This document shows, piece by piece, positions 1 through 64,000 of a DNA stretch of 64,000 nucleotides. A program made the position numbers and the translations under genes. The notes below the pieces were generated by a model. That model saw only the letters and a program-made list of their open reading frames with translations. It was not told the DNA's origin and did no database searches. Positions within the stretch are counted from its first letter, which is position 1; every line of letters begins with the position of its first letter. Source of the stretch: Planctomycetales bacterium (GTDB taxonomy: Bacteria > 4484-113 > JAFGCY01); contig CP060262.1 of the NCBI GenBank assembly GCA_022646745.1, positions 1,495,149 to 1,559,148 of the forward strand. The letters are read 5' to 3'.

Positions 1-2
1 GC

Positions 3-659
3 GTGCGCTACTTCCTGCCGGATGACTTTGACAGCGAACTGGAATATACCCTCGTGGTGATGCTGCACGGGGCAACGGGCACACCGGAGAACATCGCGGC
101 CTGGCGGCAGCAGATGCCGCACAGGAACTTCATCATGGCGGCCCCGGCGGCGGCCTATCCGGTATTCAGCGACCACCAGGATTCCCGTATCTGGTGGCCT
201 GGCGCCATCGGTGACGAGCTGCGCATGCAGTACCTCGAGCAGAATGCGGAATACGTCGGCAATGTGGTTGCCAGGATGCGGGAGGATTTCCGCATCGGCC
301 CGGTGGTGCTGGCCGGCTTCAGCCAGGGCGGGATGCTGGCGAGCTACTGTGCCCTGACCCGCAGCGGGCAGTATGACGCGCTGGCCTGCTTCAGCACAAC
401 GCTTGCGGTGGATGACGAACTGCCGCGCCGTGAGCTGGACTTCCCGGTGTTCTCCGGCCATGGCCTGCGCGACAGCGCAGTGCTGCCGGCTGAAAGCGAG
501 ATGCTGGCTGACTTCCTCGAGGAACAGGGCTGCCCGTTGACCCGCTTCAGCTTTGATGGCGGCCATGAGATCAGCGTGCAGGAGCTGGAGGCTTTCTGTG
601 ACTGGCTGGATGCGCTTGGACCGGCCGGCGGGAACACCGCAGGCATGGGCAATGTCTGA
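3..659 (+). CDS. alpha/beta hydrolase, phospholipase/carboxylesterase family (5' partial at window edge)
   Basis: ORF runs from the window start. It has a GFSQGG nucleophile-elbow motif and the HG..G oxyanion region (VVMLHGATG) typical of the PF02230-like esterase fold. Confidence 0.6.
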   Translation: MRYFLPDDFDSELEYTLVVMLHGATGTPENIAAWRQQMPHRNFIMAAPAAAYPVFSDHQDSRIWWPGAIGDELRMQYLEQNAEYVGNVVARMREDFRIGPVVLAGFSQGGMLASYCALTRSGQYDALACFSTTLAVDDELPRRELDFPVFSGHGLRDSAVLPAESEMLADFLEEQGCPLTRFSFDGGHEISVQELEAFCDWLDALGPAGGNTAGMGNV

Positions 660-705
660 ATAGTGTCACGGAATTCCAGCGGATTCCGGGATAGAATCAA
701 ACAGG

Positions 706-1167
706 ATGCGAAGCCTCTACCTGATAGCTGCGATAGTCTCCACGGCATTCGTGCTGGTCAATGGACCGCGCCTGCCCTGGATTGACGCCGCCGACACAGT
801 GGTGATCTTCAAGGGCTTCAACCACGGCATCATCGGCTTCAGCTACATGTGCAGCTGGGCACTCGTGCTCGGCGGGATCTACCAGCTGCTGCTGGGCGTG
901 GTCTACTGGGACATGGATACGAGCGACCATGAACGCTGGCAGTTCACGCTGGAAAGCAGCGGCACCAGCCGCTTCCTCGCAATCGCCGGCGTCGTCTGCC
1001 TGATCCTGGGCGGGATGTGGCTGTACTTCACCTTCAGCAATGACTTCCACCGCTGGCCGGCCGGGGTGATGAGCAGCGTCGCTGCCATATTCACCTGCCT
1101 GCTGTACTGGATGGCCTTCCCGCTGATGGAGCAGGTGGGCATGGACCGCGAGGAGATCGGAGTCTAG
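706..1167 (+). CDS. hypothetical integral membrane protein (about 4 TM segments)
   Basis: Four hydrophobic helices. No recognisable family. Codon bias matches its neighbours. Confidence 0.4.
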   Translation: MRSLYLIAAIVSTAFVLVNGPRLPWIDAADTVVIFKGFNHGIIGFSYMCSWALVLGGIYQLLLGVVYWDMDTSDHERWQFTLESSGTSRFLAIAGVVCLILGGMWLYFTFSNDFHRWPAGVMSSVAAIFTCLLYWMAFPLMEQVGMDREEIGV

Positions 1168-1835
1168 GAAGCGAGGATCTCCTCCGCGCTGCTGGTGCCG
1201 ATGATGTCCGCACCGGCCTCCACCATGCGAACCGCATCCTCCCGGCTGCGCACACCGCCGCTGCATTTCACGAGCCTGTCCTCGCCCAGCTCCCGGCGGA
1301 TCAGCTCCACATGCTCCAGCTTCGTGGCATCGCGGCCGTAGCCCGTGCTGGTCTTGACGCAGTCCACCGGTGCATCGCGCAGCACATGCACCACTTCAGT
1401 GATGCGGGCATCATCGAGGATCGGGGTTTCGATGATCACCTTCAGCATGCGTTGCTGGCGGCGGCAGAGTGTGCCGAGCTTTCCGGCCTCGGCAGCCAGC
1501 TTCGCCATGTTGCCATTCACGAGGGCGAACAGGTCCAGCACCACGTCGAACTCGTCGATGCCCTGCTCCATCAGCTCCTCGATGGCGAAGTACTTGCAGC
1601 TGGCGCTTTCCATACCGAGCGGGTAGGCCACCACCGTTGACACCCTGAGCTGCGGGTTGTGCTTCTTGACGGTGCCGGCCAGCAGCGGGGGGACACACAG
1701 GCTGCGCAGCTGGAGGTGGATTGCCAAATCAACCTGCGCACGCAGGGACTCCACCGTGGCAGCGGGGTCAGCCTTGAGGAAGGCCTGGTCAAGCCGCGTG
1801 TGCAGCTGGGCATCGGCGGGCGGTCGCAGGAACAT
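1164..1835 (-). CDS. deoC: deoxyribose-phosphate aldolase (class I, short form)
   Basis: Schiff-base lysine motif VKTSTGY and the GAD..GTS C-terminal region. N-terminus aligns with DeoC from MFLRPP. The ATG at 1833-1835 is confirmed. The ORF track extends upstream to 2021, but that extension is not DeoC-like. Confidence 0.8.
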   Translation of the reverse strand: MFLRPPADAQLHTRLDQAFLKADPAATVESLRAQVDLAIHLQLRSLCVPPLLAGTVKKHNPQLRVSTVVAYPLGMESASCKYFAIEELMEQGIDEFDVVLDLFALVNGNMAKLAAEAGKLGTLCRRQQRMLKVIIETPILDDARITEVVHVLRDAPVDCVKTSTGYGRDATKLEHVELIRRELGEDRLVKCSGGVRSREDAVRMVEAGADIIGTSSAEEILAS

Positions 1836-1890
1836 GTTGACATTGTAGTGCAGTCCGGATGCGGCATGCCGCCAGTTGTATAATGGCGCG

Positions 1891-3258
1891 ATGATGATCT
1901 GGCTGCAGCAGGACGCGGGCACGGATGGACAGGCAACGGAGGGCGGCGCCCCCAAAGGCAGGTCGCTCCTGCATGTGCTGGATGCGGAAAGCACGCGCAC
2001 TGAGTCGCGGGAGAAAGCCAACGCCCTGATCGAGCGCGTGCTCAGCCCGCAGGTGCGCCAGGCCTATGACCAGCTCAACAGCCAGACGGTGTTCGGCCTG
2101 AATGCCTTCGGGCTGGTGGCCGCAATCTTCTTCCTGCTGCTGGCCTACCTGGTCAGCCGTGTGGTGCGCCTCGTGATGGACCGCTACCTGAAGCCATTCG
2201 TGGAGCAGACCACCACCAAGTATGACGACCAGGTCGTGCGCGCCCTGCGCCGCCAGGTCAGCACCTTCGTGATGATCTGGGGCCTGTTCCTGGCCTTCAC
2301 ATTCCTGGACCTGCCGGGCCGCGCGAACGGCATCATCTGGTCCATCCTGACAACCTGGCTGATCATCAACATCGGCCTGATCCTGTACCGCGGGCTGGAG
2401 ATCACGCTGAGCTGGCTCGGGCAGCTCCGGCGCGAGGACAGCAGCAGCGCGCTGGACAGCCAGTTCATCCCGATGATCCGCGATGCCGGCAAGGTGATCC
2501 TGATCACCCTCGTCGTGCTGACCTGCGTGCAGAGCTGGGGCGGCGACATCACCGCCGTGCTGACCGGCGTCGGCATCGGCGGCCTGGCGCTGGCCTTCGC
2601 GGCGCAGGACACCGTTGCCAACGTGTTCGGCAGCTTCATGATCTTCATGGACCGCCCCTTCAAGCGCGGTGACTGGATCGTGATGGCCGGGGTGGAGGGT
2701 GACGTGGAGGAAATCGGCATCCGCTCCACGCGCATCCGCTGCTTCGACAAGACCGTTGTCAGCGTGCCGAACAAGATCGTCACCAACGAGAACATCCAGA
2801 ACTTCAGCGCCCGTGACCAGCGGCGCATCAACATGGACATCGGCATCACCTACGATTCCAGCCCGGACCAGGTGCGCGCCGCGGTGGCCGGCATCCGCCG
2901 GATCCTCAGCGAGCACCCGGACATCGACCAGTCCAGCTACATCGTGCGCTTCTCGGACTTCGGCGCCAGTGCGCTGAACATCCTCGTCTACTGCTTCACG
3001 AAGACCGCCGTCTGGAGCGACTACCTCGTGATCCGCGAGGACCTGAACCTGCGCATCATGGACCTGTTCGAGGAGATCGGGGTGGAATTCGCCTTCCCGA
3101 GCCAGAGCGTCTACCTGCACAACATGACGGATGGCAGATCCGGCAAACGGCTGGCGCCGGAAGGAAAGCGGGAGCGCAAGCATCCACTGCCATCCACTCC
3201 GCTTGAGAAGCGCAGCCGCGCCGAGAACGAGACGGGGATGGATGCCGGCGAAGGCTAG
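1891..3258 (+). CDS. mechanosensitive ion channel, MscS family (paralogue 1)
   Basis: MscS pore-helix signature GVGIGGLALAFAAQDTVANVFG followed by the beta-domain motif RPFKRGDWIV..GVEGDVEEIGIRSTRIR. Three N-terminal TM helices. First in-frame ATG is at 1891; the track starts at TTG 1876. Confidence 0.8.
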   Translation: MMIWLQQDAGTDGQATEGGAPKGRSLLHVLDAESTRTESREKANALIERVLSPQVRQAYDQLNSQTVFGLNAFGLVAAIFFLLLAYLVSRVVRLVMDRYLKPFVEQTTTKYDDQVVRALRRQVSTFVMIWGLFLAFTFLDLPGRANGIIWSILTTWLIINIGLILYRGLEITLSWLGQLRREDSSSALDSQFIPMIRDAGKVILITLVVLTCVQSWGGDITAVLTGVGIGGLALAFAAQDTVANVFGSFMIFMDRPFKRGDWIVMAGVEGDVEEIGIRSTRIRCFDKTVVSVPNKIVTNENIQNFSARDQRRINMDIGITYDSSPDQVRAAVAGIRRILSEHPDIDQSSYIVRFSDFGASALNILVYCFTKTAVWSDYLVIREDLNLRIMDLFEEIGVEFAFPSQSVYLHNMTDGRSGKRLAPEGKRERKHPLPSTPLEKRSRAENETGMDAGEG

Positions 3259-3273
3259 GCCGGCAGGCCGTTG

Positions 3274-4521
3274 TCAGCGGCTGCTGCGCAGGGCCTCGAT
3301 CGGGTCGAGCCGCGAGGCCTGCCAGGCCGGGTAGTAGCCGAAGAACACGCCGGTGCCGACGGTCACCGCAAAGGCGATGAAGATGATCAGCGGCGAGATA
3401 ACCGGGTCCGGCACCTGGGCATCCTCCGGCATGTTGGCAAGGATCTTCGCGCCCATCCAGGCGGCCCCGAGCCCGATCAGCCCGCCGCTGAAGCTGATCA
3501 GTACCGCTTCCGCAAGGAACTGGCGCAGGATGTCCTCGCGCTTGGCCCCGAGTGCCTTGCGCAGGCCGATCTCGGCGGTACGCTGGTGCACCGTGACGAG
3601 CATGATGTTCATCACGCCGACGCCGCCGATCAGCAGCGAGAGGAAGCCGATCACCGCGAGGAACTGGCCGAAGCTGTCGGCGGTGGCCTCACGCTGGCTG
3701 CGCAGTTCCTCGGAGTACATCACGCGGATCGGCTTGTCCCACCAGCCGCGGATCTCGCTCTCGTCGGGCTTCTCGATGCGCGGGTGGCGCAGGTACATCA
3801 GCTCCTCGATCTGCTGCGCCGCCAGTTTCACATGCTTGCTGCTAACGGCGCTGGCAACGATCTCGCCGAGCCCGCGCTGGTTGATGAAGGTGCGGTCGGT
3901 GAAGGTCAGGTAGGGCATGAAGGCCGTCGGTTCGGCGCGGCGGCCTTCCTCGTAGTCAATCGTGCCGACGATGCGGAAGCGCCGGCCGGCAATGTCAATG
4001 AACTGCCCGAGCGCCGGGGCGCCGAAGAACAGCTCCTTCTGCATCGTGGTGTTGATGATGCAGACGCGTTCGCGCAGCACGTTCTCCTCAGCGCCGAATG
4101 GTACGCCGGTGACCAGTTCCTCGCCGAGGATGTCGAAGTAGTCCGGGCCGACACCGAGCACCTCGACCTCCTCCAGCTCGTATGAGCCAAGGCGGACGGT
4201 CGTGCTCGTGTCAACGGAGGGCTCGGCGCGCGAGACGGCACCGCAGTCCTTCAGGATCGCATCCAGGTCGCCGGGTGTCAGGCGCTCACGCTCCGACATC
4301 CAGTTGCCACGGCCCCAGCGCCCGCGGATGTTGACGCGGATCTCATTGGCTCCCCAGTCCTCATAGCGTGCCAGCAGCTCAGCCTTCTGCCCGGCACCGT
4401 AGGCCAAGAGCAGCACCACTGTGCCGACCCCGACCACCACGCCAAGCACGGTCAGCAGGCTGCGGTTCCACCTCGCGGAGATGGACTTGACGCAGGCCAG
4501 CATGATCTCGATGGATGACAT
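3274..4521 (-). CDS. ABC transporter permease, FtsX/MacB-like (N-terminal TM, periplasmic core, 3 C-terminal TM)
   Basis: MacB_PCD-like periplasmic region. C-terminal FtsX domain (LSLLIGGVGVMNIMLVTV..RTAEIGLRKALGA). ATG at 4521. Confidence 0.75.
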   Translation of the reverse strand: MSSIEIMLACVKSISARWNRSLLTVLGVVVGVGTVVLLLAYGAGQKAELLARYEDWGANEIRVNIRGRWGRGNWMSERERLTPGDLDAILKDCGAVSRAEPSVDTSTTVRLGSYELEEVEVLGVGPDYFDILGEELVTGVPFGAEENVLRERVCIINTTMQKELFFGAPALGQFIDIAGRRFRIVGTIDYEEGRRAEPTAFMPYLTFTDRTFINQRGLGEIVASAVSSKHVKLAAQQIEELMYLRHPRIEKPDESEIRGWWDKPIRVMYSEELRSQREATADSFGQFLAVIGFLSLLIGGVGVMNIMLVTVHQRTAEIGLRKALGAKREDILRQFLAEAVLISFSGGLIGLGAAWMGAKILANMPEDAQVPDPVISPLIIFIAFAVTVGTGVFFGYYPAWQASRLDPIEALRSSR

Positions 4522-4524
4522 GGC

Positions 4525-5742
4525 TTACTCGTAGGAGAGGGACTCGATCGGGTCCGTGGAGGATGCGAGCACGGCGGGCCAGGTGCCGGCTGCCAGTGCG
4601 ATCACGAGTGAGACGAGGATCGCACCGACCATCAGGCTCTGGCTGAGCAGCGGGTCGGGTACGTTGGCATCGTCAGGCAGGGCCGCCATCTTGGCGCAGG
4701 CCACAATGGCAACACCGAGCCCGATCGCCCCGCCGCTGAGGCAGACGATCAGTGACTCGCTGAGGAACTGCCCGATGATCACAGGCCGGGTGGCGCCGAG
4801 CGCCTTGCGCAGGCCGATCTCCAGCGTGCGCTCCTCGACCGCGACGAGCATGATGTTCATCACCCCGACCGCGCCGATCGTCAGGCACAGCAGGCCGATC
4901 ACCAGCAGGAAGCGCGACATCGAGTTGGCAGCGGCGGTGCGGCGCTTCAGCCAGTCGTTGAACATCCAGATGTTGAGCGGGCTCCAGCGCTCGTTCTTGG
5001 CGAGCACGATCTCCGGGTGGCGGGCCTCGAGCACTTCCGTCACCCGGGTCTTCGCGAACTCAAGGTACTTCTCGTCCTTCACCTCGATGTCGATGTTTAC
5101 CATCGGGTCCATCGTCGGGAACTCCACCAGTGCGGTGTAAGGCGGCACCAGCACCTCGTCATTGCTGCCCCCGTGGCGGCCCTCGTCGCGGCGCGCCATC
5201 ACGCCGATCACCTCGAAGGGCTTGCCCTGGATCAGCAGCTGCTGGCCGATCGGGTCGAGGTTCATGAACAGCTCATCCTTCACGTTGGCACCGATCACCA
5301 CCTGCTGCTGCATCGAGAGGTTGTCATTCTGGCTGAAGTAGCGGCCGGATGACAGCTCGAAGGTGCGCGCCTTGAAGTACTCGGGCTCCACGGCGGTCAG
5401 GGTCACGCCGCTCTTGGCGGCGCCATTGAGCTCCAGGTCGACATTGGCGAAGAACAGTGTGGCGGCGGCCACCTGCAGCACGGGGATCTCCCTGCGCAGT
5501 GCCGCGGCGTCGTCAATCGTCAGGCCGAGGCTTGTGTCGCGGTTCTCAAGTGACACTGACATTGACTTGGTGCCAAAGCCGCTGAACTGGTCAAGCAGCT
5601 GCTTGGTGTTGCCGGCGCTGTAGGCGATCAAGGTCACGACGCAGCCCACGCCGACGGCGATGCCGAGTGTGGTGAGCATCGAGCGCAGCAGGTTGGCGCG
5701 CACGCCGCGCACTGCCATGCGTATGACTTCGAAGATGATCAT
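4525..5742 (-). CDS. ABC transporter permease, FtsX/MacB-like
   Basis: Paralogue of the downstream gene (CLTIGAVGVMNIMLVAV..RTLEIGLRKALGA). Separated from the next gene by 3 nt. No ATPase gene is adjacent. Confidence 0.75.
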   Translation of the reverse strand: MIIFEVIRMAVRGVRANLLRSMLTTLGIAVGVGCVVTLIAYSAGNTKQLLDQFSGFGTKSMSVSLENRDTSLGLTIDDAAALRREIPVLQVAAATLFFANVDLELNGAAKSGVTLTAVEPEYFKARTFELSSGRYFSQNDNLSMQQQVVIGANVKDELFMNLDPIGQQLLIQGKPFEVIGVMARRDEGRHGGSNDEVLVPPYTALVEFPTMDPMVNIDIEVKDEKYLEFAKTRVTEVLEARHPEIVLAKNERWSPLNIWMFNDWLKRRTAAANSMSRFLLVIGLLCLTIGAVGVMNIMLVAVEERTLEIGLRKALGATRPVIIGQFLSESLIVCLSGGAIGLGVAIVACAKMAALPDDANVPDPLLSQSLMVGAILVSLVIALAAGTWPAVLASSTDPIESLSYE

Positions 5743-5851
5743 GCCTACCCAGACCGGCCCGCCGGCAGGGGATCTGCGGTCCGTCCCTGCCTCTCATTAA
5801 TGATATCCCAGTCGGGCCTGATTGTTTCAAAGCGCAGCGGGGGCCGCGAAA

Positions 5852-6604
5852 TCAGCGGGCCATGTCCAGCTGGTCCATTGTCCGCTCCAGCAATGCCTCC
5901 AGTTCAGCGGTCATCAGCTGCTGGCGCTTGATCTCCGGGAGCAGCAGAGCGCGCACTTCGCGTGCATTTGCGGAAGTACGGATGCTCAGGAGAAGTTTCT
6001 CCACATGCCGTGGCTGGGCCTCCTGTCGCAGCAGGCGGTACATCACGCTCAGGCGCACCCACTGGAACAGCTCATTGTCGTGCTCGTCGCGATAGAGCAG
6101 GAACTGCTCGTAGGCCCGTGAAATGGTTTCGATGTCATTGTGCCTGAAGGCGAAGTTCGAAGCGAAATACCATTGCTCCGTATGCATCTCATGGAAGTCC
6201 AGGTCTGAGAACAGGCAGCGGAACTCACTGATCTGCAGGGGCTCAAGCTTCATGTTGTCCGCGATGATGCGCAACTGAAGGTAGTAACGGCGGCGGGTCA
6301 GGTCGCTTTCCGGGCCATGGGTCCGCCGCAGCAGCCTCTCCCGGGCAAGCGGGTACTCCAGCTCAGCCTTGCCCGCTTCGCGAAATGCCACATGTCGCAG
6401 GAATCCAAGGTATGACACCACCATGTCAATTGCGTCCGCCATGTCCCGGTCCATCTCTTCAGCGGAGATGATCGCAAGCGCACGCGCATGCAATTCATTG
6501 AATCGATTCACATCAAGCTGGTTGAGGGCTTCCGCCATTGGATCCATCAGATCCACATACCATTGGGCCCTGGAATAGCTAAGCATTTTCTTCAAGCCTG
6601 ACAA
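5852..6604 (-). CDS. hypothetical alpha-helical protein
   Basis: 250-aa ORF with coding-like GC3 bias. No recognisable motifs. Sits 107 nt upstream of the permease pair. Confidence 0.4.
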   Translation of the reverse strand: MSGLKKMLSYSRAQWYVDLMDPMAEALNQLDVNRFNELHARALAIISAEEMDRDMADAIDMVVSYLGFLRHVAFREAGKAELEYPLARERLLRRTHGPESDLTRRRYYLQLRIIADNMKLEPLQISEFRCLFSDLDFHEMHTEQWYFASNFAFRHNDIETISRAYEQFLLYRDEHDNELFQWVRLSVMYRLLRQEAQPRHVEKLLLSIRTSANAREVRALLLPEIKRQQLMTAELEALLERTMDQLDMAR

Positions 6605-6755
6605 GCAGGTCGCATCAGCACCACGGCATATTGCATGCCTGTTAGCGATAAAAGCTCCGAAGCGGAGTTACACGGTCCAATAGACCATACCAGCGCCGGG
6701 CAGATTACATTCTCAATATGAGGATTAATTCCCGGTTTGCAGAAAGGCAAAAATT

Positions 6756-6800
6756 AAATGTTGGAAAAATCAACATTTGGAATGCGTGTAATTACGCATT
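6756..6800. promoter_or_regulatory. two adjacent perfect palindromes in a divergent AT-rich promoter region (candidate operator sites)
   Basis: AAATGTTG-N7-CAACATTT at 6756..6778 and AATGCGT-N6-ACGCATT at 6781..6800. Between the divergent genes 5852..6604(-) and 6830..9136(+). Confidence 0.3.
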
Positions 6801-6829
6801 AGGTTTCATCCCTAGAATTTCCGGTAATA

Positions 6830-9136
6830 ATGACTGATGTGATGCAAAGACATGCGATTTTGCGCATGTTACTGCTTTCCTGCGTCATGGTAATTATTGC
6901 TGCCGGCAATTCACTGGCAGCGCAGTACAGCGAGTCCCAGTCCGAAGTGGCCCATATCGGCCAGCTTGACCTCGCGGACAGGGGCAATGGACTCGCATTC
7001 GTGCTGCAGGCGCAAATAGGCAGTGCCGGAAGCCTGGATCTGGACGCATCTGAGCGAAGCATGCTCGATGGTTTCCTTGCCTGGTCACCGGCATTCCGTG
7101 AGGACTGCCTGAATGGAACGGTAACTGCGGATACTGAACTTCTCGGGGCCGATCTGTTAAGCCTCGCCGTCGTCCTGGACAATGCGGACGCGGTGGAGAC
7201 GCTGCTTGATTCCTATCCCCGCACCCTCGAACAGCTGCGGCTGGACCGGCTGCTGGTCAGTGCTCTGCACAGCGGGAACGACGGCATGGCTGCACTGCTC
7301 GCCGGGCGTGGAGCGCTGCTCGGCAGTGGCGTGGCCGGCGAAATGCTGCAGCGGCCGGGAGGAATTGACCCTGAGCTGCTCGGCCGCCTGCTCGAAGTGG
7401 GCAAGCCCAGCACTGAACCGGCGGAATGGACTGCATTCATAAGCCGGATCGTGCCGGTCGCCAGTACGGAGCAGCTCAGTCGCCTGCTGGAAGCGGGCAC
7501 ACACTGGGACTACAGCTCCGCCGGAGATGAACTGCTCGGGGCCTGCCTGTCGGACGCGGCGAAGCTCAAGCTGCTCAGCAGCAATGGATTCGACGTGGCA
7601 CGCTATGCCTCCGCCGGTTCACGCCAGCCCCTGGTCTCCATCTGCCGGGCCTACCGTGGCCAGCGCCGCAGCCTGGAGATGCGAGCCCCGCTGCTCGGGG
7701 TTGCCCGGCTGGAACTTTCGCGCCGAGCATTGGCGATGACCACAACTGAACTGCTGGAGAAGCTGCAACGCGATGGCGCGCTGAAGGGCCGGCTGGATGA
7801 GCGCCTGAAGGAACTGGACCAGCTGTCCGGTGAGGAATACGCGGTCTGCACCGCAATTGACGACCTGCGCTACTTCCAGATGCTGAGGCGCATGGGTCTC
7901 GACCTGAATGCCACCGACGGCGATGGCAACAATGCACTGAACCTGCTGCTGCTCAACGGCCTGCTCAGTGACAAGGAACTGCAGGAGCTCAGCCAGCTCG
8001 GGATTGACCCGCTGCATGAGAACTTCCTGTCCCGCAGCGCGCTGCACATCGCGATCCTCAACGGCCGTGATGAACTGGCAACGGCCTGGCTGGCGAAGGC
8101 GCAGTCCCCGCAGCCAGTGGCGCTGGTGGCCCTCGGCCGCGTTGCCGAGTTCAATGATGCGGTGGCAAAGCTCGGACTGACGGATGAGCAGGCCAACCGC
8201 GAACTGGAGAAGGGCATGCTGCTGGCCGGGCAGGCCGGTAACGGGGCGGCGCTCAAGGCTGTGATTGCCAGCGGGCGGGCCCCGCTGATGCAGGCACTTG
8301 TGATGCTTGGAATGGACAGCGAGCTGGGCAAGGCATTCTTTGACCAGGAACTGCTGATCAGTGAGAACCTGACCGTTGACAGTTCGCTGACGGTGGCCGT
8401 CAAGCGCCAGAACCTCGACCTGCTGGAGTTCCTGTTCAGTGTGCTGCCTCATGACCAGCACTGGCTGGAAGAGGCCCAGGACCAGGCGCTGATGGAAGCC
8501 GCCAAGCTGGAGGACCGCCGCTTTCTGCAGGCCCTGCTGGATTACGGCACGCCGGTGGAGCGCCGCAGCTCCGCCGGGATGACGGCGCTTGTGAGTGCCT
8601 GCAGTGCCGGCCGGATTGACAACGTACGCTACCTGCTGCAGCTCGGGGCCGACCCCGGCCGCGGGCTGGACTACTTCGCCACCCAGGGACGGGCTGCCGG
8701 CACGGAGCTCATGCCGGATGCCGAGCGCTCCCGCCAGAACCAGGCGGTGCTGAAGGTGCTGCTGGCGATCTACAACCCGGAGCATCCGGGGCTGTCGGAC
8801 GCCTGGACCGGCCGTGATGACATGCTGCCGGACCTGCTGGGAACGATCGTTTGCTGGCCCGGTGTTGAGCGCGAGCTGGTCGCGCAGGTTGCTGAACTGT
8901 CAACGCCGGATGCGCTGCTGGGCGCGATGGCCTGCTGCATCGACCTTGACCGCAGTGACCTGCTGGCCGCACTGGCCGGGCAGGAAGGAACGGAGCTTTC
9001 GTCGGAGCGGCAGCAGGAGCTGCTGGCCCGGGCGTTGCGCGGGGGCAGTGTTGACTGCATCGCCGTGCTGCTGGAAAAAGGGCTCAATGTGCCAGGCCCG
9101 CGGGAGACCGTGAAGCTGCTGGGCATGGATGACTAG
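6830..9136 (+). CDS. secreted ankyrin-repeat protein
   Basis: N-terminal signal peptide (LLLSCVMVIIAAGNSLAAQ). Multiple ANK-like units (LHIAILNGRDELATAWL; ALVSACSAGRIDNVRYLLQLGADP; TVAVKRQNLDLLEFL). No SD upstream of the ATG. Confidence 0.55.
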   Translation: MTDVMQRHAILRMLLLSCVMVIIAAGNSLAAQYSESQSEVAHIGQLDLADRGNGLAFVLQAQIGSAGSLDLDASERSMLDGFLAWSPAFREDCLNGTVTADTELLGADLLSLAVVLDNADAVETLLDSYPRTLEQLRLDRLLVSALHSGNDGMAALLAGRGALLGSGVAGEMLQRPGGIDPELLGRLLEVGKPSTEPAEWTAFISRIVPVASTEQLSRLLEAGTHWDYSSAGDELLGACLSDAAKLKLLSSNGFDVARYASAGSRQPLVSICRAYRGQRRSLEMRAPLLGVARLELSRRALAMTTTELLEKLQRDGALKGRLDERLKELDQLSGEEYAVCTAIDDLRYFQMLRRMGLDLNATDGDGNNALNLLLLNGLLSDKELQELSQLGIDPLHENFLSRSALHIAILNGRDELATAWLAKAQSPQPVALVALGRVAEFNDAVAKLGLTDEQANRELEKGMLLAGQAGNGAALKAVIASGRAPLMQALVMLGMDSELGKAFFDQELLISENLTVDSSLTVAVKRQNLDLLEFLFSVLPHDQHWLEEAQDQALMEAAKLEDRRFLQALLDYGTPVERRSSAGMTALVSACSAGRIDNVRYLLQLGADPGRGLDYFATQGRAAGTELMPDAERSRQNQAVLKVLLAIYNPEHPGLSDAWTGRDDMLPDLLGTIVCWPGVERELVAQVAELSTPDALLGAMACCIDLDRSDLLAALAGQEGTELSSERQQELLARALRGGSVDCIAVLLEKGLNVPGPRETVKLLGMDD

Positions 9137-9183
9137 GATGGCCCGCCGGCAGGCGGAATAGATCGGAAGGCTGGACGAGCGGA

Positions 9184-11883
9184 ATGGAATCAAACAAGAA
9201 CAGATTTGGCCTGCTGGCCACGGGACTGCTGTGCCTGGCAGCTGCTTCCTGCGGTGGAGGTGGCGCTGCCCCCAGCGGCAACACGCCCGACCCGACTCCC
9301 CCCGATGTCCGGCGCGAGCTGGAGTCGCGGCTGGATGCGGAGTTCTCCCGGCTGGGGCTGGAGCCCTTGTCCGTGGAGCATGCCGCGCCGACGGCCCCGC
9401 ATGCGAGTGTGTTTGACATGGTGGCGGAGCAGACCCGCGCTGACGGTTCGGATTACACGATCCTGCTGTCCTGGACGGAGGTACTGGCCGGTGACGCCGA
9501 CCTGAGCGGCACCGTCGATAAGGCTGACCTGGATGCGATCGAGGCAAATCATGCCGGGTCCGTCAGCTACCGTGACCCGCGGGTATACCACGGCGAGCAG
9601 GGCTGGCCGCAGGGCTACTGGTGGGATGACCAGGGCCGTGACATCCCGCCGGCGGACAGTGGAGCTGCCAACTGGCGGATGGCGCGGGTTGATGCCAACC
9701 GGGATGGGACCATCTCCGAAGCTGACGTGCAGGTGATTGCGGAGAACTGGCATTCCCGCATCAGCGCATATGTCATTGAATGGCAGCAGCCCGGCGAGTC
9801 AGGCTTCAGCCAGTTGCCAAACCCGGTTGACGACAGCATGCCGTTCACGGTCTGGCGCAGCGCCGCCTTCCCCGAGGGCAGCCAGGTGGCGGACCCCTAC
9901 CGGCCGGTGCGCTATTACTTCGAGCTGCAGGTGCCACAGGCCGGGCAGTACAGCTTCCGCGTCCGGCCCTTTGACGAACTGAGCGGGACAGCGGGCGATG
10001 CTGGCAATCTTGCCAGTGTCTCCGCGGGTGGGCCGAGTGTGATGCTCGACGGCAGCGAGCTGCCGTCTGAACTGAGCCTCGCGGCACCCGGTGAGTGGCG
10101 CTTCGATGCATCCGGCAGCAGTGCGGAGGCCGGGATCGCGGCCTACGACTGGGACCTGGATGGCAACGGAAGCTTTGAAACCTCAAGTGGGGCAGCACCG
10201 ACGGTGGACCACAGTTTCGGCGGCAGCGGGGCCTGGCGGGTCAGCGTGCGCGTGACTGACGGCAATGGGCTTGCCAACGTGGCGAGCCGCGTGGTCTATG
10301 TGGAACCGGTGCAGCAGATGCGCCCGGCGGCCTACAAGGTGCGGATGTCGGATGGAGTCCGCCTGTCAACGCATGTCTACCTGCCGCAGTCCGGCAGCGG
10401 GCCCTGGCCGGTGATGCTGGTCCGCACACCCTATGGCAAGGACCCCTCGGTCTACCTGCCGCTGGCGGAGGAGATGAACAATGCCGGCTACGCACTGGTG
10501 ACGCAGGACATGCGCGGCCGCTATGAAAGCGAGGGCGAGCTGTCCATCCCGCTGGAAGGGGAGGACATGCTCGAGCCGCGCGACGGCGTTGACACATTTG
10601 ACTGGCTCAACACCCAGGAATGGTGCAATGGCAGCATCGGCAGCACCGGCGGCAGCATGCTAGGCATGACCCAGCTCTACTCAGCCCCGCACCATCCGCA
10701 GGGCCTGAAGGGCCAGTTCATCGGCGTGGCCCCGGCTTCGATGTACCACCAGTTCGTCTATGTCGGCGGCGCCTTCCGCCAGATGCAGATGGAGCAGTGG
10801 GTTGACATCGCGGGCTTTGACCCGCAGAGCCTGGAGATCTGGCGCGCACACCCGGAGTATGATGAATACTGGGAGCAGTTCAACATTGCCAACACCGCGG
10901 CGGACGTGCAGGTGCCCGGCATGCACTACGGCGGCTGGTTCGACACATTCAGCCAGGGTACGATTGACAGCTGGAGCATCCGCCAGAAGCAGGGCGGGCA
11001 GGGGGCACGCGGCCGGCAGTGGCTGGTGATGGGGCCCTGGGGCCACGGTACCGAATACAACAGGAAGCAGGGCGAGATCGAGTTCCCGGAGAATGCGATC
11101 AAGCCGCCGGACTACCCCTACCCGATGTTCATGGACCACTTCGTGCTCGGCACGGACACCGGGCTGCTGGAGCGGCCCTTCGTGACCTACTACCGCATGG
11201 GGGCCATCGCTGAGGAAGGAGCTCCCGGCAATGACTGGCAGTTCGCCGACGACTGGCCGGTGCCCCACAGCGTTGCCAGTTACTACCTGCATGCTGACGG
11301 CAGCCTGTCAACGCAGGCACCGCTGGAGCCGGAGACGATGCAGTGGAGCTTTGACCCGTCCGATCCGACCCCGACCGTCGGCGGGCGCAACCTGTATGAA
11401 CCGAAGGGCATGTTCGACCAGCGCAGCATCGAGGGACGCAGTGACAACCTGCTGTTCACGACCGATCCGCTGGCGCAGCCGCTTGAGGTGACGGGACGCG
11501 TACTGGCTAAGCTGTTCGTGGCCAGTGATGCTGTGGATACTGATGTGGCTGTGCGCCTGAGTGATGTGTACCCGGACGGCCGCAGCATCCTGCTGCTGGA
11601 TGGCATCCTGCGCCTGCGTTACCGCAATGGCTTCAGCCAGGCGGTGCTGCTGGTGCCGGATGAACGCACGGAGGTGGAGGTCGACCTGTGGAGCACGAGC
11701 TATGTGTTCAACAGCGGGCACCGCATCCGGCTGGCACTGACATCAAGCAACCATGCGCGCTGGGACCTGAACCCCGGCACGGGAGAGGTCTGGGTGGATG
11801 GTGGCGAGTACGTGGTGCAGGAAAACACTGTCTATTTCGGCCCGCAGCAGGCATCCGCGCTGCTGCTGCCGGTGGTGCAGTAG
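9184..11883 (+). CDS. lipoprotein: dockerin-like repeats + PKD-like domain + CocE/NonD family (S15 X-Pro dipeptidyl-peptidase-like) hydrolase
   Basis: Lipobox LAAASC. Two D-x-N/D-x-D-G-x-I/V dockerin-like repeats (GDADLSGTVDKADLDAIE; DANRDGTISEADVQVI). C-terminal half carries the CocE/NonD signature (VRMSDGVRLSTHVYLP..PWPVMLVRTPYGK..GYALVTQDMRGRYESEG). Confidence 0.7.
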   Translation: MESNKNRFGLLATGLLCLAAASCGGGGAAPSGNTPDPTPPDVRRELESRLDAEFSRLGLEPLSVEHAAPTAPHASVFDMVAEQTRADGSDYTILLSWTEVLAGDADLSGTVDKADLDAIEANHAGSVSYRDPRVYHGEQGWPQGYWWDDQGRDIPPADSGAANWRMARVDANRDGTISEADVQVIAENWHSRISAYVIEWQQPGESGFSQLPNPVDDSMPFTVWRSAAFPEGSQVADPYRPVRYYFELQVPQAGQYSFRVRPFDELSGTAGDAGNLASVSAGGPSVMLDGSELPSELSLAAPGEWRFDASGSSAEAGIAAYDWDLDGNGSFETSSGAAPTVDHSFGGSGAWRVSVRVTDGNGLANVASRVVYVEPVQQMRPAAYKVRMSDGVRLSTHVYLPQSGSGPWPVMLVRTPYGKDPSVYLPLAEEMNNAGYALVTQDMRGRYESEGELSIPLEGEDMLEPRDGVDTFDWLNTQEWCNGSIGSTGGSMLGMTQLYSAPHHPQGLKGQFIGVAPASMYHQFVYVGGAFRQMQMEQWVDIAGFDPQSLEIWRAHPEYDEYWEQFNIANTAADVQVPGMHYGGWFDTFSQGTIDSWSIRQKQGGQGARGRQWLVMGPWGHGTEYNRKQGEIEFPENAIKPPDYPYPMFMDHFVLGTDTGLLERPFVTYYRMGAIAEEGAPGNDWQFADDWPVPHSVASYYLHADGSLSTQAPLEPETMQWSFDPSDPTPTVGGRNLYEPKGMFDQRSIEGRSDNLLFTTDPLAQPLEVTGRVLAKLFVASDAVDTDVAVRLSDVYPDGRSILLLDGILRLRYRNGFSQAVLLVPDERTEVEVDLWSTSYVFNSGHRIRLALTSSNHARWDLNPGTGEVWVDGGEYVVQENTVYFGPQQASALLLPVVQ

Positions 11884-11955
11884 CCATTTCCAGCACCTGC
11901 CGCTGATTGGCAAACCGTCCGCAATTGAAGGGTGTACGCGCCGGTATTGCATAAT

Positions 11956-13218
11956 ATGCACATGCTTCCAATGGCGGCCATGCTGCTCAAATCCACGCAG
12001 ATGCAGGAGATTGCTAAGTCGATCGGCGAACTCGGTGATGACTTCCACCGCACGATCAACAAGACAATCCCGTTAGCCACCACAGAAACAGAGTTCGTCG
12101 GAGTGAACCTGGCGGAGCTGCTGTACGGCATCGGCGGCATCATTCTGGCGCTGGCACTGCGCTGGTTCCTGGTCTGGGTCGTCGGCCGGATCCTGCACAG
12201 GATCAGCCCGAGCAGCTCATCGGACTGGCAGCACAGCATCTGGGTGCTGCTGATGCGCTATCTGAGCTCCGCGATAGTGCTGTTTGCTCTGTTCTATGCC
12301 TTCGCCGTTATCGAACTGCCACGGCGCCCGGTCAACTGGGAGCTTTGGCTTTGGCAGGTCTACCTGAGCTGCGCGCTGGCCTATGCCGGCTGGCTGCTGG
12401 TGAAGACGGTTGAGTTCATCATCCGCTCCCTGGCGCACAGGGCCAGTGCCGGAGGTCGCAATGACCAGCTCCAGCTGCTCGCTCTGGTGCGGGACCTGAT
12501 GCGGGTCGCGGTGATCATCATCGCCGTGATCTTCGGCGTGCAGGTCTGGGGCTACAACGCCACCACCCTGCTGGCCGGTGTCGGTATCGGTGGTCTGGCG
12601 GTGGCCTTCGCAGCCCAGGACTTCATCGCCAACATCCTCGGCACGATGGTGGTCTGGAGTGACCGGCCGTACAAGGTCGGCGACCACGTGATCATCGACG
12701 GTGTGGAGGGCGTGGTGGAGGACATCGGCGTGCGTTCCACGCGCATCCGGATGTTCGACCGCACTCTGGTCAGCGTGCCGAACAAGGCCGCTGCCAACGA
12801 AAAGGTCTACAATCTCGCGGCGATCAACAAGCGCCGCATCCGCTTCACGATTGGGCTGGTCTACGACACCACGCCGGAGGAGATCCAGCAGGCGATCGAC
12901 GCCGTGCTGGAGATCATCTCCGCCAATGAGGAGATCGAGGCCGAGACATTCTGGGCCTGGTTCACGGAGTTCAATGCCTACAGCCAGGACATCCTGATCC
13001 AGTGCTTCACCAGGAGCAATGACTTCCAGGACTTCATGCGCATCCGCCACGGGCTGCTGCTGGACATCAGGCGCGCCTTCAACCGGATGGGCCTCGAGTT
13101 CGCCTTCCCGACCCAGGTCGAGTACCAGCTTGAACCGCGGCCGGCCGCACCTCCGCCAGCTCCGCCGAAGAAGGGTGGCGGCAGGAAGGAGGAAGCCAAA
13201 CCGAAGGAGGCTGACTGA
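11956..13218 (+). CDS. mechanosensitive ion channel, MscS family (paralogue 2)
   Basis: GVGIGGLAVAFAAQDFIANILG..RPYKVGDHVIIDGVEGVVEDIGVRSTRIR. The track starts at GTG 11932. First ATG is at 11956; other in-frame ATGs lie at 11962, 11971 and 11980. Confidence 0.75.
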   Translation: MHMLPMAAMLLKSTQMQEIAKSIGELGDDFHRTINKTIPLATTETEFVGVNLAELLYGIGGIILALALRWFLVWVVGRILHRISPSSSSDWQHSIWVLLMRYLSSAIVLFALFYAFAVIELPRRPVNWELWLWQVYLSCALAYAGWLLVKTVEFIIRSLAHRASAGGRNDQLQLLALVRDLMRVAVIIIAVIFGVQVWGYNATTLLAGVGIGGLAVAFAAQDFIANILGTMVVWSDRPYKVGDHVIIDGVEGVVEDIGVRSTRIRMFDRTLVSVPNKAAANEKVYNLAAINKRRIRFTIGLVYDTTPEEIQQAIDAVLEIISANEEIEAETFWAWFTEFNAYSQDILIQCFTRSNDFQDFMRIRHGLLLDIRRAFNRMGLEFAFPTQVEYQLEPRPAAPPPAPPKKGGGRKEEAKPKEAD

Positions 13219-14447
13219 TGCTGCAGCAGGAAACAACAAGCGCCACGCCTGATGTGGCTGCCGACTCGATCAATGCCGTCAGCGAGGCGATCAGCCAGTA
13301 CGGAGAGGCCCTGCGGTCCTGGATGGGGAACTGGCTGCCGCTCAGTGACCCGGCCGCCGGTGGGATCAGCCTGACGAACGTTGCCATCGTGATCGGTCTG
13401 CTGCTGCTGATGCTGCTGGTGCGGCTCGTGCTGCTGAAGGGTGCGGCGCGGGTGCTGGATGTTGACGACGAGGGCGAGATGGAGCAGCGGCCCTTCGCAG
13501 CGATCGTGTTCAAGCTGATCGGCGATGTGCTGCTGCTGCTGGCGATCTTCGTCGGCGTGACCCTGCTCAACCTGCCGCAGAAGCCGTTGGACTGGAACAT
13601 CTTCGCCCTGCGCGGCTGGATGACCGTTGCACTGGTGTTCGCATCGCAGCTGGTCTACACGCTGCTGTCCCTGCAGATCCGCCTGATCGGGCGCACGCGC
13701 TTCGCGAAGGAGCACAATGAGCTGTACAAGCAGCTCAGGCCGCTCCTGAATGATGCGCTGAAGATCACGATCGGTGTGTTCGCCGCGGTGCTGCTGATAC
13801 AGATCTGGGGATACAACGCCGGCGCGCTGCTGGCCGGACTGGGCATCGGCGGTCTGGCCTTCGCGTTCGCCGCCCAGAACAGCATTGCCAACATCTTCGG
13901 CACGGTGGTGATCTTCGCCGACCGGCCATACAAGGTGGGCGACTTCATCCGCATCGGTGACACCGAGGGCTTCGTGGAGAAGATCGGCGTGCGCTCCACG
14001 CGCATCCGCCAGCTGGACTCGAACATCGTCACGGTGCCGAATGCGACGATCGCCGACACGGAGATCATCAACATCACCGAAAGCCCGATGCGCAACATCC
14101 GCTTCGCCGTCGGGCTGCTCTACAGCCACGACGCTGAGATGCTGGAACGGGCGCTGGCCGAGATACGCGAGATCTGCCGGACGCATGAGGGCCTCGTGCG
14201 TGACCTGGGCTGGGTGCACTTCGACCAGTTCGGCGCATCATCGCAGGACATCCTGATCAATGTGTTCGCAGATACAACAGACATGCCCCGCTACATGGCG
14301 ATCAAGGAGGGCCTGCTGCTGAAGGTGCGCCGTGCGATGGACAGCATCGGTGCCGGCTTCGCCTTCCCGAGCCGCAGTATCTACCTTGAGGACAGCCCGG
14401 GGCTGGACCGCATCACCATGGCTGAGCGGACTCGCGCAGGGGGCTGA
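13218..14447 (+). CDS. mechanosensitive ion channel, MscS family (paralogue 3)
   Basis: GLGIGGLAFAFAAQNSIANIFG..RPYKVGDFIRIGDTEGFVEKIGVRSTRIR. SD AAGGAGG sits 7 nt upstream. Start overlaps the upstream stop as TGATG. Confidence 0.8.
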   Translation: MLQQETTSATPDVAADSINAVSEAISQYGEALRSWMGNWLPLSDPAAGGISLTNVAIVIGLLLLMLLVRLVLLKGAARVLDVDDEGEMEQRPFAAIVFKLIGDVLLLLAIFVGVTLLNLPQKPLDWNIFALRGWMTVALVFASQLVYTLLSLQIRLIGRTRFAKEHNELYKQLRPLLNDALKITIGVFAAVLLIQIWGYNAGALLAGLGIGGLAFAFAAQNSIANIFGTVVIFADRPYKVGDFIRIGDTEGFVEKIGVRSTRIRQLDSNIVTVPNATIADTEIINITESPMRNIRFAVGLLYSHDAEMLERALAEIREICRTHEGLVRDLGWVHFDQFGASSQDILINVFADTTDMPRYMAIKEGLLLKVRRAMDSIGAGFAFPSRSIYLEDSPGLDRITMAERTRAGG

Positions 14448-14530
14448 GGAAGCGTTCTGGCCAGGGTCCGGGAAACTGAGCGGGACTTGTAATTTCCCCT
14501 GCGTCTGGTTAAGCTGGACTGGGGAGTTTG

Positions 14531-15841
14531 ATGTCCAGACTGAAACGGACCTTGCTGCTTTGGCTGGCAGGCTTTGCAACCTGCCTGTTTGTGCTTTCCT
14601 GCGGCAGCCGGGCGAATGTCAATCCAGATCCCGGTGACGGACCGCAAGCAGTTGCCCCGATGGACCTGCCGGCACCTTCAGCAATCAGGCTGCCCTCCGA
14701 AACCCAGAGCGCTTACCTCAAGCAGGCCACTGATTTCGAGCAGGACCTGCCGTTTCGCAATGTCGGCATGATCGGCGACAGGCTGGGATTCATCCCGGCC
14801 AAGTTCGACCCGATCTCATATGCGCTGTACTGGCTGAACGTGCCGCCCTCCAGCGCAGAGCCGACGGTGCAGTTCGACCCGGGCTTCGACCGGGAGCTGG
14901 CCTGGCTCGGGATTGCCAATTTCTCGACGGACCGCTGGGACTTCGGCCATGGCGAGCAGCTGCAGTACGGCCCACAGCACAGGCAGGCGGGGATGATCCT
15001 CGTGGCTGTGGTCTGCACGAACTATGACGAACTGGAATGGCTGGTGGCCGGCGGCAGCGCGCCACCCTTCGTGAAGAGCGTCAGCCCGCGGGCCATGTCA
15101 GCCGGCACTGTCAACGACTTCCGCGTCAGCTTCACCGATGACCCGGCCCAGAGCTACAGCTGGCAGTTCGGCGGCGGGCTGTCGATCACGCAGTCCAGCC
15201 TGGCCAACCCGAAGTACAGCGTGCTGACACCCGGCGACTACAGCGGCACGCTGACCGTTGCCAACTCCGCCGGCACCGTGGTCCACGACTTCAGCTACAG
15301 CGTGCTGCCCGCCACGCAGTACGAGCCGCTTCACCTGTACGCCGTCCCCTCGAAGAGCATGGTGTTCGCCGGTGAGGAAATCACGGTCTCGATCCGCACC
15401 GGGCTGATCCCGCAGTCCGAGGCGGCCGTGACAGCGCGCGTGGCGCTGCAGTTCCCGACCGGCCTGCAGTATGTTTCCGACAGCTTCAACACCGGCGCAC
15501 CGGGTGGGGAGAAATGGGCAATCGACGGCTTCTGGGCACTGCAGCCGGATGACGACGCATTCTTCCTGAGCTACCCGGACAGCTGGCTGGCGGAAGTGCC
15601 GGGGCCGGGCAGCGGCCTGCAGCACATGGAGATCTCGCTGGCCGCAGCCAAACTCACGCCGCAGTTCGGCAGTGGCGTGCTGTGCAACCTGAAGCTGAAG
15701 TGCAGCGAGCCGGGGACCTATGCACTGTCTTTCCTCGAGGCGACGGATGTGGTTGTCACATCCTTCACGACGATGGAAGGCGAGGTGCTCTGGCACGACA
15801 TTTCAAACGAAGGCCAACCCAGCATCACGGTGCTTCCCTGA
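14531..15841 (+). CDS. hypothetical PKD-domain lipoprotein
   Basis: Lipobox VLSCGS. PKD-like segment (SVSPRAMSAGTVNDFRVSF..YSWQFGGG). ATG at 14531 (the track starts at TTG 14528). Confidence 0.5.
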   Translation: MSRLKRTLLLWLAGFATCLFVLSCGSRANVNPDPGDGPQAVAPMDLPAPSAIRLPSETQSAYLKQATDFEQDLPFRNVGMIGDRLGFIPAKFDPISYALYWLNVPPSSAEPTVQFDPGFDRELAWLGIANFSTDRWDFGHGEQLQYGPQHRQAGMILVAVVCTNYDELEWLVAGGSAPPFVKSVSPRAMSAGTVNDFRVSFTDDPAQSYSWQFGGGLSITQSSLANPKYSVLTPGDYSGTLTVANSAGTVVHDFSYSVLPATQYEPLHLYAVPSKSMVFAGEEITVSIRTGLIPQSEAAVTARVALQFPTGLQYVSDSFNTGAPGGEKWAIDGFWALQPDDDAFFLSYPDSWLAEVPGPGSGLQHMEISLAAAKLTPQFGSGVLCNLKLKCSEPGTYALSFLEATDVVVTSFTTMEGEVLWHDISNEGQPSITVLP

Positions 15842-15845
15842 AGCA

Positions 15846-15935
15846 GCAAACAGGGAACAGGGAACTGGGAACTGGAAGAAAAAGATTGTTGCAATGATGA
15901 TTCGTTCGCTGTTCGCAGTTCCCTGTTCGCCATTT
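15846..15935. terminator. convergent-gene hairpin with tandem GGGAAC(A/T) heptads
   Basis: acagggaacagggaactgggaactgg pairs with downstream cagttccctgttcgc, followed by a T-rich run. Lies between convergent genes that end at 15841 and 15941. Confidence 0.35.
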
Positions 15936-15940
15936 CCGCA

Positions 15941-16795
15941 TCATCCACTGCGCTTCAGCAGCCCCGTGCGCTTGGCATACTTCTCCGCCAGGAGGAAGAT
16001 CAGGTAGCCCAGCGGCAGGAAGATCGCGCCGGTTGCCACCAGCCCCGCCATCTCGTTGCCAAGCTGGCTGAGCGGTGCACCCTCCAGCAGCGCCTTCCTC
16101 TGCGCCGTCAGTGCCCAGTAGGCCGGGCTGGCAATCGCCGCCCCCTGCAGCCATGTGGGCAGCACGCTGATCGGGTAGTACACGCCGCTGATCAGCAGGA
16201 TGATCGCGAGGATGATGTGCGTACCCTGCGCCCCCTTCTCCGGGCTGATCAGCGGCAGCGTGGCCGCGATCAGGCCCAGCCCGACGACTGCGAAACTGCC
16301 GACCACCAGCACCACCAGTGAACTGAGGATGTTGGCATTGCTCAGGTCAATGTGGAAAAACCAGACGAGGAGGCCCATCATCAGGATGATCCTGACAATG
16401 CCGTACAGCACTGCGAATGCACACACGCCGAACAGGTGCGTGAGCCGGTGGATCGGCGCCATGAAGGTGTACTCCAGCGTGCCCTCCCAGCGTTCCCAGG
16501 CGACGGTTTCCGCCACGATGATGAACAGCACTGAGAGATAACTCCACATGATTGCGCCGATCAAGAGGTAGAACACGTAGGGCTGCTTGCCGGCGTAGTC
16601 CGGGGCTGCGCCGCTGGACATGCCGATCAGGCCGATGATCACTGCGTTGATCAGGTTGTAGAACAGCCAGACGATGTCCCAGCCGAGGTAGCGCTTCGTC
16701 AGGTCGATGTCGCGCATGATGAACGCGCGGATCGCCGACAGCTCCCGCATGATGCGGCTGCCGCGGCCCTCGACGCGTTGTTGGTTCACAGACAT
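15941..16795 (-). CDS. ABC-2 type transporter permease
   Basis: Six predicted TM helices of the ABC-2 family type (RAFIMRDIDLTKRYLGWDIVW). Start ATG 16795 has an SD (AAGGAGA, 6-nt spacing). The ORF extends to 16888, but that stretch has no SD. Confidence 0.65.
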   Translation of the reverse strand: MSVNQQRVEGRGSRIMRELSAIRAFIMRDIDLTKRYLGWDIVWLFYNLINAVIIGLIGMSSGAAPDYAGKQPYVFYLLIGAIMWSYLSVLFIIVAETVAWERWEGTLEYTFMAPIHRLTHLFGVCAFAVLYGIVRIILMMGLLVWFFHIDLSNANILSSLVVLVVGSFAVVGLGLIAATLPLISPEKGAQGTHIILAIILLISGVYYPISVLPTWLQGAAIASPAYWALTAQRKALLEGAPLSQLGNEMAGLVATGAIFLPLGYLIFLLAEKYAKRTGLLKRSG

Positions 16796-16925
16796 TGCTT
16801 GTCTCCTTTTGAGGACCTGGGAGCTTGGATCTTGGGTGTAGGGCAGGTGCAATGCCTTGGGTATTGCCCTGGGCACATTGTCGCGCATTGCGCGCCACTG
16901 ATGCCGGTCTGCTACACCTTACAAC

Positions 16926-17468
16926 CTAGCTCCCAGTTCCTTGATTCCATTCCTGGCGCGTGATCGCGTAGTAGGCGACCCCATGCCAGTTGCCACGGCT
17001 GCAGAACTCACAGGGCTTCAGGCCCCTGAGCTGCATGCCGCTCAGTTCCATGCTGCGCCGGGCAGCCCGGTGGCTGTCCAGCGTGTCCCCCCGGACGGTG
17101 CCCAGCGGGTGGTTGCCAAACAGCCAGCCGATCACCAGCCGCTTGGCCTCAACGCCGTATCCCCGCCCGCGCAGCTCCGGGTGGATGCGGGTGCCAAGCG
17201 TTGCCGACATCCTGAACCCGTCGGTGGATTCATAGTACTCGTTGCCGATGTGGCGGCCCGTTGCCAGCTCCTCGATCGCGAAGCAGCCGCGCTCGTCCAT
17301 GAACAGGCCGCTGCCTGCAAAGGCCTGCCTGTCGCGCATGCCCGGCGGGTTGATCGGCCCCCAGAAGGGATTGCCCTCCTTCTGCTCAAGTTGGCGCCAG
17401 GCCCGGTACTCCCCGTAGTCGCGGTAGGGCCTGAGCCGGATCCGCTCTCCGTTGACAATCAACTGCAT
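16926..17468 (-). CDS. GNAT family N-acetyltransferase, RimL/RimJ-like (array member 1)
   Basis: N-terminal IRLRPYRD motif. Core FAIEELATGRHIG. Motif A RGRGYGVEAKRL. C-terminus WNQG. SD AGGAGG. Confidence 0.75.
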   Translation of the reverse strand: MQLIVNGERIRLRPYRDYGEYRAWRQLEQKEGNPFWGPINPPGMRDRQAFAGSGLFMDERGCFAIEELATGRHIGNEYYESTDGFRMSATLGTRIHPELRGRGYGVEAKRLVIGWLFGNHPLGTVRGDTLDSHRAARRSMELSGMQLRGLKPCEFCSRGNWHGVAYYAITRQEWNQGTGS

Positions 17469-17469
17469 T

Positions 17470-18036
17470 TCAGCTGGCCCTCCTGACTGCGTGCCGGTAG
17501 TCCATCGCCGCCCAATCGCTGCGCAGCAGCTGGAAGGACAGCGTGCCTTCCCGCTGGCCATGCCGCCAGTGCACACAGGGCTTCAGCCCGGCCTGCCGCA
17601 TGCCACAGAGCTCCATGCCACGGATGGCGGCTGCATGCGTTGCCACTGTGATCGCGAACAGCGATTCCAGCGGGTAGTTCTCGAACAGGTAGCAGGCCAT
17701 CAGCTGCTTTGCCTCAACACCGTATCCGCGGCCCTGCCAGGCCGGACGGATGAATGTGCCGAGGTATGCGCTGATGCCCGGCAGCACACCCGTGCTGCTT
17801 TCCTCATAGCCAATCAGCGACCCGCTTTCCCGGCAGGCGACGGCGAAGATGTTCATGCCGGACTCGGAGATGTATCCGGCCGGTTCGAACTCCCGGCGCT
17901 GTCCGGCGATTGGCCAGTGGTGCGGTCCCCACTGGTCATTGCCGCACTCCAGTTCCTCGTGCACAAGCGTGAGGTATTCATCGACATCCCTGAACGGCCG
18001 GATAAGTGCCCGCTGGCCTTCATAAACCGTGTACAT
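17470..18036 (-). CDS. GNAT family N-acetyltransferase, RimL/RimJ-like (array member 2)
   Basis: MYTVYEGQRALIRPFRD. QGRGYGVEAKQL. C-terminus WAAMDYRHAVRRAS. SD GGAGGA with 6-nt spacing to ATG 18036 (the track starts at GTG 18042). Confidence 0.8.
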   Translation of the reverse strand: MYTVYEGQRALIRPFRDVDEYLTLVHEELECGNDQWGPHHWPIAGQRREFEPAGYISESGMNIFAVACRESGSLIGYEESSTGVLPGISAYLGTFIRPAWQGRGYGVEAKQLMACYLFENYPLESLFAITVATHAAAIRGMELCGMRQAGLKPCVHWRHGQREGTLSFQLLRSDWAAMDYRHAVRRAS

Positions 18037-18604
18037 GTCCACTCCTCCTTATTCCATGCCGGTAGTCCATCGCTGCCCACTCGCTGCGTGTAAGGTGGTA
18101 ATAGACTACGGCCTCATAGCGGCCCTGCCGGTAATGCACCGCCGGCCGGCAGCCGATGTAATTCATTCCACTCAGTTCCAGCCCACGGCGGGCCGGGGCA
18201 TGCGTTGACAATGTGTCAGCCATGATGCACTGCAAGGGCAAGTTCTCGAACAGCAGGCAGAACATCAGCTGCTTGGCTTCCATCCCGAAGCCGCGCTTCT
18301 GGTGAAGCGGGCGGATGAATGTGCCAACCCAGGCCACGAGGCGTGGCAATGTCAGCGGGCCGACCTCCTCGTAGCCGGCCACTTCGCCGGTGTCCAGCCG
18401 CTCAATACACATCATCAGTGAGCCGTCGGCTGACAGCATGCCATTCTCGTCAAACTGTCTGCGCAATTCATGCCCGCTGTGGTGCATCGGCCCCCAGTGG
18501 GCGTTCGGCTCGGCATGCTCCTCATGCACCAGCTGCAGCATCTCGTCTGCATCCCTGAAGGGCCGCAGCCGGACCAGTTGTCCTTCGTAAACCGTATGCA
18601 TCAT
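18020..18604 (-). CDS. GNAT family N-acetyltransferase, RimL/RimJ-like (array member 3; C-terminal extension overlapping member 2)
   Basis: MMHTVYEGQLVRLRPFRD. KRGFGMEAKQL. C-terminus WAAMDYRHGIRRSGHVHGL extends 6 aa past the family consensus end and overlaps the next gene by about 17-23 nt. Confidence 0.75.
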   Translation of the reverse strand: MMHTVYEGQLVRLRPFRDADEMLQLVHEEHAEPNAHWGPMHHSGHELRRQFDENGMLSADGSLMMCIERLDTGEVAGYEEVGPLTLPRLVAWVGTFIRPLHQKRGFGMEAKQLMFCLLFENLPLQCIMADTLSTHAPARRGLELSGMNYIGCRPAVHYRQGRYEAVVYYHLTRSEWAAMDYRHGIRRSGHVHGL

Positions 18605-19158
18605 CAGCTCCTGTGCACCCTGTGCCTGTAATCCATTGCCAGCCAGGCAGTGCGTGACAGGTTGAAATAGACCCGGTTGGCATACCTGCCGGCGCTGAAA
18701 TAGCTGGTGGCCTCACAACCCAGTGGCTGCATGCCGCAGAGCTGCAGTCCGCGGATGGCGCGGCTGTGCCCCGCCAGTGTCACCGCGAATATGTTCTCCA
18801 GCGGAAAGTTGTCAAACAGCAGGCAGGCCGCCAGCAGCTTTGCCTCAACGCCGTAGCCCCGGCGGCGGTGTCCTTCGAGCACATGCGTGCCCAGCCAGGC
18901 ACCGAGCCGATGCGGATGGATGTTCTCCTCGCCAACGAGCCGTCCCGTGCTGATTTCCTCGATTGCCATGCAGTATTCCTTCTGCTCATTCATTCCGCTG
19001 TAGTCATTGAACAGCGGACGATTCTGCTGCACGCTCTCGAACCAGGGACCCCAGTGCTCGCCGGGCTCATCAATGCCGATGCAGGCCAGGCTGTCCCATT
19101 CCGCGAGATCCCGGAATGGCCTGATCCTGACCTGTGGTCCTGTGTAGGTTGTGTACAT
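18604..19158 (-). CDS. GNAT family N-acetyltransferase, RimL/RimJ-like (array member 4)
   Basis: MYTTYTGPQVRIRPFRD. RRGYGVEAKLL. C-terminus WLAMDYRHRVHRS. SD GAGGAG with 6-nt spacing. Stop overlaps the member 3 start as TGATG. Confidence 0.8.
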   Translation of the reverse strand: MYTTYTGPQVRIRPFRDLAEWDSLACIGIDEPGEHWGPWFESVQQNRPLFNDYSGMNEQKEYCMAIEEISTGRLVGEENIHPHRLGAWLGTHVLEGHRRRGYGVEAKLLAACLLFDNFPLENIFAVTLAGHSRAIRGLQLCGMQPLGCEATSYFSAGRYANRVYFNLSRTAWLAMDYRHRVHRS

Positions 19159-19160
19159 GC

Positions 19161-19715
19161 TCAGCTCCTCTGCACCCTGTGGCGGTAGTCCATCGCCTCC
19201 CATTCACTGCGCAGCAGCTGGAAGTACACCGTGTCAACAAAGTGTCCTCGTACAAAATGGGATAAGCGGGTTCTGCCGACCTGCCGGAAGCCGACGGCCT
19301 CAAGGCCGGCGCGGCTGCGGCTGTGAACCGCCGTGGTATCGGACCATAGGGACTCGACCGGGAAGTTCTCAAACAGGAAGCAGAATGCCAGCAGCTTGGC
19401 CTCGCGCCCGAAGCCCTGGCTCATCTGCGCAGGAACAATGCCCGTCGCCGGGAAGGCGGATAGTTGCCAGCGGCCGATGCCGCAGTATTCCAGCCCGACG
19501 AATTCGCCGTTGTCAGTGCGCTCGATCGCGAAGGCGAAACTGTCCATTGAGATGGACAAGCGCTGCCACTCCGACGCGCTGCGCGCCGCCACATCCCACT
19601 GGATGCCGAGGTGCTCGTTGGGCGAGACCGCGTAGTTGCGTACATAGCCGGAGAACTCCGCCTCGCTGGCGAAGGGCCTGATCCGTACCTTCTCTCCTGT
19701 GTAAGTCGTATACAT
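19161..19715 (-). CDS. GNAT family N-acetyltransferase, RimL/RimJ-like (array member 5)
   Basis: MYTTYTGEKVRIRPFAS. GFGREAKLL. C-terminus WEAMDYRHRVQRS. SD AGGAG with 6-nt spacing to ATG 19715 (the track starts at TTG 19721). Confidence 0.8.
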   Translation of the reverse strand: MYTTYTGEKVRIRPFASEAEFSGYVRNYAVSPNEHLGIQWDVAARSASEWQRLSISMDSFAFAIERTDNGEFVGLEYCGIGRWQLSAFPATGIVPAQMSQGFGREAKLLAFCFLFENFPVESLWSDTTAVHSRSRAGLEAVGFRQVGRTRLSHFVRGHFVDTVYFQLLRSEWEAMDYRHRVQRS

Positions 19716-19717
19716 GT

Positions 19718-20272
19718 TCAACTCCTGGCAACTCCGTGCCGGTAATCCATCCGTTCCCAGTCCTTACGCAGCAGCTGGTACCAGACCTGGCCCTCGTTCT
19801 CCCCCTGCGATGGGAAGGCACAGGCCAGGATCCCGGCGAAGCGGTAGCCGATCGCCTCCAGCCCGGCGATCGCGCGGCTGTGCGTTGCCACCGTGTCAGA
19901 CCACAGTGACTCAATCGGGAAATTCTCGAACAGGTGGCAACTGGCCAGCAGCTTGGCTTCACGGCCGAAGCCGTTGTGCCAGTGCCGCTCCAGCAGTCCG
20001 GTGCCGGTGAAGCCGCTGAGTTGCCAGCGGCCCAGCCCGCAGGTGATCACACCAGCCAGCTCCCCCGAGTCCAGCCTGTCAACCGCAAAGCGGCAGACCG
20101 TATCCTCGGTCGGGAACAGATTCCAGACCTGCAAGGCTGAATTGGCAAAGTACCACTGCGGCCCGCGGTGGGCATTCGGCACCACTGCGTAATCGCGCGT
20201 GAAGCCGGCCCATTCCGCTTCCGAGGCGAATGGCCTGATGCGCACCAGTTGTCCCGTATATGTCGTGAACAT
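19718..20272 (-). CDS. GNAT family N-acetyltransferase, RimL/RimJ-like (array member 6)
   Basis: MFTTYTGQLVRIRPFAS. GFGREAKLL. C-terminus WERMDYRHGVARS. Confidence 0.8.
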   Translation of the reverse strand: MFTTYTGQLVRIRPFASEAEWAGFTRDYAVVPNAHRGPQWYFANSALQVWNLFPTEDTVCRFAVDRLDSGELAGVITCGLGRWQLSGFTGTGLLERHWHNGFGREAKLLASCHLFENFPIESLWSDTVATHSRAIAGLEAIGYRFAGILACAFPSQGENEGQVWYQLLRKDWERMDYRHGVARS

Positions 20273-20274
20273 TG

Positions 20275-20829
20275 TCAGCCTCGCCTGACGCTCTGCCTGA
20301 TCGGGAGCTTCTCCCAGTCCTCCCGCATGATCTGGTACTTCACCCTGGCAACCCGCGTGCCCCTGAAGCGGAATGAACAGGGGATCGTGCCGACATGCCT
20401 GAAGCCCAGCGCTTCCAGCCCGGCCCGCGCCCGGGTGTGTACCGAAAGGGTGTCGGCCCAGACGGACTCAATCGCGAAGTTCTCGAACAGGTGGCACATT
20501 GACAGCAGCTTGGCCTCGCGGCCGAAACCCAGGTGCCAGTGCTCCCGCAGGATCTCCGTGCCGACGCTGGCCGCCAGCTGGTAGGTGCCGAGCACCGCAC
20601 TGACCCAGCCGATGGCCTCACCGCTGTCCCGCCGTTCGATGCAGAAGCGTTCGGCGGCATCATGCGTGATCGAATTGCCAAAGCGCTTGCGGCTCTTGAT
20701 CGCGCGGTGCCAGTCGTCACCCCAGAAGTCACTGAGGGTGATGAACTGGCGGCTGGAGAACTTCCACAGCTCATCCGCATCCCGGAAGGGACGCAGCCTG
20801 ACCTGCTCACCTGTGTAGACAACATGCAT
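20275..20829 (-). CDS. GNAT family N-acetyltransferase, RimL/RimJ-like (array member 7)
   Basis: MHVVYTGEQVRLRPFRD. GFGREAKLL. C-terminus WEKLPIRQSVRRG. SD GGAG with 6-nt spacing. Confidence 0.8.
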   Translation of the reverse strand: MHVVYTGEQVRLRPFRDADELWKFSSRQFITLSDFWGDDWHRAIKSRKRFGNSITHDAAERFCIERRDSGEAIGWVSAVLGTYQLAASVGTEILREHWHLGFGREAKLLSMCHLFENFAIESVWADTLSVHTRARAGLEALGFRHVGTIPCSFRFRGTRVARVKYQIMREDWEKLPIRQSVRRG

Positions 20830-20852
20830 TTCTCACTCCAATAGTGGTTAGT

Positions 20853-20896
20853 AGTCAGTGGTCAGAATTCAGATCACTGACCTCAGACCACTGACT
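20853..20896. repeat. palindromic spacer element (GTCAGTGGTCAGA..TCAGACCACTGACT)
   Basis: Near-perfect 14-bp inverted repeat with a 16-nt loop in the 65-nt gap between array members 7 and 8. Same motif family as the spacers at 22604..22666 and 23224..23288. Confidence 0.6.
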
Positions 20897-21461
20897 ACCG
20901 GCCTCTCACCACTGTCTGCCGGATCGGCATCCTCTCCCAGTCCTCACGCATCACCTGGTACAGCGGCACGGCGACGTTCCTGTCACCATGCCAGTGGATG
21001 CAGCGGTACAGCCCGACCCGACGCATCCCGATAGCCAGCAGTCCGGCCTGGGCGCGGGTGTGCTCCGCCGTGGTATCCGCCCAGACAGTCTGGATCGGGA
21101 AATTCTCGAACAGGTGGCACAGCATCAGGAGCTTGGCCTCACGGCCGAAGCCCCGGCTCCAGTGCCGCCGGTCCACCACGGTGCCGAGCCATGTTGCCAG
21201 CCGGCCCGCCGGCGGCACACCGAAGCTTTCGATGCCGACACACTCTCCGGTGTCAAGCCGCTCGATTGCCAGGCTGTTCTCGCCCTTGTCATCCAGCAGT
21301 TCGCCGTCACTGAACTCGCGGTCAAGCTGGCTGGCAACTGTATGGTACGGCCCCCAGAAATCACTGTATGTGAACTCACGGGAGGCCTGCAGCTGCTGCC
21401 ATTCCTGCAGGTCCCTCACAGGACGCAGCCTGACCAGTTCGCCTGTATAGACATGGTTCAT
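20895..21461 (-). CDS. GNAT family N-acetyltransferase, RimL/RimJ-like (array member 8)
   Basis: MNHVYTGELVRLRPVRD. GFGREAKLL. C-terminus WERMPIRQTVVRGR. SD GGAGAGGA. Confidence 0.8.
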   Translation of the reverse strand: MNHVYTGELVRLRPVRDLQEWQQLQASREFTYSDFWGPYHTVASQLDREFSDGELLDDKGENSLAIERLDTGECVGIESFGVPPAGRLATWLGTVVDRRHWSRGFGREAKLLMLCHLFENFPIQTVWADTTAEHTRAQAGLLAIGMRRVGLYRCIHWHGDRNVAVPLYQVMREDWERMPIRQTVVRGR

Positions 21462-22021
21462 CAGTTTCCTCTCCTGACTGTCTGCCTGATCGGCATTGCT
21501 TCCCAGTCACTGCGCATCAGCTGGTAGTCCAGGATGTCAACATACTTCCCGTGCCAGTGGTAATGCCGCAGGCCGCCGGCCAGCCGGAATCCACAGGCCA
21601 GCAGTCCGCGTGATGCGGGCTCATGCTCGCCGGTGGTGCCGGCCCATACCGACTGCAGCGGGTAGTTCTCGAACAGGTGGCACAGCTTCAGCAGCTTCGC
21701 CTCCCGCCCCAGGCCGTGGCCCCAGCGTGACTCGAGCACGAATGTTGCCAGCCAGCAGGACAGCTCACCGGCCGAGGGCGTGCCATGCAGCGCCACACCT
21801 GCCACCACACCGTCACTGAGGTCCTCGATCGCATGGCAGGCTTCCTCGCCGCCGAGCAGGCCGTCAGCCTCGAATGCCTGCCTGAGCGCTGGTTCGCTAC
21901 TGTGCCAGGGACCCCAGAATGCATTCATGTGCAGGTCACGCTGGCCCTGCAGCTGCATGTACTCATCAAGGTCCCTGAACGGACGCAGCCGCACTCGCTC
22001 GCCTGTGTAGACGACATGCAT
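21461..22021 (-). CDS. GNAT family N-acetyltransferase, RimL/RimJ-like (array member 9)
   Basis: MHVVYTGERVRLRPFRD. GLGREAKLL. C-terminus WEAMPIRQTVRRGN. ATG 22021 has SD GAGG at 6 nt. The track extends to an alternative upstream start at 22066. Confidence 0.8.
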   Translation of the reverse strand: MHVVYTGERVRLRPFRDLDEYMQLQGQRDLHMNAFWGPWHSSEPALRQAFEADGLLGGEEACHAIEDLSDGVVAGVALHGTPSAGELSCWLATFVLESRWGHGLGREAKLLKLCHLFENYPLQSVWAGTTGEHEPASRGLLACGFRLAGGLRHYHWHGKYVDILDYQLMRSDWEAMPIRQTVRRGN

Positions 22022-22587
22022 CAGTGGCCTCGCTTCACAGATTGCCTGATTGGCAATTGTTCCCATTCATCGCGCAGGATCCTGTAGCAGGGCGATGGCA
22101 ACAGCCTGCCGCCTTTGTACAGGTAGCCGTAATGCTTTCCGGCCAGCTTCAGCCCACAGGCCTCCAGCCCGGCCTTGGCCCGGCTGTGTTCATCAGTCGT
22201 ATCTGACCAGACGCATTCGATCGGGTAGTTCTCGAACAGGTAGCAGAGGTTCAGGAGCTTGGCCTCGCGGCCAAAGCCCTTGCCCCAGTGCTCCCGCGCA
22301 ATGATCGTGCCGAGCCAGGTGTTCGTGCGCGCCGGATTCATCGCGCCGTACTCCTCGAAGCCGACGGCCTCGCCCGTGTCCAGCCGCTCAATCGCGAAGC
22401 AGGAATACTCGTCCGTTGACAGCATCCCGCCTGGCTCAAACTCCTTCTTCTTCTGGGCTTCAGCCCAGTGCCAGTCACCCCAGAACTCGTTGAAGTTGCT
22501 TTCCAGGGCACCCTGCACCTTCATCCATTCATCGAGGTCCCGAAAGGGCCTGATGCGGGTACGCTCACCCGTGTAAACGACTTGCAT
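22021..22587 (-). CDS. GNAT family N-acetyltransferase, RimL/RimJ-like (array member 10)
   Basis: MQVVYTGERTRIRPFRD. GFGREAKLL. C-terminus WEQLPIRQSVKRGH. Stop overlaps the member 9 start as TGATG. Confidence 0.8.
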   Translation of the reverse strand: MQVVYTGERTRIRPFRDLDEWMKVQGALESNFNEFWGDWHWAEAQKKKEFEPGGMLSTDEYSCFAIERLDTGEAVGFEEYGAMNPARTNTWLGTIIAREHWGKGFGREAKLLNLCYLFENYPIECVWSDTTDEHSRAKAGLEACGLKLAGKHYGYLYKGGRLLPSPCYRILRDEWEQLPIRQSVKRGH

Positions 22588-22603
22588 TTCAATACCTCAG
22601 TTG

Positions 22604-22666
22604 ACAGTGGTCAGTGGTCGGTGGTCAGAAATAAGAGGATCTGGCTTCTGACCACTGCCTACTGAC
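22604..22666. repeat. palindromic spacer element with GTGGTC(A/G) iterations
   Basis: cagtggtcagtggtcggtggtcagaa then a 15-nt loop then ttctgaccactgcctactgactac. Lies between array members 10 and 11. Confidence 0.6.
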
Positions 22667-23204
22667 TACTCTCCATCCATTCCTGCCGCGTGATGCCGCA
22701 GTACACGATCCCTGTCCACTCACCGCGCGAGTACCAGTTGACCCGTGTCCGTCCCAGCTCTCGCATCCCGCAGCTCAGCATCCCGCCGATCGCGGCTTCA
22801 TGCTTGGACAGGGTGCCGCCGTAGACCATCTCGACCGGGTAGTTGTCAAACAGCAGCTTCATGGCCAGCAACTTGGCCTCTCGGCCATAGCCCCTGCGCC
22901 AGTATGGCTCAAGGATCATCGTGCCGATCTCGGTGGCGGTGCGGCCTCCCGTCGGGATGCGCAGCACCTCGTAGCCGACCAGCTCCTTCCCGGCCAGGCT
23001 CTCGATTGCCAGGAAGGAGAAGTAGTGCGATTCGTCCAGCATGCCGAAGCGGGCCCAGTCCTGTTCCAGTGCGGACAGCCCGACCCAGCCATAGCCCCAC
23101 CAGTCGTCACGCTGCATCCACAGTTCATGGTTGAGCTGTGCATACTCGACCGCGCTGGCAAAGGGCCTGAGCCGGACCAGACTGCCTTCGATTGTCATTT
23201 GCAA
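22659..23204 (-). CDS. GNAT family N-acetyltransferase, RimL/RimJ-like (array member 11, most divergent of the 11)
   Basis: LVRLRPFAS. RRGYGREAKLL. LFDNYP. Probable TTG start at 23204 with SD GGAG at 7 nt. The first ATG at 23198 has poor SD spacing. Confidence 0.7.
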   Translation of the reverse strand: MQMTIEGSLVRLRPFASAVEYAQLNHELWMQRDDWWGYGWVGLSALEQDWARFGMLDESHYFSFLAIESLAGKELVGYEVLRIPTGGRTATEIGTMILEPYWRRGYGREAKLLAMKLLFDNYPVEMVYGGTLSKHEAAIGGMLSCGMRELGRTRVNWYSRGEWTGIVYCGITRQEWMESSQ

Positions 23205-23223
23205 ATCAGTGCTCCTTCGGAGC

Positions 23224-23288
23224 GGTCAGTGGTCGGTAGTCAGAAGTCAGATCAATTCATCTGCTTTAATCTGACCACTGACCACTGA
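23224..23288. repeat. palindromic spacer element (GGTCAGTGGTCGGTAGTCAGA..TCTGACCACTGACCACTGAC)
   Basis: Inverted repeat between array member 11 and the 12th GNAT gene. Confidence 0.6.
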
Positions 23289-23870
23289 CTACTTCCCGGC
23301 GAATTCCCGCCGCTGCTGCTCGGCCAGTTCGCGGTAGGCCGGTGCGATCCAGCCGTAGTGGTGCACCGCCACCGGTTCACCGAGCCACATCTGCATGCGC
23401 TCGAACACAACCTCCAGCTCATAGCCGCAGTCCTTCAGCCAGCCGGCCTTGGCGGCCTCCGGTTCGATGATCTCGCAGCCGATCCTGACGGGGTCGTGCC
23501 AGTCCATCATCAGCGACTCATAGGCCTTCAGGATGTCCATGCCGACTGCGTCGCGGTCAGCGATGTTGTCATCGACATGCACCGTGATCCAGTAGACCCG
23601 GTTCTGCCCGCGCTGCACGAGGAAGCCGACCACACCGCCGGCCTTGCGCACGGCGACGTAGTACTTCTCGCCGCTGCCCCACAGGCCGGGGTCCTTCTCG
23701 TCCTCGAACTTCTTCTTCAGCCGCTGCAGTGTCCAGGGCGTCGGCTTGCGTTCGCAGGGGTTCTGCGCCATCAGCGGTGCCAGCTGCTCGAGGTCCTTCT
23801 CGAGCACGGGGCGCAGCACGATATGCTCGCCCTCCACGAAACCGCGTTCGGTACTTGCGTTGTCAGTCAT
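23289..23870 (-). CDS. GNAT family N-acetyltransferase (distinct subfamily from the array)
   Basis: GEHIVLRPVLEKDLEQL N-terminal motif. GNAT core. SD AGGAGA with 6-nt spacing. Confidence 0.65.
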   Translation of the reverse strand: MTDNASTERGFVEGEHIVLRPVLEKDLEQLAPLMAQNPCERKPTPWTLQRLKKKFEDEKDPGLWGSGEKYYVAVRKAGGVVGFLVQRGQNRVYWITVHVDDNIADRDAVGMDILKAYESLMMDWHDPVRIGCEIIEPEAAKAGWLKDCGYELEVVFERMQMWLGEPVAVHHYGWIAPAYRELAEQQRREFAGK

Positions 23871-23936
23871 TTCCGTTCTCCTTGTATCCCTGTATGCCCG
23901 GCGTTACATTCCGCCGGCCGTTGTCATTCCAGTTCG

Positions 23937-24884
23937 TCAGGACTTGTCCACGTCCTCTTCGGCACTCAGCCACTCATGTCCCGTCAGTTCCATGAACACT
24001 TCCTCCATGCCCGGAAGCGCATCCCCCTCGGAGGCTTCGCCGCGCTCGATGCGGCGCTTCAGCACCTGCTGCTTCAGTTCCTCGGAGGTGCCGCGGGCCA
24101 CGAAGCGGCCATCCGCCATCAGCGCGATCCGGCCGCACAGCCGCTCCACCTCGTCCATGTCATGGCTGGTGAGCAGTACGGTCGCATCATGCGTGCGCTG
24201 CAGTTCGAGGATGTAGTCCTGCACGTCACGCTTGCTGCGCGGGTCCAGTCCGGTGGTCGGCTCGTCCAGCAGCAGGAGCACCGGGCTCGTCAGCAGCGCG
24301 CGGGCGATTGCCACCTTCTGCTGCATGCCGCGGCTCAGTTCCTGCATGCTGTCCGTCAGCCGCCCTTCCTCAAGGCCGAGCTTCTGCAGGATCTCCTCGG
24401 CGCGCTTCAGCGCTGACCTGTCGTCAACGCCGTACAGCCTGGCCGCATAGAGCAGGTTCTCGTTCGGTGAGAGCTTCTTGAAGAATGCCGCATCCACGCT
24501 CACGCGGTTCAGCAGCCGCTGCACCTGGTAGCTCTGGCGCAGCGGGTCCATCCCGAACACGCGGATGTCGCCTGAGCTCTGCTCCAGCAGTGTGCTGATC
24601 ATGCGGATCAGCGTGCTCTTGCCACTGCCGTTGTGCCCGACCACGCCGAAGATCTCGCCACGCCTGAGCTGCATGCTGATGTTGTCAACAGCCACCTTGC
24701 GCTTCTTCGGCCGGACCAGCAGGCGGCCGAGCCTTGCCAGGCCGCTGACCGGTGTCAGCTCCTTCTTCGGCACATTGACGATGAAGTGCTTGCAGAGGCT
24801 GCGCACATCCAGTGCGTCAGTCGCCGCATCGACCTTCATCAATTCCAGTTCAGGGTGCAGGCCCGGGGCCTTCACTGCGTCCAT
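23937..24884 (-). CDS. ABC transporter ATP-binding protein (ABC-2/DrrA-like)
   Basis: Walker A GHNGSGKST. Signature LSRGMQQK. Walker B LLLLDEP. H-loop TSHD. SD GAGGAGA with 6-nt spacing. Confidence 0.85.
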   Translation of the reverse strand: MDAVKAPGLHPELELMKVDAATDALDVRSLCKHFIVNVPKKELTPVSGLARLGRLLVRPKKRKVAVDNISMQLRRGEIFGVVGHNGSGKSTLIRMISTLLEQSSGDIRVFGMDPLRQSYQVQRLLNRVSVDAAFFKKLSPNENLLYAARLYGVDDRSALKRAEEILQKLGLEEGRLTDSMQELSRGMQQKVAIARALLTSPVLLLLDEPTTGLDPRSKRDVQDYILELQRTHDATVLLTSHDMDEVERLCGRIALMADGRFVARGTSEELKQQVLKRRIERGEASEGDALPGMEEVFMELTGHEWLSAEEDVDKS

Positions 24885-24902
24885 TTCCCATCTCCTCGGG
24901 GT

Positions 24903-25724
24903 TCAGTCCCCGCTGCCCCTGCGGCAGCTGTATATCAGTTCGCCCCTGCGCTCGGCAAGCGGGCTGCGCTCATAGTCACTGTAGACGGCCTCGATCTCGA
25001 GGCCGCTTCCCTCAAGCAGCAGTTCGGCCTCATTGTGCATCATCCAGCGCATGCGGAACTGCTCCTCGTCGTTGTCAACCACGCGCCCCTTGCCGTCTAG
25101 CCGCTCGAAGCGCATGCTGACATCGTGTACCTGGCTGCGTGCATCCGCGAGGATCCTCGTGTAGCGACGCAGCAGCCCGCCGTCCTCCGTCTCCGTCTCG
25201 AGGTCCTGGCGCCAGGTGCTGCACGCCTCCGCCATCCTGGCAATGAAAGCCAGGTTGGGATCGAACAGGTCAAACACCAGCCGGCCGTCCTCGCGCAGGT
25301 GCCGCCGCACGGCCGCGAGGCAGCTGTGCTGCTCATCACGGCTGATCAGGTGCATGAAAGCGCGGAACGGAATGATCACCAGGTCGTAGCGTGCGTCGAG
25401 TTCAAAGTCCGCCATGCTGCCCTGCACCACGTGCAGGCGCTGTTGCACAGGCTGTTCCTCAGCCGAGAGCTTTGCGCGGAGCTGAGCCAGCATGGAGCTG
25501 CTCAGGTCAAGGCCCGTCACATTGTGGCCATTGCAGGCCAGCGGGATGCTCACGCGTCCCGTGCCGCAGCCCAGCTCAAGGATGTCCATCGCGGGCCGCC
25601 CGGGCAGTGACAGCCAGAACTGCAGGTCCACCGCATCGCGGAAACCGTACAGTTCGTCATACCAGCGTGCCATGCCGCGGTAGCATTCCTCGTTGTCAGA
25701 AAGTATTCCTGCAGTGATGTCCAT
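24903..25724 (-). CDS. class I SAM-dependent methyltransferase
   Basis: Motif I ILELGCGTGRVS. Acidic loop VTGLDLS. ATG 25724 with SD AGGAG at 6 nt (the track extends to 25793). Confidence 0.8.
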   Translation of the reverse strand: MDITAGILSDNEECYRGMARWYDELYGFRDAVDLQFWLSLPGRPAMDILELGCGTGRVSIPLACNGHNVTGLDLSSSMLAQLRAKLSAEEQPVQQRLHVVQGSMADFELDARYDLVIIPFRAFMHLISRDEQHSCLAAVRRHLREDGRLVFDLFDPNLAFIARMAEACSTWRQDLETETEDGGLLRRYTRILADARSQVHDVSMRFERLDGKGRVVDNDEEQFRMRWMMHNEAELLLEGSGLEIEAVYSDYERSPLAERRGELIYSCRRGSGD

Positions 25725-25835
25725 TGCGTACTCCTGTGCTGTCGGGAGGGACCGGCCAGGTTCTTTGCTGGATGCATGCGTGCACGTGTGCATGCGGGCC
25801 GGTCGGTACTTGCCAGTCTGGGGAAGGGGGGGCCG

Positions 25836-25860
25836 CTTGAGTCAGTCAGACGGACTCAAG
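25836..25860 (-). promoter_or_regulatory. perfect 8-bp stem-loop that overlaps the stop codon of the upstream sORF (candidate regulatory or attenuator hairpin)
   Basis: mRNA sense CTTGAGTC-cgtctgact-GACTCAAG followed by a C-rich tract with no U-tract. The TGA of the sORF lies inside the 5' arm. Confidence 0.4.
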
Positions 25861-25930
25861 AGCAGAAGCAGAACCCAGTGTGGCCGGTACGGATGCGCTT
25901 GCCGTCGAGCGGCTTCCTGATCATGTTCAT
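25856..25930 (-). CDS. candidate small ORF (24 aa, MNMIRKPLDGKRIRTGHTGFCFCS): leader peptide or small-peptide precursor
   Basis: Strong SD GGAGGT 6 nt upstream of the ATG. 17 of 22 codons end in G or C, matching genome bias. Positioned between the sigma-70-like promoter and the methyltransferase. Confidence 0.3.
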   Translation of the reverse strand: MNMIRKPLDGKRIRTGHTGFCFCS

Positions 25931-25982
25931 CTGCGTACCTCCTTTACTGGGATAGGTGCCGCCATTTGGCGGCCAGTGCCGT

Positions 25983-26010
25983 ATTATACCCGGATTGAAT
26001 GAAATGGCAA
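25983..26010 (-). promoter_or_regulatory. sigma-70-type promoter TTGCCA-N16-TATAAT reading into the sORF/MTase/ABC/GNAT unit
   Basis: Minus-strand -35 TTGCCA (plus 26005..26010) and a perfect -10 TATAAT (plus 25983..25988). The predicted 5' UTR contains the GCCGCCA-aat-GGCGGC hairpin at 25958..25973. Confidence 0.4.
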
Positions 26011-26184
26011 GCCCTGCCGGCGGAATAGCCGGGGCAGCGGCCGTGGGCCGACATTATTAGTTTCTGGAAATTCTGGATTTATGCACCGCTGGGGCGGGCA
26101 GGGTGCGCAATAATCGCTGGCGGCGTCAGTCCGGCTGCGCGGCAATCTGGCAACGCGGGGGCAAAGGCTCCCGTGGATGCGTTG

Positions 26185-26433
26185 TCAGCCCGGCAGTTCC
26201 TCGCTGGCCAGGTTGCTCTTGATCTTGCTGAGCATGCGGTTGCGGCATTCCTCCGTGACGGATTCCTGCGCCTCGCAGTTCTTGATCTTGCTGAGCAGCT
26301 TCTCGATCACCTGCTTCTCGCGGGCGCAGTCGCCGCACTTCTCCAGGTGGTCGCGTGTCGCTTCCAGCTCCGCCTCGCTGCTCTCACCGTAGACGAAGTT
26401 GAAAATCACATCCTGAATCTTCTTACAGTCCAT
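26185..26433 (-). CDS. anti-sigma factor, zf-HC2 type (soluble)
   Basis: H-x3-C-x2-C motif HLEKCGDC. Immediately downstream of the ECF sigma gene. Confidence 0.55.
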   Translation of the reverse strand: MDCKKIQDVIFNFVYGESSEAELEATRDHLEKCGDCAREKQVIEKLLSKIKNCEAQESVTEECRNRMLSKIKSNLASEELPG

Positions 26434-26544
26434 CGCAATCGTCCTTCTTCAGGCCGGAGAAATTGCCAATGTGCATCTCCCGCCTCGCTCCAGCCTGACC
26501 ATCCAGCATTTCCCGCATCCCATGACAAGCCCCGTCCATCGCGC

Positions 26545-27174
26545 TCAGTCCTCCTCGACGCCCAGCCAGCGGCGGAGCTTGTTGACTGCGTAGCGCATCC
26601 GCGAAAGCACCGTACTGAGCGGGCATTCGCAGATCTCGGCGATTTCCTCGAAGGTCAGCTCGTGGTAGATCTTGAGGATCACCACGGTCCGTTGCTTTTC
26701 TGGCAACCTGTCTATCAGTACCTTGAGGGTCTCTGAAAAATTCTCACGCTCAAGCACGTTTTCCGGCAGATCCCGGAAATCCTCGATGAAATCCTGGCGC
26801 TCACTGTCGCTGCCCTCGTCGCCCACCGGGGTGTTCAGCGAGAATGTCTGCTTGGCCGCACTCTTCTTCCAGTGGCGCTTGACCTCATTGAGCGCGATCT
26901 TGTAGACCCAGCTGGAGAACTTCTTCTCCGGGTCGAAGTTCTTCGCGCTCTTGAACACCCGCAGGAACACCTCCTGCACGAGGTCCTCGATGTTCTCCCG
27001 CTCGCTGACCTGCTTGCGGATGAAGTTGTAGATCTGCTTGTGGTACCTGTCGAATATCTGGTCGAATGCCGCACCGTCACCGGAGGCCAGGCGCACGACG
27101 AGTTCCTCGTCGCTGCCGGGCTTCGGCACGATCGGCACATCCAGGCTCCGTTTGTTCTGTGCTGTACTTTCCAT
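26545..27174 (-). CDS. RNA polymerase sigma-70 family, ECF subfamily
   Basis: Region 2 (IEDLVQEVFLRVF..FSSWVYKIALNEVK) and region 4 HTH (LTFEEIAEICECPLSTVLSRMRYA). Confidence 0.85.
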   Translation of the reverse strand: MESTAQNKRSLDVPIVPKPGSDEELVVRLASGDGAAFDQIFDRYHKQIYNFIRKQVSERENIEDLVQEVFLRVFKSAKNFDPEKKFSSWVYKIALNEVKRHWKKSAAKQTFSLNTPVGDEGSDSERQDFIEDFRDLPENVLERENFSETLKVLIDRLPEKQRTVVILKIYHELTFEEIAEICECPLSTVLSRMRYAVNKLRRWLGVEED

Positions 27175-27188
27175 GTTCCCGGTCCAGT

Positions 27189-27605
27189 CTACCCCGCTTC
27201 CCCCGTTTCATCCAGCTCCACCAGTTCGGTGAGCACGCCGCAGGCGCTCTTCGGGTGGATGAAGAACACCCGGCCCTCGGCACCCTGGAACGGAGACTCG
27301 CTCAGCAGCTGCATCCCTGCATCGCTGAGCCTGCCATGCGCCTGGTCCACATCCCCGCTTTCAAAGCAGAGGTGGTGCAGCCCCGGTCCGCGCTTCTCGA
27401 GGAAACGCTGCACCGAGCCCGCCGGATCAGTCGCCTCAAGCAGTTCCAGCTTGGTGTTGCCCGTGAGCATTGCAATGCGCACCCCCTCGGATGGCACCTC
27501 GTGGTATTCCACGGCCTCCGCGGGATAACTGAGCATCGCGCACCACAGCGGCACTGCTTCCTCCAGTGATTTCACGACGATCCCGATGTGGTCCAGCTGA
27601 AACAT
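27189..27605 (-). CDS. VOC family protein, methylmalonyl-CoA epimerase-like
   Basis: HIGIVV and HHLCF metal-ligand motifs of the MCE/glyoxalase fold. 14 nt upstream of the sigma gene. Confidence 0.6.
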   Translation of the reverse strand: MFQLDHIGIVVKSLEEAVPLWCAMLSYPAEAVEYHEVPSEGVRIAMLTGNTKLELLEATDPAGSVQRFLEKRGPGLHHLCFESGDVDQAHGRLSDAGMQLLSESPFQGAEGRVFFIHPKSACGVLTELVELDETGEAG

Positions 27606-27776
27606 AGCCTGAATTATATAAGTGCTTTCCGGCCCTGTTAGCTACCGTTCCACAGGAGGCTTTGTTTCAATTGGGAACAGGGCCAGTCTCAATTGCGACA
27701 TCCTGTATTTATCAACATTTTCTGTGGATAAGTGCTCATTTACCCTTAACTTAAGTCAGCCTTTTTGAGAAAACTG

Positions 27777-27805
27777 TTGATAACCCTGTTAATAATGTGT
27801 TAATA
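27777..27805 (+). promoter_or_regulatory. candidate sigma-70 promoter TTGATA-N17-TTAATA upstream of the TPR/beta-barrel gene
   Basis: AT-rich divergent region. Contains the ATCAACATTT 10-mer at 27711..27720, shared with 6769..6778. Confidence 0.25.
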
Positions 27806-27921
27806 TCCGCGTCATACGAGCTCTCACCGTGGCTGAGGAAGGCGGTGCTGCTTGTAATGGAAGAAGGCTTAAACCGGCCAGCGGGTCGGTTCAGAGGAAG
27901 TGCCGCAGGGCGGCTAGAGGC

Positions 27922-30900
27922 ATGATAGGCATACGAGGACGGCATCTGTTGCTGCTGGTTGTGATCATCCTGGTCATACTGGCGACAGCTGCGTTCGCCC
28001 AGGAGGATGCATTCACCCGTGCCGATGCCGCATTCAGCCGCCGTGATTGGGCAGTGGCTCGCCAGGAGTACGAGCGCATCGTCGAGACCTACCCCGGCAC
28101 CGCAACAGCCTGGCTGCGCCTCGCACAGATCCACGAGGAACTTGGCAACTGGAATGACGTGGTTGCCATCTATGAGAAGCTCGTCACGCTTGGCCCCGTC
28201 AACCGCGACACCCGCATGGCCTATGGCGATGCGCTGCGCAATGTCGGACGGCTCGAGGACGCGCTGGCCCAGTACGAACTGGCAGTGCGAGAGGCCCCCG
28301 TCACCGAAAGCGTTGACAAGGCCCTCTCCCGCGCCTGTGATGCCTTTGACCGTGGGGACCTGGAAGCCGCCCAGCAGTCTTACGAGGATGTGACCCGTAA
28401 CTGGCCGGGGCATCCGACCGCCTGGCTTGGGCTGGCCCGCATCCACTCCCGCAATGCGGACTGGCAATCAGCCGTCGCAGCCTACGCCCAGCTTGAGTCG
28501 CTCGGGCCGCTGGGCAAGGAGATCCGCATGGAGTACGGCGATGCCCTGCGCAGCGCCGGACGGCTCGAGGAAGGGATCGCCCAGTACAACATGGCCGTCG
28601 GCACACCGATGTCGCCGGAATTCCAGCAGACCAAGCGCTACCTGCCTGAGGCCGTTTCGGTGCAGAGCGTTGACGGCTCCCACCTTGAGGAACAGGACCG
28701 GCAGCGCCCGCAGCGCATGCTGATCGTGCCCGGTGAGGAGGAGCGCAGCATTGAGGCTGCCAACGCTCGCATTGAGAGCCTGATCGGTTCCGGCAGCCAG
28801 GCCGCGCCGGCAAGCGGACAGCCCGCCGGAAATGGCAATACAAGTACGGGGCAGAAGACCTGGCTGGATTTCGATCCGGCCGCTGCCAGTTTCCGCAGTT
28901 CCCGCATCGAGGACCTGCCGGGCGAGGACGAGGAAAGCATCATGTCCGCGCTGCTGCCGCCCAAGCCGGCCGGCGAGCGCATTGACAAGGGCATGCTGCG
29001 CCCGGGCGAGAAGCCCGCACCGGCTGGGGATGGGGCTGACTTCCATGAGCCCTTCCGATCCGACAGCAGCCTGATGCAGGTCAACCTCGCTGAGAGCAAG
29101 GTGAATGGCAGCACCGCAGGCACGGGCCAGCCAGCGACGAACATCGCTGACAACACCCGGGTGCGCAACACGGCTGAGTTCTTCAAGGGCGCTGAGATCC
29201 ATGCAATGCAGGCTACCGGCGAAGGAGATGACGATGCTTCCCAGCCCGCCGGCGGATCGATGGACTGGCTGCGCACCGCGCGCCAGCACTACGATGCCGA
29301 GGAATGGTCCGATGCCGTGCTGGCATTCCAGAACTACATCGATGAGGTCGGAGATGACAACCTCGACACCGGTGTGAGGCTGGAGTACGCCCTGGCACTG
29401 CTGGAGGATGGCCAGACTGAACTGGCCGAGGACAACATCTCACTGGTGATGCACCAGGAGCCGGAGAACACCGAGGCCAAGATCGCGCTGGCGAAGCTGC
29501 TGTCGCGCACCGGCGAGCTGAACGACTCGATGCTGCTGCTGGACCAGCTGCGCATGGATGAAACCAGCCGCACTGAGGTCCGCCTGGCGCGGATTTACGG
29601 CTATTTCCACAACGACTACATCCAGGAAACACTGATGGACCTGGGTGAGCTGATCGCCACCAATTCCGCCAATGACGACATCCGCGAGATGGTGGCGCGA
29701 GGCGCGCCCTGGACCGAGGTCAAGCCGCTGCTGGAGGCCCGCCCCGGCAACGAACGGATCATCGAGATGGTGGAGACCGTCAAGGCCCGCCTGCTGGCCG
29801 AAATGGACATCGGCGAGGCGGACATTGCCAACATCGCGATGCAGATGTATGAGAGCGGCCAGTATGACACCGCGCGCACGGACTTCGAGCAGAAGGTTGC
29901 CGACGATCCGGAGGACATGCAGAGCTGGCGCGGGCTGGCGGTGCTGACAATGGTTGCCAAGGACTACAGCGCGAGTATCGAGGCCTGGGAGGCCTACCTC
30001 GGCCTGATGCCGGACGATGCGCAGGCCCGCCTGTACTACGCGCAGGCCCTGATGAATTGTGACTGCAACGCGGCGCTGTGTGAACTGTGGGCCCTGATTG
30101 CGCTTGGCGAGCCGGAGAACCTGGCCGGCCACAAGCTGTATGAATTCCAGTCCGGCATGAGCAGCATCCCCGAGGATGCGACGGTCGACCAGGCAACCTA
30201 TGAGGATGCCCTGCTGAACTATGCTGTTGCATTGTCAATCTGCGAGCGCAGCAAGGAATCGCTCTACTGGTTCCGCCAGGCGATGTACTGGCAGCCTGAC
30301 AACCTCTACTGGCAGACATACTACGCCGGTGCGCTGAACACGCTTGAGCGCTATGACGAGGCGATGGGCATCTACTGCGCCGTGCTGCGCGAGGAGCCGA
30401 TGTTCGAGCCCGCTATGCTCGGCCGCGGCTACACCTATGCCTCGATGGGCCAGTACCGTGATGCATTCCGTGAATGGGACAGCATCCCGCTGGACAGCCA
30501 GTACTACCTGCCGGGCCGGATCGCCAAGGCCTACGGCCTGCTGTGGAAGGGCCAGCGCAGCGATGCGATGGCAATGGCCTGCTACGTGATGCGCGACGAC
30601 CCGGAGAACTGCGAGGTCTGGGACCTTGTGATGGCCATCAAGGAAGTGCCTGACGCCACGCTCGATGTGGCCTGGCGCCAGAGCCATGACAGCGAGGACA
30701 ACGACCTGCGGGCGGTGACGACCACGCTGACCGTGCCGCTTGATGCGCGCGGCTCGCTGATGGGAATCGTGCATGAGGACTTCAAGGTTGACAACACCGT
30801 GGCCGGGCAGGAGAGCGATGGTGAAAGCACCGCACTGAGCTTCGTGCTGCCGGTCAACGACCGCCAGCGCTTCCAGGTGCTGGCGCGCTACCTCGACATC

Positions 30901-31548
30901 GACAACGGTGCCGACGCCCCGGTGGACAACTGGGACTGGTCGGCCTCCTACACCGTCGAGATGAATGACAACCGCCAGCTGCGCCTGGCCTATGACAGCC
31001 GGATGTTCTACGAGACCCCGGAACTGGCGCGCAACGGCATCGTGATGGATGAGTACAGCATCGGCGCGACCATGCCGTTCTTCCACGATGAGGAGACGCG
31101 CCTGATCGCGAGCTTCGCCTATGGCGACCTGAGCGACGGCAACAGCCGGATCAACACCGACTGGCGCATCGAGCGCGAACGGAACCACTGGGGCCGCGGC
31201 AAGCTGATCTACGGCCTGCACTTCGTCACGCTGGACTACTGCCGTGACGAAAATAACGGCTACTGGGACCCGAACAACTACCGCTTCGGCGAGATCTACG
31301 CGGACTGGATCGATACCAGCCACAACGACTTCCTCTGGGACTTCGGTGTCGGTTACGGCTGGGACGATGCGGCGGACCGTTCCCCGGCGGATGTGCTGCG
31401 CTACAAGGTCGGGCTGCGGGCCAAGCTGTTCCGTGACCGCCTGACGATGCGAGCCGGATATTCCAACAGCGAACTGGCCACCCTGGTCACCGATGGTCCG
31501 GGTTACCGCTATGAGCTGTGGACCCTCTCCGGGCAGGTCAAATTCTAG
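27922..31548 (+). CDS. TPR-repeat protein with C-terminal outer-membrane beta-barrel (BcsC/PgaA-like polysaccharide export porin architecture)
   Basis: Signal peptide at the ATG 27922 start. Many TPR units in the N-terminal 800 aa. C-terminal 400 aa has alternating amphipathic beta-strand patterns and ends ..YRYELWTLSGQVKF with the terminal Phe typical of OMPs. Start uncertain because SD spacing is poor; the ORF is open from GTG 27829. Confidence 0.6.
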   Translation: MIGIRGRHLLLLVVIILVILATAAFAQEDAFTRADAAFSRRDWAVARQEYERIVETYPGTATAWLRLAQIHEELGNWNDVVAIYEKLVTLGPVNRDTRMAYGDALRNVGRLEDALAQYELAVREAPVTESVDKALSRACDAFDRGDLEAAQQSYEDVTRNWPGHPTAWLGLARIHSRNADWQSAVAAYAQLESLGPLGKEIRMEYGDALRSAGRLEEGIAQYNMAVGTPMSPEFQQTKRYLPEAVSVQSVDGSHLEEQDRQRPQRMLIVPGEEERSIEAANARIESLIGSGSQAAPASGQPAGNGNTSTGQKTWLDFDPAAASFRSSRIEDLPGEDEESIMSALLPPKPAGERIDKGMLRPGEKPAPAGDGADFHEPFRSDSSLMQVNLAESKVNGSTAGTGQPATNIADNTRVRNTAEFFKGAEIHAMQATGEGDDDASQPAGGSMDWLRTARQHYDAEEWSDAVLAFQNYIDEVGDDNLDTGVRLEYALALLEDGQTELAEDNISLVMHQEPENTEAKIALAKLLSRTGELNDSMLLLDQLRMDETSRTEVRLARIYGYFHNDYIQETLMDLGELIATNSANDDIREMVARGAPWTEVKPLLEARPGNERIIEMVETVKARLLAEMDIGEADIANIAMQMYESGQYDTARTDFEQKVADDPEDMQSWRGLAVLTMVAKDYSASIEAWEAYLGLMPDDAQARLYYAQALMNCDCNAALCELWALIALGEPENLAGHKLYEFQSGMSSIPEDATVDQATYEDALLNYAVALSICERSKESLYWFRQAMYWQPDNLYWQTYYAGALNTLERYDEAMGIYCAVLREEPMFEPAMLGRGYTYASMGQYRDAFREWDSIPLDSQYYLPGRIAKAYGLLWKGQRSDAMAMACYVMRDDPENCEVWDLVMAIKEVPDATLDVAWRQSHDSEDNDLRAVTTTLTVPLDARGSLMGIVHEDFKVDNTVAGQESDGESTALSFVLPVNDRQRFQVLARYLDIDNGADAPVDNWDWSASYTVEMNDNRQLRLAYDSRMFYETPELARNGIVMDEYSIGATMPFFHDEETRLIASFAYGDLSDGNSRINTDWRIERERNHWGRGKLIYGLHFVTLDYCRDENNGYWDPNNYRFGEIYADWIDTSHNDFLWDFGVGYGWDDAADRSPADVLRYKVGLRAKLFRDRLTMRAGYSNSELATLVTDGPGYRYELWTLSGQVKF

Positions 31549-31639
31549 GTTTCACCCCTGTTTTCCTGACTGCCGGTTCCATTTAACCTTGATTTAACTG
31601 ATTTCGCGCACTTGCTGACAGTTTGTGCACTGATCCAAG

Positions 31640-31668
31640 TTGACTCACACACCCTATATAACTAGAAT
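31640..31668 (+). promoter_or_regulatory. sigma-70 promoter TTGACT-N17-TAGAAT
   Basis: Near-consensus hexamers upstream of the PKD lipoprotein gene. A CCGGTC-attatt-CGACCGG palindrome lies between the promoter and the start. Confidence 0.4.
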
Positions 31669-31705
31669 TTAGCATCCGGTCATTATTCGACCGGCTGGCT
31701 CAGGG

Positions 31706-32740
31706 GTGATATTGATGACCAGACACTGGCTGAACTCCCGCGCAGGCGGGTTATCTCAGTACATGAGACAGGGCGGAATTGTCCTGCTTGTGTGCGCCTG
31801 CTGCCTGATCTTCGGATGCGGCGGTTCCACCACAACCACTCCGGACCAGAACGGTGATCCGATCATCGTCGCCTGGCTGGAGACCTTCGGCTCGGACAAG
31901 AACCTCGGTGCCACGATCGATGGCTCCGGCAGCTGGTCCACCGAAGGTGCCGTCACTTACGACTACGACATGGACGGTGATGGCACATATGACGTGCTGG
32001 CCGGCGACAGTGTCGAGACCTGGATCTATCCGAAGGCCGGCCAGTACACCGTGATCCTGCGTGTGACAGATCCGAAGGGCAACTCAGCCACCGACACCGC
32101 CAAGGCAACTGCGGTCGATGAGACCGGCGGCAGCGACGGCGGGGATGGCAGCGGCGATGGCGGCGGGGATCCCGTTGATGAGACGCCGGTGGCCAAGCTC
32201 AACATCTACTGGGCTGAGGGTGGCAACGCCTTCCGCACGCTGGATGCCACGAGCAGCTGGGCCAAGGACGGGGGCAACCTGAGCTACGACTACGACATTG
32301 ACGGCGACGGGAACTATGAGATCAAGAATGGACAGAAGTCCCTTGTATATGAGTATCCCAAGCCCGGCGAATACACCACCGTGCTGCGCGTGACCGACAG
32401 CAAGGGCAACTCGGCGACGGCTTCCTTCACGGAGACCATCCAGCCGGATGACCCGAATGCCTGGGATCCCTCCGACCTTGCACCGGTCGTCAAGCTGCAG
32501 GCTTACTGGGCCGAGGGCGGCGATGAGTACCGCACGATCGATGCCCAGAGCAGCTGGGCCCGCACCGGCGAGGACCTCGTCTACGACTACGACATGAACA
32601 ACGACGGGACGTTCGAGATCAAGGGCGGTGAGCCCGTGTTCGTCCATCATTTCCCGGGACCGGGAAGCTACCGCATCTGGCTGAGGGTCACTGACGAAAG
32701 TGGCAACTCAGGCACGACCTCCATTGTTGTCGAGGTATAG
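31706..32740 (+). CDS. PKD-repeat lipoprotein
   Basis: Lipobox LIFGCGG. Three PKD-like repeats (..YDYDMDGDGTYD.., ..YDYDIDGDGNYE.., ..YDYDMNNDGTFE..). Confidence 0.6.
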   Translation: MILMTRHWLNSRAGGLSQYMRQGGIVLLVCACCLIFGCGGSTTTTPDQNGDPIIVAWLETFGSDKNLGATIDGSGSWSTEGAVTYDYDMDGDGTYDVLAGDSVETWIYPKAGQYTVILRVTDPKGNSATDTAKATAVDETGGSDGGDGSGDGGGDPVDETPVAKLNIYWAEGGNAFRTLDATSSWAKDGGNLSYDYDIDGDGNYEIKNGQKSLVYEYPKPGEYTTVLRVTDSKGNSATASFTETIQPDDPNAWDPSDLAPVVKLQAYWAEGGDEYRTIDAQSSWARTGEDLVYDYDMNNDGTFEIKGGEPVFVHHFPGPGSYRIWLRVTDESGNSGTTSIVVEV

Positions 32741-32743
32741 GAC

Positions 32744-34726
32744 ATGTACAAGGTTTGGGAAGAGCGAAGTGGAATGAAGGGGCTGCTGGCTGTGATGCTG
32801 TTCGGCCTGCTGCTGGCCGCGTCATGCGGCGGTGGCGGATCGACGGCTGTTGATGCCGCCAATACCAGCTCCCCCGTCGCCGTGCTGACGGCCAACCCCG
32901 GCAGCAGCGGTGCGGCACCGTTCAGGGTCAGCTTCAACGCTGCCAGCTCGCGCAGCAGCAACGGCACCATTGCCCGCTATGACTGGGACACCAATGGCGA
33001 CGGCAGCTTCGAGGTGAGTGACGGCAGCGCCACGCTGGACTGGACCTACCAGGACGGCGGCAGCTACAAGGCCAGCGTCAAGGTGACCGATACCGGTGGC
33101 CGCAGCGCCACGGCCACCATGAGCATCTCCGTCTCCGGCGGCACAACGGGTGGCAATACCACCGGAGGCAACACCACCGGGGGCAATGCCAACCAGAACG
33201 CGGCCGGCAGCCCGAATCCGCCGACCGCCCGCCTGACAGCCTCGCCGCGCACCGGCCCGGCACCGCTGAAGGTCACGCTGGATGCCAGCGAGAGCTTTGA
33301 CAGCGATGGCAGCATCGTCGGCTATGAGTTCGACCGCGACGGCGACGGCAGCTATGACTGGAAGGGCAACAGCCCGACTGTGCAGTTCACCTACCCCGAC
33401 GTAGGCGACTACACCGTCAAGGTGCGCGTCGAGGACAACGGCGGCAACAAGAGCGTTGCCAGCATGCAGGTCAGTGCACTGAAGGCCAGCGAACCCGGCC
33501 CGGTGACCGGCCCGAACCCCGGTTCCGCCACCACCCCGGTCGCCAGCCTGACGGTCACGCCGGCCACCAGCGGTGAGATCCCGTTCTCGGTGAAGTTCGA
33601 CGCATCCGGCAGCACCGACCCGGACGGCACGATCGAGACATATGAATTCGATCCCGACGGCGACGGAACCTACGACTACAGCGGCCCGAGCGCCAAGTAT
33701 GACTACACCTATGCCACTGCCGGCAACTACGAGGCCCGCGCCCGCGTGATTGACAACGACGGCAACAGCTCGCTGCTGACCGTGATCATGCATGCGCTGG
33801 CCCCGGGCCAGACCGGCGAGGAGACCCAGGTCGCGCCGACCCTGCGCCTGACGGTGCGTCCCGGCACGACCGGCCCGGCCCCCTTCGAGGTCGAGTTCGA
33901 CGCCTCCGCCAGTGATGATGAGGACGGCACGATCACGAAGTTCCAGTTCGACACCGATGGCGACGGCAGCTACGAGGCCAACGGCACGGCCTCGAAGTTC
34001 ACCTACACCTATGACACCCCCGGTGACTACACTGCCCGCGTGCGTGCCACGGACAATGATGGCAACACGGCGGAAGTGAGCGTGATGATCACCGTCGAGC
34101 TGCCCTTTGACCCGAACAACGAGCCGCCGATCGCCCGCCTGGAGCTTGACCCGGCATTCAACGGCAATGCCCCCTTCGCGGTGCGCCTCGACGGTTCCTC
34201 CAGCGAGGACCCGGACGGCAGCATCGTCAAGTATGAGTTCGATGCCAATGGCGACGGCATGGTGGACTACAGCGGCCCGAACAGCAGCTATGACTACACC
34301 TATGCCAGCGCCGGCCAGTACGACGCCTGGATGCGGGTGACAGACAACGGCAACCGCTCCAGCATCGCCACCGTGGCGGTCGTGATCAGTGGCAACACCG
34401 GTGATCCGAATGACCCCAATGACCCGAATGACCCGCCGGATGACGGCAACTACGACCCGATCGCGGTAATGTTCGTCGACCCGGTGTTCGGCAAGGCCCC
34501 GCTGACCGTGGAATTCGACGCCGGCCCGAGCCTGGACATTGACGGCACCATCGTGAAGTACAAGTGGGAGATCGACGGCAAGGGACCCTTCCCGCAGGGA
34601 CCGCTCGGTGACCCGAAGGTCGTCACCGTGACGTTCACCTCGCCTGGCAACTACTGGGCCAAGCTGACCGTGACGGATGACGAGGGCGGCACCGGCAGCC
34701 TGAGCATGCTGGTGATCGTCCAGTAA
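32744..34726 (+). CDS. PKD-repeat lipoprotein (about 7 PKD units)
   Basis: Lipobox LLAASCGGGG (a start at 32774 is also possible). Repeated Dx(D/N)GDGxY and VxVxDNxG PKD motifs. Confidence 0.6.
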   Translation: MYKVWEERSGMKGLLAVMLFGLLLAASCGGGGSTAVDAANTSSPVAVLTANPGSSGAAPFRVSFNAASSRSSNGTIARYDWDTNGDGSFEVSDGSATLDWTYQDGGSYKASVKVTDTGGRSATATMSISVSGGTTGGNTTGGNTTGGNANQNAAGSPNPPTARLTASPRTGPAPLKVTLDASESFDSDGSIVGYEFDRDGDGSYDWKGNSPTVQFTYPDVGDYTVKVRVEDNGGNKSVASMQVSALKASEPGPVTGPNPGSATTPVASLTVTPATSGEIPFSVKFDASGSTDPDGTIETYEFDPDGDGTYDYSGPSAKYDYTYATAGNYEARARVIDNDGNSSLLTVIMHALAPGQTGEETQVAPTLRLTVRPGTTGPAPFEVEFDASASDDEDGTITKFQFDTDGDGSYEANGTASKFTYTYDTPGDYTARVRATDNDGNTAEVSVMITVELPFDPNNEPPIARLELDPAFNGNAPFAVRLDGSSSEDPDGSIVKYEFDANGDGMVDYSGPNSSYDYTYASAGQYDAWMRVTDNGNRSSIATVAVVISGNTGDPNDPNDPNDPPDDGNYDPIAVMFVDPVFGKAPLTVEFDAGPSLDIDGTIVKYKWEIDGKGPFPQGPLGDPKVVTVTFTSPGNYWAKLTVTDDEGGTGSLSMLVIVQ

Positions 34727-34803
34727 CACGGACTGACAACGCAGTGCAGGCCGTCTCGCCACATCACCGTGGCGGGGCGGCCTGTTTCCTTTTCCGGTGC
34801 AGA

Positions 34804-34833
34804 TTGACAATCGCTGTGCTGCACGGCTAAACT
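34804..34833 (+). promoter_or_regulatory. candidate promoter TTGACA-N18-TAAACT preceded by an intrinsic terminator (34752..34800)
   Basis: Perfect -35 hexamer. The upstream hairpin GGCCG..CCAC-atcacc-GTGG..CGGCC followed by a T-rich run terminates the PKD gene. Confidence 0.3.
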
Positions 34834-34902
34834 GGTCGCCGTCCAGCCGGGATATGTGGAGGTCGGCAGGCCGGTGCGCCAGGATGCACCGCTGCCCCTG
34901 TC

Positions 34903-36315
34903 ATGCAGTTCCAGACCCTGATCTTCGCGGTGTTCTTCGTGCTCGTGCTCAGCGCGAACTGGCTGCTGCGCCGCCATGACATGCCGCGCAAGCTGTTGTT
35001 GGTGCTGGCGAGCTACTACTTCTATTTCCACCTGAGCTTCACCTGGCTGATGCCGTCGATCCTCGCGGGCTCCTCGTTGCTGAACTACTTCTGCGGTGAG
35101 GGTATCTTCAAGGCCCGCGAAGCCGGCAACAAGGGCGCACAGCGCGCCTGGTTCAGGCTCGGCATCTGGGGCAACCTGCTGACGCTTGGCGTCTTCAAGT
35201 ACTACGGCTTCTTCCAGGAGAACGTGGAGAACGTGCTGGGCAACTTCGGGATGAGCTCGCACCTGCCGATCCTCGAGATCATGCTGCCTGTGGGCCTGTC
35301 CTTCTACACCTTCCAGGGCTTGAGCTACATCATGGACCTCAACCGCGGTAAGGGCGTGCGTGCCAACACCGTGGTGGACTTCCTGCTGTACATCTCCTTC
35401 TTCCCGCAGCTGCTGTCCGGCCCGATCTGCCGTCCGAAGGAACTGCTGCCGCAGCTGCATGAGGGCCTGCCGCAAAGCATCCCGGAGCCGAGCCGGGCAG
35501 TCTCGCTGATCCTCTCCGGCCTGTTCAAGAACGTGGTGCTCAGCCACTACCTCTACATGCACATCGTCGGGGACGTGTTCCTTGACCCGTCTGACTACTC
35601 GGCAGCGTCGCTGTGGGTCGGGATGTTCGCCTATGCCCTGTATATATATGTGGACTTCAGCGGCTACACCGACCTCGCCGTCGGCCTTTCGCTGCTGATG
35701 GGCGTCAGCATCCCGCACAACTTCAATCATCCCTACCTGGCAAGTGATGTCTCCAACTTCTGGGGCCGCTGGCACATGACCCTGTCGCGCTGGATCAACG
35801 ACTACCTCTTCGTGGCACTCGGCGGGCGCGACATCAACAAGCGCTGGACCGCCCTGTTCTGGGCCTGGGTGCTGTGTGGCCTGTGGCATGGCGCCGCCTG
35901 GAACTACATCCTGTGGGGTGCCTATTTCGCCATCGCACTGCTGATCCACCACTACCTGCGCAGCGGCATCAAGAAGAAATGGAAGGGCGGCGTGGCCGGC
36001 CAGATCGGCACCTTCATCGTGGTCTGCTTCGGCTGGGTGATCTTCGCCTCGCCGGACCTCGAGACTCTGTGGGCCTATCTCACCGGCCTGTGGCGCTTCA
36101 GCGCTCCCGGTGAGGGCTTCGAGGCCTTCGTGCTCGTGGTGCTGGTCCTCGGTGCCTTCATGCACATCTTCGGCGAACGCATTCGCAATGGCTTCATCCG
36201 CCTGCACGACGGAATGCCACCGCTGTTGCGGCCCGTCGCCTGGCTTGCGATCGGGCTTGTAATCCTCGCCCTCAAGCCCAGCGGTATGTCGCCCAACCTC
36301 TACTTCGGATTCTGA
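34903..36315 (+). CDS. MBOAT family O-acyltransferase (AlgI/DltB/PatA-like)
   Basis: Multi-pass membrane protein with the conserved His motifs WGRWHMTLSRWINDYLF and GLWHGAAWNYILWG. Confidence 0.8.
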   Translation: MQFQTLIFAVFFVLVLSANWLLRRHDMPRKLLLVLASYYFYFHLSFTWLMPSILAGSSLLNYFCGEGIFKAREAGNKGAQRAWFRLGIWGNLLTLGVFKYYGFFQENVENVLGNFGMSSHLPILEIMLPVGLSFYTFQGLSYIMDLNRGKGVRANTVVDFLLYISFFPQLLSGPICRPKELLPQLHEGLPQSIPEPSRAVSLILSGLFKNVVLSHYLYMHIVGDVFLDPSDYSAASLWVGMFAYALYIYVDFSGYTDLAVGLSLLMGVSIPHNFNHPYLASDVSNFWGRWHMTLSRWINDYLFVALGGRDINKRWTALFWAWVLCGLWHGAAWNYILWGAYFAIALLIHHYLRSGIKKKWKGGVAGQIGTFIVVCFGWVIFASPDLETLWAYLTGLWRFSAPGEGFEAFVLVVLVLGAFMHIFGERIRNGFIRLHDGMPPLLRPVAWLAIGLVILALKPSGMSPNLYFGF

Positions 36316-36316
36316 T

Positions 36317-36628
36317 ATGCAAGACCAGACACAGACAGGGAACACGCAGGAAAACGAGCAGGGACGGATGAGCCCGGGCTTCCTGATCGGCAGCTCATGG
36401 ATGATCCTGATCCTGCTGACCCTGCTGTTCGGCTATGACGTGAACTACGCGGCCTTCAGCTCCGACAACCCCTATGTGCAGGAGAAGGTGCAGCCCCTGA
36501 CCGAGAAGCTCAGCAAGCTCTGCGTGGACAGCGGTCTGCGCAAGCTGCGCCAGGATGTGGAGGGCAAGGTCTACCCGGTCTACGATGATTCCCCGATCTG
36601 GGTGGAGATCGAGGAGCCGGAAGACTGA
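36317..36628 (+). CDS. small membrane protein, hypothetical
   Basis: Single TM helix. Start is 1 nt after the MBOAT stop. Confidence 0.35.
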   Translation: MQDQTQTGNTQENEQGRMSPGFLIGSSWMILILLTLLFGYDVNYAAFSSDNPYVQEKVQPLTEKLSKLCVDSGLRKLRQDVEGKVYPVYDDSPIWVEIEEPED

Positions 36629-36753
36629 CGCTGTTTTAACGCCATTTGCGCTTTTCCGATATTGAACGCTGACCGGCGGGAAACGTCCTGACCGGAGTAA
36701 TCCCACACCAGGGGGCAGCGGTGCACGGATCCGTCCACCGCTATAATCAGCCC

Positions 36754-37476
36754 ATGTCCATCAACAGAATCAGAATCACGGCCATGGCCCTGCTTGCGGC
36801 GGCCTTCATCATCGCCGGCAACCAGCAGGCGCGTGCGGAAACCAAGACCATCCTGCTGGTCGGCGCGTCCTCGATCGAGGGTACGCTCGGCAAGGAGATC
36901 GAGGACCGCCTCGAGAAGGAATACAAGGACGTCAAGATCGTCCGCTGGGGACAGCACTCCACCGGCCTGGCCAATCCGGAGCTGCTGGACTGGCACAAGA
37001 AGCTCGATGAGCTGCTGAAGGCCAACAAGCCCGACCTGGTCGTGGCCGACCTTGGTGAGAACGACTGCGCGCCCGTGACTGACTCCAACGGCCCGATCGC
37101 CCGCTTCGGCACCTCCGAGTGGGAGAAGGTCTACGACGAGCGCGTGCGCAAGTTCGTGAAGATGGTCAAGGACAGCGGTGCTGATTCCGTGATGCTCGGC
37201 ATCCCGACGATGCGCGACCGCAACTTCAGCAGCCAGGTCGAGCAGCTCAATGGGGTGCTCAAGGGTGCCACAGAGGCAGCCGGCGGATTCTACCTGGATA
37301 CCTGGGAGTTCACCGCTGACAACAAGGGCAACTACGTCCCGAACCTGGAGTACGAGGGCAAGGACCGCATGATCCGTGCCAGCGACGGCGTGCACTTCAG
37401 CAAGCACGGCTCCGAGTACATGGCCTTCAAGATCTGCGAGATCCTGGAAAGCAAGTACGGGCTGCAGCCGAAGTAA
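36754..37476 (+). CDS. SGNH/GDSL hydrolase-family protein (AlgJ/PatB-type partner of MBOAT)
   Basis: Signal peptide. Block I ILLVGASSIEG and C-terminal DGVHFS(KH) of the SGNH fold. TATAAT lies 6 nt upstream of the ATG (a leaderless configuration). Confidence 0.65.
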   Translation: MSINRIRITAMALLAAAFIIAGNQQARAETKTILLVGASSIEGTLGKEIEDRLEKEYKDVKIVRWGQHSTGLANPELLDWHKKLDELLKANKPDLVVADLGENDCAPVTDSNGPIARFGTSEWEKVYDERVRKFVKMVKDSGADSVMLGIPTMRDRNFSSQVEQLNGVLKGATEAAGGFYLDTWEFTADNKGNYVPNLEYEGKDRMIRASDGVHFSKHGSEYMAFKICEILESKYGLQPK

Positions 37477-37511
37477 TCCGCAGCCTGTGGATGTAATTTA
37501 AACGTGATTTT

Positions 37512-37550
37512 AACGGGGATTGCCACGGCGATCCCCGTTTTTTTTATTTT
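37512..37550 (+). terminator. rho-independent terminator
   Basis: AACGGGGAT-tgccacggcg-ATCCCCGTT followed by TTTTTTTATTTT. Confidence 0.65.
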
Positions 37551-37560
37551 CCCGTTACAA

Positions 37561-37600
37561 TAACGAACAGTTAACGGTCGATTAACGATTCGTTAACGGG
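37561..37600 (+). promoter_or_regulatory. phased TTAACG(G) direct repeats
   Basis: TTAACGG at 37571, TTAACG at 37583, TTAACGG at 37593 (spacing 12 and 10 nt, about one helical turn), plus TAACG copies at 37509 and 37561. Confidence 0.3.
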
Positions 37601-37610
37601 AGAATTACTA

Positions 37611-37715
37611 ATGGTTAGAAAGGCGTTGATTGTTCTTGGGGTAATTGGGGTCGTGATCGGGGCAAATGTCCTGCTTTTCGGTCCACTTTACGACATCGTA
37701 AACGTGATCCAGTAA
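37611..37715 (+). CDS. candidate small ORF (34 aa, single TM: MVRKALIVLGVIGVVIGANVLLFGPLYDIVNVIQ)
   Basis: SD GGGAGA 7 nt upstream. Followed by a hairpin terminator. Confidence 0.3.
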   Translation: MVRKALIVLGVIGVVIGANVLLFGPLYDIVNVIQ

Positions 37716-37737
37716 CTGAGTCACGTCCACTTTCAAT

Positions 37738-37776
37738 GGCCGCCTCACTGCGAGGGCGGCCATTTAACTTTTCTGG
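37738..37776 (+). terminator. hairpin ATGGCCGCC-N9-GGCGGCCAT plus a T-rich tail
   Basis: Perfect 9-bp stem. The ORF-track start at 37736 falls inside this hairpin, so that N-terminal extension is probably not coding. Confidence 0.45.
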
Positions 37777-37798
37777 GCCGGAGATATATAATCCATCC

Positions 37799-39478
37799 AT
37801 GCTGCGTTACCTGGTGCGTGCCTGCACGCTGATCCTCCTGATTGCGGCCCTGGTGCTGATCGGCGCCGCCGCTCCCTCCGACACCAACGGCCCGGCCTTC
37901 CCGCGCCTCGCGATGTGGTTCCCGACCCATCCGAAGGCCAGCATGCTGGACCGTGCGCGCTTCGATGTGCTGGTTGGCGACTTCGCGACTGGCATCCCGG
38001 GGCAACGTGCCACGGGTCGCAAGAGCACCACGAGCTTCGCCTCGGAACTGCGCAAGGCCAATGGCAGCACGAAGCTCCTGACCTATTACCGCCCGCTGGT
38101 GATCCGCCCGAGCTCGCTGTACGAGGGCACCCGCAAGCATAACCCGCTGCTGAAGAACTGGCCTGACAGCTGGTTCCTGACCGAGGCCGGCAGCACGCTG
38201 ACCGCCAACATCAGTGCCAACAGCGGCCGCCTGAGCGTGGCTGACTGGCAGCAAAGCGGCGAGAGCCAGGGCAACAAGCCGAAGAAGTGGGACATCTGGA
38301 AGATCGGCCAGGATGTGCAGGTGGACGGCGAGATCATGACGATCACCGCCGTTGACAAGGACTCAATGAGCATCACCGTCGAGCGCGGCATGAACGGCAC
38401 CGCCGCCGTGGCGCATACCTCCGGCACCCGCGTGGCCCCGATGGCGCGCTTCTGGCGCGGCAGCTACATCATGAACATGACCGACTCCAGCGGCAGTGGA
38501 AGCGTGGATGGCGGCTCCGGTGAAAAGTACGCGCAGTACGCCTTCCGCATGAGCCTTGAAGGTGCCAACGAGTGGTTCAGCTACATCGGCGGCGACCAGG
38601 ACGGCTTCCTGTGGGACATGATGCCTGACAACCTGAGCTGGGTAATGTGGGCCGAGACCAACAGCCTCGACCTCAACCGTGACAACGTGTCCGACACCTT
38701 CGCGAGCATCGACAGCGCCTGGACCAAGGCCCTCAATGACCACAAGGCGATGTTCAGCGCGCGCTTCCCCGGCAAGGCGATCGTGCGCAACCAGAGCCGC
38801 TCGCGGGACTACAACGCCTACAACGGCGAGAGCTTCGTCTCCTTCCCGCACGACCAGTGGAACGCCCAGCGCGCCGTCAACACCGACGGCTGGACCCGCT
38901 TCTGGCACAACGTGTTCTTCGGTGACCGGGAGGAAGTGCGCGGCGGGATCACCGAATTCCAGAAGGGCACCAACCTGCCGAACTACACGCAGATCATCAC
39001 TGACGACCTCGAAATGGACCTTGACGCCGCCGGCTTTCCTGAGCTGCGCAACCCCGACACCGCCACGATCTGGAAGCCCAACTACCGCAAGATGCGCTGG
39101 GGCATCTGCTCCGCGCTGCTGTCCGGCAGCTACTACGGCTATGTGATCACCACCGACGGCTACGGCCTGCGCGGCATCGAGTGGTTCGATGAATATGACG
39201 ACGCGGGTGTGGGCCGTGGCTACCTCGGCTTCCCGAAGGGCGAGATCACGAAGATCGGCAAGAGCGGCCAGAACAAGGACTGGGGCGTCTGGGCCCGCGA
39301 ATACGACAAGGGCTATGTGATCGTCAACCCGCTGGACAAGGACATGACGGTGCCGCTGCCGGCCGGTAAGTGGCAACGCATCAAGGGCACGCAGGTGCCG
39401 GAGGTGAACAGCGGCGCGATCGAGGAGGGCACGGTGACCGTGCCGAAGTTTGATGGGTTAATACTGAAGAGGCTGTAA
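37799..39478 (+). CDS. secreted putative glycoside-hydrolase-like (TIM-barrel, GHL-type) protein
   Basis: Signal-anchor MLRYLVRACTLILLIAALVLIGAAAPS. Promoter TTAACT-N17-TATAAT, with the -10 exactly 6 nt upstream of the ATG (leaderless). Family assignment is weak. Confidence 0.45.
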   Translation: MLRYLVRACTLILLIAALVLIGAAAPSDTNGPAFPRLAMWFPTHPKASMLDRARFDVLVGDFATGIPGQRATGRKSTTSFASELRKANGSTKLLTYYRPLVIRPSSLYEGTRKHNPLLKNWPDSWFLTEAGSTLTANISANSGRLSVADWQQSGESQGNKPKKWDIWKIGQDVQVDGEIMTITAVDKDSMSITVERGMNGTAAVAHTSGTRVAPMARFWRGSYIMNMTDSSGSGSVDGGSGEKYAQYAFRMSLEGANEWFSYIGGDQDGFLWDMMPDNLSWVMWAETNSLDLNRDNVSDTFASIDSAWTKALNDHKAMFSARFPGKAIVRNQSRSRDYNAYNGESFVSFPHDQWNAQRAVNTDGWTRFWHNVFFGDREEVRGGITEFQKGTNLPNYTQIITDDLEMDLDAAGFPELRNPDTATIWKPNYRKMRWGICSALLSGSYYGYVITTDGYGLRGIEWFDEYDDAGVGRGYLGFPKGEITKIGKSGQNKDWGVWAREYDKGYVIVNPLDKDMTVPLPAGKWQRIKGTQVPEVNSGAIEEGTVTVPKFDGLILKRL

Positions 39479-39480
39479 GC

Positions 39481-39582
39481 CTCAGGTTGCAGGGGGCTGG
39501 TTGCTGGTTGCAGAAGTAACCAGTAATGGATTTCAGTCCCGCGAAGCGGGACTACTGCAACCTGCAACCTGTAACCAGCAAC
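39481..39582. terminator. bidirectional terminator / nested palindromes between convergent genes
   Basis: CAGTCCCGC-gaag-GCGGGACTG core (39534..39557) nested in the GGTTGCTGGTTGCAG..CTGCAACC..CAGCAACC arms. The GGTTGCAGGGGGC motif also occurs at 47395. Confidence 0.45.
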
Positions 39583-40305
39583 CTAGTTCGACTTACTAGG
39601 CAGGTACGGAATCAGCCGCAGTGCCAGTTCGCGGATCACCTGGTGCTGCAGCCAGACCTTGCCCGGCCCGGTCAGCGTTGCCAGCGCCAGTCCCTCACCT
39701 GAAAGGAAGATGTTCTTCAGCTTCTTCTGGATTTCGAAGTTGTACTGCACTGTGTCCTCGAAGGCGGCGATGTGCCCGCTGTCAACCTTGATGGTCTGGC
39801 CGGCCTCCAGTTCCACCACGGATAGCTCGCCGTCAATCTCAAGGAACACCGTGCCCGGCCCGCTCATGCGCTGCAGGAAGAAGCCCTCACCGCCGAGGAA
39901 GCCCTTGCCGAGCCCGGTGGTCTCCATCTTGATCGTGCAGCTGTCCTGGCTGCACAGGAAGCTGCCGCGCTGGGCCACGAGGCTGCGCCCCGGCAGGATG
40001 TCGTAGGGCACGATGTGGCCCGGGAAGCTGGAGGCGAAGGCCACGCGCCCGCTCGACCCTTCAGCCTGGAAGTAGTTCAGGAACACGCTTTCGCCGGAGA
40101 TCGCGCGGTTCAGCGCGCCGCCCAGCATCCCCATCAGCCCGCCGCCGCTTTCCGGCATCGAGGTGTCGAGGTCGATGTTCGGGTCCATCCAGATCATCCC
40201 GCCGGTCTCGCTCATCACCCGCTGGCCCGGCTGCAGGTGCAGTTCCACGATCTGGTGGATCGTGCCGCGGATCTCATAGTTCAGTCCAGTTGCGCTGATT
40301 GCCAT
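39583..40305 (-). CDS. TIGR00266/AIM24-family protein
   Basis: About 240 aa from MAISATGLNYEIRG. Glycine-rich beta-rich sequence typical of DUF124/AIM24. Confidence 0.6.
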   Translation of the reverse strand: MAISATGLNYEIRGTIHQIVELHLQPGQRVMSETGGMIWMDPNIDLDTSMPESGGGLMGMLGGALNRAISGESVFLNYFQAEGSSGRVAFASSFPGHIVPYDILPGRSLVAQRGSFLCSQDSCTIKMETTGLGKGFLGGEGFFLQRMSGPGTVFLEIDGELSVVELEAGQTIKVDSGHIAAFEDTVQYNFEIQKKLKNIFLSGEGLALATLTGPGKVWLQHQVIRELALRLIPYLPSKSN

Positions 40306-40396
40306 TGCCAGCCATCCTTGTCGGCGTCTGCCGTGATGGCCTGATTCTAGCAGCCCCGCAGGCCCGGCCGGGATACCTTGCCTATAATCAGGTGAC

Positions 40397-42289
40397 ATGT
40401 CGAACAGCGGGGGTCACACAGTCGGGAGCGGGGCACTGCGCATTGAGTACGGCCCGCTGCCGCAGGTCCGGCAGGCCACAGACTATGCCGCACTGCTGGA
40501 GCAGTTCCGCGCTCCGCTGAGCATTGTGCTGCAAAGCGGCACAATCGTGTCCTTTGGCAACTCCTTCCCGCTGCTGCAGTTCGCGCTGGATTTCGCCGCC
40601 TGGTGCAGCCCGCATGCGTGGTGGCTGTTCGAGCACTACCCGCAGCTGCGTGATGAAATGGAGCACCTGCCCGGCGGACTGACGGCACAGGACTTCGCCC
40701 TGCTGGACGAGGAAGGTGACCTCATCATCGCGTTCAGCGCTGAGCCGCCGCAGCTCATCCGCGAGGACCTGTCCGCTGACAACGGGCTGGAACGGATCGA
40801 GCTCGGGATTGACAGCGCGGCCCTGCGCGAAATCGGCAGGTCGCTCCTGGTACACCTCGCCGCCAGCATCGCGTCCCAGTCCGGCTGGGACATCGCGCCG
40901 CTCATCACGCGCAGGCCGCAACGATTTCTCAAGAAGGCTCCTGGCCGCAGTGTGGCGCGCGAGCTGGACATCCTGAAACTGCTGGACTGGCCGGAGAGCA
41001 AGGGCAAGGTGGAGCAGGGGGAGTGGCATGCCGACTGGTGGCTGTACGAACCATCCGTTGACATTTCCGGGCCGGATGAGCTGATGCCGGTGATCACCGG
41101 CAGCCTTGTGCTGCGCCGCCGGGTGGCGGAGATGGTCCGCCTGCCGGATGTGCAGCTGCTGGAATTCCTGCACAGCGCACTGGACTGGCTGAGCGATGCC
41201 AGCCACCAGAGCATGCGCCTGCATCGGGGCAGCAGTGCCGGCGGACCGGTCTGGGGCGGTTTCGAACTCGGTGATCCCGCGACGGGCAAGCTGCTTTTGG
41301 CAATGCGCCGCCGGGGTAAGCGCATCGAACTGCTGAGCGGGGCCAACCCGGTGCGTGGCAATGAGGTGCCGGAGAAGGAATTCGGCCTGCTGCTGCTGGA
41401 ACTGGCAACGCAGCTGGTCCATGAGCTGCATGAACACACCGGCTGGTCTGCCCTGCCGCTGTTCGCGCGCCAGTCGATTTCGCTCAGGGAGCCCCGCCCG
41501 GCCGTGCTGCCGCGCTTCGATCTGCAGAAGCTGGTGCTGGAATGGCCCGGCAGCCGCAGCATTGCCGGCCGTGAAAAGCGCCTGCCCGCCGCCCAGGTGC
41601 CGAACATCCCGATGGAGGTGCTGCTGGAGGGGCCGAACGAGTCCTTCCCGGTGCAGGGACAGTCCGGCCTCGCACTGCAGGTTGACATCAGCCTGATGGA
41701 GCTGACGGCACTGCCCTCCACGCCGGCCGACCTGCAGGAGATGCTGCGCGCCGGGGTGACCGTCAGCCGCGGCAGCCGCCGCCTGCTGAATGTTGACAAC
41801 GGTGTGCCACTACTGGACTTCACGCTCAACTGCCTGATCTGGCTCTGCCGCCATGACAGCGTCAGCCCGGCCGCCAGCCGCGAGCGCGACCCGCGCCGCC
41901 GGGGCCGCCCGGTGGACTTCATCCTCGAATACCCCGGTGAGAATCCGCTGCGCATCGGCCTGCGCGAGGACCTGGATGGCTACCTGTTCGTGCTGGAGCG
42001 CGATGGCCAGCCGGCGGGATCGCACAATGTGGCAATCAGTCGCGGGGAATGCATGGTGCTGATGCTGGACATTGCCAGGGCACTGGTGCTGGCGGTGCAC
42101 CAGCGCTGGGGTTGGGACATCCGCACGCTGTTCGGCCCGCGCAGCTTCTACTTCAGCGAGCGCGCCCTGCAGCGGGCGGAGAGCATCGGCTACATGAATA
42201 TCGAGCGCGACGTGAAGGAACTGAGCGACTGGCGCAATGGCATCGCCCGCGACCCGGCGGGCTGCCTGTGGAACATCAAACTGTGGTAG
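40397..42289 (+). CDS. hypothetical protein with three internal repeats
   Basis: Recurrent about 200-aa modules centred on LL..LA..L..(S/T)GW(D/S)I.(P/T)LF (SLLVHLAASIASQSGWDIAPLI; LLLLELATQLVHELHEHTGWSALPLF; VLMLDIARALVLAVHQRWGWDIRTLF). Confidence 0.4.
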   Translation: MSNSGGHTVGSGALRIEYGPLPQVRQATDYAALLEQFRAPLSIVLQSGTIVSFGNSFPLLQFALDFAAWCSPHAWWLFEHYPQLRDEMEHLPGGLTAQDFALLDEEGDLIIAFSAEPPQLIREDLSADNGLERIELGIDSAALREIGRSLLVHLAASIASQSGWDIAPLITRRPQRFLKKAPGRSVARELDILKLLDWPESKGKVEQGEWHADWWLYEPSVDISGPDELMPVITGSLVLRRRVAEMVRLPDVQLLEFLHSALDWLSDASHQSMRLHRGSSAGGPVWGGFELGDPATGKLLLAMRRRGKRIELLSGANPVRGNEVPEKEFGLLLLELATQLVHELHEHTGWSALPLFARQSISLREPRPAVLPRFDLQKLVLEWPGSRSIAGREKRLPAAQVPNIPMEVLLEGPNESFPVQGQSGLALQVDISLMELTALPSTPADLQEMLRAGVTVSRGSRRLLNVDNGVPLLDFTLNCLIWLCRHDSVSPAASRERDPRRRGRPVDFILEYPGENPLRIGLREDLDGYLFVLERDGQPAGSHNVAISRGECMVLMLDIARALVLAVHQRWGWDIRTLFGPRSFYFSERALQRAESIGYMNIERDVKELSDWRNGIARDPAGCLWNIKLW

Positions 42290-42290
42290 C

Positions 42291-42444
42291 GGAGGTCAGC
42301 TGTAAAGCTGACAAGGAGGTCCGGTGTAAGCCGGGCCGGGAGATAGAGGAGTACACGGAGATTTCAACCACAGAGCCACAGAGAGCACAGAGATTTTCAG
42401 GGTATGTCTGAATAGTTGTCGGAGGTCAGCTGTAAAGCTGACAA
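42291..42444. repeat. two copies of the GGAGGTCAGCTGTAAAGCTGACAA stem-loop 130 nt apart
   Basis: Copies at 42291..42314 and 42421..42444, with CACAGAG iterations between them. A related GGAGGTCAGACGAAAGTCTGACAA occurs at 51508. Confidence 0.55.
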
Positions 42445-42507
42445 CGGGTTTCCGGTTTCGGGTTTCCGCAGAACGGATGCGGAGCTGCCGCACAACAGAC
42501 GCAAAGC

Positions 42508-42663
42508 TGCGTTTACGCCACGGCGTGAATGCCGTACAGCCGAGTGATCAGTAAACAGTGGTCAGTAGCGGCGCACGCCCCGTGCACCAGGGAGTGACTG
42601 CCGCGAAATGCGCCAGGCAGACTCGCCTTACTCAGGCTGCATCCTGCCTGCGGCGGGATGCAG
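42508..42663 (+). repeat. left copy of an about 150-bp direct repeat flanking the low-GC insertion
   Basis: About 85-90% identical to 43694..43839. The last about 70 nt (CTGCCGCGAAATGCGCCAGGCAGACTCGCCTTACTCAGGCT.CATCCTGCCTGCGGCGGGATGCAG) are essentially identical. Confidence 0.7.
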
Positions 42664-42838
42664 AACTATGTATGATTTGAGATTGGGAATGAACTGTTTG
42701 AACAAACACAGAGAACCCTATGTCACTCATGTTACGCAGTTTCAGTTAGGTTGCTGGGTTAATATTTGCTGACCGTGAAATTTACTTTGCCAATGCCCGT
42801 ATTGTGCTGATAAATGATAAGCATGCAAGGAGAATTTC

Positions 42839-43630
42839 TTGAAGAAAACTGGTTACATTGCTGTTTGGATGATAGTCGTCATTCTGTCAGCTTCATGGAC
42901 ATTACGCGCTGATGCATCTGACAACTTGCGAACGGAATCCGGATTTGACAAGGATGCCTTCTGCCAGCGGTTGATGGAAGAGGACTTCTCGGATCTGTTT
43001 GCTCAGTCCACCATCCTTGAGTATGGTTCTTCTTCCACCGGAGCAAATCAGCAGATCCAGGGCATGATTGACGCTGTCAGGCAGGAAGCAGAAGCAGGAA
43101 TGATTGAATCCCGCTCATTCACAGAGAAGGAACTGAAAATGCTGGGCATCCGGATTGTCAACGATCCCTCTGAGGAGTTTGGTTATCCCGAGTATGGGCA
43201 GTTCATGATGAGTCGGATACCGAGATCCATTTACGGGTATTACCAGAATCATCAGGTTATTCCTGACAATGCCCTTTCACTTCTTGAGTCCAGCAGTTGG
43301 CTTACACCTGAAGGCGAATCCGCATTTGATGAGCTTTCAAAGAATGAGCTTCTCAATGCGCTCCAGACCATGGTTGATCCCAGTACAGGGAAGCTCTACG
43401 ACGGATTCAACGACGAGAACTGGACTCCATTTGGCATTTATGCCTACCTGCCGCCGGAATCAGAGTGGGCTGGATTGGGATATGACCCGCAGTCATATCG
43501 AGTCGTCAAAATGGATGGTAACACTCCTGCCCCGGTTGAAGATTGGCCCCTGATCAGTGGCTTGCTTAGGGTAGTGATTTGGGGTGAGACCGAGGATAGC
43601 ATCCTCATCGACAGGATTTATTGCTGGTAG
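42839..43630 (+). CDS. secreted hypothetical protein on a low-GC (about 47%) insert
   Basis: Signal peptide MKKTGYIAVWMIVVILSASWTLRADA. No recognisable family. Composition clearly differs from the 63-66% GC flanks. Confidence 0.55.
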   Translation: MKKTGYIAVWMIVVILSASWTLRADASDNLRTESGFDKDAFCQRLMEEDFSDLFAQSTILEYGSSSTGANQQIQGMIDAVRQEAEAGMIESRSFTEKELKMLGIRIVNDPSEEFGYPEYGQFMMSRIPRSIYGYYQNHQVIPDNALSLLESSSWLTPEGESAFDELSKNELLNALQTMVDPSTGKLYDGFNDENWTPFGIYAYLPPESEWAGLGYDPQSYRVVKMDGNTPAPVEDWPLISGLLRVVIWGETEDSILIDRIYCW

Positions 43631-43693
43631 GAAATTCCGAATAGGACGCTTACCTCAGGAACATCTAGTTAAGGTGTTGGAGCTGCGGTTAGG

Positions 43694-43839
43694 CCACGGC
43701 GTGATTGCCGCACAATCTAGTGATCTGTTAACAGTGATCAGTAGCGGCGCACGCCTCGTGCGCGACGGAGTGGCTGCCGCGAAATGCGCCAGGCAGACTC
43801 GCCTTACTCAGGCTCCATCCTGCCTGCGGCGGGATGCAG
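43694..43839 (+). repeat. right copy of the about 150-bp direct repeat
   Basis: See 42508..42663. Confidence 0.7.
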
Positions 43840-43921
43840 CACCCCTGGTGGAGGCCAGTCACGCCCTGGCGTGACTGGCAATTGCCAAGCTTACAGTTTG
43901 GCCTCCGGCGGGTCTGACCTC

Positions 43922-45154
43922 CTAACCCCCCGCGGCACCCTTGCCAATCACACCGTGTCGTTCGCCGCAGCGGATGAAGGCCTCCACGCAGTGGTCGATC
44001 TGCTCCGTGGTGTGGCTCGCAGACAACTGCACGCGGATGCGGGCCTTGCCCATCGGCACCACCGGATGGCTGAAGCCGATCACGTAGATCCCCTCGTCCA
44101 GCATCGAGCGCGCCATGTCAGCAGCCAGGCGGGCATCGCCGAACATCACCGGCACGATCGGGCTCTCGCCCTGCACCAGCGTGAAGCCGGCGGCTTCCAT
44201 GCGCTTGCGGAAATGCGCGGCGTTGGCTTCCAGCGTGTCGCGCAACGCGGTGCTCCCCGACAGCATGTCCATCACTTCCAGCGCGCCGTAGATCACGGAG
44301 GGCGGCACCGCATTGCTGAACAGGTACGGGCGGCCGCGGTTGCGCAGCATGTTGACAATCTCCGCCGGGCCGGCCACCAGGCCGCCTGAGGCACCGCCGA
44401 GCGCCTTGCCGAGTGTGGTGGTGATCACGTCCACCTTGTCCATCACATTGTGGTGCTCATGCGTACCGCGCCCGGTCTTGCCAATGAAGCCGGTGGCGTG
44501 GCTGTCGTCAACCACGAGCAGCGCGCCGTACTTCTCGCACAATTCGGCGATGCGGTCCAGCGGCGCGATCATGCCGTCCATCGAGAACACGCCGTCGGTG
44601 ACGACGCACATGCTGCGGGCCTTGTCCTGCCACATCTGCAGCTTCTTCTCGAGGTGCTCCGCGTCACTGTTCTTGTAGGTGTCGCGCTGGGCCTCGCACA
44701 GGCGGATGCCGTCAATCAGCGAGGCGTGGATCAGGCGGTCGGAGATGATCACATCCTCCTTGCCGAAGAACACCTCGAAGAAGGCAGCGTTGGCATCGAA
44801 GCAGGAGGCGAACAGGATCGCCGCCGGCAGGCCGAGGAACTCAGCCAGCCGCTCTTCCAGCATGTTGTGGCTGTCCTGGGTGCCGCAGATGAAGCGCACG
44901 CTGGACATGCCGTAGCCACGCTCGTCGAGCCCCTTGTGGGCTGCTTCCACCACGCGCGGGTGGCTGGCCAGGCCAAGGTAGTTGTTGGCACAGAAGTTGA
45001 GCACCTTGCGCGCCGGGCTGCCGAGCGGGTATTCGACCTCGATCTCCACGCCCTGGGCGCTCTTGATGTAGCGCTCGTCCTTGGTCAGGCCGGCTTCGTC
45101 GACCTCCTTCAGCGTCTGCTGCAGCCTCTCGCGCAGCTCCTTCGTGTAGGCCAT
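43922..45154 (-). CDS. kbl: glycine C-acetyltransferase (2-amino-3-ketobutyrate CoA ligase)
   Basis: Near-collinear with E. coli Kbl: GLTKDERYIKSAQ, NFCANNYLGL, VRFICGTQDSH, PLP-lysine region TLGKALGG. Start MAYTKE at 45154. Confidence 0.8.
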   Translation of the reverse strand: MAYTKELRERLQQTLKEVDEAGLTKDERYIKSAQGVEIEVEYPLGSPARKVLNFCANNYLGLASHPRVVEAAHKGLDERGYGMSSVRFICGTQDSHNMLEERLAEFLGLPAAILFASCFDANAAFFEVFFGKEDVIISDRLIHASLIDGIRLCEAQRDTYKNSDAEHLEKKLQMWQDKARSMCVVTDGVFSMDGMIAPLDRIAELCEKYGALLVVDDSHATGFIGKTGRGTHEHHNVMDKVDVITTTLGKALGGASGGLVAGPAEIVNMLRNRGRPYLFSNAVPPSVIYGALEVMDMLSGSTALRDTLEANAAHFRKRMEAAGFTLVQGESPIVPVMFGDARLAADMARSMLDEGIYVIGFSHPVVPMGKARIRVQLSASHTTEQIDHCVEAFIRCGERHGVIGKGAAGG

Positions 45155-45197
45155 CTTCAGCTCCCCGCGCCGCTGGCGCTTAGTTGTATGTGCAGGA

Positions 45198-45452
45198 CTA
45201 CTGGCGTTCCTGCAGCTTGCGGTTGACAAGCGACTGGATGCGGCTGACGGTCTCGAATTCCTCCGTGCTGGCCTCGTCGTCGTCAATCTCGATCTCGAAT
45301 TCCTGCTCCAGGTACATCTTCAGGCTGACCATGGAGAACGAGTCCACCAGCCCGCTGGAGATCAGCGGGGTGTTGTCATCGACCTCCGTGCCGTCGTCAA
45401 CGTACTCATCATAGATGAACTGGATGATCTTCTCGCGCAACTCTGAGCTCAT
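45198..45452 (-). CDS. acyl carrier protein-like
   Basis: Acidic 84-aa protein with a phosphopantetheine-site-like GLVDSFSMVSL. Confidence 0.55.
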   Translation of the reverse strand: MSSELREKIIQFIYDEYVDDGTEVDDNTPLISSGLVDSFSMVSLKMYLEQEFEIEIDDDEASTEEFETVSRIQSLVNRKLQERQ

Positions 45453-45529
45453 TGCGGTCCTCCACAGATCTGGCAATCAGCGCCTGGGCGCCGGGTTCAA
45501 TTATAGCGAAGCGCGCGCCGGGCAGCGCT

Positions 45530-46015
45530 TCAGGAATCCATCGGCCGCGCGCCGGGCCAGCCATCGTCGTAGACGAATATCGACAGCACGCTGACGCCGT
45601 TCTCCACGTCGAGGTACAGCTGTGTAATGTATTTCCCGTCGGTCGAGATGAATTCGCGGGTGAGCGGCTTGTCCCAGTTAAGCTGGTAGCCCAGCTCCTC
45701 ATGCTGCGAATTGAACAGGCCGAGCTGCTCCTCCCAGCTCAGCGGGCAGGTGTAGGCGGTGCTCCACATATGCCCGCTGTTCTCACTGCGCTCGTTGAAG
45801 GGCATCCCGCTGGCGCGGTAGGGGTCGCCCTCATCGGCCGGGAAAGCGCCGGGCAGCGCAGCCGGGGTGGCATCAGGCGGGACGGCGATGGCCGCCACGG
45901 GCCACTTTAGCGGCATCGGGAAGGAAGCGGCCTCGGAGGCACTGGCCTGCCCATGCCTGTTGCAGCCCGTCGCTATCAGGCACAGCGCCAGCAGGCTCAG
46001 GCAGTATCTCAGCAC
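45530..46015 (-). CDS. hypothetical lipoprotein
   Basis: Lipobox LIATGCN. Confidence 0.4.
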   Translation of the reverse strand: MLRYCLSLLALCLIATGCNRHGQASASEAASFPMPLKWPVAAIAVPPDATPAALPGAFPADEGDPYRASGMPFNERSENSGHMWSTAYTCPLSWEEQLGLFNSQHEELGYQLNWDKPLTREFISTDGKYITQLYLDVENGVSVLSIFVYDDGWPGARPMDS

Positions 46016-46085
46016 GGATACATCTTACCGTGGATGCCTCCATGGGCTGGCAGGAGGGCAATGTTGTAGGTATAATCTTCGTCCT

Positions 46086-47393
46086 ATGTTCAACAAGATG
46101 CAGGATCGCATCCTCGGGGCTCTCAAGAACATGGCCAAGAGTGGCCGCCTGAGCGAAGCGGATGTGGAAAAGGGGCTGCGGGAGATCCGCCTGGCACTGC
46201 TGGAAGCGGACGTCAACCTCAGCGTTACCAAGAAGTTCATCAGCCGGGTGCAGCAGAAGGCCGTCGGCCAGGATGTGCTCGGCCAGCTCAACCCGATCGA
46301 CACGCTCGTGATGGTCGTGTACGAGGAGCTCACCGAGCTGCTCGGCGGCAAGGAGTACGACCCGAAGTTCGATCCCGGGGTGAAGCGCATCATGATGGTC
46401 GGCCTGCAGGGTAGTGGCAAGACCACCACCTCGGGCAAGCTGGCCAACCGCTTCAAGAGCGAGGGCAAGAAGCCGCTGCTGATTGCTGCCGACCTCAGCC
46501 GTCCGGCCGCGGTGGACCAGTTGCAGGTGCTCGGCAAGCAGATCCATGTGGATGTGTTCGCCGATCCGAAGAGCAACCCGGTGGACCTCGCGAAGAACGG
46601 CCTCAAGCAGGGCGACAAGGACAGCAACAACCCGGTGATCATCGATACCGCCGGCCGCCTGGCGATCGACGAGGAGCTGATGGACGAGCTGGTGAAGGTC
46701 AAGGAAGCCTTCAAGCCGGACGAGATCCTGCTCGTGGTGGATGCCCTGACCGGGCAGGATGCGGTCGAGACCGCCCAGAGATTCGATGAGAAGCTCAACA
46801 TCACCGGCATCGTGCTCACCAAGATGGACGGCGACGCCCGCGGTGGTGCCGCGATGTCCATGCGCGCCGTGACCGGCAAGCCGATCCGCCTGACGGGTAC
46901 CGGCGAGAAGCTCGACGCACTCGAGTACTTCTTCCCGGACCGGATGGCCAGCCGCATCCTCGGACGCGGTGACATTGCCACCCTGATCGAGAAGGCCAGC
47001 AAGGAATTCGACGATGAGGATGCCGAGAAGCTTGAGAAGAAGCTGCGCCGGCAGAAGACCTTCGACCTGGAGGACTTCATCGTGGCGCTCAGGCAGACCC
47101 GCCGCATGGGCAGCATGAAGAGCCTGCTGAACATGATCCCCGGCGTGCGCGTGACGGACGACCAGGCCGAGGCCGGTGAGAAGCAGCTGCGCAAGTTCGA
47201 GGCGATCGTGAACTCGATGACCCGCCAGGAGCGGCTGAACCCGAAGCTGCTCAACGCCAGCCGCCGCCGCCGCATCGCGATCGGCAGTGGCACCTCGGTG
47301 CAGGACATTAACAGCTTCATCAACAACTTCAAGCAGATGCAGCGGATGACGAGTACCATGCTCAAGAGCGGCGCCTTCAAGCGGATGCAGTAA
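46086..47393 (+). CDS. ffh: signal recognition particle protein
   Basis: N domain, G domain (GLQGSGKTTT, DTAGR, TKMDGDARGG) and a Met-rich M domain. ATG at 46086. Confidence 0.9.
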   Translation: MFNKMQDRILGALKNMAKSGRLSEADVEKGLREIRLALLEADVNLSVTKKFISRVQQKAVGQDVLGQLNPIDTLVMVVYEELTELLGGKEYDPKFDPGVKRIMMVGLQGSGKTTTSGKLANRFKSEGKKPLLIAADLSRPAAVDQLQVLGKQIHVDVFADPKSNPVDLAKNGLKQGDKDSNNPVIIDTAGRLAIDEELMDELVKVKEAFKPDEILLVVDALTGQDAVETAQRFDEKLNITGIVLTKMDGDARGGAAMSMRAVTGKPIRLTGTGEKLDALEYFFPDRMASRILGRGDIATLIEKASKEFDDEDAEKLEKKLRRQKTFDLEDFIVALRQTRRMGSMKSLLNMIPGVRVTDDQAEAGEKQLRKFEAIVNSMTRQERLNPKLLNASRRRRIAIGSGTSVQDINSFINNFKQMQRMTSTMLKSGAFKRMQ

Positions 47394-47394
47394 C

Positions 47395-47660
47395 TCAAGG
47401 TTTGCAGGGGGCAGGTTGCAGGGGGCAGGTATGACTGGAGGTCAGTCCCGCGCAGCAGGACTGACCAGGGGTGCTGCATCCCGCCGCAGGCAGGATGCAG
47501 TTCTATTTCTGCATACCGCCGGCAATGCGTTTAAGACCATGAAAGCAGGCAAACGAAGCGAGCTTCCGACATTGCTTCCGTGTGCTTGAAGTAATGTCAA
47601 TCCTGCTTCGCGGGATTGACCTCCTATAGTCAGTCCTGCTGCGCGGGACTGACATCCAGC
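47395..47660. repeat. cluster of REP-like stem-loops
   Basis: Tandem GGTTGCAGGGGGCAGG x2. GTCAGTCCCGCGCAGCAGGACTGAC (47441..47465). GCATCC-N12-GGATGC (47476..47498). CAATCC-N10-GGATTG (47598..47618). GTCAGTCC-N9-GGACTGAC (47629..47653). Confidence 0.55.
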
Positions 47661-47666
47661 CGCCTC

Positions 47667-48176
47667 CTACAGTTCGTAGCTGGCGTTCCTTGCCTCACTG
47701 TGACCCGGCAGTTCGTTATGTACCACCAGCCGCGGGCAGCTGGCCCACTTGCTTGCGAGGTCCTGCACCATGAACTTCTTCAGCGGTTCCGGCTGGAAGT
47801 TCGCTGCCATCAGCTCATCCGGTGTCAGCAGCTCGGGTGAAATCAGCTCCTCCTTGTCGGGCGTGAGCTGGCTGAGCAGGTCGCCCTCGACGGGGCGCAG
47901 CGGATGGCAGAGGAAGTAGTAGCCGATCTCATGCAGCTTGCTGCCCTGGCGCGCCCAGTAGTTCTCCATCAGGTAAAGCAGCTTTACCGGAGCGACCTCG
48001 AGGCCGATTTCCTCCTTGACCTCGCGCACCACGCTGTCGATCATCGGCTCGCCGACCTTCATATGGCCGCCGAGCAACGTCATGAATGGCGCGCGCTTGC
48101 CGTCGTCAAGCACGGTCACGAGGAACTTGCCGTCATGCACGATCACGGCGCGGGCGATCAGGTTCAGCGCAAACAT
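47667..48176 (-). CDS. NUDIX hydrolase
   Basis: Nudix box GGHMKVGEPMIDSVVREVKEEIG. Confidence 0.75.
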   Translation of the reverse strand: MFALNLIARAVIVHDGKFLVTVLDDGKRAPFMTLLGGHMKVGEPMIDSVVREVKEEIGLEVAPVKLLYLMENYWARQGSKLHEIGYYFLCHPLRPVEGDLLSQLTPDKEELISPELLTPDELMAANFQPEPLKKFMVQDLASKWASCPRLVVHNELPGHSEARNASYEL

Positions 48177-48356
48177 CGCTCAAGTGTAGCATTGCAGGAT
48201 TCCGGCTGGACCGCGCAGCAGGCGGCTGCCCCGCAAGCCGCATCAGCATTGGTTTAACCGCAATTTAACCATTGGCAAATCCATTCAATTATCTGGCGAA
48301 TTCTGCTAGGCTTTTATTGCCGCGGGCCGCGGCAAGGTTAGAGGGAGCTCGTCGGG

Positions 48357-48737
48357 ATGACAACGATCGCCAAGAACCAGTACGTAACCGTGATATCCAA
48401 TTTCCAGGTCAACCCGGGTGACCAGGACAGGCTGCTGAACCATCTGGTGGATGCCTTCAGCCGCGTGATCAGCAAGCAGCCGGGATTCATCGCCGCCAAT
48501 TTCCACAAGAGCCAGGACGGCACGAAGGTCGTGAACTACGCGCAGTGGGAAAGCCGCGAGGACTTCTACGCCTACCTCGAGAAGCCGATGGCCTGGGCCA
48601 CCGTGCGCGAGGCACTCAAGCTCGGGCATGCGGAGTACAACGTCTACGACGTCTATGAAATAGTCGAGAAGGACCCCGGCGGAGGGGTCGAGACCCGTGT
48701 GGTCGAACCCTCAGCGGTCAACAGCGTCAGGCAGTAG
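48357..48737 (+). CDS. antibiotic-biosynthesis-monooxygenase (ABM) domain protein
   Basis: Ferredoxin-like ABM pattern (VTVISNFQV..FIAANFHKS..VNYAQWESREDF). Confidence 0.5.
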   Translation: MTTIAKNQYVTVISNFQVNPGDQDRLLNHLVDAFSRVISKQPGFIAANFHKSQDGTKVVNYAQWESREDFYAYLEKPMAWATVREALKLGHAEYNVYDVYEIVEKDPGGGVETRVVEPSAVNSVRQ

Positions 48738-48752
48738 GCCAACTTAAAGCGA

Positions 48753-49667
48753 CTACTCGTCGTCCCCGTCGCGATCCACCGGGGTGATCTCCGGGCGGTT
48801 CTCGCGTTCCTTCGGCAGGTTCCACAGCTTGGCAATGAACTCGCCCTTGCGCCGCGCACTCATCTTACTGACCTCGCCGAGGTGGCTGTCCTGGTTCCAG
48901 CCGCCGCTCTTCAGCATCTTGCGCAGCACCCGCATCTCACCCTTGGAGAAGGTGCGCGAGTTGAGGATGTGCTCCTCGAAGGCCTCGAAGGCCACCGGGC
49001 AGACCGCGCGGGCGCACTCCGCCATCGCCTCGGCGTAGACGCGGATCTCATACTGCGCATGCGGGTCGAGCCGCAGGCGCAGGAAGTGGAACAGGTTGTG
49101 CAGGTCGATCTGCCAGTACCACTCGGTGTAGAGCGAAAGCGGCAGGTTGATGCGGGCCAGCTCACGCGCCATGCCCTGCTCGACCATCTCCTCATAGTGG
49201 CTGTAGAGCTGCTTCTGGTCGCCACCGATCTCATCCACCATCCGCTTCGCGTAGTCCGCCGGCATGCTGTCGCCGCTGCCCTGCTTGTTGTCCAGGCTCT
49301 GGAATTGCACGCGGGCCTCATCCGGGACGTAGAACTCGTCCGTCATGATGCTGTAGCGCCCGCTGACCTCATTGAGCCGTGCGGTGCGGTGGCGCACCCA
49401 CTGGCGGGCCACGAAGATCGGCATCTTGCAGTGGAAGGTCATCTGCACCTGCTCAAACGGGCTGGTATGCCAGTTGCGCAGCAGGTAGTTGATCAGGCCC
49501 TTGTCCTCACGCACGCTCTTGGTGCCGGAGCCGTAGCTGACACGTGCACTCTGCACGATGCTGTGGTCCCCGCCCATGTAATCCACCAGGCGCACGAAGC
49601 CCTTGTCGAGCACCTTGAACTGCTTGTTGAGGATTGCATCGGCGGCCGGGACGTTATTGCGGGGCAT
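48753..49667 (-). CDS. thyX: FAD-dependent thymidylate synthase
   Basis: ThyX motif RHRTARLNEVSGRYS. ATG at 49667. Confidence 0.85.
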   Translation of the reverse strand: MPRNNVPAADAILNKQFKVLDKGFVRLVDYMGGDHSIVQSARVSYGSGTKSVREDKGLINYLLRNWHTSPFEQVQMTFHCKMPIFVARQWVRHRTARLNEVSGRYSIMTDEFYVPDEARVQFQSLDNKQGSGDSMPADYAKRMVDEIGGDQKQLYSHYEEMVEQGMARELARINLPLSLYTEWYWQIDLHNLFHFLRLRLDPHAQYEIRVYAEAMAECARAVCPVAFEAFEEHILNSRTFSKGEMRVLRKMLKSGGWNQDSHLGEVSKMSARRKGEFIAKLWNLPKERENRPEITPVDRDGDDE

Positions 49668-49787
49668 CAGAAAATTATATGACACAAACCTGCGTCCCAC
49701 GGCGCACGGCATCAACGGGGCGGTGCGGGACGGCAGGTCCCGGCCAGGCGGTTGCTGCTAACATAGGCGTTTCGCAGGTACACACAC

Positions 49788-51473
49788 ATGGAAAAATCAG
49801 ATCTGAACCCCCGGCTGGACTGGCCGGCCCTGAAGCTTGAGCTCGAGGAGCTCACCGAACAGGAACTCACCGAAGAGAGCATCGATGGCTGGCTGCGCCG
49901 CTGGACCGAACTGGCCTACCAGCTGATCGAATACGCCACGCTCGTGCACCTCGCCACGATGGTGGATACACGGGATACCGAGGCGCAGGAGCGCTACCGG
50001 CAGTACATCGACACCATCGACCCGCAGGCCAAGGAGCTGGACCAGCGCCTCAAGCAGGTGCTGCTGGACAGCGGCATCGTGCCGGAGGGGATGGAAGTGC
50101 CGCTGCGCCGGCTGCGCGGTGAAGCCGAGCTGTACCGCGAGGAGAACCTGCCGCTGCAGGCGAAGCTTGCCAAGCTCGGGATGGAGTACAACGAGATCTG
50201 CGGCAACTGGAGCGTCGAGTGGGATGGCCAGCAGCTGCCGATCGCCGCGCTGCGCCGCTTCGTGGAGAACAATGACCGCACAGTTCGAGAGAAAGCCTGG
50301 CGGATGGGTGCCGACCGGATGAAGCAGGACCGCGAGCGGCTCAGTGCAATCTGGAGTGAGATGCTGGAGCTGCGCCTGCAGGTCGCAAGGAACGCCGGCT
50401 TCGACAGTTTCACCGACTACACCTGGCAGAGCTGGGGCCGCCATGACTATTCCCCGCAGGATGCGCGGACCTTCCAGCAGGCGGTGCTGTCCGTTGTCAC
50501 CCCGGCGCTCAGCCGCCAGCTCAGCCGCCGCAGTGGCAGCCTCGGCGTTGGCAGCCTGCGCCCCTGGGACCTGACCTGCGACAGCGAGGGCCGCGCCCCG
50601 CTGCAGCCCTTCGCGGATGCGACAGAGCTGGAGCAGCGCACCGGCGAGGTCTACGGTCGCCTCGATGAGCGCCTTGGCAACTGGGTCTCTGAGATGAGCC
50701 GCGACCGCCTGTTCGACCTTGCCAACCGTGACGGCAAGGCCCCGGGCGGCTTCATGACCGTGCTGCCGCAGCGCTGGCAGCCCTTCATCTTCATGAACGC
50801 CGTCGGCATGAGCGCCGATGTGCGCGTGATGCTGCATGAATGCGGCCACGCCTTCCACGTCTACCAGACCGGCGAGCTGCCCTACATGCAGCAGCGGGAC
50901 GTTCCGATGGAATTCTCCGAGGTTGCCAGCATGGCGATGGAGCTGCTGGCAGCGCCCTACCTGACGGCTGACAACGGCGGCTTCTACAGCGCGGAGGACC
51001 ATGCCCGCGACCATACGAGCCAGCTGGAGTACATCATCTTCACCTGGGTGATGATCGCGATCGGTGATGCCCTGCAGCACTGGATCTACGCTAACCCAGA
51101 AGAGGCGAAGGACGCTGCCAATGTGTCGGCGAAGTACCTGGAGCTGTTCAAGCAGTACTACCCGGATGTTGACACGACGGGCATCGAGGATGAGATCGCC
51201 TGGAACTGGCAGCGCGTGCTGCACTTCTTCCTCTACCCGTTCTACTACATCGACTACGGCCTGGCGCAGCTCGGAGCCGTGCAGATCTGGGCGAACTCGC
51301 TTGAGGATGAGAAGCAGGCCGTCACGCAGTACCTGAGCGGCCTGGCACTCGGTGGCACGGCGACCCTGCCGCAGCTGTTCGAGACCGCCGGTGCGCACTT
51401 CGGCTTCGATGAGGCGACCTTTGGCAACGCGGTGGGCCTGATCGAGGGCAAGCTGGCTGAGATGGCTGGCTAG
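49788..51473 (+). CDS. M3 family oligoendopeptidase (PepF-like)
   Basis: Zinc site HECGHAFH plus a downstream Glu (EFSEVAS). Confidence 0.8.
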   Translation: MEKSDLNPRLDWPALKLELEELTEQELTEESIDGWLRRWTELAYQLIEYATLVHLATMVDTRDTEAQERYRQYIDTIDPQAKELDQRLKQVLLDSGIVPEGMEVPLRRLRGEAELYREENLPLQAKLAKLGMEYNEICGNWSVEWDGQQLPIAALRRFVENNDRTVREKAWRMGADRMKQDRERLSAIWSEMLELRLQVARNAGFDSFTDYTWQSWGRHDYSPQDARTFQQAVLSVVTPALSRQLSRRSGSLGVGSLRPWDLTCDSEGRAPLQPFADATELEQRTGEVYGRLDERLGNWVSEMSRDRLFDLANRDGKAPGGFMTVLPQRWQPFIFMNAVGMSADVRVMLHECGHAFHVYQTGELPYMQQRDVPMEFSEVASMAMELLAAPYLTADNGGFYSAEDHARDHTSQLEYIIFTWVMIAIGDALQHWIYANPEEAKDAANVSAKYLELFKQYYPDVDTTGIEDEIAWNWQRVLHFFLYPFYYIDYGLAQLGAVQIWANSLEDEKQAVTQYLSGLALGGTATLPQLFETAGAHFGFDEATFGNAVGLIEGKLAEMAG

Positions 51474-51479
51474 GGGAGG

Positions 51480-51712
51480 CCAGGCTGTAAGCCTGGCAAC
51501 GGAGGTCAGACGAAAGTCTGACAACCACGCCTCGCTGTCGCTCCGCGTGGCAGGCAGGTTGGAGTTTGGAGAGGGGAGTTTGGAGGTCAGCCGTGAGGGT
51601 GATAAGCGGAGCCGCGAAGCGCAGCTTCGCAGGCTCTGGAACGAAGTGGCAAGCCAAATTGCGAGCTTGCGCAGCTCAGGCTTTGCCATCGCAACGCAGC
51701 TCCCGCGCCAGA
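51480..51712. repeat. intergenic stem-loop cluster
   Basis: CCAGGCT-gtaa-AGCCTGG. GTCAGAC-gaaa-GTCTGAC. GCGAAGC-gca-GCTTCGC, and others. Related to the elements at 42291. Confidence 0.5.
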
Positions 51713-51713
51713 C

Positions 51714-52091
51714 TTACCCCTGACCTCCGGATACATAGTCCCGCGCGGCGTGGATCATCTCCTCCTCGGCGCGGATCTCCTCGAGGTCCGGCTTGTCAAC
51801 ATAGACCCAGCCTTTCATGGCCTTGCCCGGGCCCATCGGCTCGAAGGGCCGGCCCCGGCCCTCCTCGAACATCTCGTTGGCAAGTTCCTCACTGAGCTTG
51901 AGGGTGATGCCGTGTTCCCAGGCGGAGACGAAGAGCTTCTTCTTCCCGCCCACCAGCACGTACCAGGAGGGATGGCCCATCATCTGCCCGCGTACGATGC
52001 CGTCGTCGCCATCAAACAGCTCGTCCAGCAGCTGCACCACATCCTCGCGGTAGCCCGGCCAACCTGATTGTTCCTTCTTCTTCGTTGCCAC
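51714..52091 (-). CDS. MmcQ/YjbR-family protein (putative)
   Basis: C-terminal W.YV....LEEI...EEMI..ARDYV pattern. Confidence 0.4.
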   Translation of the reverse strand: MATKKKEQSGWPGYREDVVQLLDELFDGDDGIVRGQMMGHPSWYVLVGGKKKLFVSAWEHGITLKLSEELANEMFEEGRGRPFEPMGPGKAMKGWVYVDKPDLEEIRAEEEMIHAARDYVSGGQG

Positions 52092-52469
52092 CTAATTCCC
52101 CTTGCGCTGGTTTGTGGAAAACAGGCCGATGTGGTTGCCATGCGGGTCCTCGAAGGAAGCCCACCAGCCAAAGCCGGTGTCCTCAGCCCCGATATGCAGG
52201 CGTTCCGTCAGCACCTTCCCGCCGAGTTGTGTGACCATTGCCAGCCGGGCCTCCAGGTCCTCGACCTTGACGAAAATTACCGGGCCGGACCTCGGGCTCG
52301 GTTCGCGGCCGGTGGTGAATCCGCCACCCAGTCCCTGCTCGCCGTCATTGAACAGCAGGTAGCTCTCCGTATTGGGCACGAAGCTCCAGCCGAACAGGCT
52401 GCCGTAGAAGTCCTGCGACTCGGCCAGGCTGCGTGAGGGTATGTTGATATGGCAGATGCTGTCAGGCAT
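52092..52469 (-). CDS. VOC (glyoxalase/bleomycin-resistance) family protein
   Basis: HINIPSRSL..FYGSLFGW and HGNHIGLF VOC motifs. Confidence 0.7.
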   Translation of the reverse strand: MPDSICHINIPSRSLAESQDFYGSLFGWSFVPNTESYLLFNDGEQGLGGGFTTGREPSPRSGPVIFVKVEDLEARLAMVTQLGGKVLTERLHIGAEDTGFGWWASFEDPHGNHIGLFSTNQRKGN

Positions 52470-52489
52470 GGTCTACTCCAGAGGGATCA

Positions 52490-53005
52490 TCATGCCAATG
52501 TACCAGAGGGACGGATCGCATCCTCCACCGGCCGGCCCTCGGCATAGTCCTTCAGGCGCTTGCCCAGCAGTTCGGTCCAGCCCTCGACGTAACCGGAGTG
52601 GCTGTCCTCGGCGTACTGGTTGAAGCAGTGGTGGCTCAGTTTCACCGTCGTGCCCTTGCCATCCTCCCTCGTCTCGAACACCAGCCGGAACATGCCGGCC
52701 CCGCTCCACATCACGCCCTCCGGGATGGAAAAGCTGATCATCCGGCCCGGGCTCAGGCTCTGCACCATTGCCCACAGGCAACCGCCGCCTCCTTCCCAGA
52801 CCTCCATCAGCCTGCCACCGGGCTGCTGCTCGATGACAATCTCCGTGGTGCGCGGGCCGCCCATCACCCAGTCCCGGCTCCACCAGTGCGAAATGCCGTT
52901 GACATAGGCGTCGTAGACATGGGCCGGTTCGGCGTTGACAGGAATCTCCTGCTCAATCTGCACGAAGGCATATTCAACCCTGTCAGTCTTTCCCTCAATC
53001 TTCAT
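52490..53005 (-). CDS. SRPBCC (Aha1/activator of Hsp90 ATPase-like) domain protein
   Basis: I.A.PE.V..A......W......G..T.F.LV SRPBCC pattern and the GYVEGW C-terminal motif. Confidence 0.65.
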   Translation of the reverse strand: MKIEGKTDRVEYAFVQIEQEIPVNAEPAHVYDAYVNGISHWWSRDWVMGGPRTTEIVIEQQPGGRLMEVWEGGGGCLWAMVQSLSPGRMISFSIPEGVMWSGAGMFRLVFETREDGKGTTVKLSHHCFNQYAEDSHSGYVEGWTELLGKRLKDYAEGRPVEDAIRPSGTLA

Positions 53006-53027
53006 TCCCGCTCTCCCTGTCTCGCAG

Positions 53028-53657
53028 TCACTCGGAATCCATCGGCATCACTTCAAGCGGCACGATCGCATCCTCGATCACTTCGCCCTCGCAGTACATG
53101 CGGAAGTTCTCGGCCACGAGCTTGGTCCAGCCGAAGGCGTAGCCCTCCGCGCCGTCAATTTCAGCATCGTACTGCTGGAAGGAGCGGTGCTCAAGCAGCA
53201 GGTCCGTACCGCCTTCGGTTCCCGGATTGAAGCTGATGTTGATCGAACCGGCCCCGCTCCAGAAGCTGCCCTCTGGAACGCTCATGCCGAGGAAGCTGCC
53301 CGGGACCACCTGGATCACGTTGGCCCACAGGCTTTCGCCGTTCTCGTCAATCTCCAGCAGGCGTCCACTGGCGTAGGCCTCCAGCTGCATGTTGAGGCAG
53401 CTTTCGCCACCCATCGTGAAGCCCTTGCTCCACCAGTTGCTGGTTTCGCCGACGAACTTCTCATATACATCCCAGGGTTCCAGCTCGAGGTGCATTGCCA
53501 GAGTCACGCTGGCATCGCCAACCATGGTTTCCTGCCAGCTCGTCTCAATCGAATAGGGCAGGCCAGCTTCACTGCCGGACTCCTGTGCGAGGGCCTGTCC
53601 GCCAGATGCGAGGCTGGCCAGCAGCAACGCGATGATGATCCGTGTTCCCATTGTCAA
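53028..53657 (-). CDS. SRPBCC domain protein with signal peptide
   Basis: Signal peptide IIIALLLASLASGGQALA. GFTMGG and GYAFGW Aha1 motifs. Confidence 0.6.
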   Translation of the reverse strand: MTMGTRIIIALLLASLASGGQALAQESGSEAGLPYSIETSWQETMVGDASVTLAMHLELEPWDVYEKFVGETSNWWSKGFTMGGESCLNMQLEAYASGRLLEIDENGESLWANVIQVVPGSFLGMSVPEGSFWSGAGSINISFNPGTEGGTDLLLEHRSFQQYDAEIDGAEGYAFGWTKLVAENFRMYCEGEVIEDAIVPLEVMPMDSE

Positions 53658-53680
53658 CTCCTTTAGCTACGGCCTGCCTG

Positions 53681-54196
53681 TCAGGCCTGTTGCCGAGCCC
53701 ATTCCGGTTCATGTCCGAGGCCCAGCCTCGTACCATTCTCGCACCAGTTGCGCAGGCGCTCGCCCAGCAGGTCATCCCAGCCGCGGCCGTAGTTCTGCTG
53801 CTGCTCGGGCTTGAACAGGCCGAGCGCGCTGTGGCGGAACTTCAGTATGGTGCCACCGTTGCCGTTGTCACTGAGCATGTAGCTCCAGTTGCCGAAGCTC
53901 GGCCAGGCCATCCCACAGCTGCCCTCAAGCTCGAGGTAGCTGCCGGGAGTGAAGCCGCTGATGATGCCCCAGACGACATGCGTGCCGTCGGCACCCTTCT
54001 CAAGCATTGCGCCGCCGCCGCGCAGCTCCAGGCTGATTTCCACCGTGTCATCACAGCACTTGTAAGGCGCACCCCACCAGGCCTGTGTTTCCTCGGTGAG
54101 TGCCCGCCAGACGCGGTCCGGAGGCGCAGCGATCGTGTATTCGGCCTGGACCTCCATCCGGTTCAGGCTCACTACCGGTAGTGCATTGTCAGTCAT
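53681..54196 (-). CDS. SRPBCC (Aha1-like) domain protein
   Basis: IAAPPDRVWRALTEE..W; GRGWDDLL. Confidence 0.65.
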   Translation of the reverse strand: MTDNALPVVSLNRMEVQAEYTIAAPPDRVWRALTEETQAWWGAPYKCCDDTVEISLELRGGGAMLEKGADGTHVVWGIISGFTPGSYLELEGSCGMAWPSFGNWSYMLSDNGNGGTILKFRHSALGLFKPEQQQNYGRGWDDLLGERLRNWCENGTRLGLGHEPEWARQQA

Positions 54197-54240
54197 TGCT
54201 TGCTCCTTTGTTCCACCCCTTGGACGCCCGCTGGCGCGAA

Positions 54241-54597
54241 CTACTGTGCGGCCGGGTTCTGGTGCAGGCCGACGATGTTGCCACTGGGGTCCTTGAAGAA
54301 TGCGGACCAGCCGACATCGGGGCTGATTTCCATCTTCGGCACGACGACCGTGCCGCCCAGCTGGGCCACCTTCACGAGCGCTGCGTCAATGTCATCGACA
54401 TTCACGTAGACCACCGTCTGCGGGGTGCCCTCCGGGCAGTTCTCGCGGAAGCCGCCGCCGGGACCGCTGTCCGGCATCCAGACATCATAGCCGGGCATGA
54501 AGGACTGCATCTTCCAGCCGAACAGGCCGCCGTAGAACTCGGACAGTGCCTTGTTGTCAGCGGAAGCGAATTCTATCCAGTCAATGTGAAAAGCCAT
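54241..54597 (-). CDS. VOC family protein
   Basis: FHIDWIEF..FYGGLFGW; PSGNIVGL. Confidence 0.7.
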   Translation of the reverse strand: MAFHIDWIEFASADNKALSEFYGGLFGWKMQSFMPGYDVWMPDSGPGGGFRENCPEGTPQTVVYVNVDDIDAALVKVAQLGGTVVVPKMEISPDVGWSAFFKDPSGNIVGLHQNPAAQ

Positions 54598-54669
54598 TTC
54601 CCTTTCTCCTGTGATCCGGGGGAGGCGCTGCCCGGCCGCAGTGCGGCTGGCAGCACCTCCCGCCTGGTA

Positions 54670-55023
54670 TTACTCCTGGCTCCAGATGCCGACGCAGGTG
54701 CCGCTCGGATCAAGGAACAGGGCAAAGCTGCCGTGCTCATCGGAAATCTTGGTCTTCGGCATCACCTGGGTGCCGCCGTTGGCCGTGATCGTGCCGAGCA
54801 TCTCGTCAATGTTGTCAACATGGATGTAGATCAGCGTGCGCTGCAGCTCAGGCGTCTTCTCCTCAACACGGAAACCGCCGCCCAGCTCACCCTCCGCCGG
54901 AACCCAGCCGCCGTAGTTGGGCATCAGGTCGTTGCACTGCCAGTTGAACACCTTGCTGTAGAAGTCCTTGGTGCCCTCCAGGTCGTGGGAGACGATTTCG
55001 ATATGACAGATCTTGTGTGCCAT
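54670..55023 (-). CDS. VOC family protein
   Basis: ICHIEIVSHDL..FYSKVFNW; PSGTCVGI. Confidence 0.7.
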   Translation of the reverse strand: MAHKICHIEIVSHDLEGTKDFYSKVFNWQCNDLMPNYGGWVPAEGELGGGFRVEEKTPELQRTLIYIHVDNIDEMLGTITANGGTQVMPKTKISDEHGSFALFLDPSGTCVGIWSQE

Positions 55024-55107
55024 CTTGTTTTCCTACCTCTCTATATGAATATGGTGTGGTTTGCATGCATCGCCCCGCCCGCTGGGCAGGACGTTCAATG
55101 CACATTG

Positions 55108-55638
55108 TCAGTGGTTGTGGCCCGCATGCGGGTCCGCTTCAGCGGCGGCTTCCTCAAGCTCCGGATGGGGCATTGAGGCTTCGGACGCGAACAGGCCGAG
55201 CAGGTTGCCATGCGGGTCGTGGAACATGCCGATGAAGCCCTCGCCGACATAGACCTCCATCCCGCTTGGCACGCCGCCGGCAGCCTCGATCGCCACGTAG
55301 GCATCGGAGATGTTCTCCGTGTAGATGTAGAGCACGACACCGCCGTCCATCGGCGGGGCGTCCACGGTGAATCCACCCATGCCGCTGCCGCCATCGCTCC
55401 AGAACATGTATTCCATGCCCTCCGGTCCCGGCACGGTGGTCCAGCCGAACACGTTGCCATAGAAGGCGGCGGACTCATCCAGGTTGAGGCTCGGGATCTC
55501 CATGTGCACGATCTGGCCCGGGGCGGGGTTCCACTCCGGCATCGGTGCATCGGATCCGGCCTCCTGGGCAAACGCCAGGCACGACATCAACAGCAGCGCA
55601 CAGAGCGCCGTCAACAGGTAACGCATTTTCCTAACCAT
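55108..55638 (-). CDS. VOC family protein with signal peptide (secreted or periplasmic)
   Basis: Signal peptide LLTALCALLLMSCLAFAQ. HMEIPSLNL..FYGNVFGW; PHGNLLGL. Confidence 0.65.
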   Translation of the reverse strand: MVRKMRYLLTALCALLLMSCLAFAQEAGSDAPMPEWNPAPGQIVHMEIPSLNLDESAAFYGNVFGWTTVPGPEGMEYMFWSDGGSGMGGFTVDAPPMDGGVVLYIYTENISDAYVAIEAAGGVPSGMEVYVGEGFIGMFHDPHGNLLGLFASEASMPHPELEEAAAEADPHAGHNH

Positions 55639-55697
55639 CCTTTCTATATTGCCAACGGGACCTTCCCGCCGGCGAAAATGCCAGATTCAGCCGGTTG

Positions 55698-56222
55698 TCA
55701 GCCGTTCGGGCTGATCAGTCCGAGCATGTTCCCCTGGGGATCGTTGAACAGCCCGACAGTCGCCTTGCCGCCCTCGATCTCCATCGTGAAGTCGATCGAC
55801 CGCCCGCCGGCGCGGTTGATCCGCTTGAAGCTCTCCTTGATGTCATCGCTGAACAGGTAGATCACCACGCCCCGGCCATCGCCGGGTGCCACGAAGCTGG
55901 TGATCCCGCCGGTGTTGCCGGCCGGATCCTCCCAGTTGAGGATCTTCCCGTTGGTCTCCTCGTTGTCGGTGATGTTCCAGCCGAACACCTCGCTGTAGAA
56001 CTCGCGGGATTCCTCCAGGTCATTGGACGGAATGTCCACCCGGATCATTGCGCCATCCACCATGCCGGGGATCTGCGCCGCCATCTCGCGGCCAGTCAGT
56101 TCCCCGGCTGCGGCAGGCTCAGCCTCAGCGGCTTCACCATCCTGGGCCTGCACCCGGTTTAAGCCGAGCAGCATCAGCAGGCAGAGCAGTACGAGCAGGT
56201 TCAGTGAATAGAGAACTTTCAT
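55698..56222 (-). CDS. VOC family protein with signal peptide
   Basis: Signal peptide LLVLLCLLMLLGLNRVQAQ. FYSEVFGW; PQGNMLGL. Confidence 0.65.
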   Translation of the reverse strand: MKVLYSLNLLVLLCLLMLLGLNRVQAQDGEAAEAEPAAAGELTGREMAAQIPGMVDGAMIRVDIPSNDLEESREFYSEVFGWNITDNEETNGKILNWEDPAGNTGGITSFVAPGDGRGVVIYLFSDDIKESFKRINRAGGRSIDFTMEIEGGKATVGLFNDPQGNMLGLISPNG

Positions 56223-56310
56223 GATTCAGAATTCCCGAATGACTTAACTATACACATGTTAGGCGATAAATGCAATAGCATTCACCACTCATTATGTATA
56301 TTCCACAGCG

Positions 56311-56820
56311 CTACTTGTTCATCTCCTCCAGCTTGCGCCAGTCGAGGTCATCCTCCACCCAGTGGCGCAGGGACTTCAGCAGGCCGACACTCCCTTCGGT
56401 ACGCCCGTCAAGCATCTGCTGGGTGATGTGGCCCATCATCTCGCCGCGCGTGCGCAGCAGGGTACCGCCGTCCTGCTCCGTCAGCTTCCATAGACCCCCG
56501 CTGTTGATCGCTCCGAACATTCCCCACTGGCCAACGGCGGCAAAGGCGTTCGGCGGGTCGCAGTAGGTGACCATTCCATAGAGCGCGCCATTGCCCTTGT
56601 CATCAAAGCGCTCTTCCCAGCGTCCCATCACGCGCGGCTCGATCACGACGATGCTGCCCGGCTTGAAGCGGTGCGGCCACCAGTTGTCCATCCCGTCGAT
56701 GATCTTCTCCCAGGCCCTGCCGATCGGCGCGCGCAGGAAGATCTCATACTCGGAGCTGACCAGTTCGACACTGAGCGGGTCCTTGAACTTGAAATCGACT
56801 TCACGGTTTGCGGTATCCAT
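56311..56820 (-). CDS. SRPBCC (Aha1-like) domain protein
   Basis: RAPIGRAWEKI..WW SRPBCC pattern. Confidence 0.6.
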   Translation of the reverse strand: MDTANREVDFKFKDPLSVELVSSEYEIFLRAPIGRAWEKIIDGMDNWWPHRFKPGSIVVIEPRVMGRWEERFDDKGNGALYGMVTYCDPPNAFAAVGQWGMFGAINSGGLWKLTEQDGGTLLRTRGEMMGHITQQMLDGRTEGSVGLLKSLRHWVEDDLDWRKLEEMNK

Positions 56821-56843
56821 TTACATTTCCTCCATGTTCGCGT

Positions 56844-57320
56844 TCAGGCCTGCCCGCCCTCGAGCAGGGCCTTCAGCTTCCCTTCATAGACTTCTGCGCT
56901 GCCGGCCAGCATGTTGGCGATCATCTTCTGGGACACGTCGCCGGCGGCCAGCGTCACCTCGCGCAGCAGGGTGCCGCCGTCCTTCTCCTCGAGCTCGAGG
57001 TCGAAGATGAAGTGCACGGCCTTCAGCATGCCGACATTGCCGCTGTAGCGCAACCGGTAGGGCGGCAGGATCATCTCCACCGTGCCGTACAGCACCCCGT
57101 TGCCACTTTCATCGAACTGCTCGAAGAAGCGGCCACCGATGCGCGGCTCGAGGATGATGCTGTGCGGGTTCTCGCTCCAGGTATGGGTCCAGTACAGATG
57201 CGGTTCCTCCACGAGTGCGCGGAAGGTACGCTCCACCGGGGCGTTGATGAACACCTCATAGTCGATGCGGAACCTGCCGACCTCGCTGAGCACCTGGTGT
57301 GTATCTGTTGTCATTTCCAT
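56844..57320 (-). CDS. SRPBCC (Aha1-like) domain protein
   Basis: INAPVERTFRALVEE..W; GVLYGTV. Confidence 0.6.
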   Translation of the reverse strand: MEMTTDTHQVLSEVGRFRIDYEVFINAPVERTFRALVEEPHLYWTHTWSENPHSIILEPRIGGRFFEQFDESGNGVLYGTVEMILPPYRLRYSGNVGMLKAVHFIFDLELEEKDGGTLLREVTLAAGDVSQKMIANMLAGSAEVYEGKLKALLEGGQA

Positions 57321-57362
57321 AACCGCCTTGTATTCGTAGTGGCGCTGCCCCGCGCCCCGTCC

Positions 57363-57941
57363 TCAGGCCAGTCGCTCGACAGGAGCCCCGGCCATGCGCA
57401 GCATCGTCTGGGTCACCGTGCGGTGCCCGTTCTCATGGGCCAAAAGGAAGAACAGCGCGCTGCCCAGCGTGCCCGGCCCCTTGGCCTCCAGCTGACTGGT
57501 GTCCTCGCCCTTCTCCCGCATGGCTGCCAGCGCCTTCTCCCAGGCCGCGACCGTGCCTGCAGTCGGCAGGGGCAGCTCGCCCATCGGCCGTTCGATCCAG
57601 GGCTGCACAAGCTTCCGGCTGGATTCCAGTGCTTCCATCACCTCACTGTGGCTGCCGGTCCGGAAGGTCCAGGGCTGGTCGATACCCGGATAGGGCCCGG
57701 CCCAGCGTTCGTAGGCATGCTCCTCCGTCCCGAGCTGCGAGACGATCCACATCCGGATGTCCGTGATGTGCATCAGCTGCTCACCGAGGCTGAAGGCGAA
57801 GTCGCCCGCCGGGAACTCCGGCCGCCAGTCCAGAAGCTCCGGTGTCACGAAGCCGGCTATCTTCTGCGTGTAGTCCAGCATCACGCCGATGCTCCAGATC
57901 GCATCGCAGATCCTCATTTCCGCCGTGTTGTGTGTTGTCAT
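57363..57941 (-). CDS. DinB/YfiT-like (DinB_2) metal-dependent hydrolase-fold protein
   Basis: H..(D/E) triad-like pattern (LGEQLMHITDIR..HENGHR). Confidence 0.55.
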   Translation of the reverse strand: MTTHNTAEMRICDAIWSIGVMLDYTQKIAGFVTPELLDWRPEFPAGDFAFSLGEQLMHITDIRMWIVSQLGTEEHAYERWAGPYPGIDQPWTFRTGSHSEVMEALESSRKLVQPWIERPMGELPLPTAGTVAAWEKALAAMREKGEDTSQLEAKGPGTLGSALFFLLAHENGHRTVTQTMLRMAGAPVERLA

Positions 57942-57964
57942 TTCAGGTTCCTTTCAGGTATGTC

Positions 57965-58537
57965 TCAGTTGCGATCGGCTGCCGCGCCCTGCGGCCGCAC
58001 CATGAAGGCCAGCACCACCCCGGCCAGCGTCCAGCTGACCATGCTGTCCATCAGCTGCAGCACCGTATGGCGCATCGGGAAGTGGTAGAAGCCGCCATCC
58101 ACCCACTGCGTGCAGAAGAAGGCTGCTGCCCCGAACAGAGTGCAGAACAGGATCCGTCCCGCGCGGCTGGAGCCTGCCGGCAGCACGCTGACGAAGATGG
58201 CAACGAGGATGCCGGCCACGATGCAGCCCAGCAGGCCGCGGATGTAGGCCCAGGGGTTTGACATGTCAAAGCCGCCGGCGCTGAAGGACATAATGCCGAT
58301 GTTCGGCACGCTCTTGGCAAGCTCCATGTACTCCCCCTGCTCCATGCCCTCGTAGCTCGGGTAGTAGTTCAGCCCGTCCTTCGCACCATGCTGGATCAGC
58401 AGGGCGTCGATCTGGGCATCGTGCTTGATTCCGTTGAGGCTTTCACCGTGGAATGGCAGCGCCATCCAGGAAATCGTCAGCCAGATGAAGATCACGAGGC
58501 CAGCCAGCGCCCCCGCAATGATGTTCATGACATTCAT
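57965..58537 (-). CDS. hypothetical membrane protein
   Basis: Four hydrophobic helices. ATG at 58537; the ORF extends to 58579. Confidence 0.4.
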   Translation of the reverse strand: MNVMNIIAGALAGLVIFIWLTISWMALPFHGESLNGIKHDAQIDALLIQHGAKDGLNYYPSYEGMEQGEYMELAKSVPNIGIMSFSAGGFDMSNPWAYIRGLLGCIVAGILVAIFVSVLPAGSSRAGRILFCTLFGAAAFFCTQWVDGGFYHFPMRHTVLQLMDSMVSWTLAGVVLAFMVRPQGAAADRN

Positions 58538-58585
58538 ATTCCCACTCCTGAACGAATTGTCCTGCCCTGATTCTGGCACATCCCG

Positions 58586-58933
58586 CTATTTCCCGTCCTT
58601 GTCATCCCTGTTGAGGTCCTTTTCCACATGGTCCTTCAGGCGCAGAAGCGAGCTGGACCACAGTTCGGCGTACGGACCCATCCAGCGCTCGTACACCTGC
58701 CGGATCGGCACCGTGTTCAGGTAGTTGAAGCGCTTGCGCCCCTCGCGCCTGACCAGCACCAGCCCCGCATCCGCCAGGATGCCAAGGTGCTTCATCACGG
58801 CAAAGCGCGAAAGTTCGTCGAAAGCCCCGCACAGCTGGCCTGTCGTCCTCGGCCCCGGCTTCAGCAGATCCAGGATCCTCCGCCTCGTCGGATCCGCCAG
58901 TGCCTTGAAGACTGCATCCAGCGCATCATCCAT
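58586..58933 (-). CDS. ArsR/SmtB-family transcriptional regulator
   Basis: HTH region LADPTRRRILDLL..TTGQLCGAFDELSRFAVMKHLGIL. First gene of the co-directional VOC/SRPBCC unit. Confidence 0.75.
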   Translation of the reverse strand: MDDALDAVFKALADPTRRRILDLLKPGPRTTGQLCGAFDELSRFAVMKHLGILADAGLVLVRREGRKRFNYLNTVPIRQVYERWMGPYAELWSSSLLRLKDHVEKDLNRDDKDGK

Positions 58934-59099
58934 GATATGTGACTAAAGGGTAACATATATTTCGGATGTGTCAAGGGCGGTGTGGGAAGTTGTTAGTGGA
59001 AGAAGTGATTAGTTCCTAGTAGCAGCGGCGCATCGCTGCTGCAACCCAGCCAGTCGGTGCTGCCTTCCGTTAGAATCCACTGGGTCAAAGGATCAGCTG

Positions 59100-61178
59100 A
59101 TGAGAGTGAATGGAACCTTATATGTGCTGCTGGCAGCCATACTGCTGGGCAGTGGCTGTGCAAGGGCAGGAGTGTCGGACTCGGCACAGGAGATCAACCC
59201 CACGCAGCAGATTGCACTTGCTGGCGCGGAATCCAGCCTTGGCATCCCCGCACCTACCGAGCTGCTGCGCATATCCAGCGCGGACCATCCCGGATTGCAG
59301 ATCAATGGCAGCGCATATTCCACGTCCTTCGGGCCGCAGCTTGTGGCTGGAAATGGGAACACTGCCATTTTCAGCCCGGACTGGAACCCGGGCGACAACG
59401 AATCGGCGATGCAGCCGGCCTGGGCGGCCTGGATGCTGGACCTGTCCGCTGAGACTGACACCAATGTGCTGAAGCTCAACTGGCTGAACGAGCCGCTTGA
59501 GGGTTACATCGCGCTGGCGGACTGGGGCAGTGACCGCTGGGTCTGGCGCAACTTAAGCAACCCGGCGGAGCTGGAGTTCATGCCATCCGCCTCCCTGCTG
59601 CATCCGGGTGACGACTTGCTGGCCTGCGTGGTCCTGGCAACGGGGCAGGACCAGTCCGTGCTGGCAGGCATCCAGGCGGTGTTCCGTGATGACGTGCCGG
59701 GCGGCTTCATCAATGATGGCAACCCGCTCGGGATGAACCTCGAGGGCCTGTCGGACTGGGGCCGCAGCATCCCGTTCACGGATGTGTTCAAGCTGTCGCG
59801 CAGCTGGATCCCGCAGGAGGCGGATGGCTGGACCTGGGACACCGGTGAGACGCTGGACATCGATGCCAACGGCTGGGTGGCCAGCCTTGAGCCGGGGCAG
59901 GCCGCCGGCAATGTGCTTGTCACCAACAACGCGGGCAACTATCCCGAGGGTGACTACATCTGCCTGTACGACGGCGAGGGCAGCATCAGCTGGGGCATCA
60001 ACGCCAGCCTCGTGAGCGAGGAGCCCGGCCGCCAGGTGGTACACATCACCCCCGGTGCTGACAACACGGCACACCTGAAGCTCACCGCCACCAACCCGTC
60101 TGACCCCGTGCGCAACATCCGCCTGCTCCTGCCCGGCCATGAGGCTGACTACGCAGGCAATGTCTGGAACCCGGAATTCGTTGCCACGCTCGAACCCTAT
60201 TCCAGCCTGCGCTTCATGGACATGATGAACACCAACGGCACGCAGGTCGAGCACTGGAGCGAACGCACCACGCCGCAGCATGCCAGCCAGGCCCGCAATG
60301 CCGGCATCTGCCTCGAATACATGGTGCTGCTTGCCAACCAGGCGCACAAGGATCCCTGGTTCTGCATGCCGCACCGCGCTGATGATGACTACATCACGCA
60401 GTTCGCCAGCATGGTGCGGGACACGCTGGACCCCGAGCTGCGCATCTACATTGAGTATTCCAATGAGGTCTGGAACGGTTCATTTCCGGCGGCCGGCTAT
60501 GCGCAGCAGCGCGGGCTGGAACTCGGCCTGTCGGAGAATGACTACGAGGCGCACCTGCGCTACTACTCGCAGCGTTCAGTCGAGATCTTCGCGATCTGGG
60601 AGGATGTCTTCGCCGGGCAGGAGGACAGGCTGGTGCGCGTGATCGCCGGCCAGCATGTCAACGCCTGGGCGGCGGACCAGATCCTCGACTGGCAGGATGC
60701 CTATGCCAAGGCGGACTGCTATGCCGTCGCGCCGTACTTCGGCGGCGGGATCGGCAACTCACCGAACGCCGATGCGGCCCTGACGATGTCACTGGCTGAG
60801 ATCGTGCAGTTCTGTGCGGACAGCCTGCCCCAGACCTATGCCACGATGCAGGAGAACGCGGAGGATGCGCACAGCCGCGGCTTGAAGCTGATTGCCTACG
60901 AGGGTGGCCAGCATATGGTGGGTTATGGCGAGTGGCAGAACAATGATGCGCTGACCGCCAAGCTGACCGCTGCCAACCGTGATCCCGGCATGCGCCAGGT
61001 CTACAAGGACTACCTGGACTACTGGACCCTGGCCGGCGGCGAGCGCTTCATGGCCTTTTCGCATATCGGCGGCTACGGTCGCTACGGCTCCTGGGGCGTG
61101 ATGGAACGCCTGGCACAGCCACTCAGTGAAAGTCCGAAGCTTGAAGGCCTGCTGGACTGGCTGGCCACACAGCCGTGA
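59100..61178 (+). CDS. lipoprotein, putative clan GH-A-like glycoside hydrolase (weak)
   Basis: Lipobox LGSGCA. SD AAAGGA. Candidate acid/base EYSNEVWN and nucleophile IAYEGGQH placement resembles the (beta/alpha)8 clan A. Assignment is tentative. Confidence 0.4.
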   Translation: MRVNGTLYVLLAAILLGSGCARAGVSDSAQEINPTQQIALAGAESSLGIPAPTELLRISSADHPGLQINGSAYSTSFGPQLVAGNGNTAIFSPDWNPGDNESAMQPAWAAWMLDLSAETDTNVLKLNWLNEPLEGYIALADWGSDRWVWRNLSNPAELEFMPSASLLHPGDDLLACVVLATGQDQSVLAGIQAVFRDDVPGGFINDGNPLGMNLEGLSDWGRSIPFTDVFKLSRSWIPQEADGWTWDTGETLDIDANGWVASLEPGQAAGNVLVTNNAGNYPEGDYICLYDGEGSISWGINASLVSEEPGRQVVHITPGADNTAHLKLTATNPSDPVRNIRLLLPGHEADYAGNVWNPEFVATLEPYSSLRFMDMMNTNGTQVEHWSERTTPQHASQARNAGICLEYMVLLANQAHKDPWFCMPHRADDDYITQFASMVRDTLDPELRIYIEYSNEVWNGSFPAAGYAQQRGLELGLSENDYEAHLRYYSQRSVEIFAIWEDVFAGQEDRLVRVIAGQHVNAWAADQILDWQDAYAKADCYAVAPYFGGGIGNSPNADAALTMSLAEIVQFCADSLPQTYATMQENAEDAHSRGLKLIAYEGGQHMVGYGEWQNNDALTAKLTAANRDPGMRQVYKDYLDYWTLAGGERFMAFSHIGGYGRYGSWGVMERLAQPLSESPKLEGLLDWLATQP

Positions 61179-61187
61179 GGGCCCGCA

Positions 61188-64000
61188 CTACGGTATCAAT
61201 TCAGCTTCAATTGTGTATGCGAGATCCTCGCCACCGCTGACAATGATGTAATAGGTCTGGCCGTTGGTGACTGGCCAGCGGGCCATCTGCGCACCGTTGG
61301 GTGTGTCGCGTTTGCCCTTGTTGACAGTGCTTGACCAGAACTGTTCGGCTATCAGCAGGCTGAAGTTGACGGGGCTGTTCTCCCAGGGGGTCACTACAAC
61401 CTGCAGCAGTCCGTCAGTGTCGGCGACGTACTTGTGATAGTCGCTGCTGTCCCGGCCCATCGGCTTGTTGTCATCATCCCCGTCCAGCGTTGCTGAAACA
61501 CTGAAAGGCAGGCTGATGACGGCTGCGGCAATGGCATTGTCATTCGGTTCCAGGCTGTCATTGTCCGAGAAGCTGGCGGTGAAGTCCTGCACCACATCCG
61601 ATCCGCTTACAACGACCGGCACCTTGCCGGCCGGTACAACGGACCTGTTGGCAATCTGCCACTCGATCTCGTAGTTCCCGTCAGGGTAGTAACCGAGGTC
61701 ATATCCATTCGTGAATGCATCAACCGCATAGCCGGTCGTGTGGTTGACGACATGCATGTAACTGTATCCCTCATTCATCACACCGTGGTCGAGGCTGCCG
61801 CTGATGTTGTGGACGGGGAAGCCTGCCTTGTCCAGCGACAGTGAATACGTTGATTCACCCTGGCCCGATACTGCGACCTGGACGATGTAATCGCCCGCTG
61901 CATCAGCATCAAAATAGAAGCTGTGGCTGCCCTGCTCCTCATGCGAATACAGCAGGCTGAATGCGGGGCTGTCGTAGATCCTGGTCCTGTACGTGATGTC
62001 CTGGGAATCACTCTGGATGCTGATGGCAAGCGGATAGGCATCATCCAGTGCAAGCAGGTAGTTGTCATAGAGGTCATAGTCTGAACTGATCGTGGCCTCG
62101 AACTCGTCAGGCCAGTCCACGCTTGCAGCACCAAGCAGGTCATCATTCGGTTCATGCGAATCCTTGCCGATGCTTGCCGTTGGCGTCAGTTGAATGTCGC
62201 TGTTGCTGAACTGCACCCATTCATAGGCAGGGTTGAAGTCGGTTCCATGGCGCTGGTGGTTGACGAACACACGCTCGCCGGGCATGAAGGCAATGTCAAT
62301 CGAGGCAATTCCATCGGCACCGGCGCTGTCAATGTCCGTGTAACCACCGACTTCAATCTGCACGGCCAGTTCCGCATCATCCAGCGGTTTTCCATCAAGC
62401 ATGTAGTTCGCCGAAAGGTACACCGGGTCATAGCTGGCAACGTCAAGCTCATATGGCATCAATGTGCCTTCCATGAACACTTCAAGGTAGTAGGTCCCGG
62501 CGTCCAGTGGATTGCGGCTGCGCGCCTGCATACCAGTGACGCCGAATTTATCCAGCGTGATGTTGCTGTCGGCGGCGTCCCGCAGCCTGATTTGGCCACT
62601 GGAATAGAAATCCCTTGGGGTATGCTCCGGGAATCTCAGTCTGGCCATCAGGTGCTGGCCTCCCGGTACTTCAAAACTGAAGTAGTCGTAATCATCGCCG
62701 TTGGTCAGGTCATATCCGCCGATCCAGCCTTCAACGGGTGCAGCCAGCGGCAGGCTCAGCGGAGTGGCATTTGCCTTGTCGTCATTCGGCTCCATCGTGT
62801 CCGTCGGGGCTGTGCCCTGCATGTTGAAGTCGTAGTTCAGCGGCCCAGTGGAAAAGTCGTGTGTCGTGCTCAGCGGACTGAACACATACTGCGGATCAAG
62901 CGGGGTGATGACGGCCTCGAAGGGAGGGATATGCCGATGGTAAATCGACCCCGTGCCTTCCGTTGCCATCGTGCTGGTGACACCGTCAACCTCAACCGTC
63001 ATTGTCGTTGTGTATAGCTCTTCATACAGACCGTCATCCCCGTCGCCCGGTCCGCCGCCATCCCCGAGGTACACGAGCATTTCCTGTGGCTGTCCGCTGT
63101 GGATGCTGAGCGAGTAGCTCCCTCCACCGCCCTGGCAGTCCACCTTGACGATGTACTCGCCGCTGCGCTGGAAGTAGTAACCGATCCAGTTGGCTCCGTA
63201 GAGAACGTCGTTTGAGTATGTGGCATCCTTGTTCGGATCGACGAACAGCTGCAGTCCGGGAAACAGGATGCCGTCATCGCCAACATACTGGACGTAGTAC
63301 CAGCCCTCCGCAGGGATGCTGAATGCATAGCAGTCAATTTCGTCATCGAGGATGCTCAGCGTTGCATCCAGCAGCGGACCGGCACCGAAGTCATAGCGGT
63401 TCTCCTGGAAATCATTCGGCTCGAATGCATCAGTTTCAACAAATCCGCTGGTCTTGGGGCTGCAACGCAATTCAATGCCAGCCAGGTCCGCATCCGCGAC
63501 CGTGAAGTTCTGTGCGGCAGGGAAGAACTCATAGCCGCTGATCGATGCCATCAGCGTCCAGTTTCCATTCGGGATCGCATTCAGCGTGAAAGACCCATCC
63601 GGCTCGGTCAGAACGGCCTGCGGATCAAGCAGGTTCGTGGTGACCAGCGCGCCGGCGACCGGATTGTCCTCCATGTCCAGCACGACCCCGCTCACATCGT
63701 AGCGATTCAGGTAGTCAATGCTCACGCTCTCCACGCTGAAGACCGGATCCTCATCAGCCAGCACGGCCACGTAGACAAACCCGGCCGGGGAGCTGTGCTG
63801 TCCCGGGTTGCCCACCAGCGGTGTGCTGAATGAACTGCCGTCACCTTCACTGCCCAGCCATTCCCAGCGCCCGCTGGAGTAGTCCGCAATTCCTATCCAG
63901 TAATGTGAGCCGGGATCCGCCGTCGTGATTGCCACGTTCACGAGGCCGATACTGTCCTGCGGAGTGCCCGGAAAGCGCCAGATCGCGAACTCGCTCTGCC
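61188..64000 (-). CDS. large secreted protein with at least four PPC (pre-peptidase C-terminal)-type domains and a carboxypeptidase-regulatory-like domain (5' end beyond the window)
   Basis: Repeated (F/M/H/L)EPND....A..(L/I)....G.(L/I)...DD.D.Y.F modules. The reading frame stays open upstream of the GTG at 63939-63941 out to the window edge. Confidence 0.55.
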   Translation of the reverse strand, partial: QSEFAIWRFPGTPQDSIGLVNVAITTADPGSHYWIGIADYSSGRWEWLGSEGDGSSFSTPLVGNPGQHSSPAGFVYVAVLADEDPVFSVESVSIDYLNRYDVSGVVLDMEDNPVAGALVTTNLLDPQAVLTEPDGSFTLNAIPNGNWTLMASISGYEFFPAAQNFTVADADLAGIELRCSPKTSGFVETDAFEPNDFQENRYDFGAGPLLDATLSILDDEIDCYAFSIPAEGWYYVQYVGDDGILFPGLQLFVDPNKDATYSNDVLYGANWIGYYFQRSGEYIVKVDCQGGGGSYSLSIHSGQPQEMLVYLGDGGGPGDGDDGLYEELYTTTMTVEVDGVTSTMATEGTGSIYHRHIPPFEAVITPLDPQYVFSPLSTTHDFSTGPLNYDFNMQGTAPTDTMEPNDDKANATPLSLPLAAPVEGWIGGYDLTNGDDYDYFSFEVPGGQHLMARLRFPEHTPRDFYSSGQIRLRDAADSNITLDKFGVTGMQARSRNPLDAGTYYLEVFMEGTLMPYELDVASYDPVYLSANYMLDGKPLDDAELAVQIEVGGYTDIDSAGADGIASIDIAFMPGERVFVNHQRHGTDFNPAYEWVQFSNSDIQLTPTASIGKDSHEPNDDLLGAASVDWPDEFEATISSDYDLYDNYLLALDDAYPLAISIQSDSQDITYRTRIYDSPAFSLLYSHEEQGSHSFYFDADAAGDYIVQVAVSGQGESTYSLSLDKAGFPVHNISGSLDHGVMNEGYSYMHVVNHTTGYAVDAFTNGYDLGYYPDGNYEIEWQIANRSVVPAGKVPVVVSGSDVVQDFTASFSDNDSLEPNDNAIAAAVISLPFSVSATLDGDDDNKPMGRDSSDYHKYVADTDGLLQVVVTPWENSPVNFSLLIAEQFWSSTVNKGKRDTPNGAQMARWPVTNGQTYYIIVSGGEDLAYTIEAELIP

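Follow-up and report, generated by a model that had tools for sequence, protein, structure and literature searches.

Why would a bacterium keep twelve acetyltransferase genes in a row between the two halves of an ABC exporter, and on what would such enzymes act? This question is raised by the region 15941-26010 (minus strand) of a 64,000-nucleotide stretch of DNA, here called the window, from a metagenome-assembled genome whose host lineage carries the public labels UBP7, 4484-113 or 'Planctomycetales bacterium'. The region reads as a single operon under putative leader control, and it is confined to a narrow lineage without cultivated members. The best reading of it, which we hold tentatively, is a translation-stress-induced battery that would modify and export amine-bearing inhibitors.

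Organization of the operon

All genes in the region are co-oriented and form a single tightly packed unit, where a sigma-70-type promoter is followed by a leader ORF, a predicted amine N-methyltransferase, a DrrA-like ABC ATPase, the divergent gene G1, eleven canonical Acetyltransf_3 GNAT genes and a DrrB-like ABC-2 permease. The promoter, small ORF and methyltransferase at the head, and the linkage of the array to both exporter and methyltransferase, are as the first-pass annotation had described them. The main elements outside the canonical array and the leader are:

26545-27174, minus strand: ECF sigma factor, conserved upstream neighbour (profile matches)
26185-26433, minus strand: soluble zinc-binding anti-sigma factor with HxxxCxxC, conserved upstream neighbour (profile matches)
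24903..25724, minus strand: class I SAM methyltransferase, putative peptide/amine N-methyltransferase group (Pfam, PDB, NCBIfam)
23937..24884, minus strand: ABC ATPase, DrrA-like subfamily (Pfam, NCBIfam)
23289..23870, minus strand: G1, divergent GNAT-fold protein (fold prediction and profile-profile comparison)
15941..16795, minus strand: ABC-2 permease, DrrB-like, 284 aa (Pfam, NCBIfam)
15850..15945, minus strand: long hairpin, possible terminator, at the junction of two convergent genes and spanning the permease gene's end (dG -33.4 kcal/mol, z -4.2)

Each operon gene is preceded by a Shine-Dalgarno (SD) sequence of the GGAG or GAGG type, which bears out an earlier remark on strong SDs. One strong promoter (11/12 matches) was observed within the region and no terminator-like excess was found inside it. 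The ECF sigma/anti-sigma pair (26185..27174) is syntenic in the related lineages L007, L008, L010 and L018 and is absent beside the cassettes of L016, L017 and L021. MscS channel genes also adjoin the locus and are conserved there.

The acetyltransferase array

Twelve consecutive GNAT-type genes, as first reported, occupy positions 16926-23870 of the minus strand. Eleven of the twelve match Pfam Acetyltransf_3 above threshold, the exception being G1. The canonical genes and the structured spacers between array genes are:

23199..23288, minus strand: structured spacer 1, complementary heptad repeats (CAGUGGU... / ...ACCACUG; dG -43 kcal/mol, z -7.4)
22659..23198, minus strand: GNAT W_1, Acetyltransf_3
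22588..22658, minus strand: structured spacer 2, heptad-repeat element as in spacer 1
22021..22587, minus strand: GNAT W_2, Acetyltransf_3 (AF2 model, pLDDT 93.5)
21461..22021, minus strand: GNAT W_3, extra copy in the W_4 group; L012 already has it
20895..21461, minus strand: GNAT W_4, Acetyltransf_3
20830..20894, minus strand: structured spacer 3, heptad-repeat element as in spacer 1
20275..20829, minus strand: GNAT W_5, basic (pI 9.8)
19718..20272, minus strand: GNAT W_6, extra copy in the W_7 group
19161..19715, minus strand: GNAT W_7, Acetyltransf_3
18604..19158, minus strand: GNAT W_8, Acetyltransf_3
18020..18604, minus strand: GNAT W_9, Acetyltransf_3
17470..18036, minus strand: GNAT W_10, extra copy in the W_9 group
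16926..17468, minus strand: GNAT W_11, basic (pI 9.3)

Three array junctions have a 1-nt TGATG overlap, four a 1-2 nt gap and one a 17-nt overlap, while three are hairpin spacers of 65-90 nt. Tight coupling (17-nt overlap to 2-nt gap) is therefore seen at 8/10 GNAT-GNAT junctions, more than had been counted before; the 23-nt overlap reported earlier applies only if a GTG start is used.

The motif-A cofactor loop (R/K)G(F/Y)G(R/V/M)EA, with its acetyl-CoA-binding residues, is retained in all 11 canonical paralogues, and the other conserved motifs that had been listed for the array are present. The W_2 model adopts a GNAT fold, with SpeG, RimJ, PA3270, Rv0802c and a lasso-peptide acetyltransferase as the nearest structures. 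The Acetyltransf_3 match, the loop and the fold together suggest that the paralogues are probably working acetyl-CoA enzymes.

MccE and RimL had been proposed as the precedent. With RimL and the C-terminal domain of MccE the array has in common the family Acetyltransf_3 and the notion that a toxic aminoacyl compound is acetylated on its alpha-amine; it too is associated with a gene for a small peptide, a SAM-dependent enzyme and an exporter. However, the link is at the level of the fold: the canonical GNATs are 16-22% identical to any solved or characterised GNAT, an NCBIfam search matched no RimJ, RimL, RimI, MccE or SpeG model and no resistance model convincingly, and mcc genes are lacking here, as are an MccB-type adenylyltransferase, MccF and an MFS exporter.

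The paralogues, which share 23-54% amino-acid identity, appear to be old. As the first-pass annotation had noticed, they diverge most in the alpha1-alpha2 segment, where identity is 22% compared with 36% over the whole alignment. For the two acceptor regions, alpha1-alpha2 and beta6-beta7, identity is 22-25% from one paralogue to another and 64-66% among members of an orthologue group; these groups are collinear across related genomes. The dN/dS ratio was 0.07-0.15 (about 0.1), the alpha1-alpha2 segment included, which indicates purifying selection; the positive selection that had been suspected in this segment left no sign there or elsewhere. With collinear orthologue groups, a dN/dS of 0.11-0.15 and this contrast in the acceptor regions, the paralogues seem to be specialised rather than decaying. 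Acceptor segments were observed to be acidic in seven of the 11 (net charge -6 to -8), which would fit cationic substrates. At the nucleotide level, tandem copies are only 60-74% identical, with a maximum of 89% over 55 nt, and so would be poor substrates for homologous recombination, contrary to an earlier suggestion that identity blocks make the locus prone to it. The proposal of a diversified battery for a family of related amines or peptides, coupled to export, stands as the leading reading, shorn of the MccE precedent and of positive selection.

G1 found no match in sequence searches of Pfam, NCBIfam and PDB. Its predicted structure is a GNAT fold (pLDDT 91; Foldseek E 1e-11) and profile-profile comparison agrees (hhalign probability 92.5%). 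The canonical RGxGxEA loop is missing, the alpha1-alpha2 region carries a highly conserved basic motif, PWTLQRLKKKFED..PGLW, and in L016 the protein is fused to a GNAT. G1 is a marker of the cassette. In a set of 1.84 billion representative proteins its family forms only about 24 clusters, which means that the system is rare.

Sister cassettes

The ATPase-GNAT(n)-permease cassette recurs in sister lineages with 1, 2, 5, 8 or 8+4 GNATs. The two transporter genes are always apart, with GNAT genes and often also the RNA ligase RtcB between them. The array had been thought to interrupt a normally adjacent pair; the split is instead the cassette's ancestral and conserved layout, kept even with a single GNAT. 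RtcB was found within the cassette in six lineages (L015, L016, L018, L021, L022 and L023) and is absent from the clade of the window, where the link to translation repair therefore runs through cassette homology only. An S9 peptidase gene lies near the L018 cassette. No published description of this system was found in the literature, in agreement with what had been supposed.

Methyltransferase and ABC pump

The true start of the methyltransferase is at 25724, giving 273 aa instead of the 296-aa ORF. Its best PDB match is CorZ (9SOT, E 1.3e-37), followed by MtfA, CcbJ and CypM; YjhP (PDB 1nkv) is among the weak matches (E 9e-5). The daptide RiPP MTase is the best NCBIfam match, at 110.9 bits, under the 175-bit cut-off. 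The enzyme groups with the peptide-amine N-methyltransferases. The transporter resembles the DrrAB exporters in that ATPase and six-helix ABC-2 permease are separate proteins, with drrA (224 bits) and drrB (44 bits) as the best NCBIfam subfamilies, but both scores fall short of the curated cut-offs (312 and 223 bits) and the two genes are non-adjacent here. Ribosome-associated RbbA is the second-best NCBIfam match for both ABC proteins.

The leader

25983..26010, minus strand: sigma-70-type promoter, TTGCCA-N16-TATAAT, with the core GGGTATAATAC in all lineages
25958..25973, minus strand: 5'-terminal transcript hairpin GCCGCC-AAAU-GGCGGC (sequence reading and folding)
25938..25944, minus strand: strong SD of the leader ORF, AAGGAGG (sequence reading)
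25856..25930, minus strand: leader ORF, 24 codons, MNMIRKPLDGKRIRTGHTGFCFCS (comparison across lineages)
25871..25894, minus strand: anti-SD segment, leader codons 13-20 (RNAalifold; duplex energies against shuffles)
25725..25855, minus strand: leader-methyltransferase spacer, a short hairpin holding the leader stop codon and then a C-rich, G-poor (rut-like) tract

The promoter core is conserved in L007, L008, L010, L012, L016, L017 and L021, and in the 5'-terminal hairpin the stem letters vary across lineages while pairing is kept. The leader ORF was found in all 8 lineages examined (23-26 codons, strong SD). Within the close clade, nearly all changes in codons 5-19 are synonymous and at third positions, which argues that the ORF is translated. 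The N-terminus is conserved in this clade whereas the C-terminus is variable (FCFCS, FCFFH, FRFFH, FLSI, FFSI and SRFS). Between distant lineages no motif is common to the leader peptides, although the enzymes remain 45-50% identical.

Despite unrelated sequences, the leader SD region pairs with its own codons 11/13-20 in each of the 8 lineages. The SD:anti-SD duplexes have a dG of -17 to -26 kcal/mol, with z of -2.4 to -3.9 against shuffles in 7/8, statistics that represent only four to five independent lineages. No element of the locus is better conserved than the leader ORF, which sits in this conserved SD:anti-SD hairpin. The first-pass annotation, whose observation is confirmed and whose interpretation is partly supported, had missed this conservation and the hairpin, along with RtcB in sister cassettes and the peptide-amine group of the methyltransferase.

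Per 100 nt, the spacer contains 32-43 C and 18-29 G across lineages (C 40 and G 24 in the window). Pairing of the leader with the RBS of the next gene was not found, and this rules out the classical ermC/toiL unmasking model. In some sister loci a second conserved ORF of 37 aa lies beside the MTase gene.

Proposed function and alternatives

In the preferred reading, the constitutive sigma-70-type promoter would drive a 24-codon leader whose SD is locked by its own codons 13-20, ahead of the C-rich, G-poor spacer. Normal translation would leave downstream transcription or translation attenuated, with Rho at the uncovered spacer as the probable agent, and ribosome stalling on the leader would allow more read-through. 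The 11 canonical GNATs would use acetyl-CoA and distinct acceptor pockets, each N-acetylating a different subset of amines, with G1 perhaps a common partner or adaptor. The CorZ/daptide-like methyltransferase would N-methylate amines, the DrrAB-like pump would expel substrates or products, and RtcB in sister-lineage cassettes may repair RNA of the translation apparatus; its presence inside six of them is what ties the battery to translation stress. As substrates, translation-targeting antibiotics, toxic peptides or aminoacyl analogues seem most plausible. The reading is weakened by the best relatives of the methyltransferase, which are biosynthetic (RiPP) and not resistance enzymes, by the low identity of the GNATs to characterised enzymes, and by the long-kept collinear orthologues, which are also what a fixed pathway, biosynthetic or housekeeping, would show.

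Known systems offer partial parallels. Downstream in the E. coli toiL operon, YjhQ is a GNAT-family protein and YjhP a class I methyltransferase. The present operon is similar in that a short translated uORF, embedded in a hairpin, heads it, the leader holds a rut-like region, and GNAT and class I methyltransferase genes follow. In E. coli toiL-topAI-yjhQ-yjhP, topAI-yjhQP is controlled by the uORF toiL together with Rho and is induced by antibiotics that target the ribosome (PMC12121999). Here, in contrast, the pairing partner of the uORF is its own SD and not the RBS of the next gene, the TopAI toxin is absent, 12 GNATs and an ABC-2 pump are present, the peptides are non-homologous and regulation is predicted from sequence.

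Eis and efflux genes are members of the WhiB7 regulon. WhiB7/WblC defines a translation-stress resistome (PMC7157823), and in the Anabaena TrcR regulon translation stress raises GNATs 50-320-fold, RtcB 77-fold and an ABC ATPase 112-fold (PMC10272220). The proposed logic is the same, a uORF or translation-stress signal turning on GNATs together with an ABC protein and translation-repair functions such as RtcB. Those regulons, however, are dispersed under a transcription factor, whereas here a paralogue battery lies in one operon, with no WhiB- or TrcR-type regulator and an adjoining ECF sigma/anti-sigma pair.

The main rival, possible but rather unlikely, is a RiPP-like small-peptide biosynthesis. 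The ORF of 23-26 residues would then encode a precursor whose N-terminal leader part is conserved and whose last 4-5 residues form a variable core. Once proteolysis elsewhere had released the peptide, its amines would be capped by the CorZ-like methyltransferase, the GNATs or both, and the ABC-2 pump would carry the product out of the cell. The terminal pattern of the ORF in the close clade is classic for such precursors, and a first gene with a strong SD and a post-stop hairpin is a common RiPP layout. The nearest relatives of the methyltransferase (CorZ, CypM and the daptide MTase) methylate the free amine of a short peptide, CorZ being the enzyme that methylates the N-terminus of myxarylin, a tripeptide RiPP. 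Both GNAT models have their top TM-scores (0.78, 0.72) with the iterative lasso-peptide acetyltransferase 9iy3, and the 37-aa ORF and the S9 peptidase of sister loci also speak for this reading. Yet the operon has no P450, LanB/C, YcaO or other class-defining maturase, recognition (RRE) element or protease, and the MTase score is under the daptide cut-off. The absence of a common motif among distant leader peptides would be unexpected if the enzymes recognised the peptide, and its conserved part coincides with the RNA anti-SD element. Furthermore, 5-11 collinear GNAT paralogues and RtcB are left unexplained, and N-methylation and N-acetylation would compete for one amine.

An endogenous amine homeostasis is improbable. 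In it, polyamines or other cellular amines would be acetylation substrates of the GNATs in the manner of SpeG, the MTase would methylate them, the pump would export the excess and the leader would sense a metabolite through the ribosome, for which SpeFL and TnaC are precedents. Both by sequence (E 4e-10) and by structure (TM 0.72-0.75), the spermidine acetyltransferase SpeG ranks among the best matches, and the acidic acceptor segments and adjoining MscS genes are in keeping with this role. However, the GNATs share just 16-20% identity with SpeG and matched neither a SpeG nor a PotA-type model of NCBIfam, and the operon has no polyamine biosynthesis genes. Polyamines need one or two enzymes, which leaves 5-11 specialised paralogues unexplained, as is RtcB.

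Modification of the translation apparatus is comparably improbable. Here, paralogues of differing specificity would acetylate the N-termini of ribosomal proteins or factors, as RimJ and RimL do, or aminoacyl- or peptidyl-tRNA; G1 would serve them all as a subunit that binds ribosomes or tRNA, and the action of the ABC proteins would be RbbA-like. RimJ and RimL belong to Acetyltransf_3, with TTHA1799 and RimJ among the top matches. The conserved, KKK-containing alpha1-alpha2 motif of G1, its fusion in L016, the RtcB of sister cassettes and the RbbA matches point in the same direction. Against this, the RimJ, RimL and RimI equivalog models are unmatched, DrrA and DrrB outscore RbbA, an export pump has no obvious role, and a test of whether the small basic protein resembles ArfA gave no confirmation.

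Finally, mis-assembly can create tandem paralogues in a metagenome-assembled genome, but an artefact, or a decaying pseudogene array without joint function, is refuted to the point of negligible probability by the modest DNA identity among copies, the low dN/dS, the collinear orthologues in other genomes, 12/12 intact ORFs each with an SD, and array DNA that is 100% identical in contigs from independent metagenome assemblies (Logan SRR12358675, ENA ERZ27309238).

Organization of the operon

A co-oriented unit on the minus strand was confirmed by ORF listing, alignment and Pfam scans, where the ATPase gene and the permease gene of an ABC-2 transporter flank twelve acetyltransferase (GNAT) genes. 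A Shine-Dalgarno (SD) sequence was found ahead of every gene in the operon, and at the junctions three gene pairs overlap by 1 nt and one by 17 nt, while four are separated by gaps of 1-2 nt and three by structured spacers of 65-90 nt.

Features of the operon in the window
25983-26010, minus strand: promoter, TTGCCA-N16-TATAAT
25856-25930, minus strand: leader ORF of 24 codons with an AAGGAGG SD
24903-25724, minus strand: class I methyltransferase
23937-24884, minus strand: ABC ATPase (Pfam ABC_tran)
23289-23870, minus strand: G1, a divergent GNAT-fold protein of 193 aa
16926-23198, minus strand: W_1 to W_11, eleven Acetyltransf_3 GNATs
15941-16795, minus strand: ABC-2 permease (Pfam ABC2_membrane)

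Two independent assemblies were observed to be 100% identical to the window across the array, which excludes an assembly artefact, a possibility that the first-pass annotation had raised. In addition, the GTDB genome UBP7 HKST-UBA01 is 96.5% identical to the window over the portion covered.

The array acetyltransferases

Eleven of the twelve genes match Pfam Acetyltransf_3 (PF13302) above the gathering score (best E-value 7.8e-12), as the first-pass annotation had expected of its acetyltransferase array, with G1 as the exception. The AF2 models of W_2 (pLDDT 93.5) and G1 (pLDDT 91.1) both adopt the GNAT alpha/beta fold and the top Foldseek matches for the two are all GNATs, with E-values of 1e-10 to 1e-11. 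The motif A loop (consensus Q/R-x-x-G-x-G/A) is kept as (R/K)G(F/Y)G(R/V/M)EA in all eleven array members and, because this canonical CoA loop is retained, tRNA-dependent chemistry of the Fem or L/F-transferase type is unlikely for them. The acceptor segment was found to be acidic in seven of the eleven paralogues.

The model of W_2 resembles SpeG, RimJ, PA3270, Rv0802c and a lasso-peptide acetyltransferase at 16-22% identity, a level that gives the array GNATs no specific assignment. As an example, membership in the SpeG family was rejected, since the profile E-value of 4e-10 and the identity of 16-20% are at the level of unrelated GNATs and there is no NCBIfam match. The proposed RimJ/RimL kinship was not borne out either, as none of the twelve genes matched the curated RimJ, RimL or RimI equivalog models in an NCBIfam scan, where the sole match was a marginal one to AAC(6')-Ian (E-value 0.0087). 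The precedent of MccE lacks its context here, with no mccABCDEF genes, such as those for the MccB adenylyltransferase and the MccF peptidase, found in the operon or in any sister locus.

Evolution of the array

The same cassette was found in related genomes with one to eight GNATs. There are five in L007 and L008/L009, eight in L010, at least five in L015, eight together with four G1-like genes in L018/L019, two in L016 and L022, and one in L017, L021 and L023 (all related loci in other genomes). In a neighbour-joining tree the genes cluster by position and not by genome (e.g. W_1/L010_1/L007_1/L008_1), with W_3, W_6 and W_10 as extra copies in the window. The paralogues share only 60-74% identity in DNA and 23-54% in protein and are therefore old. 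This DNA identity and the position-wise orthologue groups rule out a recent amplification, and the recombination-prone tandem repeats that had been anticipated were not observed.

Compared with the L012 orthologues, dN/dS was found to be 0.07 for G1 and 0.11-0.15 for W_1 to W_4, which is not the pattern of neutral decay. The alpha1-alpha2 region, described earlier as hypervariable among the paralogues, is indeed their most divergent region (22% identity), followed by beta6-beta7 (25%); within orthologue groups the two regions are 64-66% identical. Positive selection in alpha1-alpha2, for which a dN/dS check had been suggested, was rejected, as the ratio in residues 15-60 is 0.07-0.14 and not above that of the rest. 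From these comparisons, the array appears to be a set of long-maintained, specialised enzymes.

The G1 protein

No sequence match to G1 was found in Pfam, NCBIfam or the PDB. Its family profile, however, aligns to that of the array (hhalign probability 92.5%) and its model has the GNAT fold, and the first-pass annotation was therefore correct in counting it as a twelfth GNAT. The motif A loop departs from the canonical form and is replaced by DRDxxGxD. In contrast to the variable segment of the array GNATs, the alpha1-alpha2 region of G1 is nearly invariant (PWTLQRLKKKFED..PGLW). A profile search among 1.84 billion representatives gave only 24 clusters at E <= 1e-10, and the system marked by G1 is rare. 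A single L016 gene (8716-9912) naturally fuses a canonical GNAT, as the N-terminal half, to a divergent GNAT of the G1 type, as the C-terminal half, and in the relative L022 the two are encoded by separate genes. The fusion suggests that G1 and a canonical GNAT work as a pair.

The leader ORF and its RNA

No element of the locus is better conserved than the leader ORF. Across six close-clade genomes, leader residues 5-19 (RKPLDGKRIRTGHTG) are almost invariant and the nucleotide changes are nearly all at synonymous third positions; in codons 4-19 of this clade, six of the eight variable sites are of this kind and indels are multiples of three. The final 4-5 residues are variable, with lengths that differ by whole codons. 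The synonymous changes and whole-codon length differences therefore indicate that the leader is translated. All lineages were observed to have a leader of 23-26 codons with an AAGGAGG-type SD, which in the distant cassettes stands at the start together with the same promoter core and a 5' hairpin.

The SD region base-pairs with the ORF's own codons 13-20 in eight of eight lineages, with dG of -17 to -26 kcal/mol and z of -2.4 to -3.9 in seven of the eight. It is the RNA geometry that is conserved across lineages. The 100 nt past the leader stop are C-rich and G-poor (C 32-43, G 18-29 across lineages), unlike the operon genes, which are G-rich on the minus strand. No canonical intrinsic terminator was found after the leader ORF, terminator-like sites are no commoner than in shuffles, and an Rfam scan of the whole window at the gathering threshold gave no riboswitch or other family. 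This anatomy is that of a putative leader-peptide attenuator with a rut-like tract, unusual in that its SD is self-sequestered. Of documented systems, the closest in logic is toiL in E. coli, which together with Rho controls topAI-yjhQP in response to ribosome-targeting antibiotics (PMC12121999). Unlike toiL and ermC, the leader ORF in the window pairs with its own SD and has no excess complementarity to the ribosome-binding site of the next gene, and masking of that site was rejected. The leader DNA pattern was found in only four species among GTDB genomes and had no match in JGI metagenome contigs.

The leader also bears on the main rival reading, a RiPP-like pathway where the leader ORF encodes the precursor. 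Within the close clade, its conserved N-terminal and variable C-terminal parts are consistent with such a peptide. However, the leader peptides of distant lineages are unrelated and have no common motif, and the conserved part of the peptide overlaps the RNA element that pairs with the SD.

We noticed that the last 5-6 codons of the leaders (25856-25875 in the window, and equivalents) are rich in Phe, at ~20% against roughly 4% expected, and sit in a pyrimidine-rich tract which runs on into the C-rich spacer. This richness could reflect selection on the peptide or on the RNA. A further motif, TTTCCAGAAACTAATAATGT (26051-26070), precedes the -35 hexamer by ~40 nt. L010 and L012 conserve this motif, and L007 and L008 have the version TTTCCC.TACTTATAATGT; it could be an operator or an additional promoter element.

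Methyltransferase, transporter and upstream neighbours

The best solved relative of the methyltransferase is PDB 9SOT (E-value 1.3e-37), followed by MtfA, CcbJ and CypM. The 9SOT entry is CorZ, the enzyme that methylates myxarylin, a tripeptide RiPP, on its N-terminal amine (PMC12951456). The best NCBIfam model is that of the daptide RiPP methyltransferase, at 110.9 bits against a cut-off of 175. Based on these relatives, the protein is called an amine N-methyltransferase of the small-peptide type, as judged from homology. Its relatedness to CorZ and to the daptide enzyme is the other point that favours a RiPP-like pathway, although the daptide score falls below the cut-off. Furthermore, the operon holds only the methyltransferase, GNATs and ABC genes, with no class-defining maturase, recognition element or leader protease, and a RiPP pathway would leave the paralogue battery and the RtcB of sister cassettes unexplained. 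We consider this reading unlikely. The methyltransferase is only 60% identical in amino acids to its L012 counterpart (dN 0.37), compared with 87-96% for its neighbours, and its evolutionary history may differ from theirs.

The transporter proteins appear to be closest to DrrA and DrrB, with scores below the cut-offs for both the ATPase (TIGR01188, drrA; 224 bits against 312) and the permease (TIGR01247, drrB; 44 bits against 223). Several lineages have conserved upstream neighbours, which comprise a protein resembling methylmalonyl-CoA epimerase, an ECF sigma factor and a soluble anti-sigma factor of RsrA-like type; these are absent beside L016, L017 and L021. The anti-sigma factor of the window (26185-26433) is a soluble zinc-binding type of 82 aa with HLEKCGDC (HxxxCxxC), RsrA-like below the cut-off and with no membrane segment.

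RtcB in sister cassettes

An RtcB RNA ligase gene was found between the last GNAT and the permease in six sister cassettes, so the minimal cassette, probably also the ancestral one, comprises the leader, possibly the methyltransferase, the ATPase, G1, a GNAT, RtcB and the permease. RtcB acts in the repair of cleaved tRNA and rRNA. None was found in the window by tblastn and the gene is absent from its clade. Under translation stress, Anabaena induces RtcB together with GNATs and an ABC ATPase (PMC10272220).

RtcB genes in sister cassettes
L015, 3860-5116
L016, 10574-11827
L018, 15476-16732
L021, 10352-11706 (split)
L022, 10579-11826
L023, 3272-4528

Possible function

We tentatively favour an inducible modify-and-export battery against amine-bearing inhibitors, tied to translation stress, which explains more of the parts than the other readings do and which we rate somewhat below an even chance. 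The leader would serve as the ribosome sensor of the battery, the GNATs and the methyltransferase as the modifying enzymes and the DrrAB-like pump as the exporter, and in sister lineages RtcB would contribute repair. Of this scheme, the substrates, the inducing signal, the involvement of Rho and the role of G1 are inferred.

A quite improbable alternative is that G1 and the GNATs form a two-part enzyme, in an island dedicated to damage control of the translation apparatus. G1 would use its invariant basic face to dock a common carrier (such as tRNA, a nucleotide or the ribosome), and each variable GNAT paralogue would recognise one aminoacyl or peptidyl class. An array resolved by amino-acid class would then N-cap aminoacyl-tRNA, aminoacyl-nucleotide or peptidyl species that are toxic or mis-made. 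It would be coupled to export and to RtcB-mediated RNA ligation, and a leader ORF reporting stalled ribosomes would switch it on. Homeostasis of polyamines or other endogenous amines, and acetylation of the translation apparatus itself, each have only a slim chance.

Comparison with known systems

The component families are all known, as is the general idea of an inducible modify-and-efflux operon. What is unusual is the conserved placement of enzymes between two pump genes, the pairing of G1 with a GNAT, the expansion to 11-12 collinear paralogues, the presence of RtcB within the cassette and the self-sequestering leader. A PADLOC search for anti-phage systems gave only generic domain matches for the ATPase and methyltransferase and none for the GNATs, G1 or the permease. 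There was no system-level match in PADLOC or NCBIfam, and no description of the operon was found in the literature on tandem GNAT, ABC-2, RtcB and RiPP combinations. The architecture is solid, rare and unexplained.

If the battery reading is true, no known enzymatic resistance-and-efflux unit would be as compact or as diversified as this single operon, which would combine its own ribosome-based sensor with as many as twelve specialised acetyltransferases, an amine methyltransferase and a pump, in a host lineage without cultured members. It would also provide a natural panel of GNATs with one cofactor scaffold and differing acceptor pockets, of use in specificity studies and engineering, and a new type of leader which sequesters its own SD. 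A RiPP or tRNA-linked pathway would instead represent a new pathway class. Under any reading, an ABC-2 transporter with enzymes (and RtcB) inserted, in a conserved arrangement, between its ATPase and permease genes is an undescribed architecture.

Structured spacers and additional genes

The array spacers are long hairpins of complementary heptad repeats, and each stops 10-15 nt short of the SD that follows. In the window, L008 and L010 the repeats read CAGUGGU.../...ACCACUG, and in L007 they read CUAGGNN.../...CCUAGAA; the unit varies by lineage, but its two arms remain complementary. These spacers may act in RNA processing or stability, or may represent a small mobile palindrome.

Structured spacers and small ORFs
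Spacers, window: 23199-23288; 22588-22658; 20830-20894
Spacers, L008: 9193-9304; 9860-9950
Spacers, L010: 8753-8818; 9374-9434
Spacers, L007: 9137-9265; 10499-10626; 11191-11319; 11896-12004
37-aa ORF: L016 6714-6827; L017 7455-7568; L018 7010-7120
Basic protein of 54-58 aa: L015 2524-2697; L017 8781-8945; L018 14114-14290

Beside the methyltransferase, sister cassettes have a second conserved small ORF of 37 aa (MSVI.DII.VE....SP.W.I.FDDI..LT.R) with no Pfam match; the clade of the window lacks it. A very basic protein of 54-58 aa (...G.G.HR..K.Y.RK.KH...) follows a G1-type gene in sister cassettes. An assignment of this protein as an ArfA-like ribosome-rescue factor was dropped, as Pfam gave just a sub-threshold match to DUF7230 and a PDB sequence search just spurious matches to designed repeats.

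At the other end of the operon, a strong hairpin made of GGGAAC/GUUCCC-type repeats (15850-15945; dG -33 kcal/mol, z -4.2) extends across the end of the permease gene, in between convergently oriented genes, and may be a bidirectional terminator. Downstream of the cassette, two tandem genes for MscS-type mechanosensitive channels (11932-14447 and 14528-15841) were found in the window. L010 also has two, with one in L007 and L008, and the window and L010 additionally encode a PKD-domain protein there.

Follow-up and report, generated by a model that had tools for sequence, protein, structure and literature searches.

A conserved mini-gene and its RNA hairpins ahead of a methyltransferase/ABC exporter/GNAT-array operon in planctomycete bacteria: a probable translated cis-regulatory leader

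A short open reading frame (sORF) lies ahead of a methyltransferase gene in the window, the whole stretch of 64,000 nucleotides from a Planctomycetales bacterium analysed here. The question raised by this locus is whether the sORF controls the genes that follow it or encodes a product of its own. The initial annotation had left two readings side by side: a leader whose translation melts a hairpin at its stop codon, and a precursor of a small modified peptide with Cys and Phe residues. Judged by sequence comparison, a mini-gene and surrounding RNA hairpins are conserved ahead of the operon in planctomycete bacteria. With moderate confidence, we read the element as a translated cis-regulatory leader (uORF) that, together with a structured 5' UTR, gates the operon of methyltransferase, ABC exporter, and GNAT array.

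The comparison set consisted of 17 fetched homologous loci, and the leader region was sampled in 12 of them. Ten distinct leader sequences were obtained, a small sample, in five sequence types (A–E), with type A represented by six. The operon common to the 17 loci contains an N-methyltransferase, a DrrA-like ABC ATPase, GNAT-fold genes, and an ABC-2 permease, sometimes with RtcB or RsgA; loci sampled at both ends carry 2–13 GNAT-fold genes per operon. In the window, 12 such genes stand between the two halves of the ABC exporter. In type C (L093), the ABC gene follows the leader with no methyltransferase gene between them. Locus L094 has a ~105-codon ORF (by eye) 5' of its methyltransferase gene and no recognisable leader there. 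The leaders follow the order promoter, small 5' hairpin, Shine-Dalgarno sequence (SD), start codon, ORF, CU-rich tail, stop-proximal hairpin (in most leaders), and spacer (Table 1).

Table 1. Positions of leader and operon features in the window, in the direction of transcription.
Feature	Position	Strand	Basis or remark
AT-rich conserved block CCAGAAACTAATAATGT	26051..26067	minus	~60 nt upstream of the -10 element
Sigma-70-type promoter: TTGCCA 26010..26005, 16-nt spacer, TATAAT 25988..25983	25983..26010	minus	11/12 consensus positions
P0, small 5'-terminal hairpin GCCGCC-AAAU-GGCGGC	25958..25973	minus	sequence and fold
P1, long hairpin: sORF SD and start region paired with codons ~13–20	25874..25951	minus	RNAalifold consensus
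Leader SD GGAGG, inside AAGGAGGT	25938..25942	minus	GGAGGT, then 6 nt to ATG 25930
Leader sORF, 24 codons + TGA, MNMIRKPLDGKRIRTGHTGFCFCS	25856..25930	minus	no upstream in-frame extension
Unpaired CU-rich tail UUCUGCUUCUGCUCU, codons 20–24	25859..25873	minus	contains anti-SD-like CUUCU
P2, stop-codon hairpin	25832..25863	minus	perfect 8-bp core 25860..25836
C-rich, G-poor spacer, 131 nt (53 C, 32 G)	25725..25855	minus	candidate Rho-loading (rut) region
P3, stem GACCGGCC/GGCCGGUC around variable ~39-nt insert	25750..25804	minus	RNAalifold; ends just 5' of the SD2 region
Anti-SD:SD hairpin over the methyltransferase SD (SD2): CUCC (25748..25745), 9 nt, AGGAG (25735..25731)	25731..25748	minus	
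Class I SAM methyltransferase	24903..25724	minus	Pfam Methyltransf_25; first gene after leader
DrrA-like ABC ATPase	23937..24884	minus	domain searches
Divergent GNAT-fold protein (UNK)	23289..23870	minus	no Pfam match; AlphaFold2 pLDDT 90
Eleven tandem Acetyltransf_3 (RimJ/RimL-like) GNAT paralogues	16926..23204	minus	Pfam
DrrB-like ABC-2 permease	15941..16888	minus	last gene of the unit

The promoter named in the initial annotation is present and recurs in homologous loci. A scan of 3.3 kb found two sites matching the consensus this well (11/12 positions) against 0.5 expected. CTTGCCA and GGGTATAATAC are invariant in the six type-A loci, and the leader promoter has the form TTGnnA-N16/17-GGTATAAT in all types A–E; the transcription start is predicted near 25976. 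The upstream block CCAGAAACTAATAATGT, which occurs once in the window and is kept as ACT[AT]ATAATGT in type-A loci, is possibly a second promoter -10 element or an operator. The GCCGCC/GGCGGC hairpin (P0) was also found as described, and its placement recurs in other loci with a hairpin of different sequence (GUCCGC..GCGGAC and others; covariation judged by eye). Its role may be that of a 5'-end stabiliser.

The largest structure, P1, was absent from the initial annotation. Its apical hairpin, GCCG-CUCGA-CGGC, spans codons 7–10, and its helix 1 reaches 94% pairing, including a compensatory pair, the only one, at the third position of Gly19. P1 topology was present in the minimum-energy folds of all five types. 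When the ORF was shuffled in types A–D under post-hoc criteria, SD pairing arose in 7–21% of the shuffles per sequence, and in 0.8–3% once an unpaired tail was added to the criteria. The fold energy of the leader as a single sequence was unexceptional (z = -1.2; P1 region z = +0.2 to -2.9). Over the whole structure alignment, 92.6% of cells were paired versus 24–36% in slid controls, and 10 pairs were changed on both sides, a number reached by 0 of 500 shuffles. Comparative recurrence, not single-sequence fold energy, is the basis on which we take the leader features to be real.

Downstream of P1, a gap of 10–17 nt leads to the stop codon in the 11 leaders measured, and the tail is unpaired in minimum-energy folds. 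The claim that the stop codon is buried in a stem was borne out: the TGA (25858..25856) lies within the 5' arm of P2, where CTTGAGTC (25860..25853) pairs with GACTCAAG (25843..25836) and folding extends the stem to 25863..25832. A hairpin of variable sequence fills the P2 position in all type-A loci, with three of the four aligned pairs compensatory, and in most leaders a stop-proximal hairpin begins -8 to +9 nt from the stop codon (seen in types A, C, and D; type B is less clear). Because P1 ends 10–17 nt before the stop and P2 starts near it, a terminating ribosome fits between them. P2 has no U-tract and so is not a canonical intrinsic terminator; such a terminator 3' of the sORF was rejected. 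The reading in which a ribosome melts the stop hairpin fits this P1-stop-P2 geometry and the SD, start, and 23–24-codon frame found in five types; the melting itself would be a plausible mechanism on that layout.

If RNA structure were all that mattered, the ORF would be incidental to a structured 5' UTR made up of P0-P1-P2-P3, whether a riboswitch, a protein-binding site, a thermosensor, or a stability element. In keeping with this, the peptide core R[KT]P[LQ]DGKRIRTGHTG, conserved in the six type-A loci, coincides exactly with the 3' arm and apical hairpin of P1, the variable core positions are all structure-neutral as well as synonymous, and no peptide conservation exists between types. However, signs of a maintained reading frame make this account improbable. 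An sORF with SD and start codon was found in all 12 loci with a leader region, each with a perfect GGAGG placed 6–8 nt 5' of an ATG, GTG, or TTG, and in L002 the start codon is kept although an insertion has shifted it. The sORF length is 23–24 codons in all five diverged types, for which the chance is 0.03 per type and 8e-7 over the four further types. Indels in the sORF tail are multiples of three and preserve the frame, and six of the eight variable core columns in type A fall at third codon positions (p = 0.011). The covariance-model search of Rfam matched no family; its lone chance-level match was HIV-1_SL4 (E = 2.1) on the other strand.

The sORF is also the most conserved segment of type A, with 86% nucleotide identity versus 68% in the spacer and 75% in the methyltransferase gene, and promoter, SD, start, ORF length, and hairpins recur across loci whose methyltransferases are only ~60% identical. 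The GGAGGT placed 6 nt before the ATG and the 24-codon, GC3-biased ORF of the initial annotation were both confirmed, the latter with G or C at 21 of 24 third positions. Its warning that the ORF is easily missed was apt, as the sORF is shorter than gene-caller length limits and is missing from protein databases except for one over-extended call. That ORF call, from the same locus, was the sole match when 5.8 billion proteins were searched with the 58-aa extended ORF as query. A metagenome scan with a degenerate DGKRIRTGHT-coding pattern gave no match.

With regard to whether the peptide or only the RNA is conserved in relatives, both are kept within a type and frame and length are kept across types, whereas the peptide sequence is not: it is near-invariant inside a type and unrelated across types A–E, while the enzymes of different types are 45–50% identical. 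Within-type conservation could partly come from the double constraint of coding and P1 pairing. The last 4–5 residues vary even within type A, where close relatives end in FCFCS, FLSI, FCFFH, FFSI, SRFS, or FYFS; further C-termini among the leaders are PRFRY, LFFR, SCFFY, and HTSPL, and the type E peptide has no aromatic tail. The label "Cys-rich" was overstated, given 2 Cys in 24 residues that are missing in most homologues. The Cys, Phe, and Ser content of the peptide is explained by the CU-rich RNA tail.

A single shared nascent-chain sensor is excluded because the peptide differs completely between types. No family-wide arrest-essential residues were found at a fixed distance from the stop, conservation being confined to within a type. 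Classical amino-acid attenuation was rejected, since no single-codon runs were seen (by eye).

The strong conservation within a type would suit a stand-alone small protein. Such a protein might serve the transporter or GNATs in an accessory or regulatory capacity, as a subunit, or it might be a type I toxin; mRNAs for type I toxins typically hide the SD in a hairpin, as P1 does here. We consider a stand-alone product very improbable. The types have no physico-chemical property in common, the type-A peptide being strongly basic and hydrophilic and the type-B peptide partly hydrophobic, and fixed length with free sequence fits a ruler, not a folded product. The protein search, moreover, recovered only the extended call of the same locus. 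A type I toxin was rejected on the basic and hydrophilic character of the type-A peptide.

The genes downstream bear on the precursor reading. The best solved relative of the methyltransferase is CorZ (9SOT; E = 1.3e-37), the N-terminal amine methyltransferase of myxarylin, and its solved relatives are amine N-methyltransferases. Its top NCBIfam match is the daptide RiPP methyltransferase, and it is not Erm-like (RrnaAD E = 8.7e-4 only). An exporter and GNATs are encoded alongside, and very small RiPP precursors exist (PMC12951456). A RiPP-like precursor would then undergo processing and N-methylation or N-acetylation before leaving the cell through the ABC transporter. We nevertheless regard it as highly unlikely. 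The daptide model scores 110.9 bits, below its cut-off of 175, and the CorZ similarity indicates a related amine N-methyltransferase, not membership of a RiPP family. Cys is not conserved even among close relatives, and no leader or core similarity links the types despite their related enzymes. Searches for RiPP modification genes (Pfam and NCBIfam on the operon, precomputed Pfam on the homologous loci) returned only methyltransferase, ABC, GNAT, RtcB, and RsgA, with no macrocyclase, dehydratase, rSAM, YcaO, P450, RRE domain, or protease in the operon. The type C leader lacks the adjoining methyltransferase gene, an array of five to 13 GNATs has no role in such a pathway, and an SD sequestered in P1 would be odd for an abundant precursor. 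The unconserved Cys, the missing shared leader or core, and the missing RiPP core enzyme and protease led us to set aside the Cys/Phe precursor proposed in the initial annotation.

The GNAT paralogues of the operon share 25–54% pairwise identity and a conserved GFGREA motif (P-loop-like, by eye), and the closest relatives of the operon GNATs are RimJ-like enzymes and PacT. The UNK family is rare (22 matches, some named RimJ/RimL by JGI); with its model, Foldseek found GNAT N-acetyltransferases, including RimJ-like ribosomal-protein acetyltransferases, phosphinothricin acetyltransferases, and SpeG. RtcB and RsgA are present in related operons, and together with the relatives of the methyltransferase and the GNATs they point to translation or amine stress. 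PADLOC defence models gave no match to the GNATs and UNK, and only generic mad2 and mad3 similarity to the methyltransferase and ABC ATPase. A contig scan by the methyltransferase alignment, reduced to the generic SAM motif [VI]LELGCGTG, returned 80 distant methyltransferases, none with the peptide and three adjoining a GNAT. There is no link between the leader and the methyltransferase family at large.

The distance from sORF stop to methyltransferase start, given as 131 nt, was correct; the start is the ATG at 25724, not position 25793, where the mechanical ORF call begins. Among 131-nt windows, the spacer ranks at the 98.5th percentile, whereas the operon coding strand has G > C; the C/G ratio of the spacer is 1.2–1.9 in the 11 leaders measured. 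By this base composition it is a putative rut region, and the operon may be Rho-dependent. P3 carries compensatory changes in four of eight pairs, with 96% of cells paired. Over SD2, the CUCC:AGGAG pairing has a probability of 0.93 in the window; the CUCC is kept in five of six type-A loci and is missing in L002.

These elements also allow translational attenuation in the style of Erm, cat, or SecM, in which pairing of the CUUCU tail with SD2 would close a three-way junction that includes P2 and P3. Stalling of a ribosome on the tail would free SD2, and control would be mainly translational, with Rho secondary as in toiL-topAI. The RNAalifold consensus does pair the tail with the AGGAGUA of SD2 (10 pairs, 83–90% paired, 2 compensatory), and the tail:SD2 duplex ranks high among leader 18-mers in the window (4 of 212) and in L087 (1 of 215). 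Types A–D also carry basic +x+ or poly-Arg motifs (RIR, RFR, RR/RYLR, RRR; by eye), and +x+ motifs are macrolide arrest contexts. Still, we consider this account unlikely. Partition-function folds pair SD2 mainly with the local CUCC and not with the tail, the duplex does not stand out in several type-A loci or in types B, C, and D, and in equilibrium folding a ribosome footprint at any sORF position gave no consistent unmasking of SD2. Footprint-constrained folding and duplex energies do not support Erm-like SD2 unmasking as a general feature, nor did they show a mutually exclusive pair of structures; P1, P2, and P3 have the support of covariation and topology.

Under the preferred reading of a translated regulatory leader, the element probably works like TnaC, SpeFL, and toiL, with ribosome occupancy near the stop controlling Rho-dependent termination or downstream translation. 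The strong, conserved sigma-70 promoter would start the transcript at the predicted site. Loading of a ribosome on the GGAGG would require that the P1 3' arm has not yet been transcribed or that P1 is open. As soon as codons ~13–20 are freed, P1, which is supported comparatively, would re-form and hide the SD and AUG; in this proposed step, few ribosomes would translate the leader because the re-formed P1 blocks their entry. After 23–24 codons, the leading ribosome would stand with the stop in its A site and its footprint over the 10–17-nt tail and the P2 5' arm, a position that the observed geometry allows. On prompt termination, P2 would form and the spacer would be left naked, so that Rho may load and end transcription ahead of the methyltransferase gene; the local CUCC may also mask the methyltransferase SD. 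If the ribosome instead lingers near the leader end, the spacer would be shielded or remodelled and the operon expressed. Possible causes of such lingering are translation stress, a compound that targets the ribosome, and a ligand detected via the type-specific nascent peptide. Judging from the operon, which comprises amine-capping enzymes and a DrrAB-like exporter and, in relatives, RtcB or RsgA, the signal may be translation damage or a toxic compound that bears an amine.

On a broader view, which we regard as possible but doubtful, the five leader types may be nascent-peptide or translation-stress sensors, each for a different ribosome-directed compound or metabolite, that gate an undescribed amine-capping defence island of Planctomycetota via the pioneering ribosome and Rho. 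If true, the island would consist of an amine N-methyltransferase, a DrrAB-like exporter, and as many as 13 GNAT-fold enzymes, and some lineages would add the RNA ligase RtcB or RsgA. Much work on leader-peptide switches exists for Proteobacteria and Firmicutes and hardly any for Planctomycetota. Two properties of the present switch are unusual: its ORF length is fixed at 23–24 codons, and the ribosome-binding site of the ORF is hidden by the ORF itself. Because length stayed fixed while the peptide turned over between lineages, the family is a natural test of ribosome geometry against nascent-chain chemistry. The leader also marks a rare operon with 12 GNAT-fold genes, and its inducer would be the quickest route to the operon substrate.

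Among known systems, biarylitide/myxarylin and daptide loci likewise place a tiny ORF beside a CorZ- or daptide-related methyltransferase with an exporter nearby. They differ from this locus, which has no cross-linking or core enzyme, conserved core residues, or protease and a sequestered SD. Like this locus, the ermC/ermB and cat systems have a leader ORF that carries an SD, RNA pairing that masks a second SD downstream, +x+ motifs in the peptide, and a resistance-type operon of modifying enzymes and an exporter. Here, however, SD2 lies 131 nt from the leader, is paired mainly with CUCC, and stays masked under footprint folding, and the methyltransferase is not of the Erm kind.

TnaC of E. 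coli tnaCAB (PMC8429421, PMC8450073) is a 24-residue leader in which the ribosome at the stop blocks access of Rho to the adjacent RNA, as proposed here, ahead of an untranslated spacer of more than 100 nt; types A and B share its UGA stop. In contrast, the TnaC signature W12/D16/P24 is absent here (by inspection), conservation is lowest in the residues next to the stop, and the present data gave no evidence of a tryptophan-like ligand.

SpeFL of gamma-proteobacterial speF-potE, whose C-terminal residues are Phe-rich, has a pause hairpin over the 3' end of its ORF, a rut site, and a ribosome that stalls at the stop (10.1101/604074). Both are short leader ORFs in a 5' UTR with a hairpin over the ORF 3' end that is unwound by the ribosome at the stop, a stall at any stop codon, and an adjoining rut region under Rho control; for the present leader, unwinding, stall, and Rho control are proposed by analogy. 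Both also combine a basic mid-section (HIRRXXH in SpeFL, KRIRTGH here) with Phe-rich C-terminal residues. They have no sequence homology, though, and the SpeFL motif was rejected for the type-A peptide because the HIRRXXH spacing is unmet (by eye). SpeFL has 34 codons against 23–24 here, and the present leader sequesters its own SD in P1, has completely different peptides among five types, and precedes unrelated genes.

Many ribosome antibiotics are sensed by the toiL uORF of E. coli topAI-yjhQ-yjhP, which is also coupled to Rho (PMC12121999). Translation of this uORF is needed for induction, different antibiotic classes stall ribosomes at different positions in it, and RNA structure at the downstream ribosome-binding site is joined by secondary Rho termination (PMC12121999). 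Its operon also contains an acetyltransferase (YjhQ) and a methyltransferase (YjhP). YjhQ has no specific similarity to the GNATs of the window and YjhP only generic SAM-methyltransferase similarity (E = 7.7e-9), and homology of the operon enzymes to YjhQ and YjhP was rejected by sequence comparison. Whereas the toiL uORF pairs with the topAI ribosome-binding site, an equivalent pairing here was not consistently supported. Taken with these systems, the leader most likely belongs to the already known class of uORF attenuators, and the GNAT-array operon may be the more novel object.

The promoter, 5' hairpin (P0), SD, start codon, 24-codon sORF, TGA-containing stem and 131-nt gap were all found where the initial annotation had placed them. 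Sites of this promoter form occurred at 2 per 3.3 kb in a scan, compared to 0.5 expected. A methyltransferase start at 25793 was a mechanical ORF start and was rejected in favor of the ATG at 25724. The leader fold was not unusually stable as a single sequence (z = -1.2), and its reality was therefore judged by comparison with other loci. Using the methyltransferase and the UNK protein (193 aa) as queries, 17 related loci (L handles) were fetched, which gave a small sample of 10 distinct leader sequences falling into types A-E, with the window in type A. Synteny was maintained across these loci. The 80 more distant methyltransferase homologues obtained by a genome scan had neither operon nor leader.

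Features of the leader and its surroundings in the window
Feature	Position	Strand	Remark
Leader promoter	TTGCCA 26010..26005; 16-nt spacer; TATAAT 25988..25983	(-)	11/12 consensus positions
5' hairpin GCCGCC/GGCGGC	25973..25958	(-)	
SD region AAGGAGGT	GGAGG 25942..25938	(-)	
sORF start ATG	25930	(-)	
sORF, 24 codons, MNMIRKPLDGKRIRTGHTGFCFCS	stop TGA 25858..25856	(-)	
sORF tail	25859..25873		
Perfect stem CTTGAGTC/GACTCAAG	25860..25836	(-)	encloses sORF TGA
Methyltransferase start ATG	25724	(-)	131 nt past sORF stop
UNK	23289..23870	(-)	193 aa
GNAT array	15941..24884	(-)	range includes the exporter ATPase and permease genes on either side
AT-rich block CCAGAAACTAATAATGT	26051..26067	(-)	~60 nt upstream of leader promoter -10
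Glyoxalase-family gene, ECF sigma factor, RsrA-like zinc anti-sigma factor (82 aa)	26185..27605	(-)	upstream of leader, same strand
Glyoxalase promoter CTAACA-N17-TATAAT	27605..27641	(-)	ends 7 nt before glyoxalase ATG 27605

The methyltransferases of the six type-A loci are ~60% identical, and each of these loci carried the sORF. At the nucleotide level it was the best-conserved segment (86%, compared to 75% for the methyltransferase gene and 68% for the spacer), with the peptide core R[KT]P[LQ]DGKRIRTGHTG. Six of the eight variable core columns lay at third codon positions (p = 0.011), and indels in the tail were multiples of three. Segment identity, third-position variation and indels all indicate selection on the type-A frame. 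The last 4-5 residues varied (FCFCS, FLSI, FCFFH, FFSI, SRFS, FYFS), which leaves the Cys residues unconserved.

Types B-E retained the promoter form, 5' hairpin, GGAGG SD and a start codon, with peptides unrelated to type A: M[TM]RVMIGSATAVTTAAGLPRFRY in type B, MFIAVPAKTMAACARRYLRMLFFR in type C, SN[ID]RCAYSGQAVRRRNLPSCFFY after a GTG start in type D, and FDGYEPTKAPVVRQGLLHTSPL after a TTG start in type E. All of these leaders nevertheless carried a sORF of 23 or 24 codons. The chance of such a length after a given start is 0.03 at this base composition, or 8e-7 for four further types. This fixed length is the strongest argument that the sORF is translated and that the stop position matters. 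The initial annotation had asked whether relatives conserve the peptide or only the RNA structure. Both were kept within type A; between types the peptide was unrelated, and frame length and P1 topology were kept. Across types, the sORF is conserved as a frame only, not as a peptide.

The proposal that the sORF encodes a precursor of a modified Cys/Phe peptide (RiPP) was not supported. In addition to the variable Cys residues, the types have no leader or core in common, even though their enzymes are 45-50% identical. No class-defining enzyme or protease was found, the daptide methyltransferase model scored under its cut-off, and in type C the leader and the ABC gene have no methyltransferase gene between them. 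Furthermore, the SD of the sORF is masked by pairing. The Cys/Phe/Ser/Leu tail is the coding output of a CU-rich RNA segment (UUC UGC UUC UGC UCU), and type E retained the CU-rich tail without an aromatic residue. The motif YUGYUUCUUC, giving Phe-Phe-X-stop in the same frame, recurred in types A, C and D (L002, L093, L097, L101) within otherwise unrelated peptides; the type B tail ends in RFRY. The recurrence may be due to part of a candidate rut site, to an RNA resembling an anti-SD, or to the Phe codons themselves.

For the type-A loci, RNAalifold predicted a long hairpin (P1) in which the SD and AUG region of the sORF itself pair with its codons ~13-20, and an apical hairpin covers codons 7-10. 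It also predicted P2, located at the stop, and P3, which immediately precedes the methyltransferase SD. In the consensus structure, 92.6% of cells were paired, compared to 24-36% with partners slid. Ten pairs were changed on both sides, a number reached by none of 500 shuffles. Compensatory changes affected 4/8 pairs of P3 and 3/4 pairs of P2; P1 was nearly invariant, with one compensatory pair at the third position of Gly19. Despite unrelated sequences, each of the five types showed the P1 topology (SD paired to codons 12-21, last 10-17 nt unpaired) in its minimum-energy folds. In ORF shuffles of types A-D, with criteria set after the data were seen, SD pairing arose in 7-21% per sequence, and SD pairing with an unpaired tail in 0.8-3%.

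In the leaders measured, the gap from the end of P1 to the stop was 10-17 nt, mostly 13 nt. A hairpin started within -8 to +9 nt of the stop in most leaders; type B was not clear-cut. With its A site at the stop, a ribosome would occupy this gap and keep the 5' arm of P2 open. Since no U-tract follows P2 in the window, P2 was ruled out as a canonical terminator. The spacer past the stop was C-rich and G-poor (C/G 1.2-1.9 in 11 leaders measured); that of the window lay at the 98.5th percentile among 131-nt windows, whereas the operon coding strand has G > C. No Rfam family matched the leader.

The operon downstream, in this Planctomycetales metagenome-assembled genome, reads on the (-) strand: class I SAM methyltransferase, DrrA-like ABC ATPase, UNK, eleven tandem RimJ/RimL-like Acetyltransf_3 GNAT genes and DrrB-like ABC-2 permease. 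UNK had no Pfam match and belongs to a rare family (22 database matches); its AlphaFold2 model (pLDDT 90) predicts a GNAT fold, which brings the operon to twelve GNAT-fold genes. The paralogues share 25-54% identity. Arrays inside the exporter also occurred in L001, L002, L003, L005, L089 and L110, and a limited literature search found no description of such arrays. Loci with the methyltransferase and both ABC genes carried 6-13 GNAT-fold genes, and L093 carried two. The UNK family has an invariant PWTxQ and PGLW signature (also in L094, L095, L100, L102) and, by eye, an apparently degenerate acetyl-CoA motif. Type-B loci tend to have UNK paralogues and canonical GNAT genes in alternation, a pattern suggestive of heterodimers or of modules of two genes.

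Some relatives added RtcB (L089-L092, L093, L109) or RsgA (L109). The RtcB RNA ligase gene follows the GNAT array, mostly just before the permease (L089/L090 15476..16732; L092 6128..7384; L093 10352..11706, apparently split or disrupted); in L109 the ribosome-biogenesis GTPase RsgA comes after RtcB (region 2972..5189). These genes point to a tie of the related operons with translation-apparatus repair or stress. The best solved relative of the methyltransferase was CorZ (E = 1.3e-37), which methylates myxarylin at its N-terminal amine. Others included MtfA (PCZA361.24), CcbJ, CypM and aminosugar N,N-dimethyltransferases, known amine N-methyltransferases. Among solved structures, the GNATs were nearest by sequence to PacT, a toxin that acetylates aminoacyl-tRNA, and to a RimJ-like enzyme, both weakly (E ~5e-5); the UNK model resembled RimJ-like ribosomal-protein acetyltransferases, phosphinothricin acetyltransferases and SpeG. 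Together with the DrrAB-like transporter and RtcB/RsgA, these relatives suggest that a toxic compound with an amine group, or translation damage, may be what the operon responds to.

Non-type-A loci have a conserved small ORF of 74-91 aa next to the ABC ATPase gene; it had no Pfam match and is not in the window's operon. It lies between methyltransferase and ATPase in L089 (6848..7123), L086 (3642..3917) and the P0016 locus (known without DNA), and after the ABC gene in L109 (856..1080). Upstream of the L094 methyltransferase, no recognizable 23-24-codon leader was found; a ~105-codon ORF (~940..1190, translated by eye) with SD GGGAGG encodes a Gly/Tyr/Pro-rich product (MYCKHGGYGFCQEPP...).

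In nearly all methyltransferase-bearing loci (L001-L005, L086, L089, L110), the leader directly follows a unit of glyoxalase, ECF sigma and short soluble RsrA-like anti-sigma (76-82 aa) genes; type B/E loci additionally have TerC there. The unit appears leaderless, and a GGAAC just upstream of its promoter is a possible ECF-type -35 element. Despite this neighbor, the leader has a sigma-70-like promoter of its own. The conserved AT-rich block (ACTTATAATGT in L001 and L003) resembles the glyoxalase promoter -10 region (CACTTATATAAT) and may be a second promoter or operator.

An erm-like mechanism, with the methyltransferase SD freed when a ribosome occupies the sORF, was assessed by partition-function folds with footprint constraints at every sORF codon. 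This SD paired mainly with a local CUCC, and footprints at all codons gave no consistent release. The tail:SD2 duplex (SD2, methyltransferase SD) drawn by RNAalifold was strong only in the window and L087. Such unmasking is therefore not supported as a general mechanism. The initially proposed regulatory leader holds in outline, with frame, SD, structures, geometry and composition conserved in the comparison. These sequence comparisons support, in outline, a leader-peptide/uORF switch of known class, for which we infer a transcription start, translation, stalling, a role of Rho and an inducing signal. The family is notable for its fixed sORF length, hidden SD and complete peptide turnover between lineages.

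P1 would allow only a few ribosomes, perhaps a single one, to translate the leader of each transcript; a comparable limitation has been described for trpL. The anatomy fits the TnaC/SpeFL/toiL class better than erm-like unmasking. Members of that class rely on a ribosome that stays at the stop of a short leader, or close to it, and thereby keeps Rho off the neighboring C-rich RNA and/or melts the ORF-end hairpin (10.1101/604074; PMC12121999; PMC8429421). The E. coli toiL-topAI-yjhQ-yjhP operon likewise combines a uORF with downstream acetyltransferase and methyltransferase genes, a likeness of category, not homology.

Follow-up and report, generated by a model that had tools for sequence, protein, structure and literature searches.

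Within the 64-kb window (the whole stretch of DNA that was analysed), which comes from an uncultured UBP7 bacterium of activated sludge, genes on the plus strand run from a TPR-porin to a TIM-barrel protein, with genes for two PKD-repeat putative lipoproteins, an MBOAT acyltransferase, a small membrane protein, an SGNH protein, and a micro-ORF between them. A preliminary description of this DNA had listed the genes from the TPR protein through the hydrolase and had read them as a polysaccharide export and modification locus without a synthase in cis. All of the listed genes are present at the coordinates given, and the core of that reading is supported by the barrel, the acetylation pair, the hydrolase fold, and a Pfam scan of the window.

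The TPR-porin and its neighbors

The TPR-porin gene (27922–31548, plus strand) encodes 1208 residues from a probable ATG start at 27922; its longest open reading frame begins at a GTG at 27829 and spans 27829–31548. On inspection of the sequence, the N-terminus carries a hydrophobic, signal-like segment. Many Pfam TPR matches define two blocks, at residues ≈60–260 and ≈480–935 in the numbering of the long reading frame, that are separated by a low-complexity linker of ≈200 residues. The C-terminus gave no match in the Pfam scan. In an AF2 model, the C-terminal 297 residues (943–1239; 30655–31548, plus strand) form an outer-membrane beta-barrel of 16 strands with a pLDDT of 90 and a pTM of 0.81. 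The preliminary description had predicted a C-terminal outer-membrane barrel of 400 residues with a terminal phenylalanine; the barrel is recovered in the model and the terminal Phe is invariant across the porin family, but the domain is shorter, at ≈297 residues. The five best Foldseek matches to the barrel in the PDB are PgaA (4y25), BcsC (6tzk, 9b8a, and 9b8h), and PelB (9h80_M), with TM-scores of 0.67–0.78, and the next match drops to 0.54. As modeled, the barrel, which has a net charge of −21, belongs to the PgaA/BcsC/PelB structural class. Membership at the sequence level was not found in a PDB profile search with the porin, which returned TPR matches only, and the NCBIfam PgaA, BcsC, and PrsT models score far under their cut-offs and match the TPR part only (38 bits for the PgaA equivalog, against a cut-off of 366). 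The barrel family is rare, with 33 matches among 1.84 billion representatives, some of which have weak matches to Pfam PgaA_barrel and BCSC_C.

Two genes for PKD-repeat putative lipoproteins follow on the plus strand, one of 344 residues with three PKD domains (31706–32740; Pfam PKD_4/PKD) and one of 660 residues with six (32744–34726; Pfam PKD_4, 212 bits over six stretches). Their N-termini are lipobox-like by eye (IFGC and AASC), and the proteins are possibly matrix or polymer binders. The three-domain gene is present in the relatives L010 and L015 (dN/dS 0.058 against L015), and the six-domain gene has a 73% identical ortholog in L010. Because neither gene occurs in L006, L016, and L017, where synteny is otherwise kept, or in the sister clade, we regard both, on this comparison of gene content, as optional, lineage-specific inserts; the preliminary description, which listed them with the rest of the locus, was right about their presence.

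Divergent from the porin gene lies a minus-strand operon (26185–27605; Pfam), separated from it by an intergenic region (27606–27921) of 47.8% GC in a window of 62.2% GC. It encodes a glyoxalase/VOC protein (27189–27605), previously called MCE-like (methylmalonyl-CoA-epimerase-like), an ECF sigma factor (26545–27174; Pfam), and a soluble, zf-HC2 anti-sigma-like protein of 82 residues (26185–26433; Pfam). This arrangement around an AT-rich region is as first described. The envelope-stress control proposed for it is not supported: the translation of the zf-HC2 protein contains no transmembrane segment, and synteny of the operon with the locus is confined to the close relatives L006 and L017. The operon is treated here as a neighbor of the export locus, and any regulatory link between the two is putative. 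Each larger gap holds a sigma-70-like promoter match (27777–27806, 31640–31668, 34804–34833, and 37764–37792), and strong terminator-like hairpins follow the six-domain PKD gene (34746–34785) and the SGNH gene (37512–37539); these are consensus matches only, with six promoters against 3.1±1.9 expected and 13 terminators against 8.3±3.1.

The acetylation pair and the hydrolase

The PatA-like MBOAT acyltransferase (34903–36315, plus strand; Pfam MBOAT, 72.5 bits) has its catalytic histidine in WGRWHMTLS and a C-terminal acyl-shuttle tyrosine motif, NLYFGF, both kept across eight orthologs; the NCBIfam DltB model scores 164 bits, under its cut-off. The acyl-shuttle motif at the MBOAT C-terminus has been defined as FxYxxF (bioRxiv 10.1101/2024.09.17.613324), and the YxxF found here agrees with that mechanism.

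The next gene (36317–36628, plus strand) encodes a 103-residue protein with one transmembrane segment and no Pfam match, kept in L006, L010, and L017. By tblastn it matches the N-terminal part of a fused 341-residue DUF459 reading frame in L021 (38% over 76 residues, E 1e-7), and it also resembles, by eye, the N-termini of the L009 and L024 proteins. Judged from these alignments, the small transmembrane protein of the preliminary description is best reassigned as the predicted N-terminal membrane, or docking, region of a PatB-like protein, split off by fission. The remainder would be the product of the following gene (36721–37476, plus strand), a PatB/DUF459-type SGNH O-acetyltransferase domain protein (Pfam DUF459, 173 bits) with its own signal peptide and a probable ATG start at 36754. 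PatB is its closest solved structure by sequence (7trr/7tjb, E 1.4e-17; identity ≈28%), and its Ser (GASS), Asn (GENDC), and Asp-x-x-His (DGVH) align with the PatB residues, although the protein reaches only 76 bits with the NCBIfam PatB equivalog, whose cut-off is 580.

From these motifs, the pair has the catalytic features of MBOAT-SGNH polymer acetyltransferases. It had been likened to AlgI/AlgJ, PatA/PatB, and WssH/WssI; the pairing stands, but the SGNH protein is of the DUF459/PatB type rather than the AlgJ/WssI type. The DUF459/PatB family is documented in the literature solely for peptidoglycan O-acetylation; acetylation of the cell wall is so far the only setting from which a pair of this type is known. 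Because PatB takes chitooligosaccharides (beta-1,4-GlcNAc) as acceptors in vitro, a polymer of GlcNAc could plausibly serve as the acceptor here.

A 34-residue micro-ORF with a single transmembrane segment (MVRKALIVLGVIGVVIGANVLLFGPLYDIVNVIQ; 37611–37715, plus strand), absent from the preliminary list, occupies the same position in L006, L016, L017, L010, and L015 with 79–94% amino-acid identity; L001 and L010 both have it among their predicted genes, and its dN/dS is 0.10. The last gene (37799–39478, plus strand) encodes a GHL15-like TIM-barrel protein of 559 residues from a probable start at 37799, secreted or membrane-anchored; its longest reading frame (37736–39478) encodes 580 residues and matches Pfam GHL15 marginally, at 30.3 bits where the cut-off is 27. 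The protein has 17 homologs. The best Foldseek matches to its AF2 model (pLDDT 77) are GH168 fucanases and 9f9v (TMt ≈0.6), with GH66, GH13, and GH36 enzymes below them, and PelA (GH166) is absent from the top 50. The model thus predicts a glycoside-hydrolase TIM-barrel fold, in line with the secreted, GHL-type protein first described.

Conservation of the module and the sister-clade synthase

The order porin, MBOAT, DUF459 is found in three UBP7 lineages (the window and L015; L006, L016, and L017; and L010) and in a sister clade (L009, L024, L026, L027, and L029) at 33–51% identity with different flanks. The GHL15-like gene comes next in all of these UBP7 lineages and in L009, and on the short contig L021 it lies downstream of the fused DUF459 gene. 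Other GHL15-like homologs (L008, L013/L019, and L018) stand alone, and more divergent barrel homologs on the short contigs L028, L030, and L031 have other downstream neighbors. Against the 99% identical relative L015, dN/dS is 0.03–0.10 for all eight genes of the locus, which indicates purifying selection on each.

A Pfam scan of ≈40 window reading frames, which took only samples from the two tandem arrays of small genes, gave no match to a glycosyltransferase, Wzx/Wzy, or PilZ, and neither the 64-kb window nor the ±10-kb flanks in the UBP7 relative L006 yielded a synthase, a c-di-GMP receptor, or a deacetylase. The preliminary description had also held that an ABC polysaccharide exporter was missing, but an ABC-2 permease (15941–16888) and an ABC ATPase (23937–24884) are encoded upstream of the locus, both on the minus strand. 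These two genes lie on either side of an array of GNAT genes and have no obvious tie to polysaccharide.

In the sister clade the module has a CE4 deacetylase gene beside it. One contig of this clade, Ga0315282_10000189, carries a GHL15-like gene, then GT2, HEAT-repeat, response regulator, and CE4 genes on the opposite strand, then genes for a 775-residue secreted protein, the porin, the MBOAT, and the DUF459 protein. Its GT2 has QRRRW and DGD motifs and N- and C-terminal transmembrane segments, with PgaC_IcaA as its best NCBIfam match, and the CE4 deacetylase is NodB/PdaB-like; a GT2 adjoins the module in one contig lineage only (L011/L012/L027). This linkage points to a synthase-dependent system of the PNAG type, with the synthase gene unlinked in UBP7, and, of the two options left by the preliminary description, favors a synthase encoded elsewhere over a stand-alone module.

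A proposed export system and its alternatives

We consider it probable, at roughly two chances in three, that the locus supplies the periplasmic and outer-membrane components of an exopolysaccharide secretion system that depends on a synthase, with Pga, which produces PNAG, as its closest counterpart. An inner-membrane synthase encoded outside the window would make and translocate the polymer, which probably contains GlcNAc. From the motifs conserved in the MBOAT and the mechanism published for PatA, we infer that the MBOAT passes acetyl groups from cytoplasmic acetyl-CoA to the tyrosine of NLYFGF at the periplasmic face. The acetyl group would then move to the catalytic serine of the SGNH protein and onto the nascent polymer. 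In this scheme the 103-residue membrane piece probably serves as the dock to the MBOAT, separate from the soluble, signal peptide-bearing SGNH domain. The GHL15-like enzyme may trim or clear periplasmic polymer, as do BcsZ, the PgaB C-terminal domain, PelA, and AlgL, while the TPR domain would scaffold these steps and the acidic barrel would export the product. The folds, motifs, gene linkage, and purifying selection are shown by the analysis; the identity of the substrate, contacts between the proteins, and an unlinked synthase are inferred.

PgaABCD likewise has a TPR protein with an acidic 16-strand porin (4y25 is the best barrel match, TMt 0.78), the sister clade has a processive PgaC/IcaA-like GT2 (QRRRW) and a CE4 enzyme beside the module, and the hydrolase is analogous in role to the PgaB GH153 domain. 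Unlike Pga, however, the window lacks pgaC, pgaD, and pgaB, its hydrolase is a separate GHL15-like protein, it adds an MBOAT/SGNH pair that Pga does not have, and the sister-clade operon has the HEAT-repeat protein and response regulator in place of PgaD. The Pel system shares a long TPR-porin (≈1200 residues) with a 16-strand barrel (9h80_M, TMq 0.67) and a TIM-barrel GHL-type hydrolase, but PelC–G are absent here and the UBP7 locus encodes acetylation instead of deacetylation. In the alginate (AlgI/J/F/X with AlgK-E) and acetylated cellulose (WssF–I with BcsC) systems, an MBOAT and an SGNH-like protein also O-acetylate the periplasmic polymer before export through a TPR-associated porin. Those systems use AlgJ/AlgX/WssI-type proteins, whereas the SGNH protein here is DUF459/PatB-type, and equivalents of AlgF/WssF, Alg44/PilZ, and Alg8/BcsA are lacking.

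It is unlikely, though the family assignments lean that way, that the MBOAT, 103-residue, and DUF459 proteins simply O-acetylate peptidoglycan as an ordinary PatA/PatB system, with the GHL15-like protein a peptidoglycan glycosidase and the porin a mere neighbor. As in PatA/PatB, the MBOAT has a catalytic His and a C-terminal Tyr shuttle motif and its partner a Ser-His-Asp triad; the best solved SGNH relatives are PatB of Neisseria and Campylobacter, from a family described for peptidoglycan only, and an exopolysaccharide synthase was not found in cis. Cwp19 is a GHL10 protein that acts on peptidoglycan. A paper on Cwp19 of C. difficile (PMC5765458) that mentions GHL15 describes a hydrolase domain of the GHL type within a protein of the cell wall. 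Canonically, patA and patB cluster with ape1, however, and no Ape1-type esterase is present; the SGNH protein falls far under the PatB equivalog cut-off and is split in two, and the first shuttle-motif residue is N in UBP7 or Y in the sister clade, not F. The preliminary description had named such a pair, unrelated to the TPR protein, as evidence against itself. Because the SGNH protein is PatB/DUF459-type, that objection is half borne out at the family level, but it is countered by a porin linkage kept across two clades where other synteny is lost and, in relatives, by a hydrolase, the CE4 deacetylase, and the PgaC-like synthase beside the module.

Similarly doubtful is a stand-alone module serving a glycan of non-canonical origin, for example undecaprenyl-linked or ABC-dependent, without a dedicated GT2 synthase. 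The failure to find a synthase in the window or the L006 flanks, purifying selection on all genes, and the ABC-2 transporter encoded ≈2–12 kb upstream fit this view. To our knowledge, however, all characterized PgaA/BcsC/PelB-class porins operate with inner-membrane synthases, a GT2 adjoins the orthologous module in the sister clade, and the ABC-2 genes lie on the other strand around the GNAT array, outside the conserved module.

A catabolic locus, in which the porin imports environmental polysaccharide for degradation by the GHL15-like enzyme, is very improbable. The enzyme's best fold matches include catabolic GH168 endo-fucanases, GH66, and GH13, and the neighborhoods often encode secreted hydrolases, S15 peptidases among them, but an MBOAT/SGNH acetyltransferase pair has no catabolic role, the module lacks the sugar transporter, kinase, and regulator typical of utilization loci, and we know TPR-porins of this class as exporters only. 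We give hardly any weight to a Slam-like translocator that places the two PKD lipoproteins on the cell surface: the two genes lie directly downstream, as Slam substrates do, and Pfam TPR_Slam reaches a sub-threshold 27.7 bits (cut-off 35.2), but DUF560 is not matched, the barrel has 16 strands with no Slam structure among its 50 best PDB matches, and the linkage of porin and acetylation genes persists in L006, L016, L017, and throughout the sister clade, all of which lack the PKD genes.

The porin and its predicted fold

Synthase-dependent exopolysaccharide systems combine a TPR domain and an outer-membrane pore with periplasmic modifying enzymes, an inner-membrane glycosyltransferase synthase, and a c-di-GMP-binding regulatory domain or co-polymerase (PMC7112194). 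The most economical reading of the UBP7 locus is that it encodes the part of a Pga-like system of this kind that secretes and modifies the polymer. We defined the gene series from an ORF list by filtering on GC3 and scanning with Pfam; the window is ≈62% GC. The series runs on the forward strand and opens with a TPR protein of 1208 amino acids (27829–31548, probable ATG 27922). This protein has a hydrophobic N-terminus and a TPR region that matches Pfam TPR families, and it is predicted to couple a periplasmic TPR domain to an outer-membrane pore, as the synthase-dependent systems do.

The C-terminal region of the porin has no match in Pfam, NCBIfam, or PDB sequence searches. A k-mer-indexed homolog search returned zero matches for the single barrel sequence and two distant proteins for the profile and was uninformative for this family, so that an exhaustive HMMER search was needed. 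Among 1.84 billion cluster representatives, it recovered only 33 barrel relatives (19 of them below 1e-10), and the barrel family is therefore rare; metagenomes were scanned with a 7-sequence barrel alignment. One distant homolog, P0037, lies in a two-component/STAS context that is uninformative. The preliminary description had ascribed to this region an outer-membrane beta-barrel and a terminal-Phe signature, and both features hold. AlphaFold2, run on a 17-sequence alignment, predicts 16 beta-strands downstream of three helices, which belong to the last TPR (pLDDT 90, pTM 0.81), and the C-terminal Phe does not vary in the same alignment. The five top Foldseek matches of the model in the PDB are PgaA (4y25), BcsC (6tzk, 9b8a, and 9b8h), and PelB (9h80), the three solved exopolysaccharide TPR-porins, with TM scores of 0.67 to 0.78, and the next matches, CdiB and OmpG, reach at most 0.54. 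The predicted 16-stranded barrel that follows the TPRs can thus be superposed on the solved exopolysaccharide porins. The barrel domain is also strongly acidic (net charge −21), in which it resembles the electronegative pores of PgaA and PelB for cationic polymers, a weak hint.

By sequence, the porin belongs to neither the PgaA nor the BcsC family. Its NCBIfam scores are 38 against a cut-off of 366 bits for PgaA (PGA_TPR_OMP) and 17 against 858 bits for BcsC, both confined to the TPR part, and the Pfam barrel families PgaA_barrel and BCSC_C have no match in the window protein. Two of the 17 family members do match PgaA_barrel (best E 1.2e-5), and one matches BCSC_C (E 0.005). Profile and sequence searches of the PDB with the barrel likewise returned TPR matches only and no porin.

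The predicted acetylation pair and the hydrolase-like protein

Downstream of two PKD proteins of 344 and 660 amino acids (31706–32740 and 32744–34726, with three and six PKD domains, respectively), the series continues with a 470-residue protein of the Pfam MBOAT family (34903–36315), a 103-residue protein with one TM segment and no Pfam match (36317–36628), and a 251-residue SGNH protein that matches Pfam DUF459 at 173 bits (36721–37476). The MBOAT has the features of acyl-shuttle enzymes of the PatA, AlgI, and WssH type, namely an invariant His, located in WGRWHMTLS, and a C-terminal motif of the FxYxxF kind. In enzymes of this type, the motif sits on extra TM helices; in PatA, the Tyr of this "acyl shuttle" is autoacetylated, and the acetyl group is handed to PatB (bioRxiv 10.1101/2024.09.17.613324). 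The UBP7 proteins end in NLYFGF and the orthologs of the sister clade (L009, L024, L026, L027, and L029) in YIYFGF; NLYFGF is a variant of the shuttle motif that keeps the Tyr and the last Phe and has another residue for the first Phe. A DltBCD-like D-alanylation system was considered and rejected, given that neither DltA nor DltC is present and the MBOAT bears its own Tyr motif.

Among solved structures, the SGNH protein is most closely related to the PatB peptidoglycan O-acetyltransferases 7trr and 7tjb (E 1.4e-17). Alignment to 7trr pairs the nucleophilic Ser of Block I (GASS with GDSL), the Asn of Block III (GENDC with GPNDP), and the Asp-x-x-His of Block V (DGVH with DGIH). The N-terminal TM region of the PatB-like protein is encoded by a separate gene: the 103-residue protein aligns within the N-terminal portion of a full-length, fused DUF459 protein of the sister clade, the ORF of 341 residues in L021 (38% identity over 76 amino acids, E 1e-7, tblastn) and, by eye, resembles the N-termini of the 339- to 341-residue proteins of L009 and L024. 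The match indicates that the PatB-like gene has been split in two in UBP7. The first piece is a membrane protein equivalent to the segment that touches PatA in the published model, and the second is a catalytic domain with its own predicted signal peptide. This natural separation of the membrane part from the soluble SGNH domain provides an entry point for studying how an MBOAT passes acetyl groups to its partner.

Between the SGNH and hydrolase-like genes lies a hydrophobic micro-ORF of 34 amino acids with a single TM segment (37611–37715). It occupies the same position in every close UBP7 relative at 79 to 94% amino acid identity, with the consensus LLFGP[LIV]Y[DNEQ]xVNVxQ and an invariant Tyr directly past the TM segment. 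Its topology recalls the acyl-shuttle microprotein DltX, and FxYxxF is not matched.

The last gene of the series (37736–39478, probable start 37799) encodes a protein of 559 amino acids with a marginal match to GHL15, at 30.3 bits against a cut-off of 27 and covering profile positions 105 to 270 only. A PDB sequence search returned no match, and most of its 17 homologs have no precomputed Pfam match. In the AlphaFold2 model (pLDDT 77), a beta domain is inserted into a (beta/alpha)8 barrel, and a beta-sandwich forms the C-terminus; the best fold matches of the model in the PDB are GH168 endo-fucanases and an uncharacterized Planctomycetota protein (TMt ≈0.6), followed by GH66, GH13, and GH36 enzymes. 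The predicted fold supports a glycoside-hydrolase-like identity. Together with the catalytic residues of the MBOAT and DUF459 proteins, this putative TIM barrel would supply the periplasmic modifying enzymes of a synthase-dependent system.

Genes of this hydrolase family also stand alone in L008, L013/L019, and L018, and one in L007 adjoins a different MBOAT system, which includes a DltX-like microprotein. There, a frameshifted MBOAT, a 401-residue protein, a 36-residue microprotein, and a 131-residue protein lie upstream of the hydrolase homolog (7226–9975). The C-terminus of the microprotein, GPFIYSVF, is a perfect instance of the DltX-like motif FxYxxF, and the 401- and 131-residue proteins have no Pfam or NCBIfam match. 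The L007 genes represent a second type of MBOAT acylation system in linkage with this hydrolase family.

Conservation of the locus and probable location of the synthase

A genome scan with an alignment of GHL15-like proteins led to contig JAGRNR010000012.1 of "UBP7 HKST-UBA01" (L015), with which the locus shares 99% identity. The HKST label appears to match a 9-year study of saline activated sludge that mentions UBP7 (PMC8495973). The gene order porin–(PKD, PKD)–MBOAT–103 aa–DUF459–34 aa–GHL15-like is kept in three UBP7 lineages, those of the window and L015, of L010 (≈75% identity), and of L006, L016, and L017 (≈72%). Both PKD genes are absent from the last lineage and are therefore accessory. 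Because dN/dS relative to L015 is 0.03 to 0.10 for all eight UBP7 genes, the locus, which lacks a synthase, is maintained by selection.

The core of the sister-clade loci is porin–MBOAT–DUF459, followed in L009 by the GHL15-like gene, at identities of 33 to 43% for the porin, 49 to 51% for the MBOAT, 42 to 50% for DUF459, and ≈49% for GHL15 (L009). In L009 and L024, a CarboxypepD_reg+CE4 deacetylase gene is inserted between porin and MBOAT. Just upstream of the porin lies a gene for a secreted protein of 775 to 788 amino acids (L024 324–2651, L009 2–1945, L026 5026–7392, and L027 5486–7684) that is 63 to 67% identical among these four loci.

The preliminary description had listed neither a glycosyltransferase nor Wzx/Wzy, and Pfam scans of ≈30 further ORFs of the window, in which two small-gene arrays were sampled, bear this out. 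The same ORFs contain no PilZ, GGDEF, or EAL match that could represent the c-di-GMP or co-polymerase component, and no glycosyltransferase lies within ±10 kb of the locus in L006. Among the loci compared, a putative synthase is found only on the sister-clade contig Ga0315282_10000189, which carries L012 and L027. Its first part holds a GHL15-like gene; the second a divergent operon for a 390-residue protein, a 437-residue protein, a GT2 glycosyltransferase, a HEAT-repeat protein, a response regulator, and a CE4 protein; and the third the 775-residue protein, porin, MBOAT, and DUF459. By sequence, the GT2 resembles a processive membrane synthase, with two N-terminal and several C-terminal TM segments and the motifs DGD and QRRRW, and in NCBIfam it matches PgaC/IcaA best (136.7 bits, below the cut-off). 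The CE4 protein is NodB/PdaB-like. The response regulator and the HEAT protein stand in place of the c-di-GMP part, and the 775-, 437-, and 390-residue proteins have no Pfam or NCBIfam match. The window lacks homologs of the GT2, the CE4, and the 775-residue protein. Known synthase-dependent operons often lose or rearrange loci (PMC7112194), and a split system is thus unsurprising in itself.

The chief alternative is that the pair carries out ordinary peptidoglycan O-acetylation and that the porin is its neighbor by coincidence. The UBP7 SGNH protein does share with PatB the DUF459 fold family, the Ser, and the Asp-x-x-His. It differs, however, in the separate gene for its N-terminal TM region, in a score of 76 bits against a cut-off of 580 for the PatB equivalog NF045704, and in the lack of the ape1 gene of patA-patB-ape1 operons, no Ape1-like esterase being found in the locus by Pfam. 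The low equivalog score and the missing Ape1, together with the linkage to the porin, which is conserved across clades, weaken this alternative. A less probable alternative makes the porin a Slam-like exporter of lipoproteins beside its two PKD genes; this is unlikely, as Slam (DUF560) has a 14-strand barrel, the porin is modeled with 16 strands, has no DUF560 match, and scores below the TPR_Slam cut-off, and the adjacent PKD genes are dispensable in relatives. A catabolic role of the locus was also considered and rejected as unlikely.

If the locus is such a half of a Pga-like system, the TPR scaffold and porin would act with periplasmic O-acetylation through a PatA/PatB-type relay and with a trimming hydrolase, and in UBP7 the genes for the synthase and probably for a deacetylase would lie elsewhere. 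Chitooligosaccharides are acetylated by PatB in vitro, so that a polymer based on GlcNAc is a plausible acceptor; this agrees with the presence of a PgaC-like GT2 and a NodB-like CE4 in the sister clade. We give about even odds that the locus family represents a sixth, so far undescribed synthase-dependent type, composed of a PgaC-like GT2, a CE4, a PgaA-class porin, a GHL15-like hydrolase, and a PatA/PatB-type pair, with the first role of DUF459/PatB beyond peptidoglycan and, in UBP7, a split PatB and an uncoupled synthase. Three aspects are new: a PgaA-class porin occurs together with acetylation of the DUF459/PatB type and a GHL15-like hydrolase, PatB has undergone fission, and the setting is an uncultured phylum. 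PatA/PatB-type acetyltransferases are current drug-target candidates as peptidoglycan enzymes; their recruitment to secreted polymers would follow if this reading is true. A variant from an uncultured activated-sludge phylum would then widen the set of five systems described, those for cellulose, acetylated cellulose, PNAG, alginate, and Pel (PMC7112194). Such a polymer may matter in wastewater treatment through floc and biofilm formation. If the pair acetylates peptidoglycan instead, the finding is ordinary.

Regulation and neighboring genes

A glyoxalase/VOC gene, an ECF sigma factor gene, and a gene for an 82-residue zf-HC2 protein diverge from the locus at an intergenic region of 47.8% GC. 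The envelope-stress control earlier suggested for this arrangement finds no support: the anti-sigma-like protein is of the soluble ZAS type, and the adjacency of the sigma factor is kept only among close relatives. The genes had also been credited with their own promoters and terminators, which fits, at the level of pattern matching, the promoter-like consensus hexamers in each larger gap and the strong hairpin-plus-T terminators 3′ of the second PKD gene and of the SGNH gene.

Upstream of the locus, all on the reverse strand, an ABC-2 permease (15941–16888) and an ABC ATPase (23937–24884) bracket a tandem array of ≈12 paralogous genes for proteins of 181 to 201 amino acids (17470–23870), two of which, when sampled, match GNAT (Acetyltransf_3). 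A SAM methyltransferase (24903–25793) flanks the array; its best NCBIfam match is a daptide-type RiPP methyltransferase (110 bits, below the cut-off), and synteny of the ATPase–methyltransferase pair extends to L006 and L017. The region 15941–25793 could be a peptide-modification or resistance cluster. A second reverse-strand array (51714–58933) comprises ≈15 small genes for 115 to 209 amino acids, one of which matches DinB_2; the remaining sampled genes have no Pfam match.

Downstream, an AIM24/TIGR00266 gene on the reverse strand and a forward-strand gene for a 630-residue cytoplasmic protein without family match (39583–42289) are syntenic in all UBP7 relatives (86 to 99% and 55 to 95% identity, respectively), with no evident link to the locus. 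In L006 (AC1.30), the GHL15-like and AIM24 genes are separated by an inserted gene for a 125-residue 23S_rRNA_IVP/bAvd-like protein (12043–12420), which the window does not have. The bAvd-like proteins are accessory proteins of diversity-generating retroelements. Genes for S15 X-Pro dipeptidyl-peptidases recur near the loci (9184–11883 and 14528–15841 in the window, 8178–9902 in L011, and 2590–4293 in L026). A window S15 peptidase bears a PKD domain. Because proteins with such domains abound in this genome, the PKD genes inside the locus are not distinctive. Three paralogous MscS-type mechanosensitive channel genes (1876–3258, 11932–13218, and 13218–14447) lie within 13 kb, two of them adjacent.
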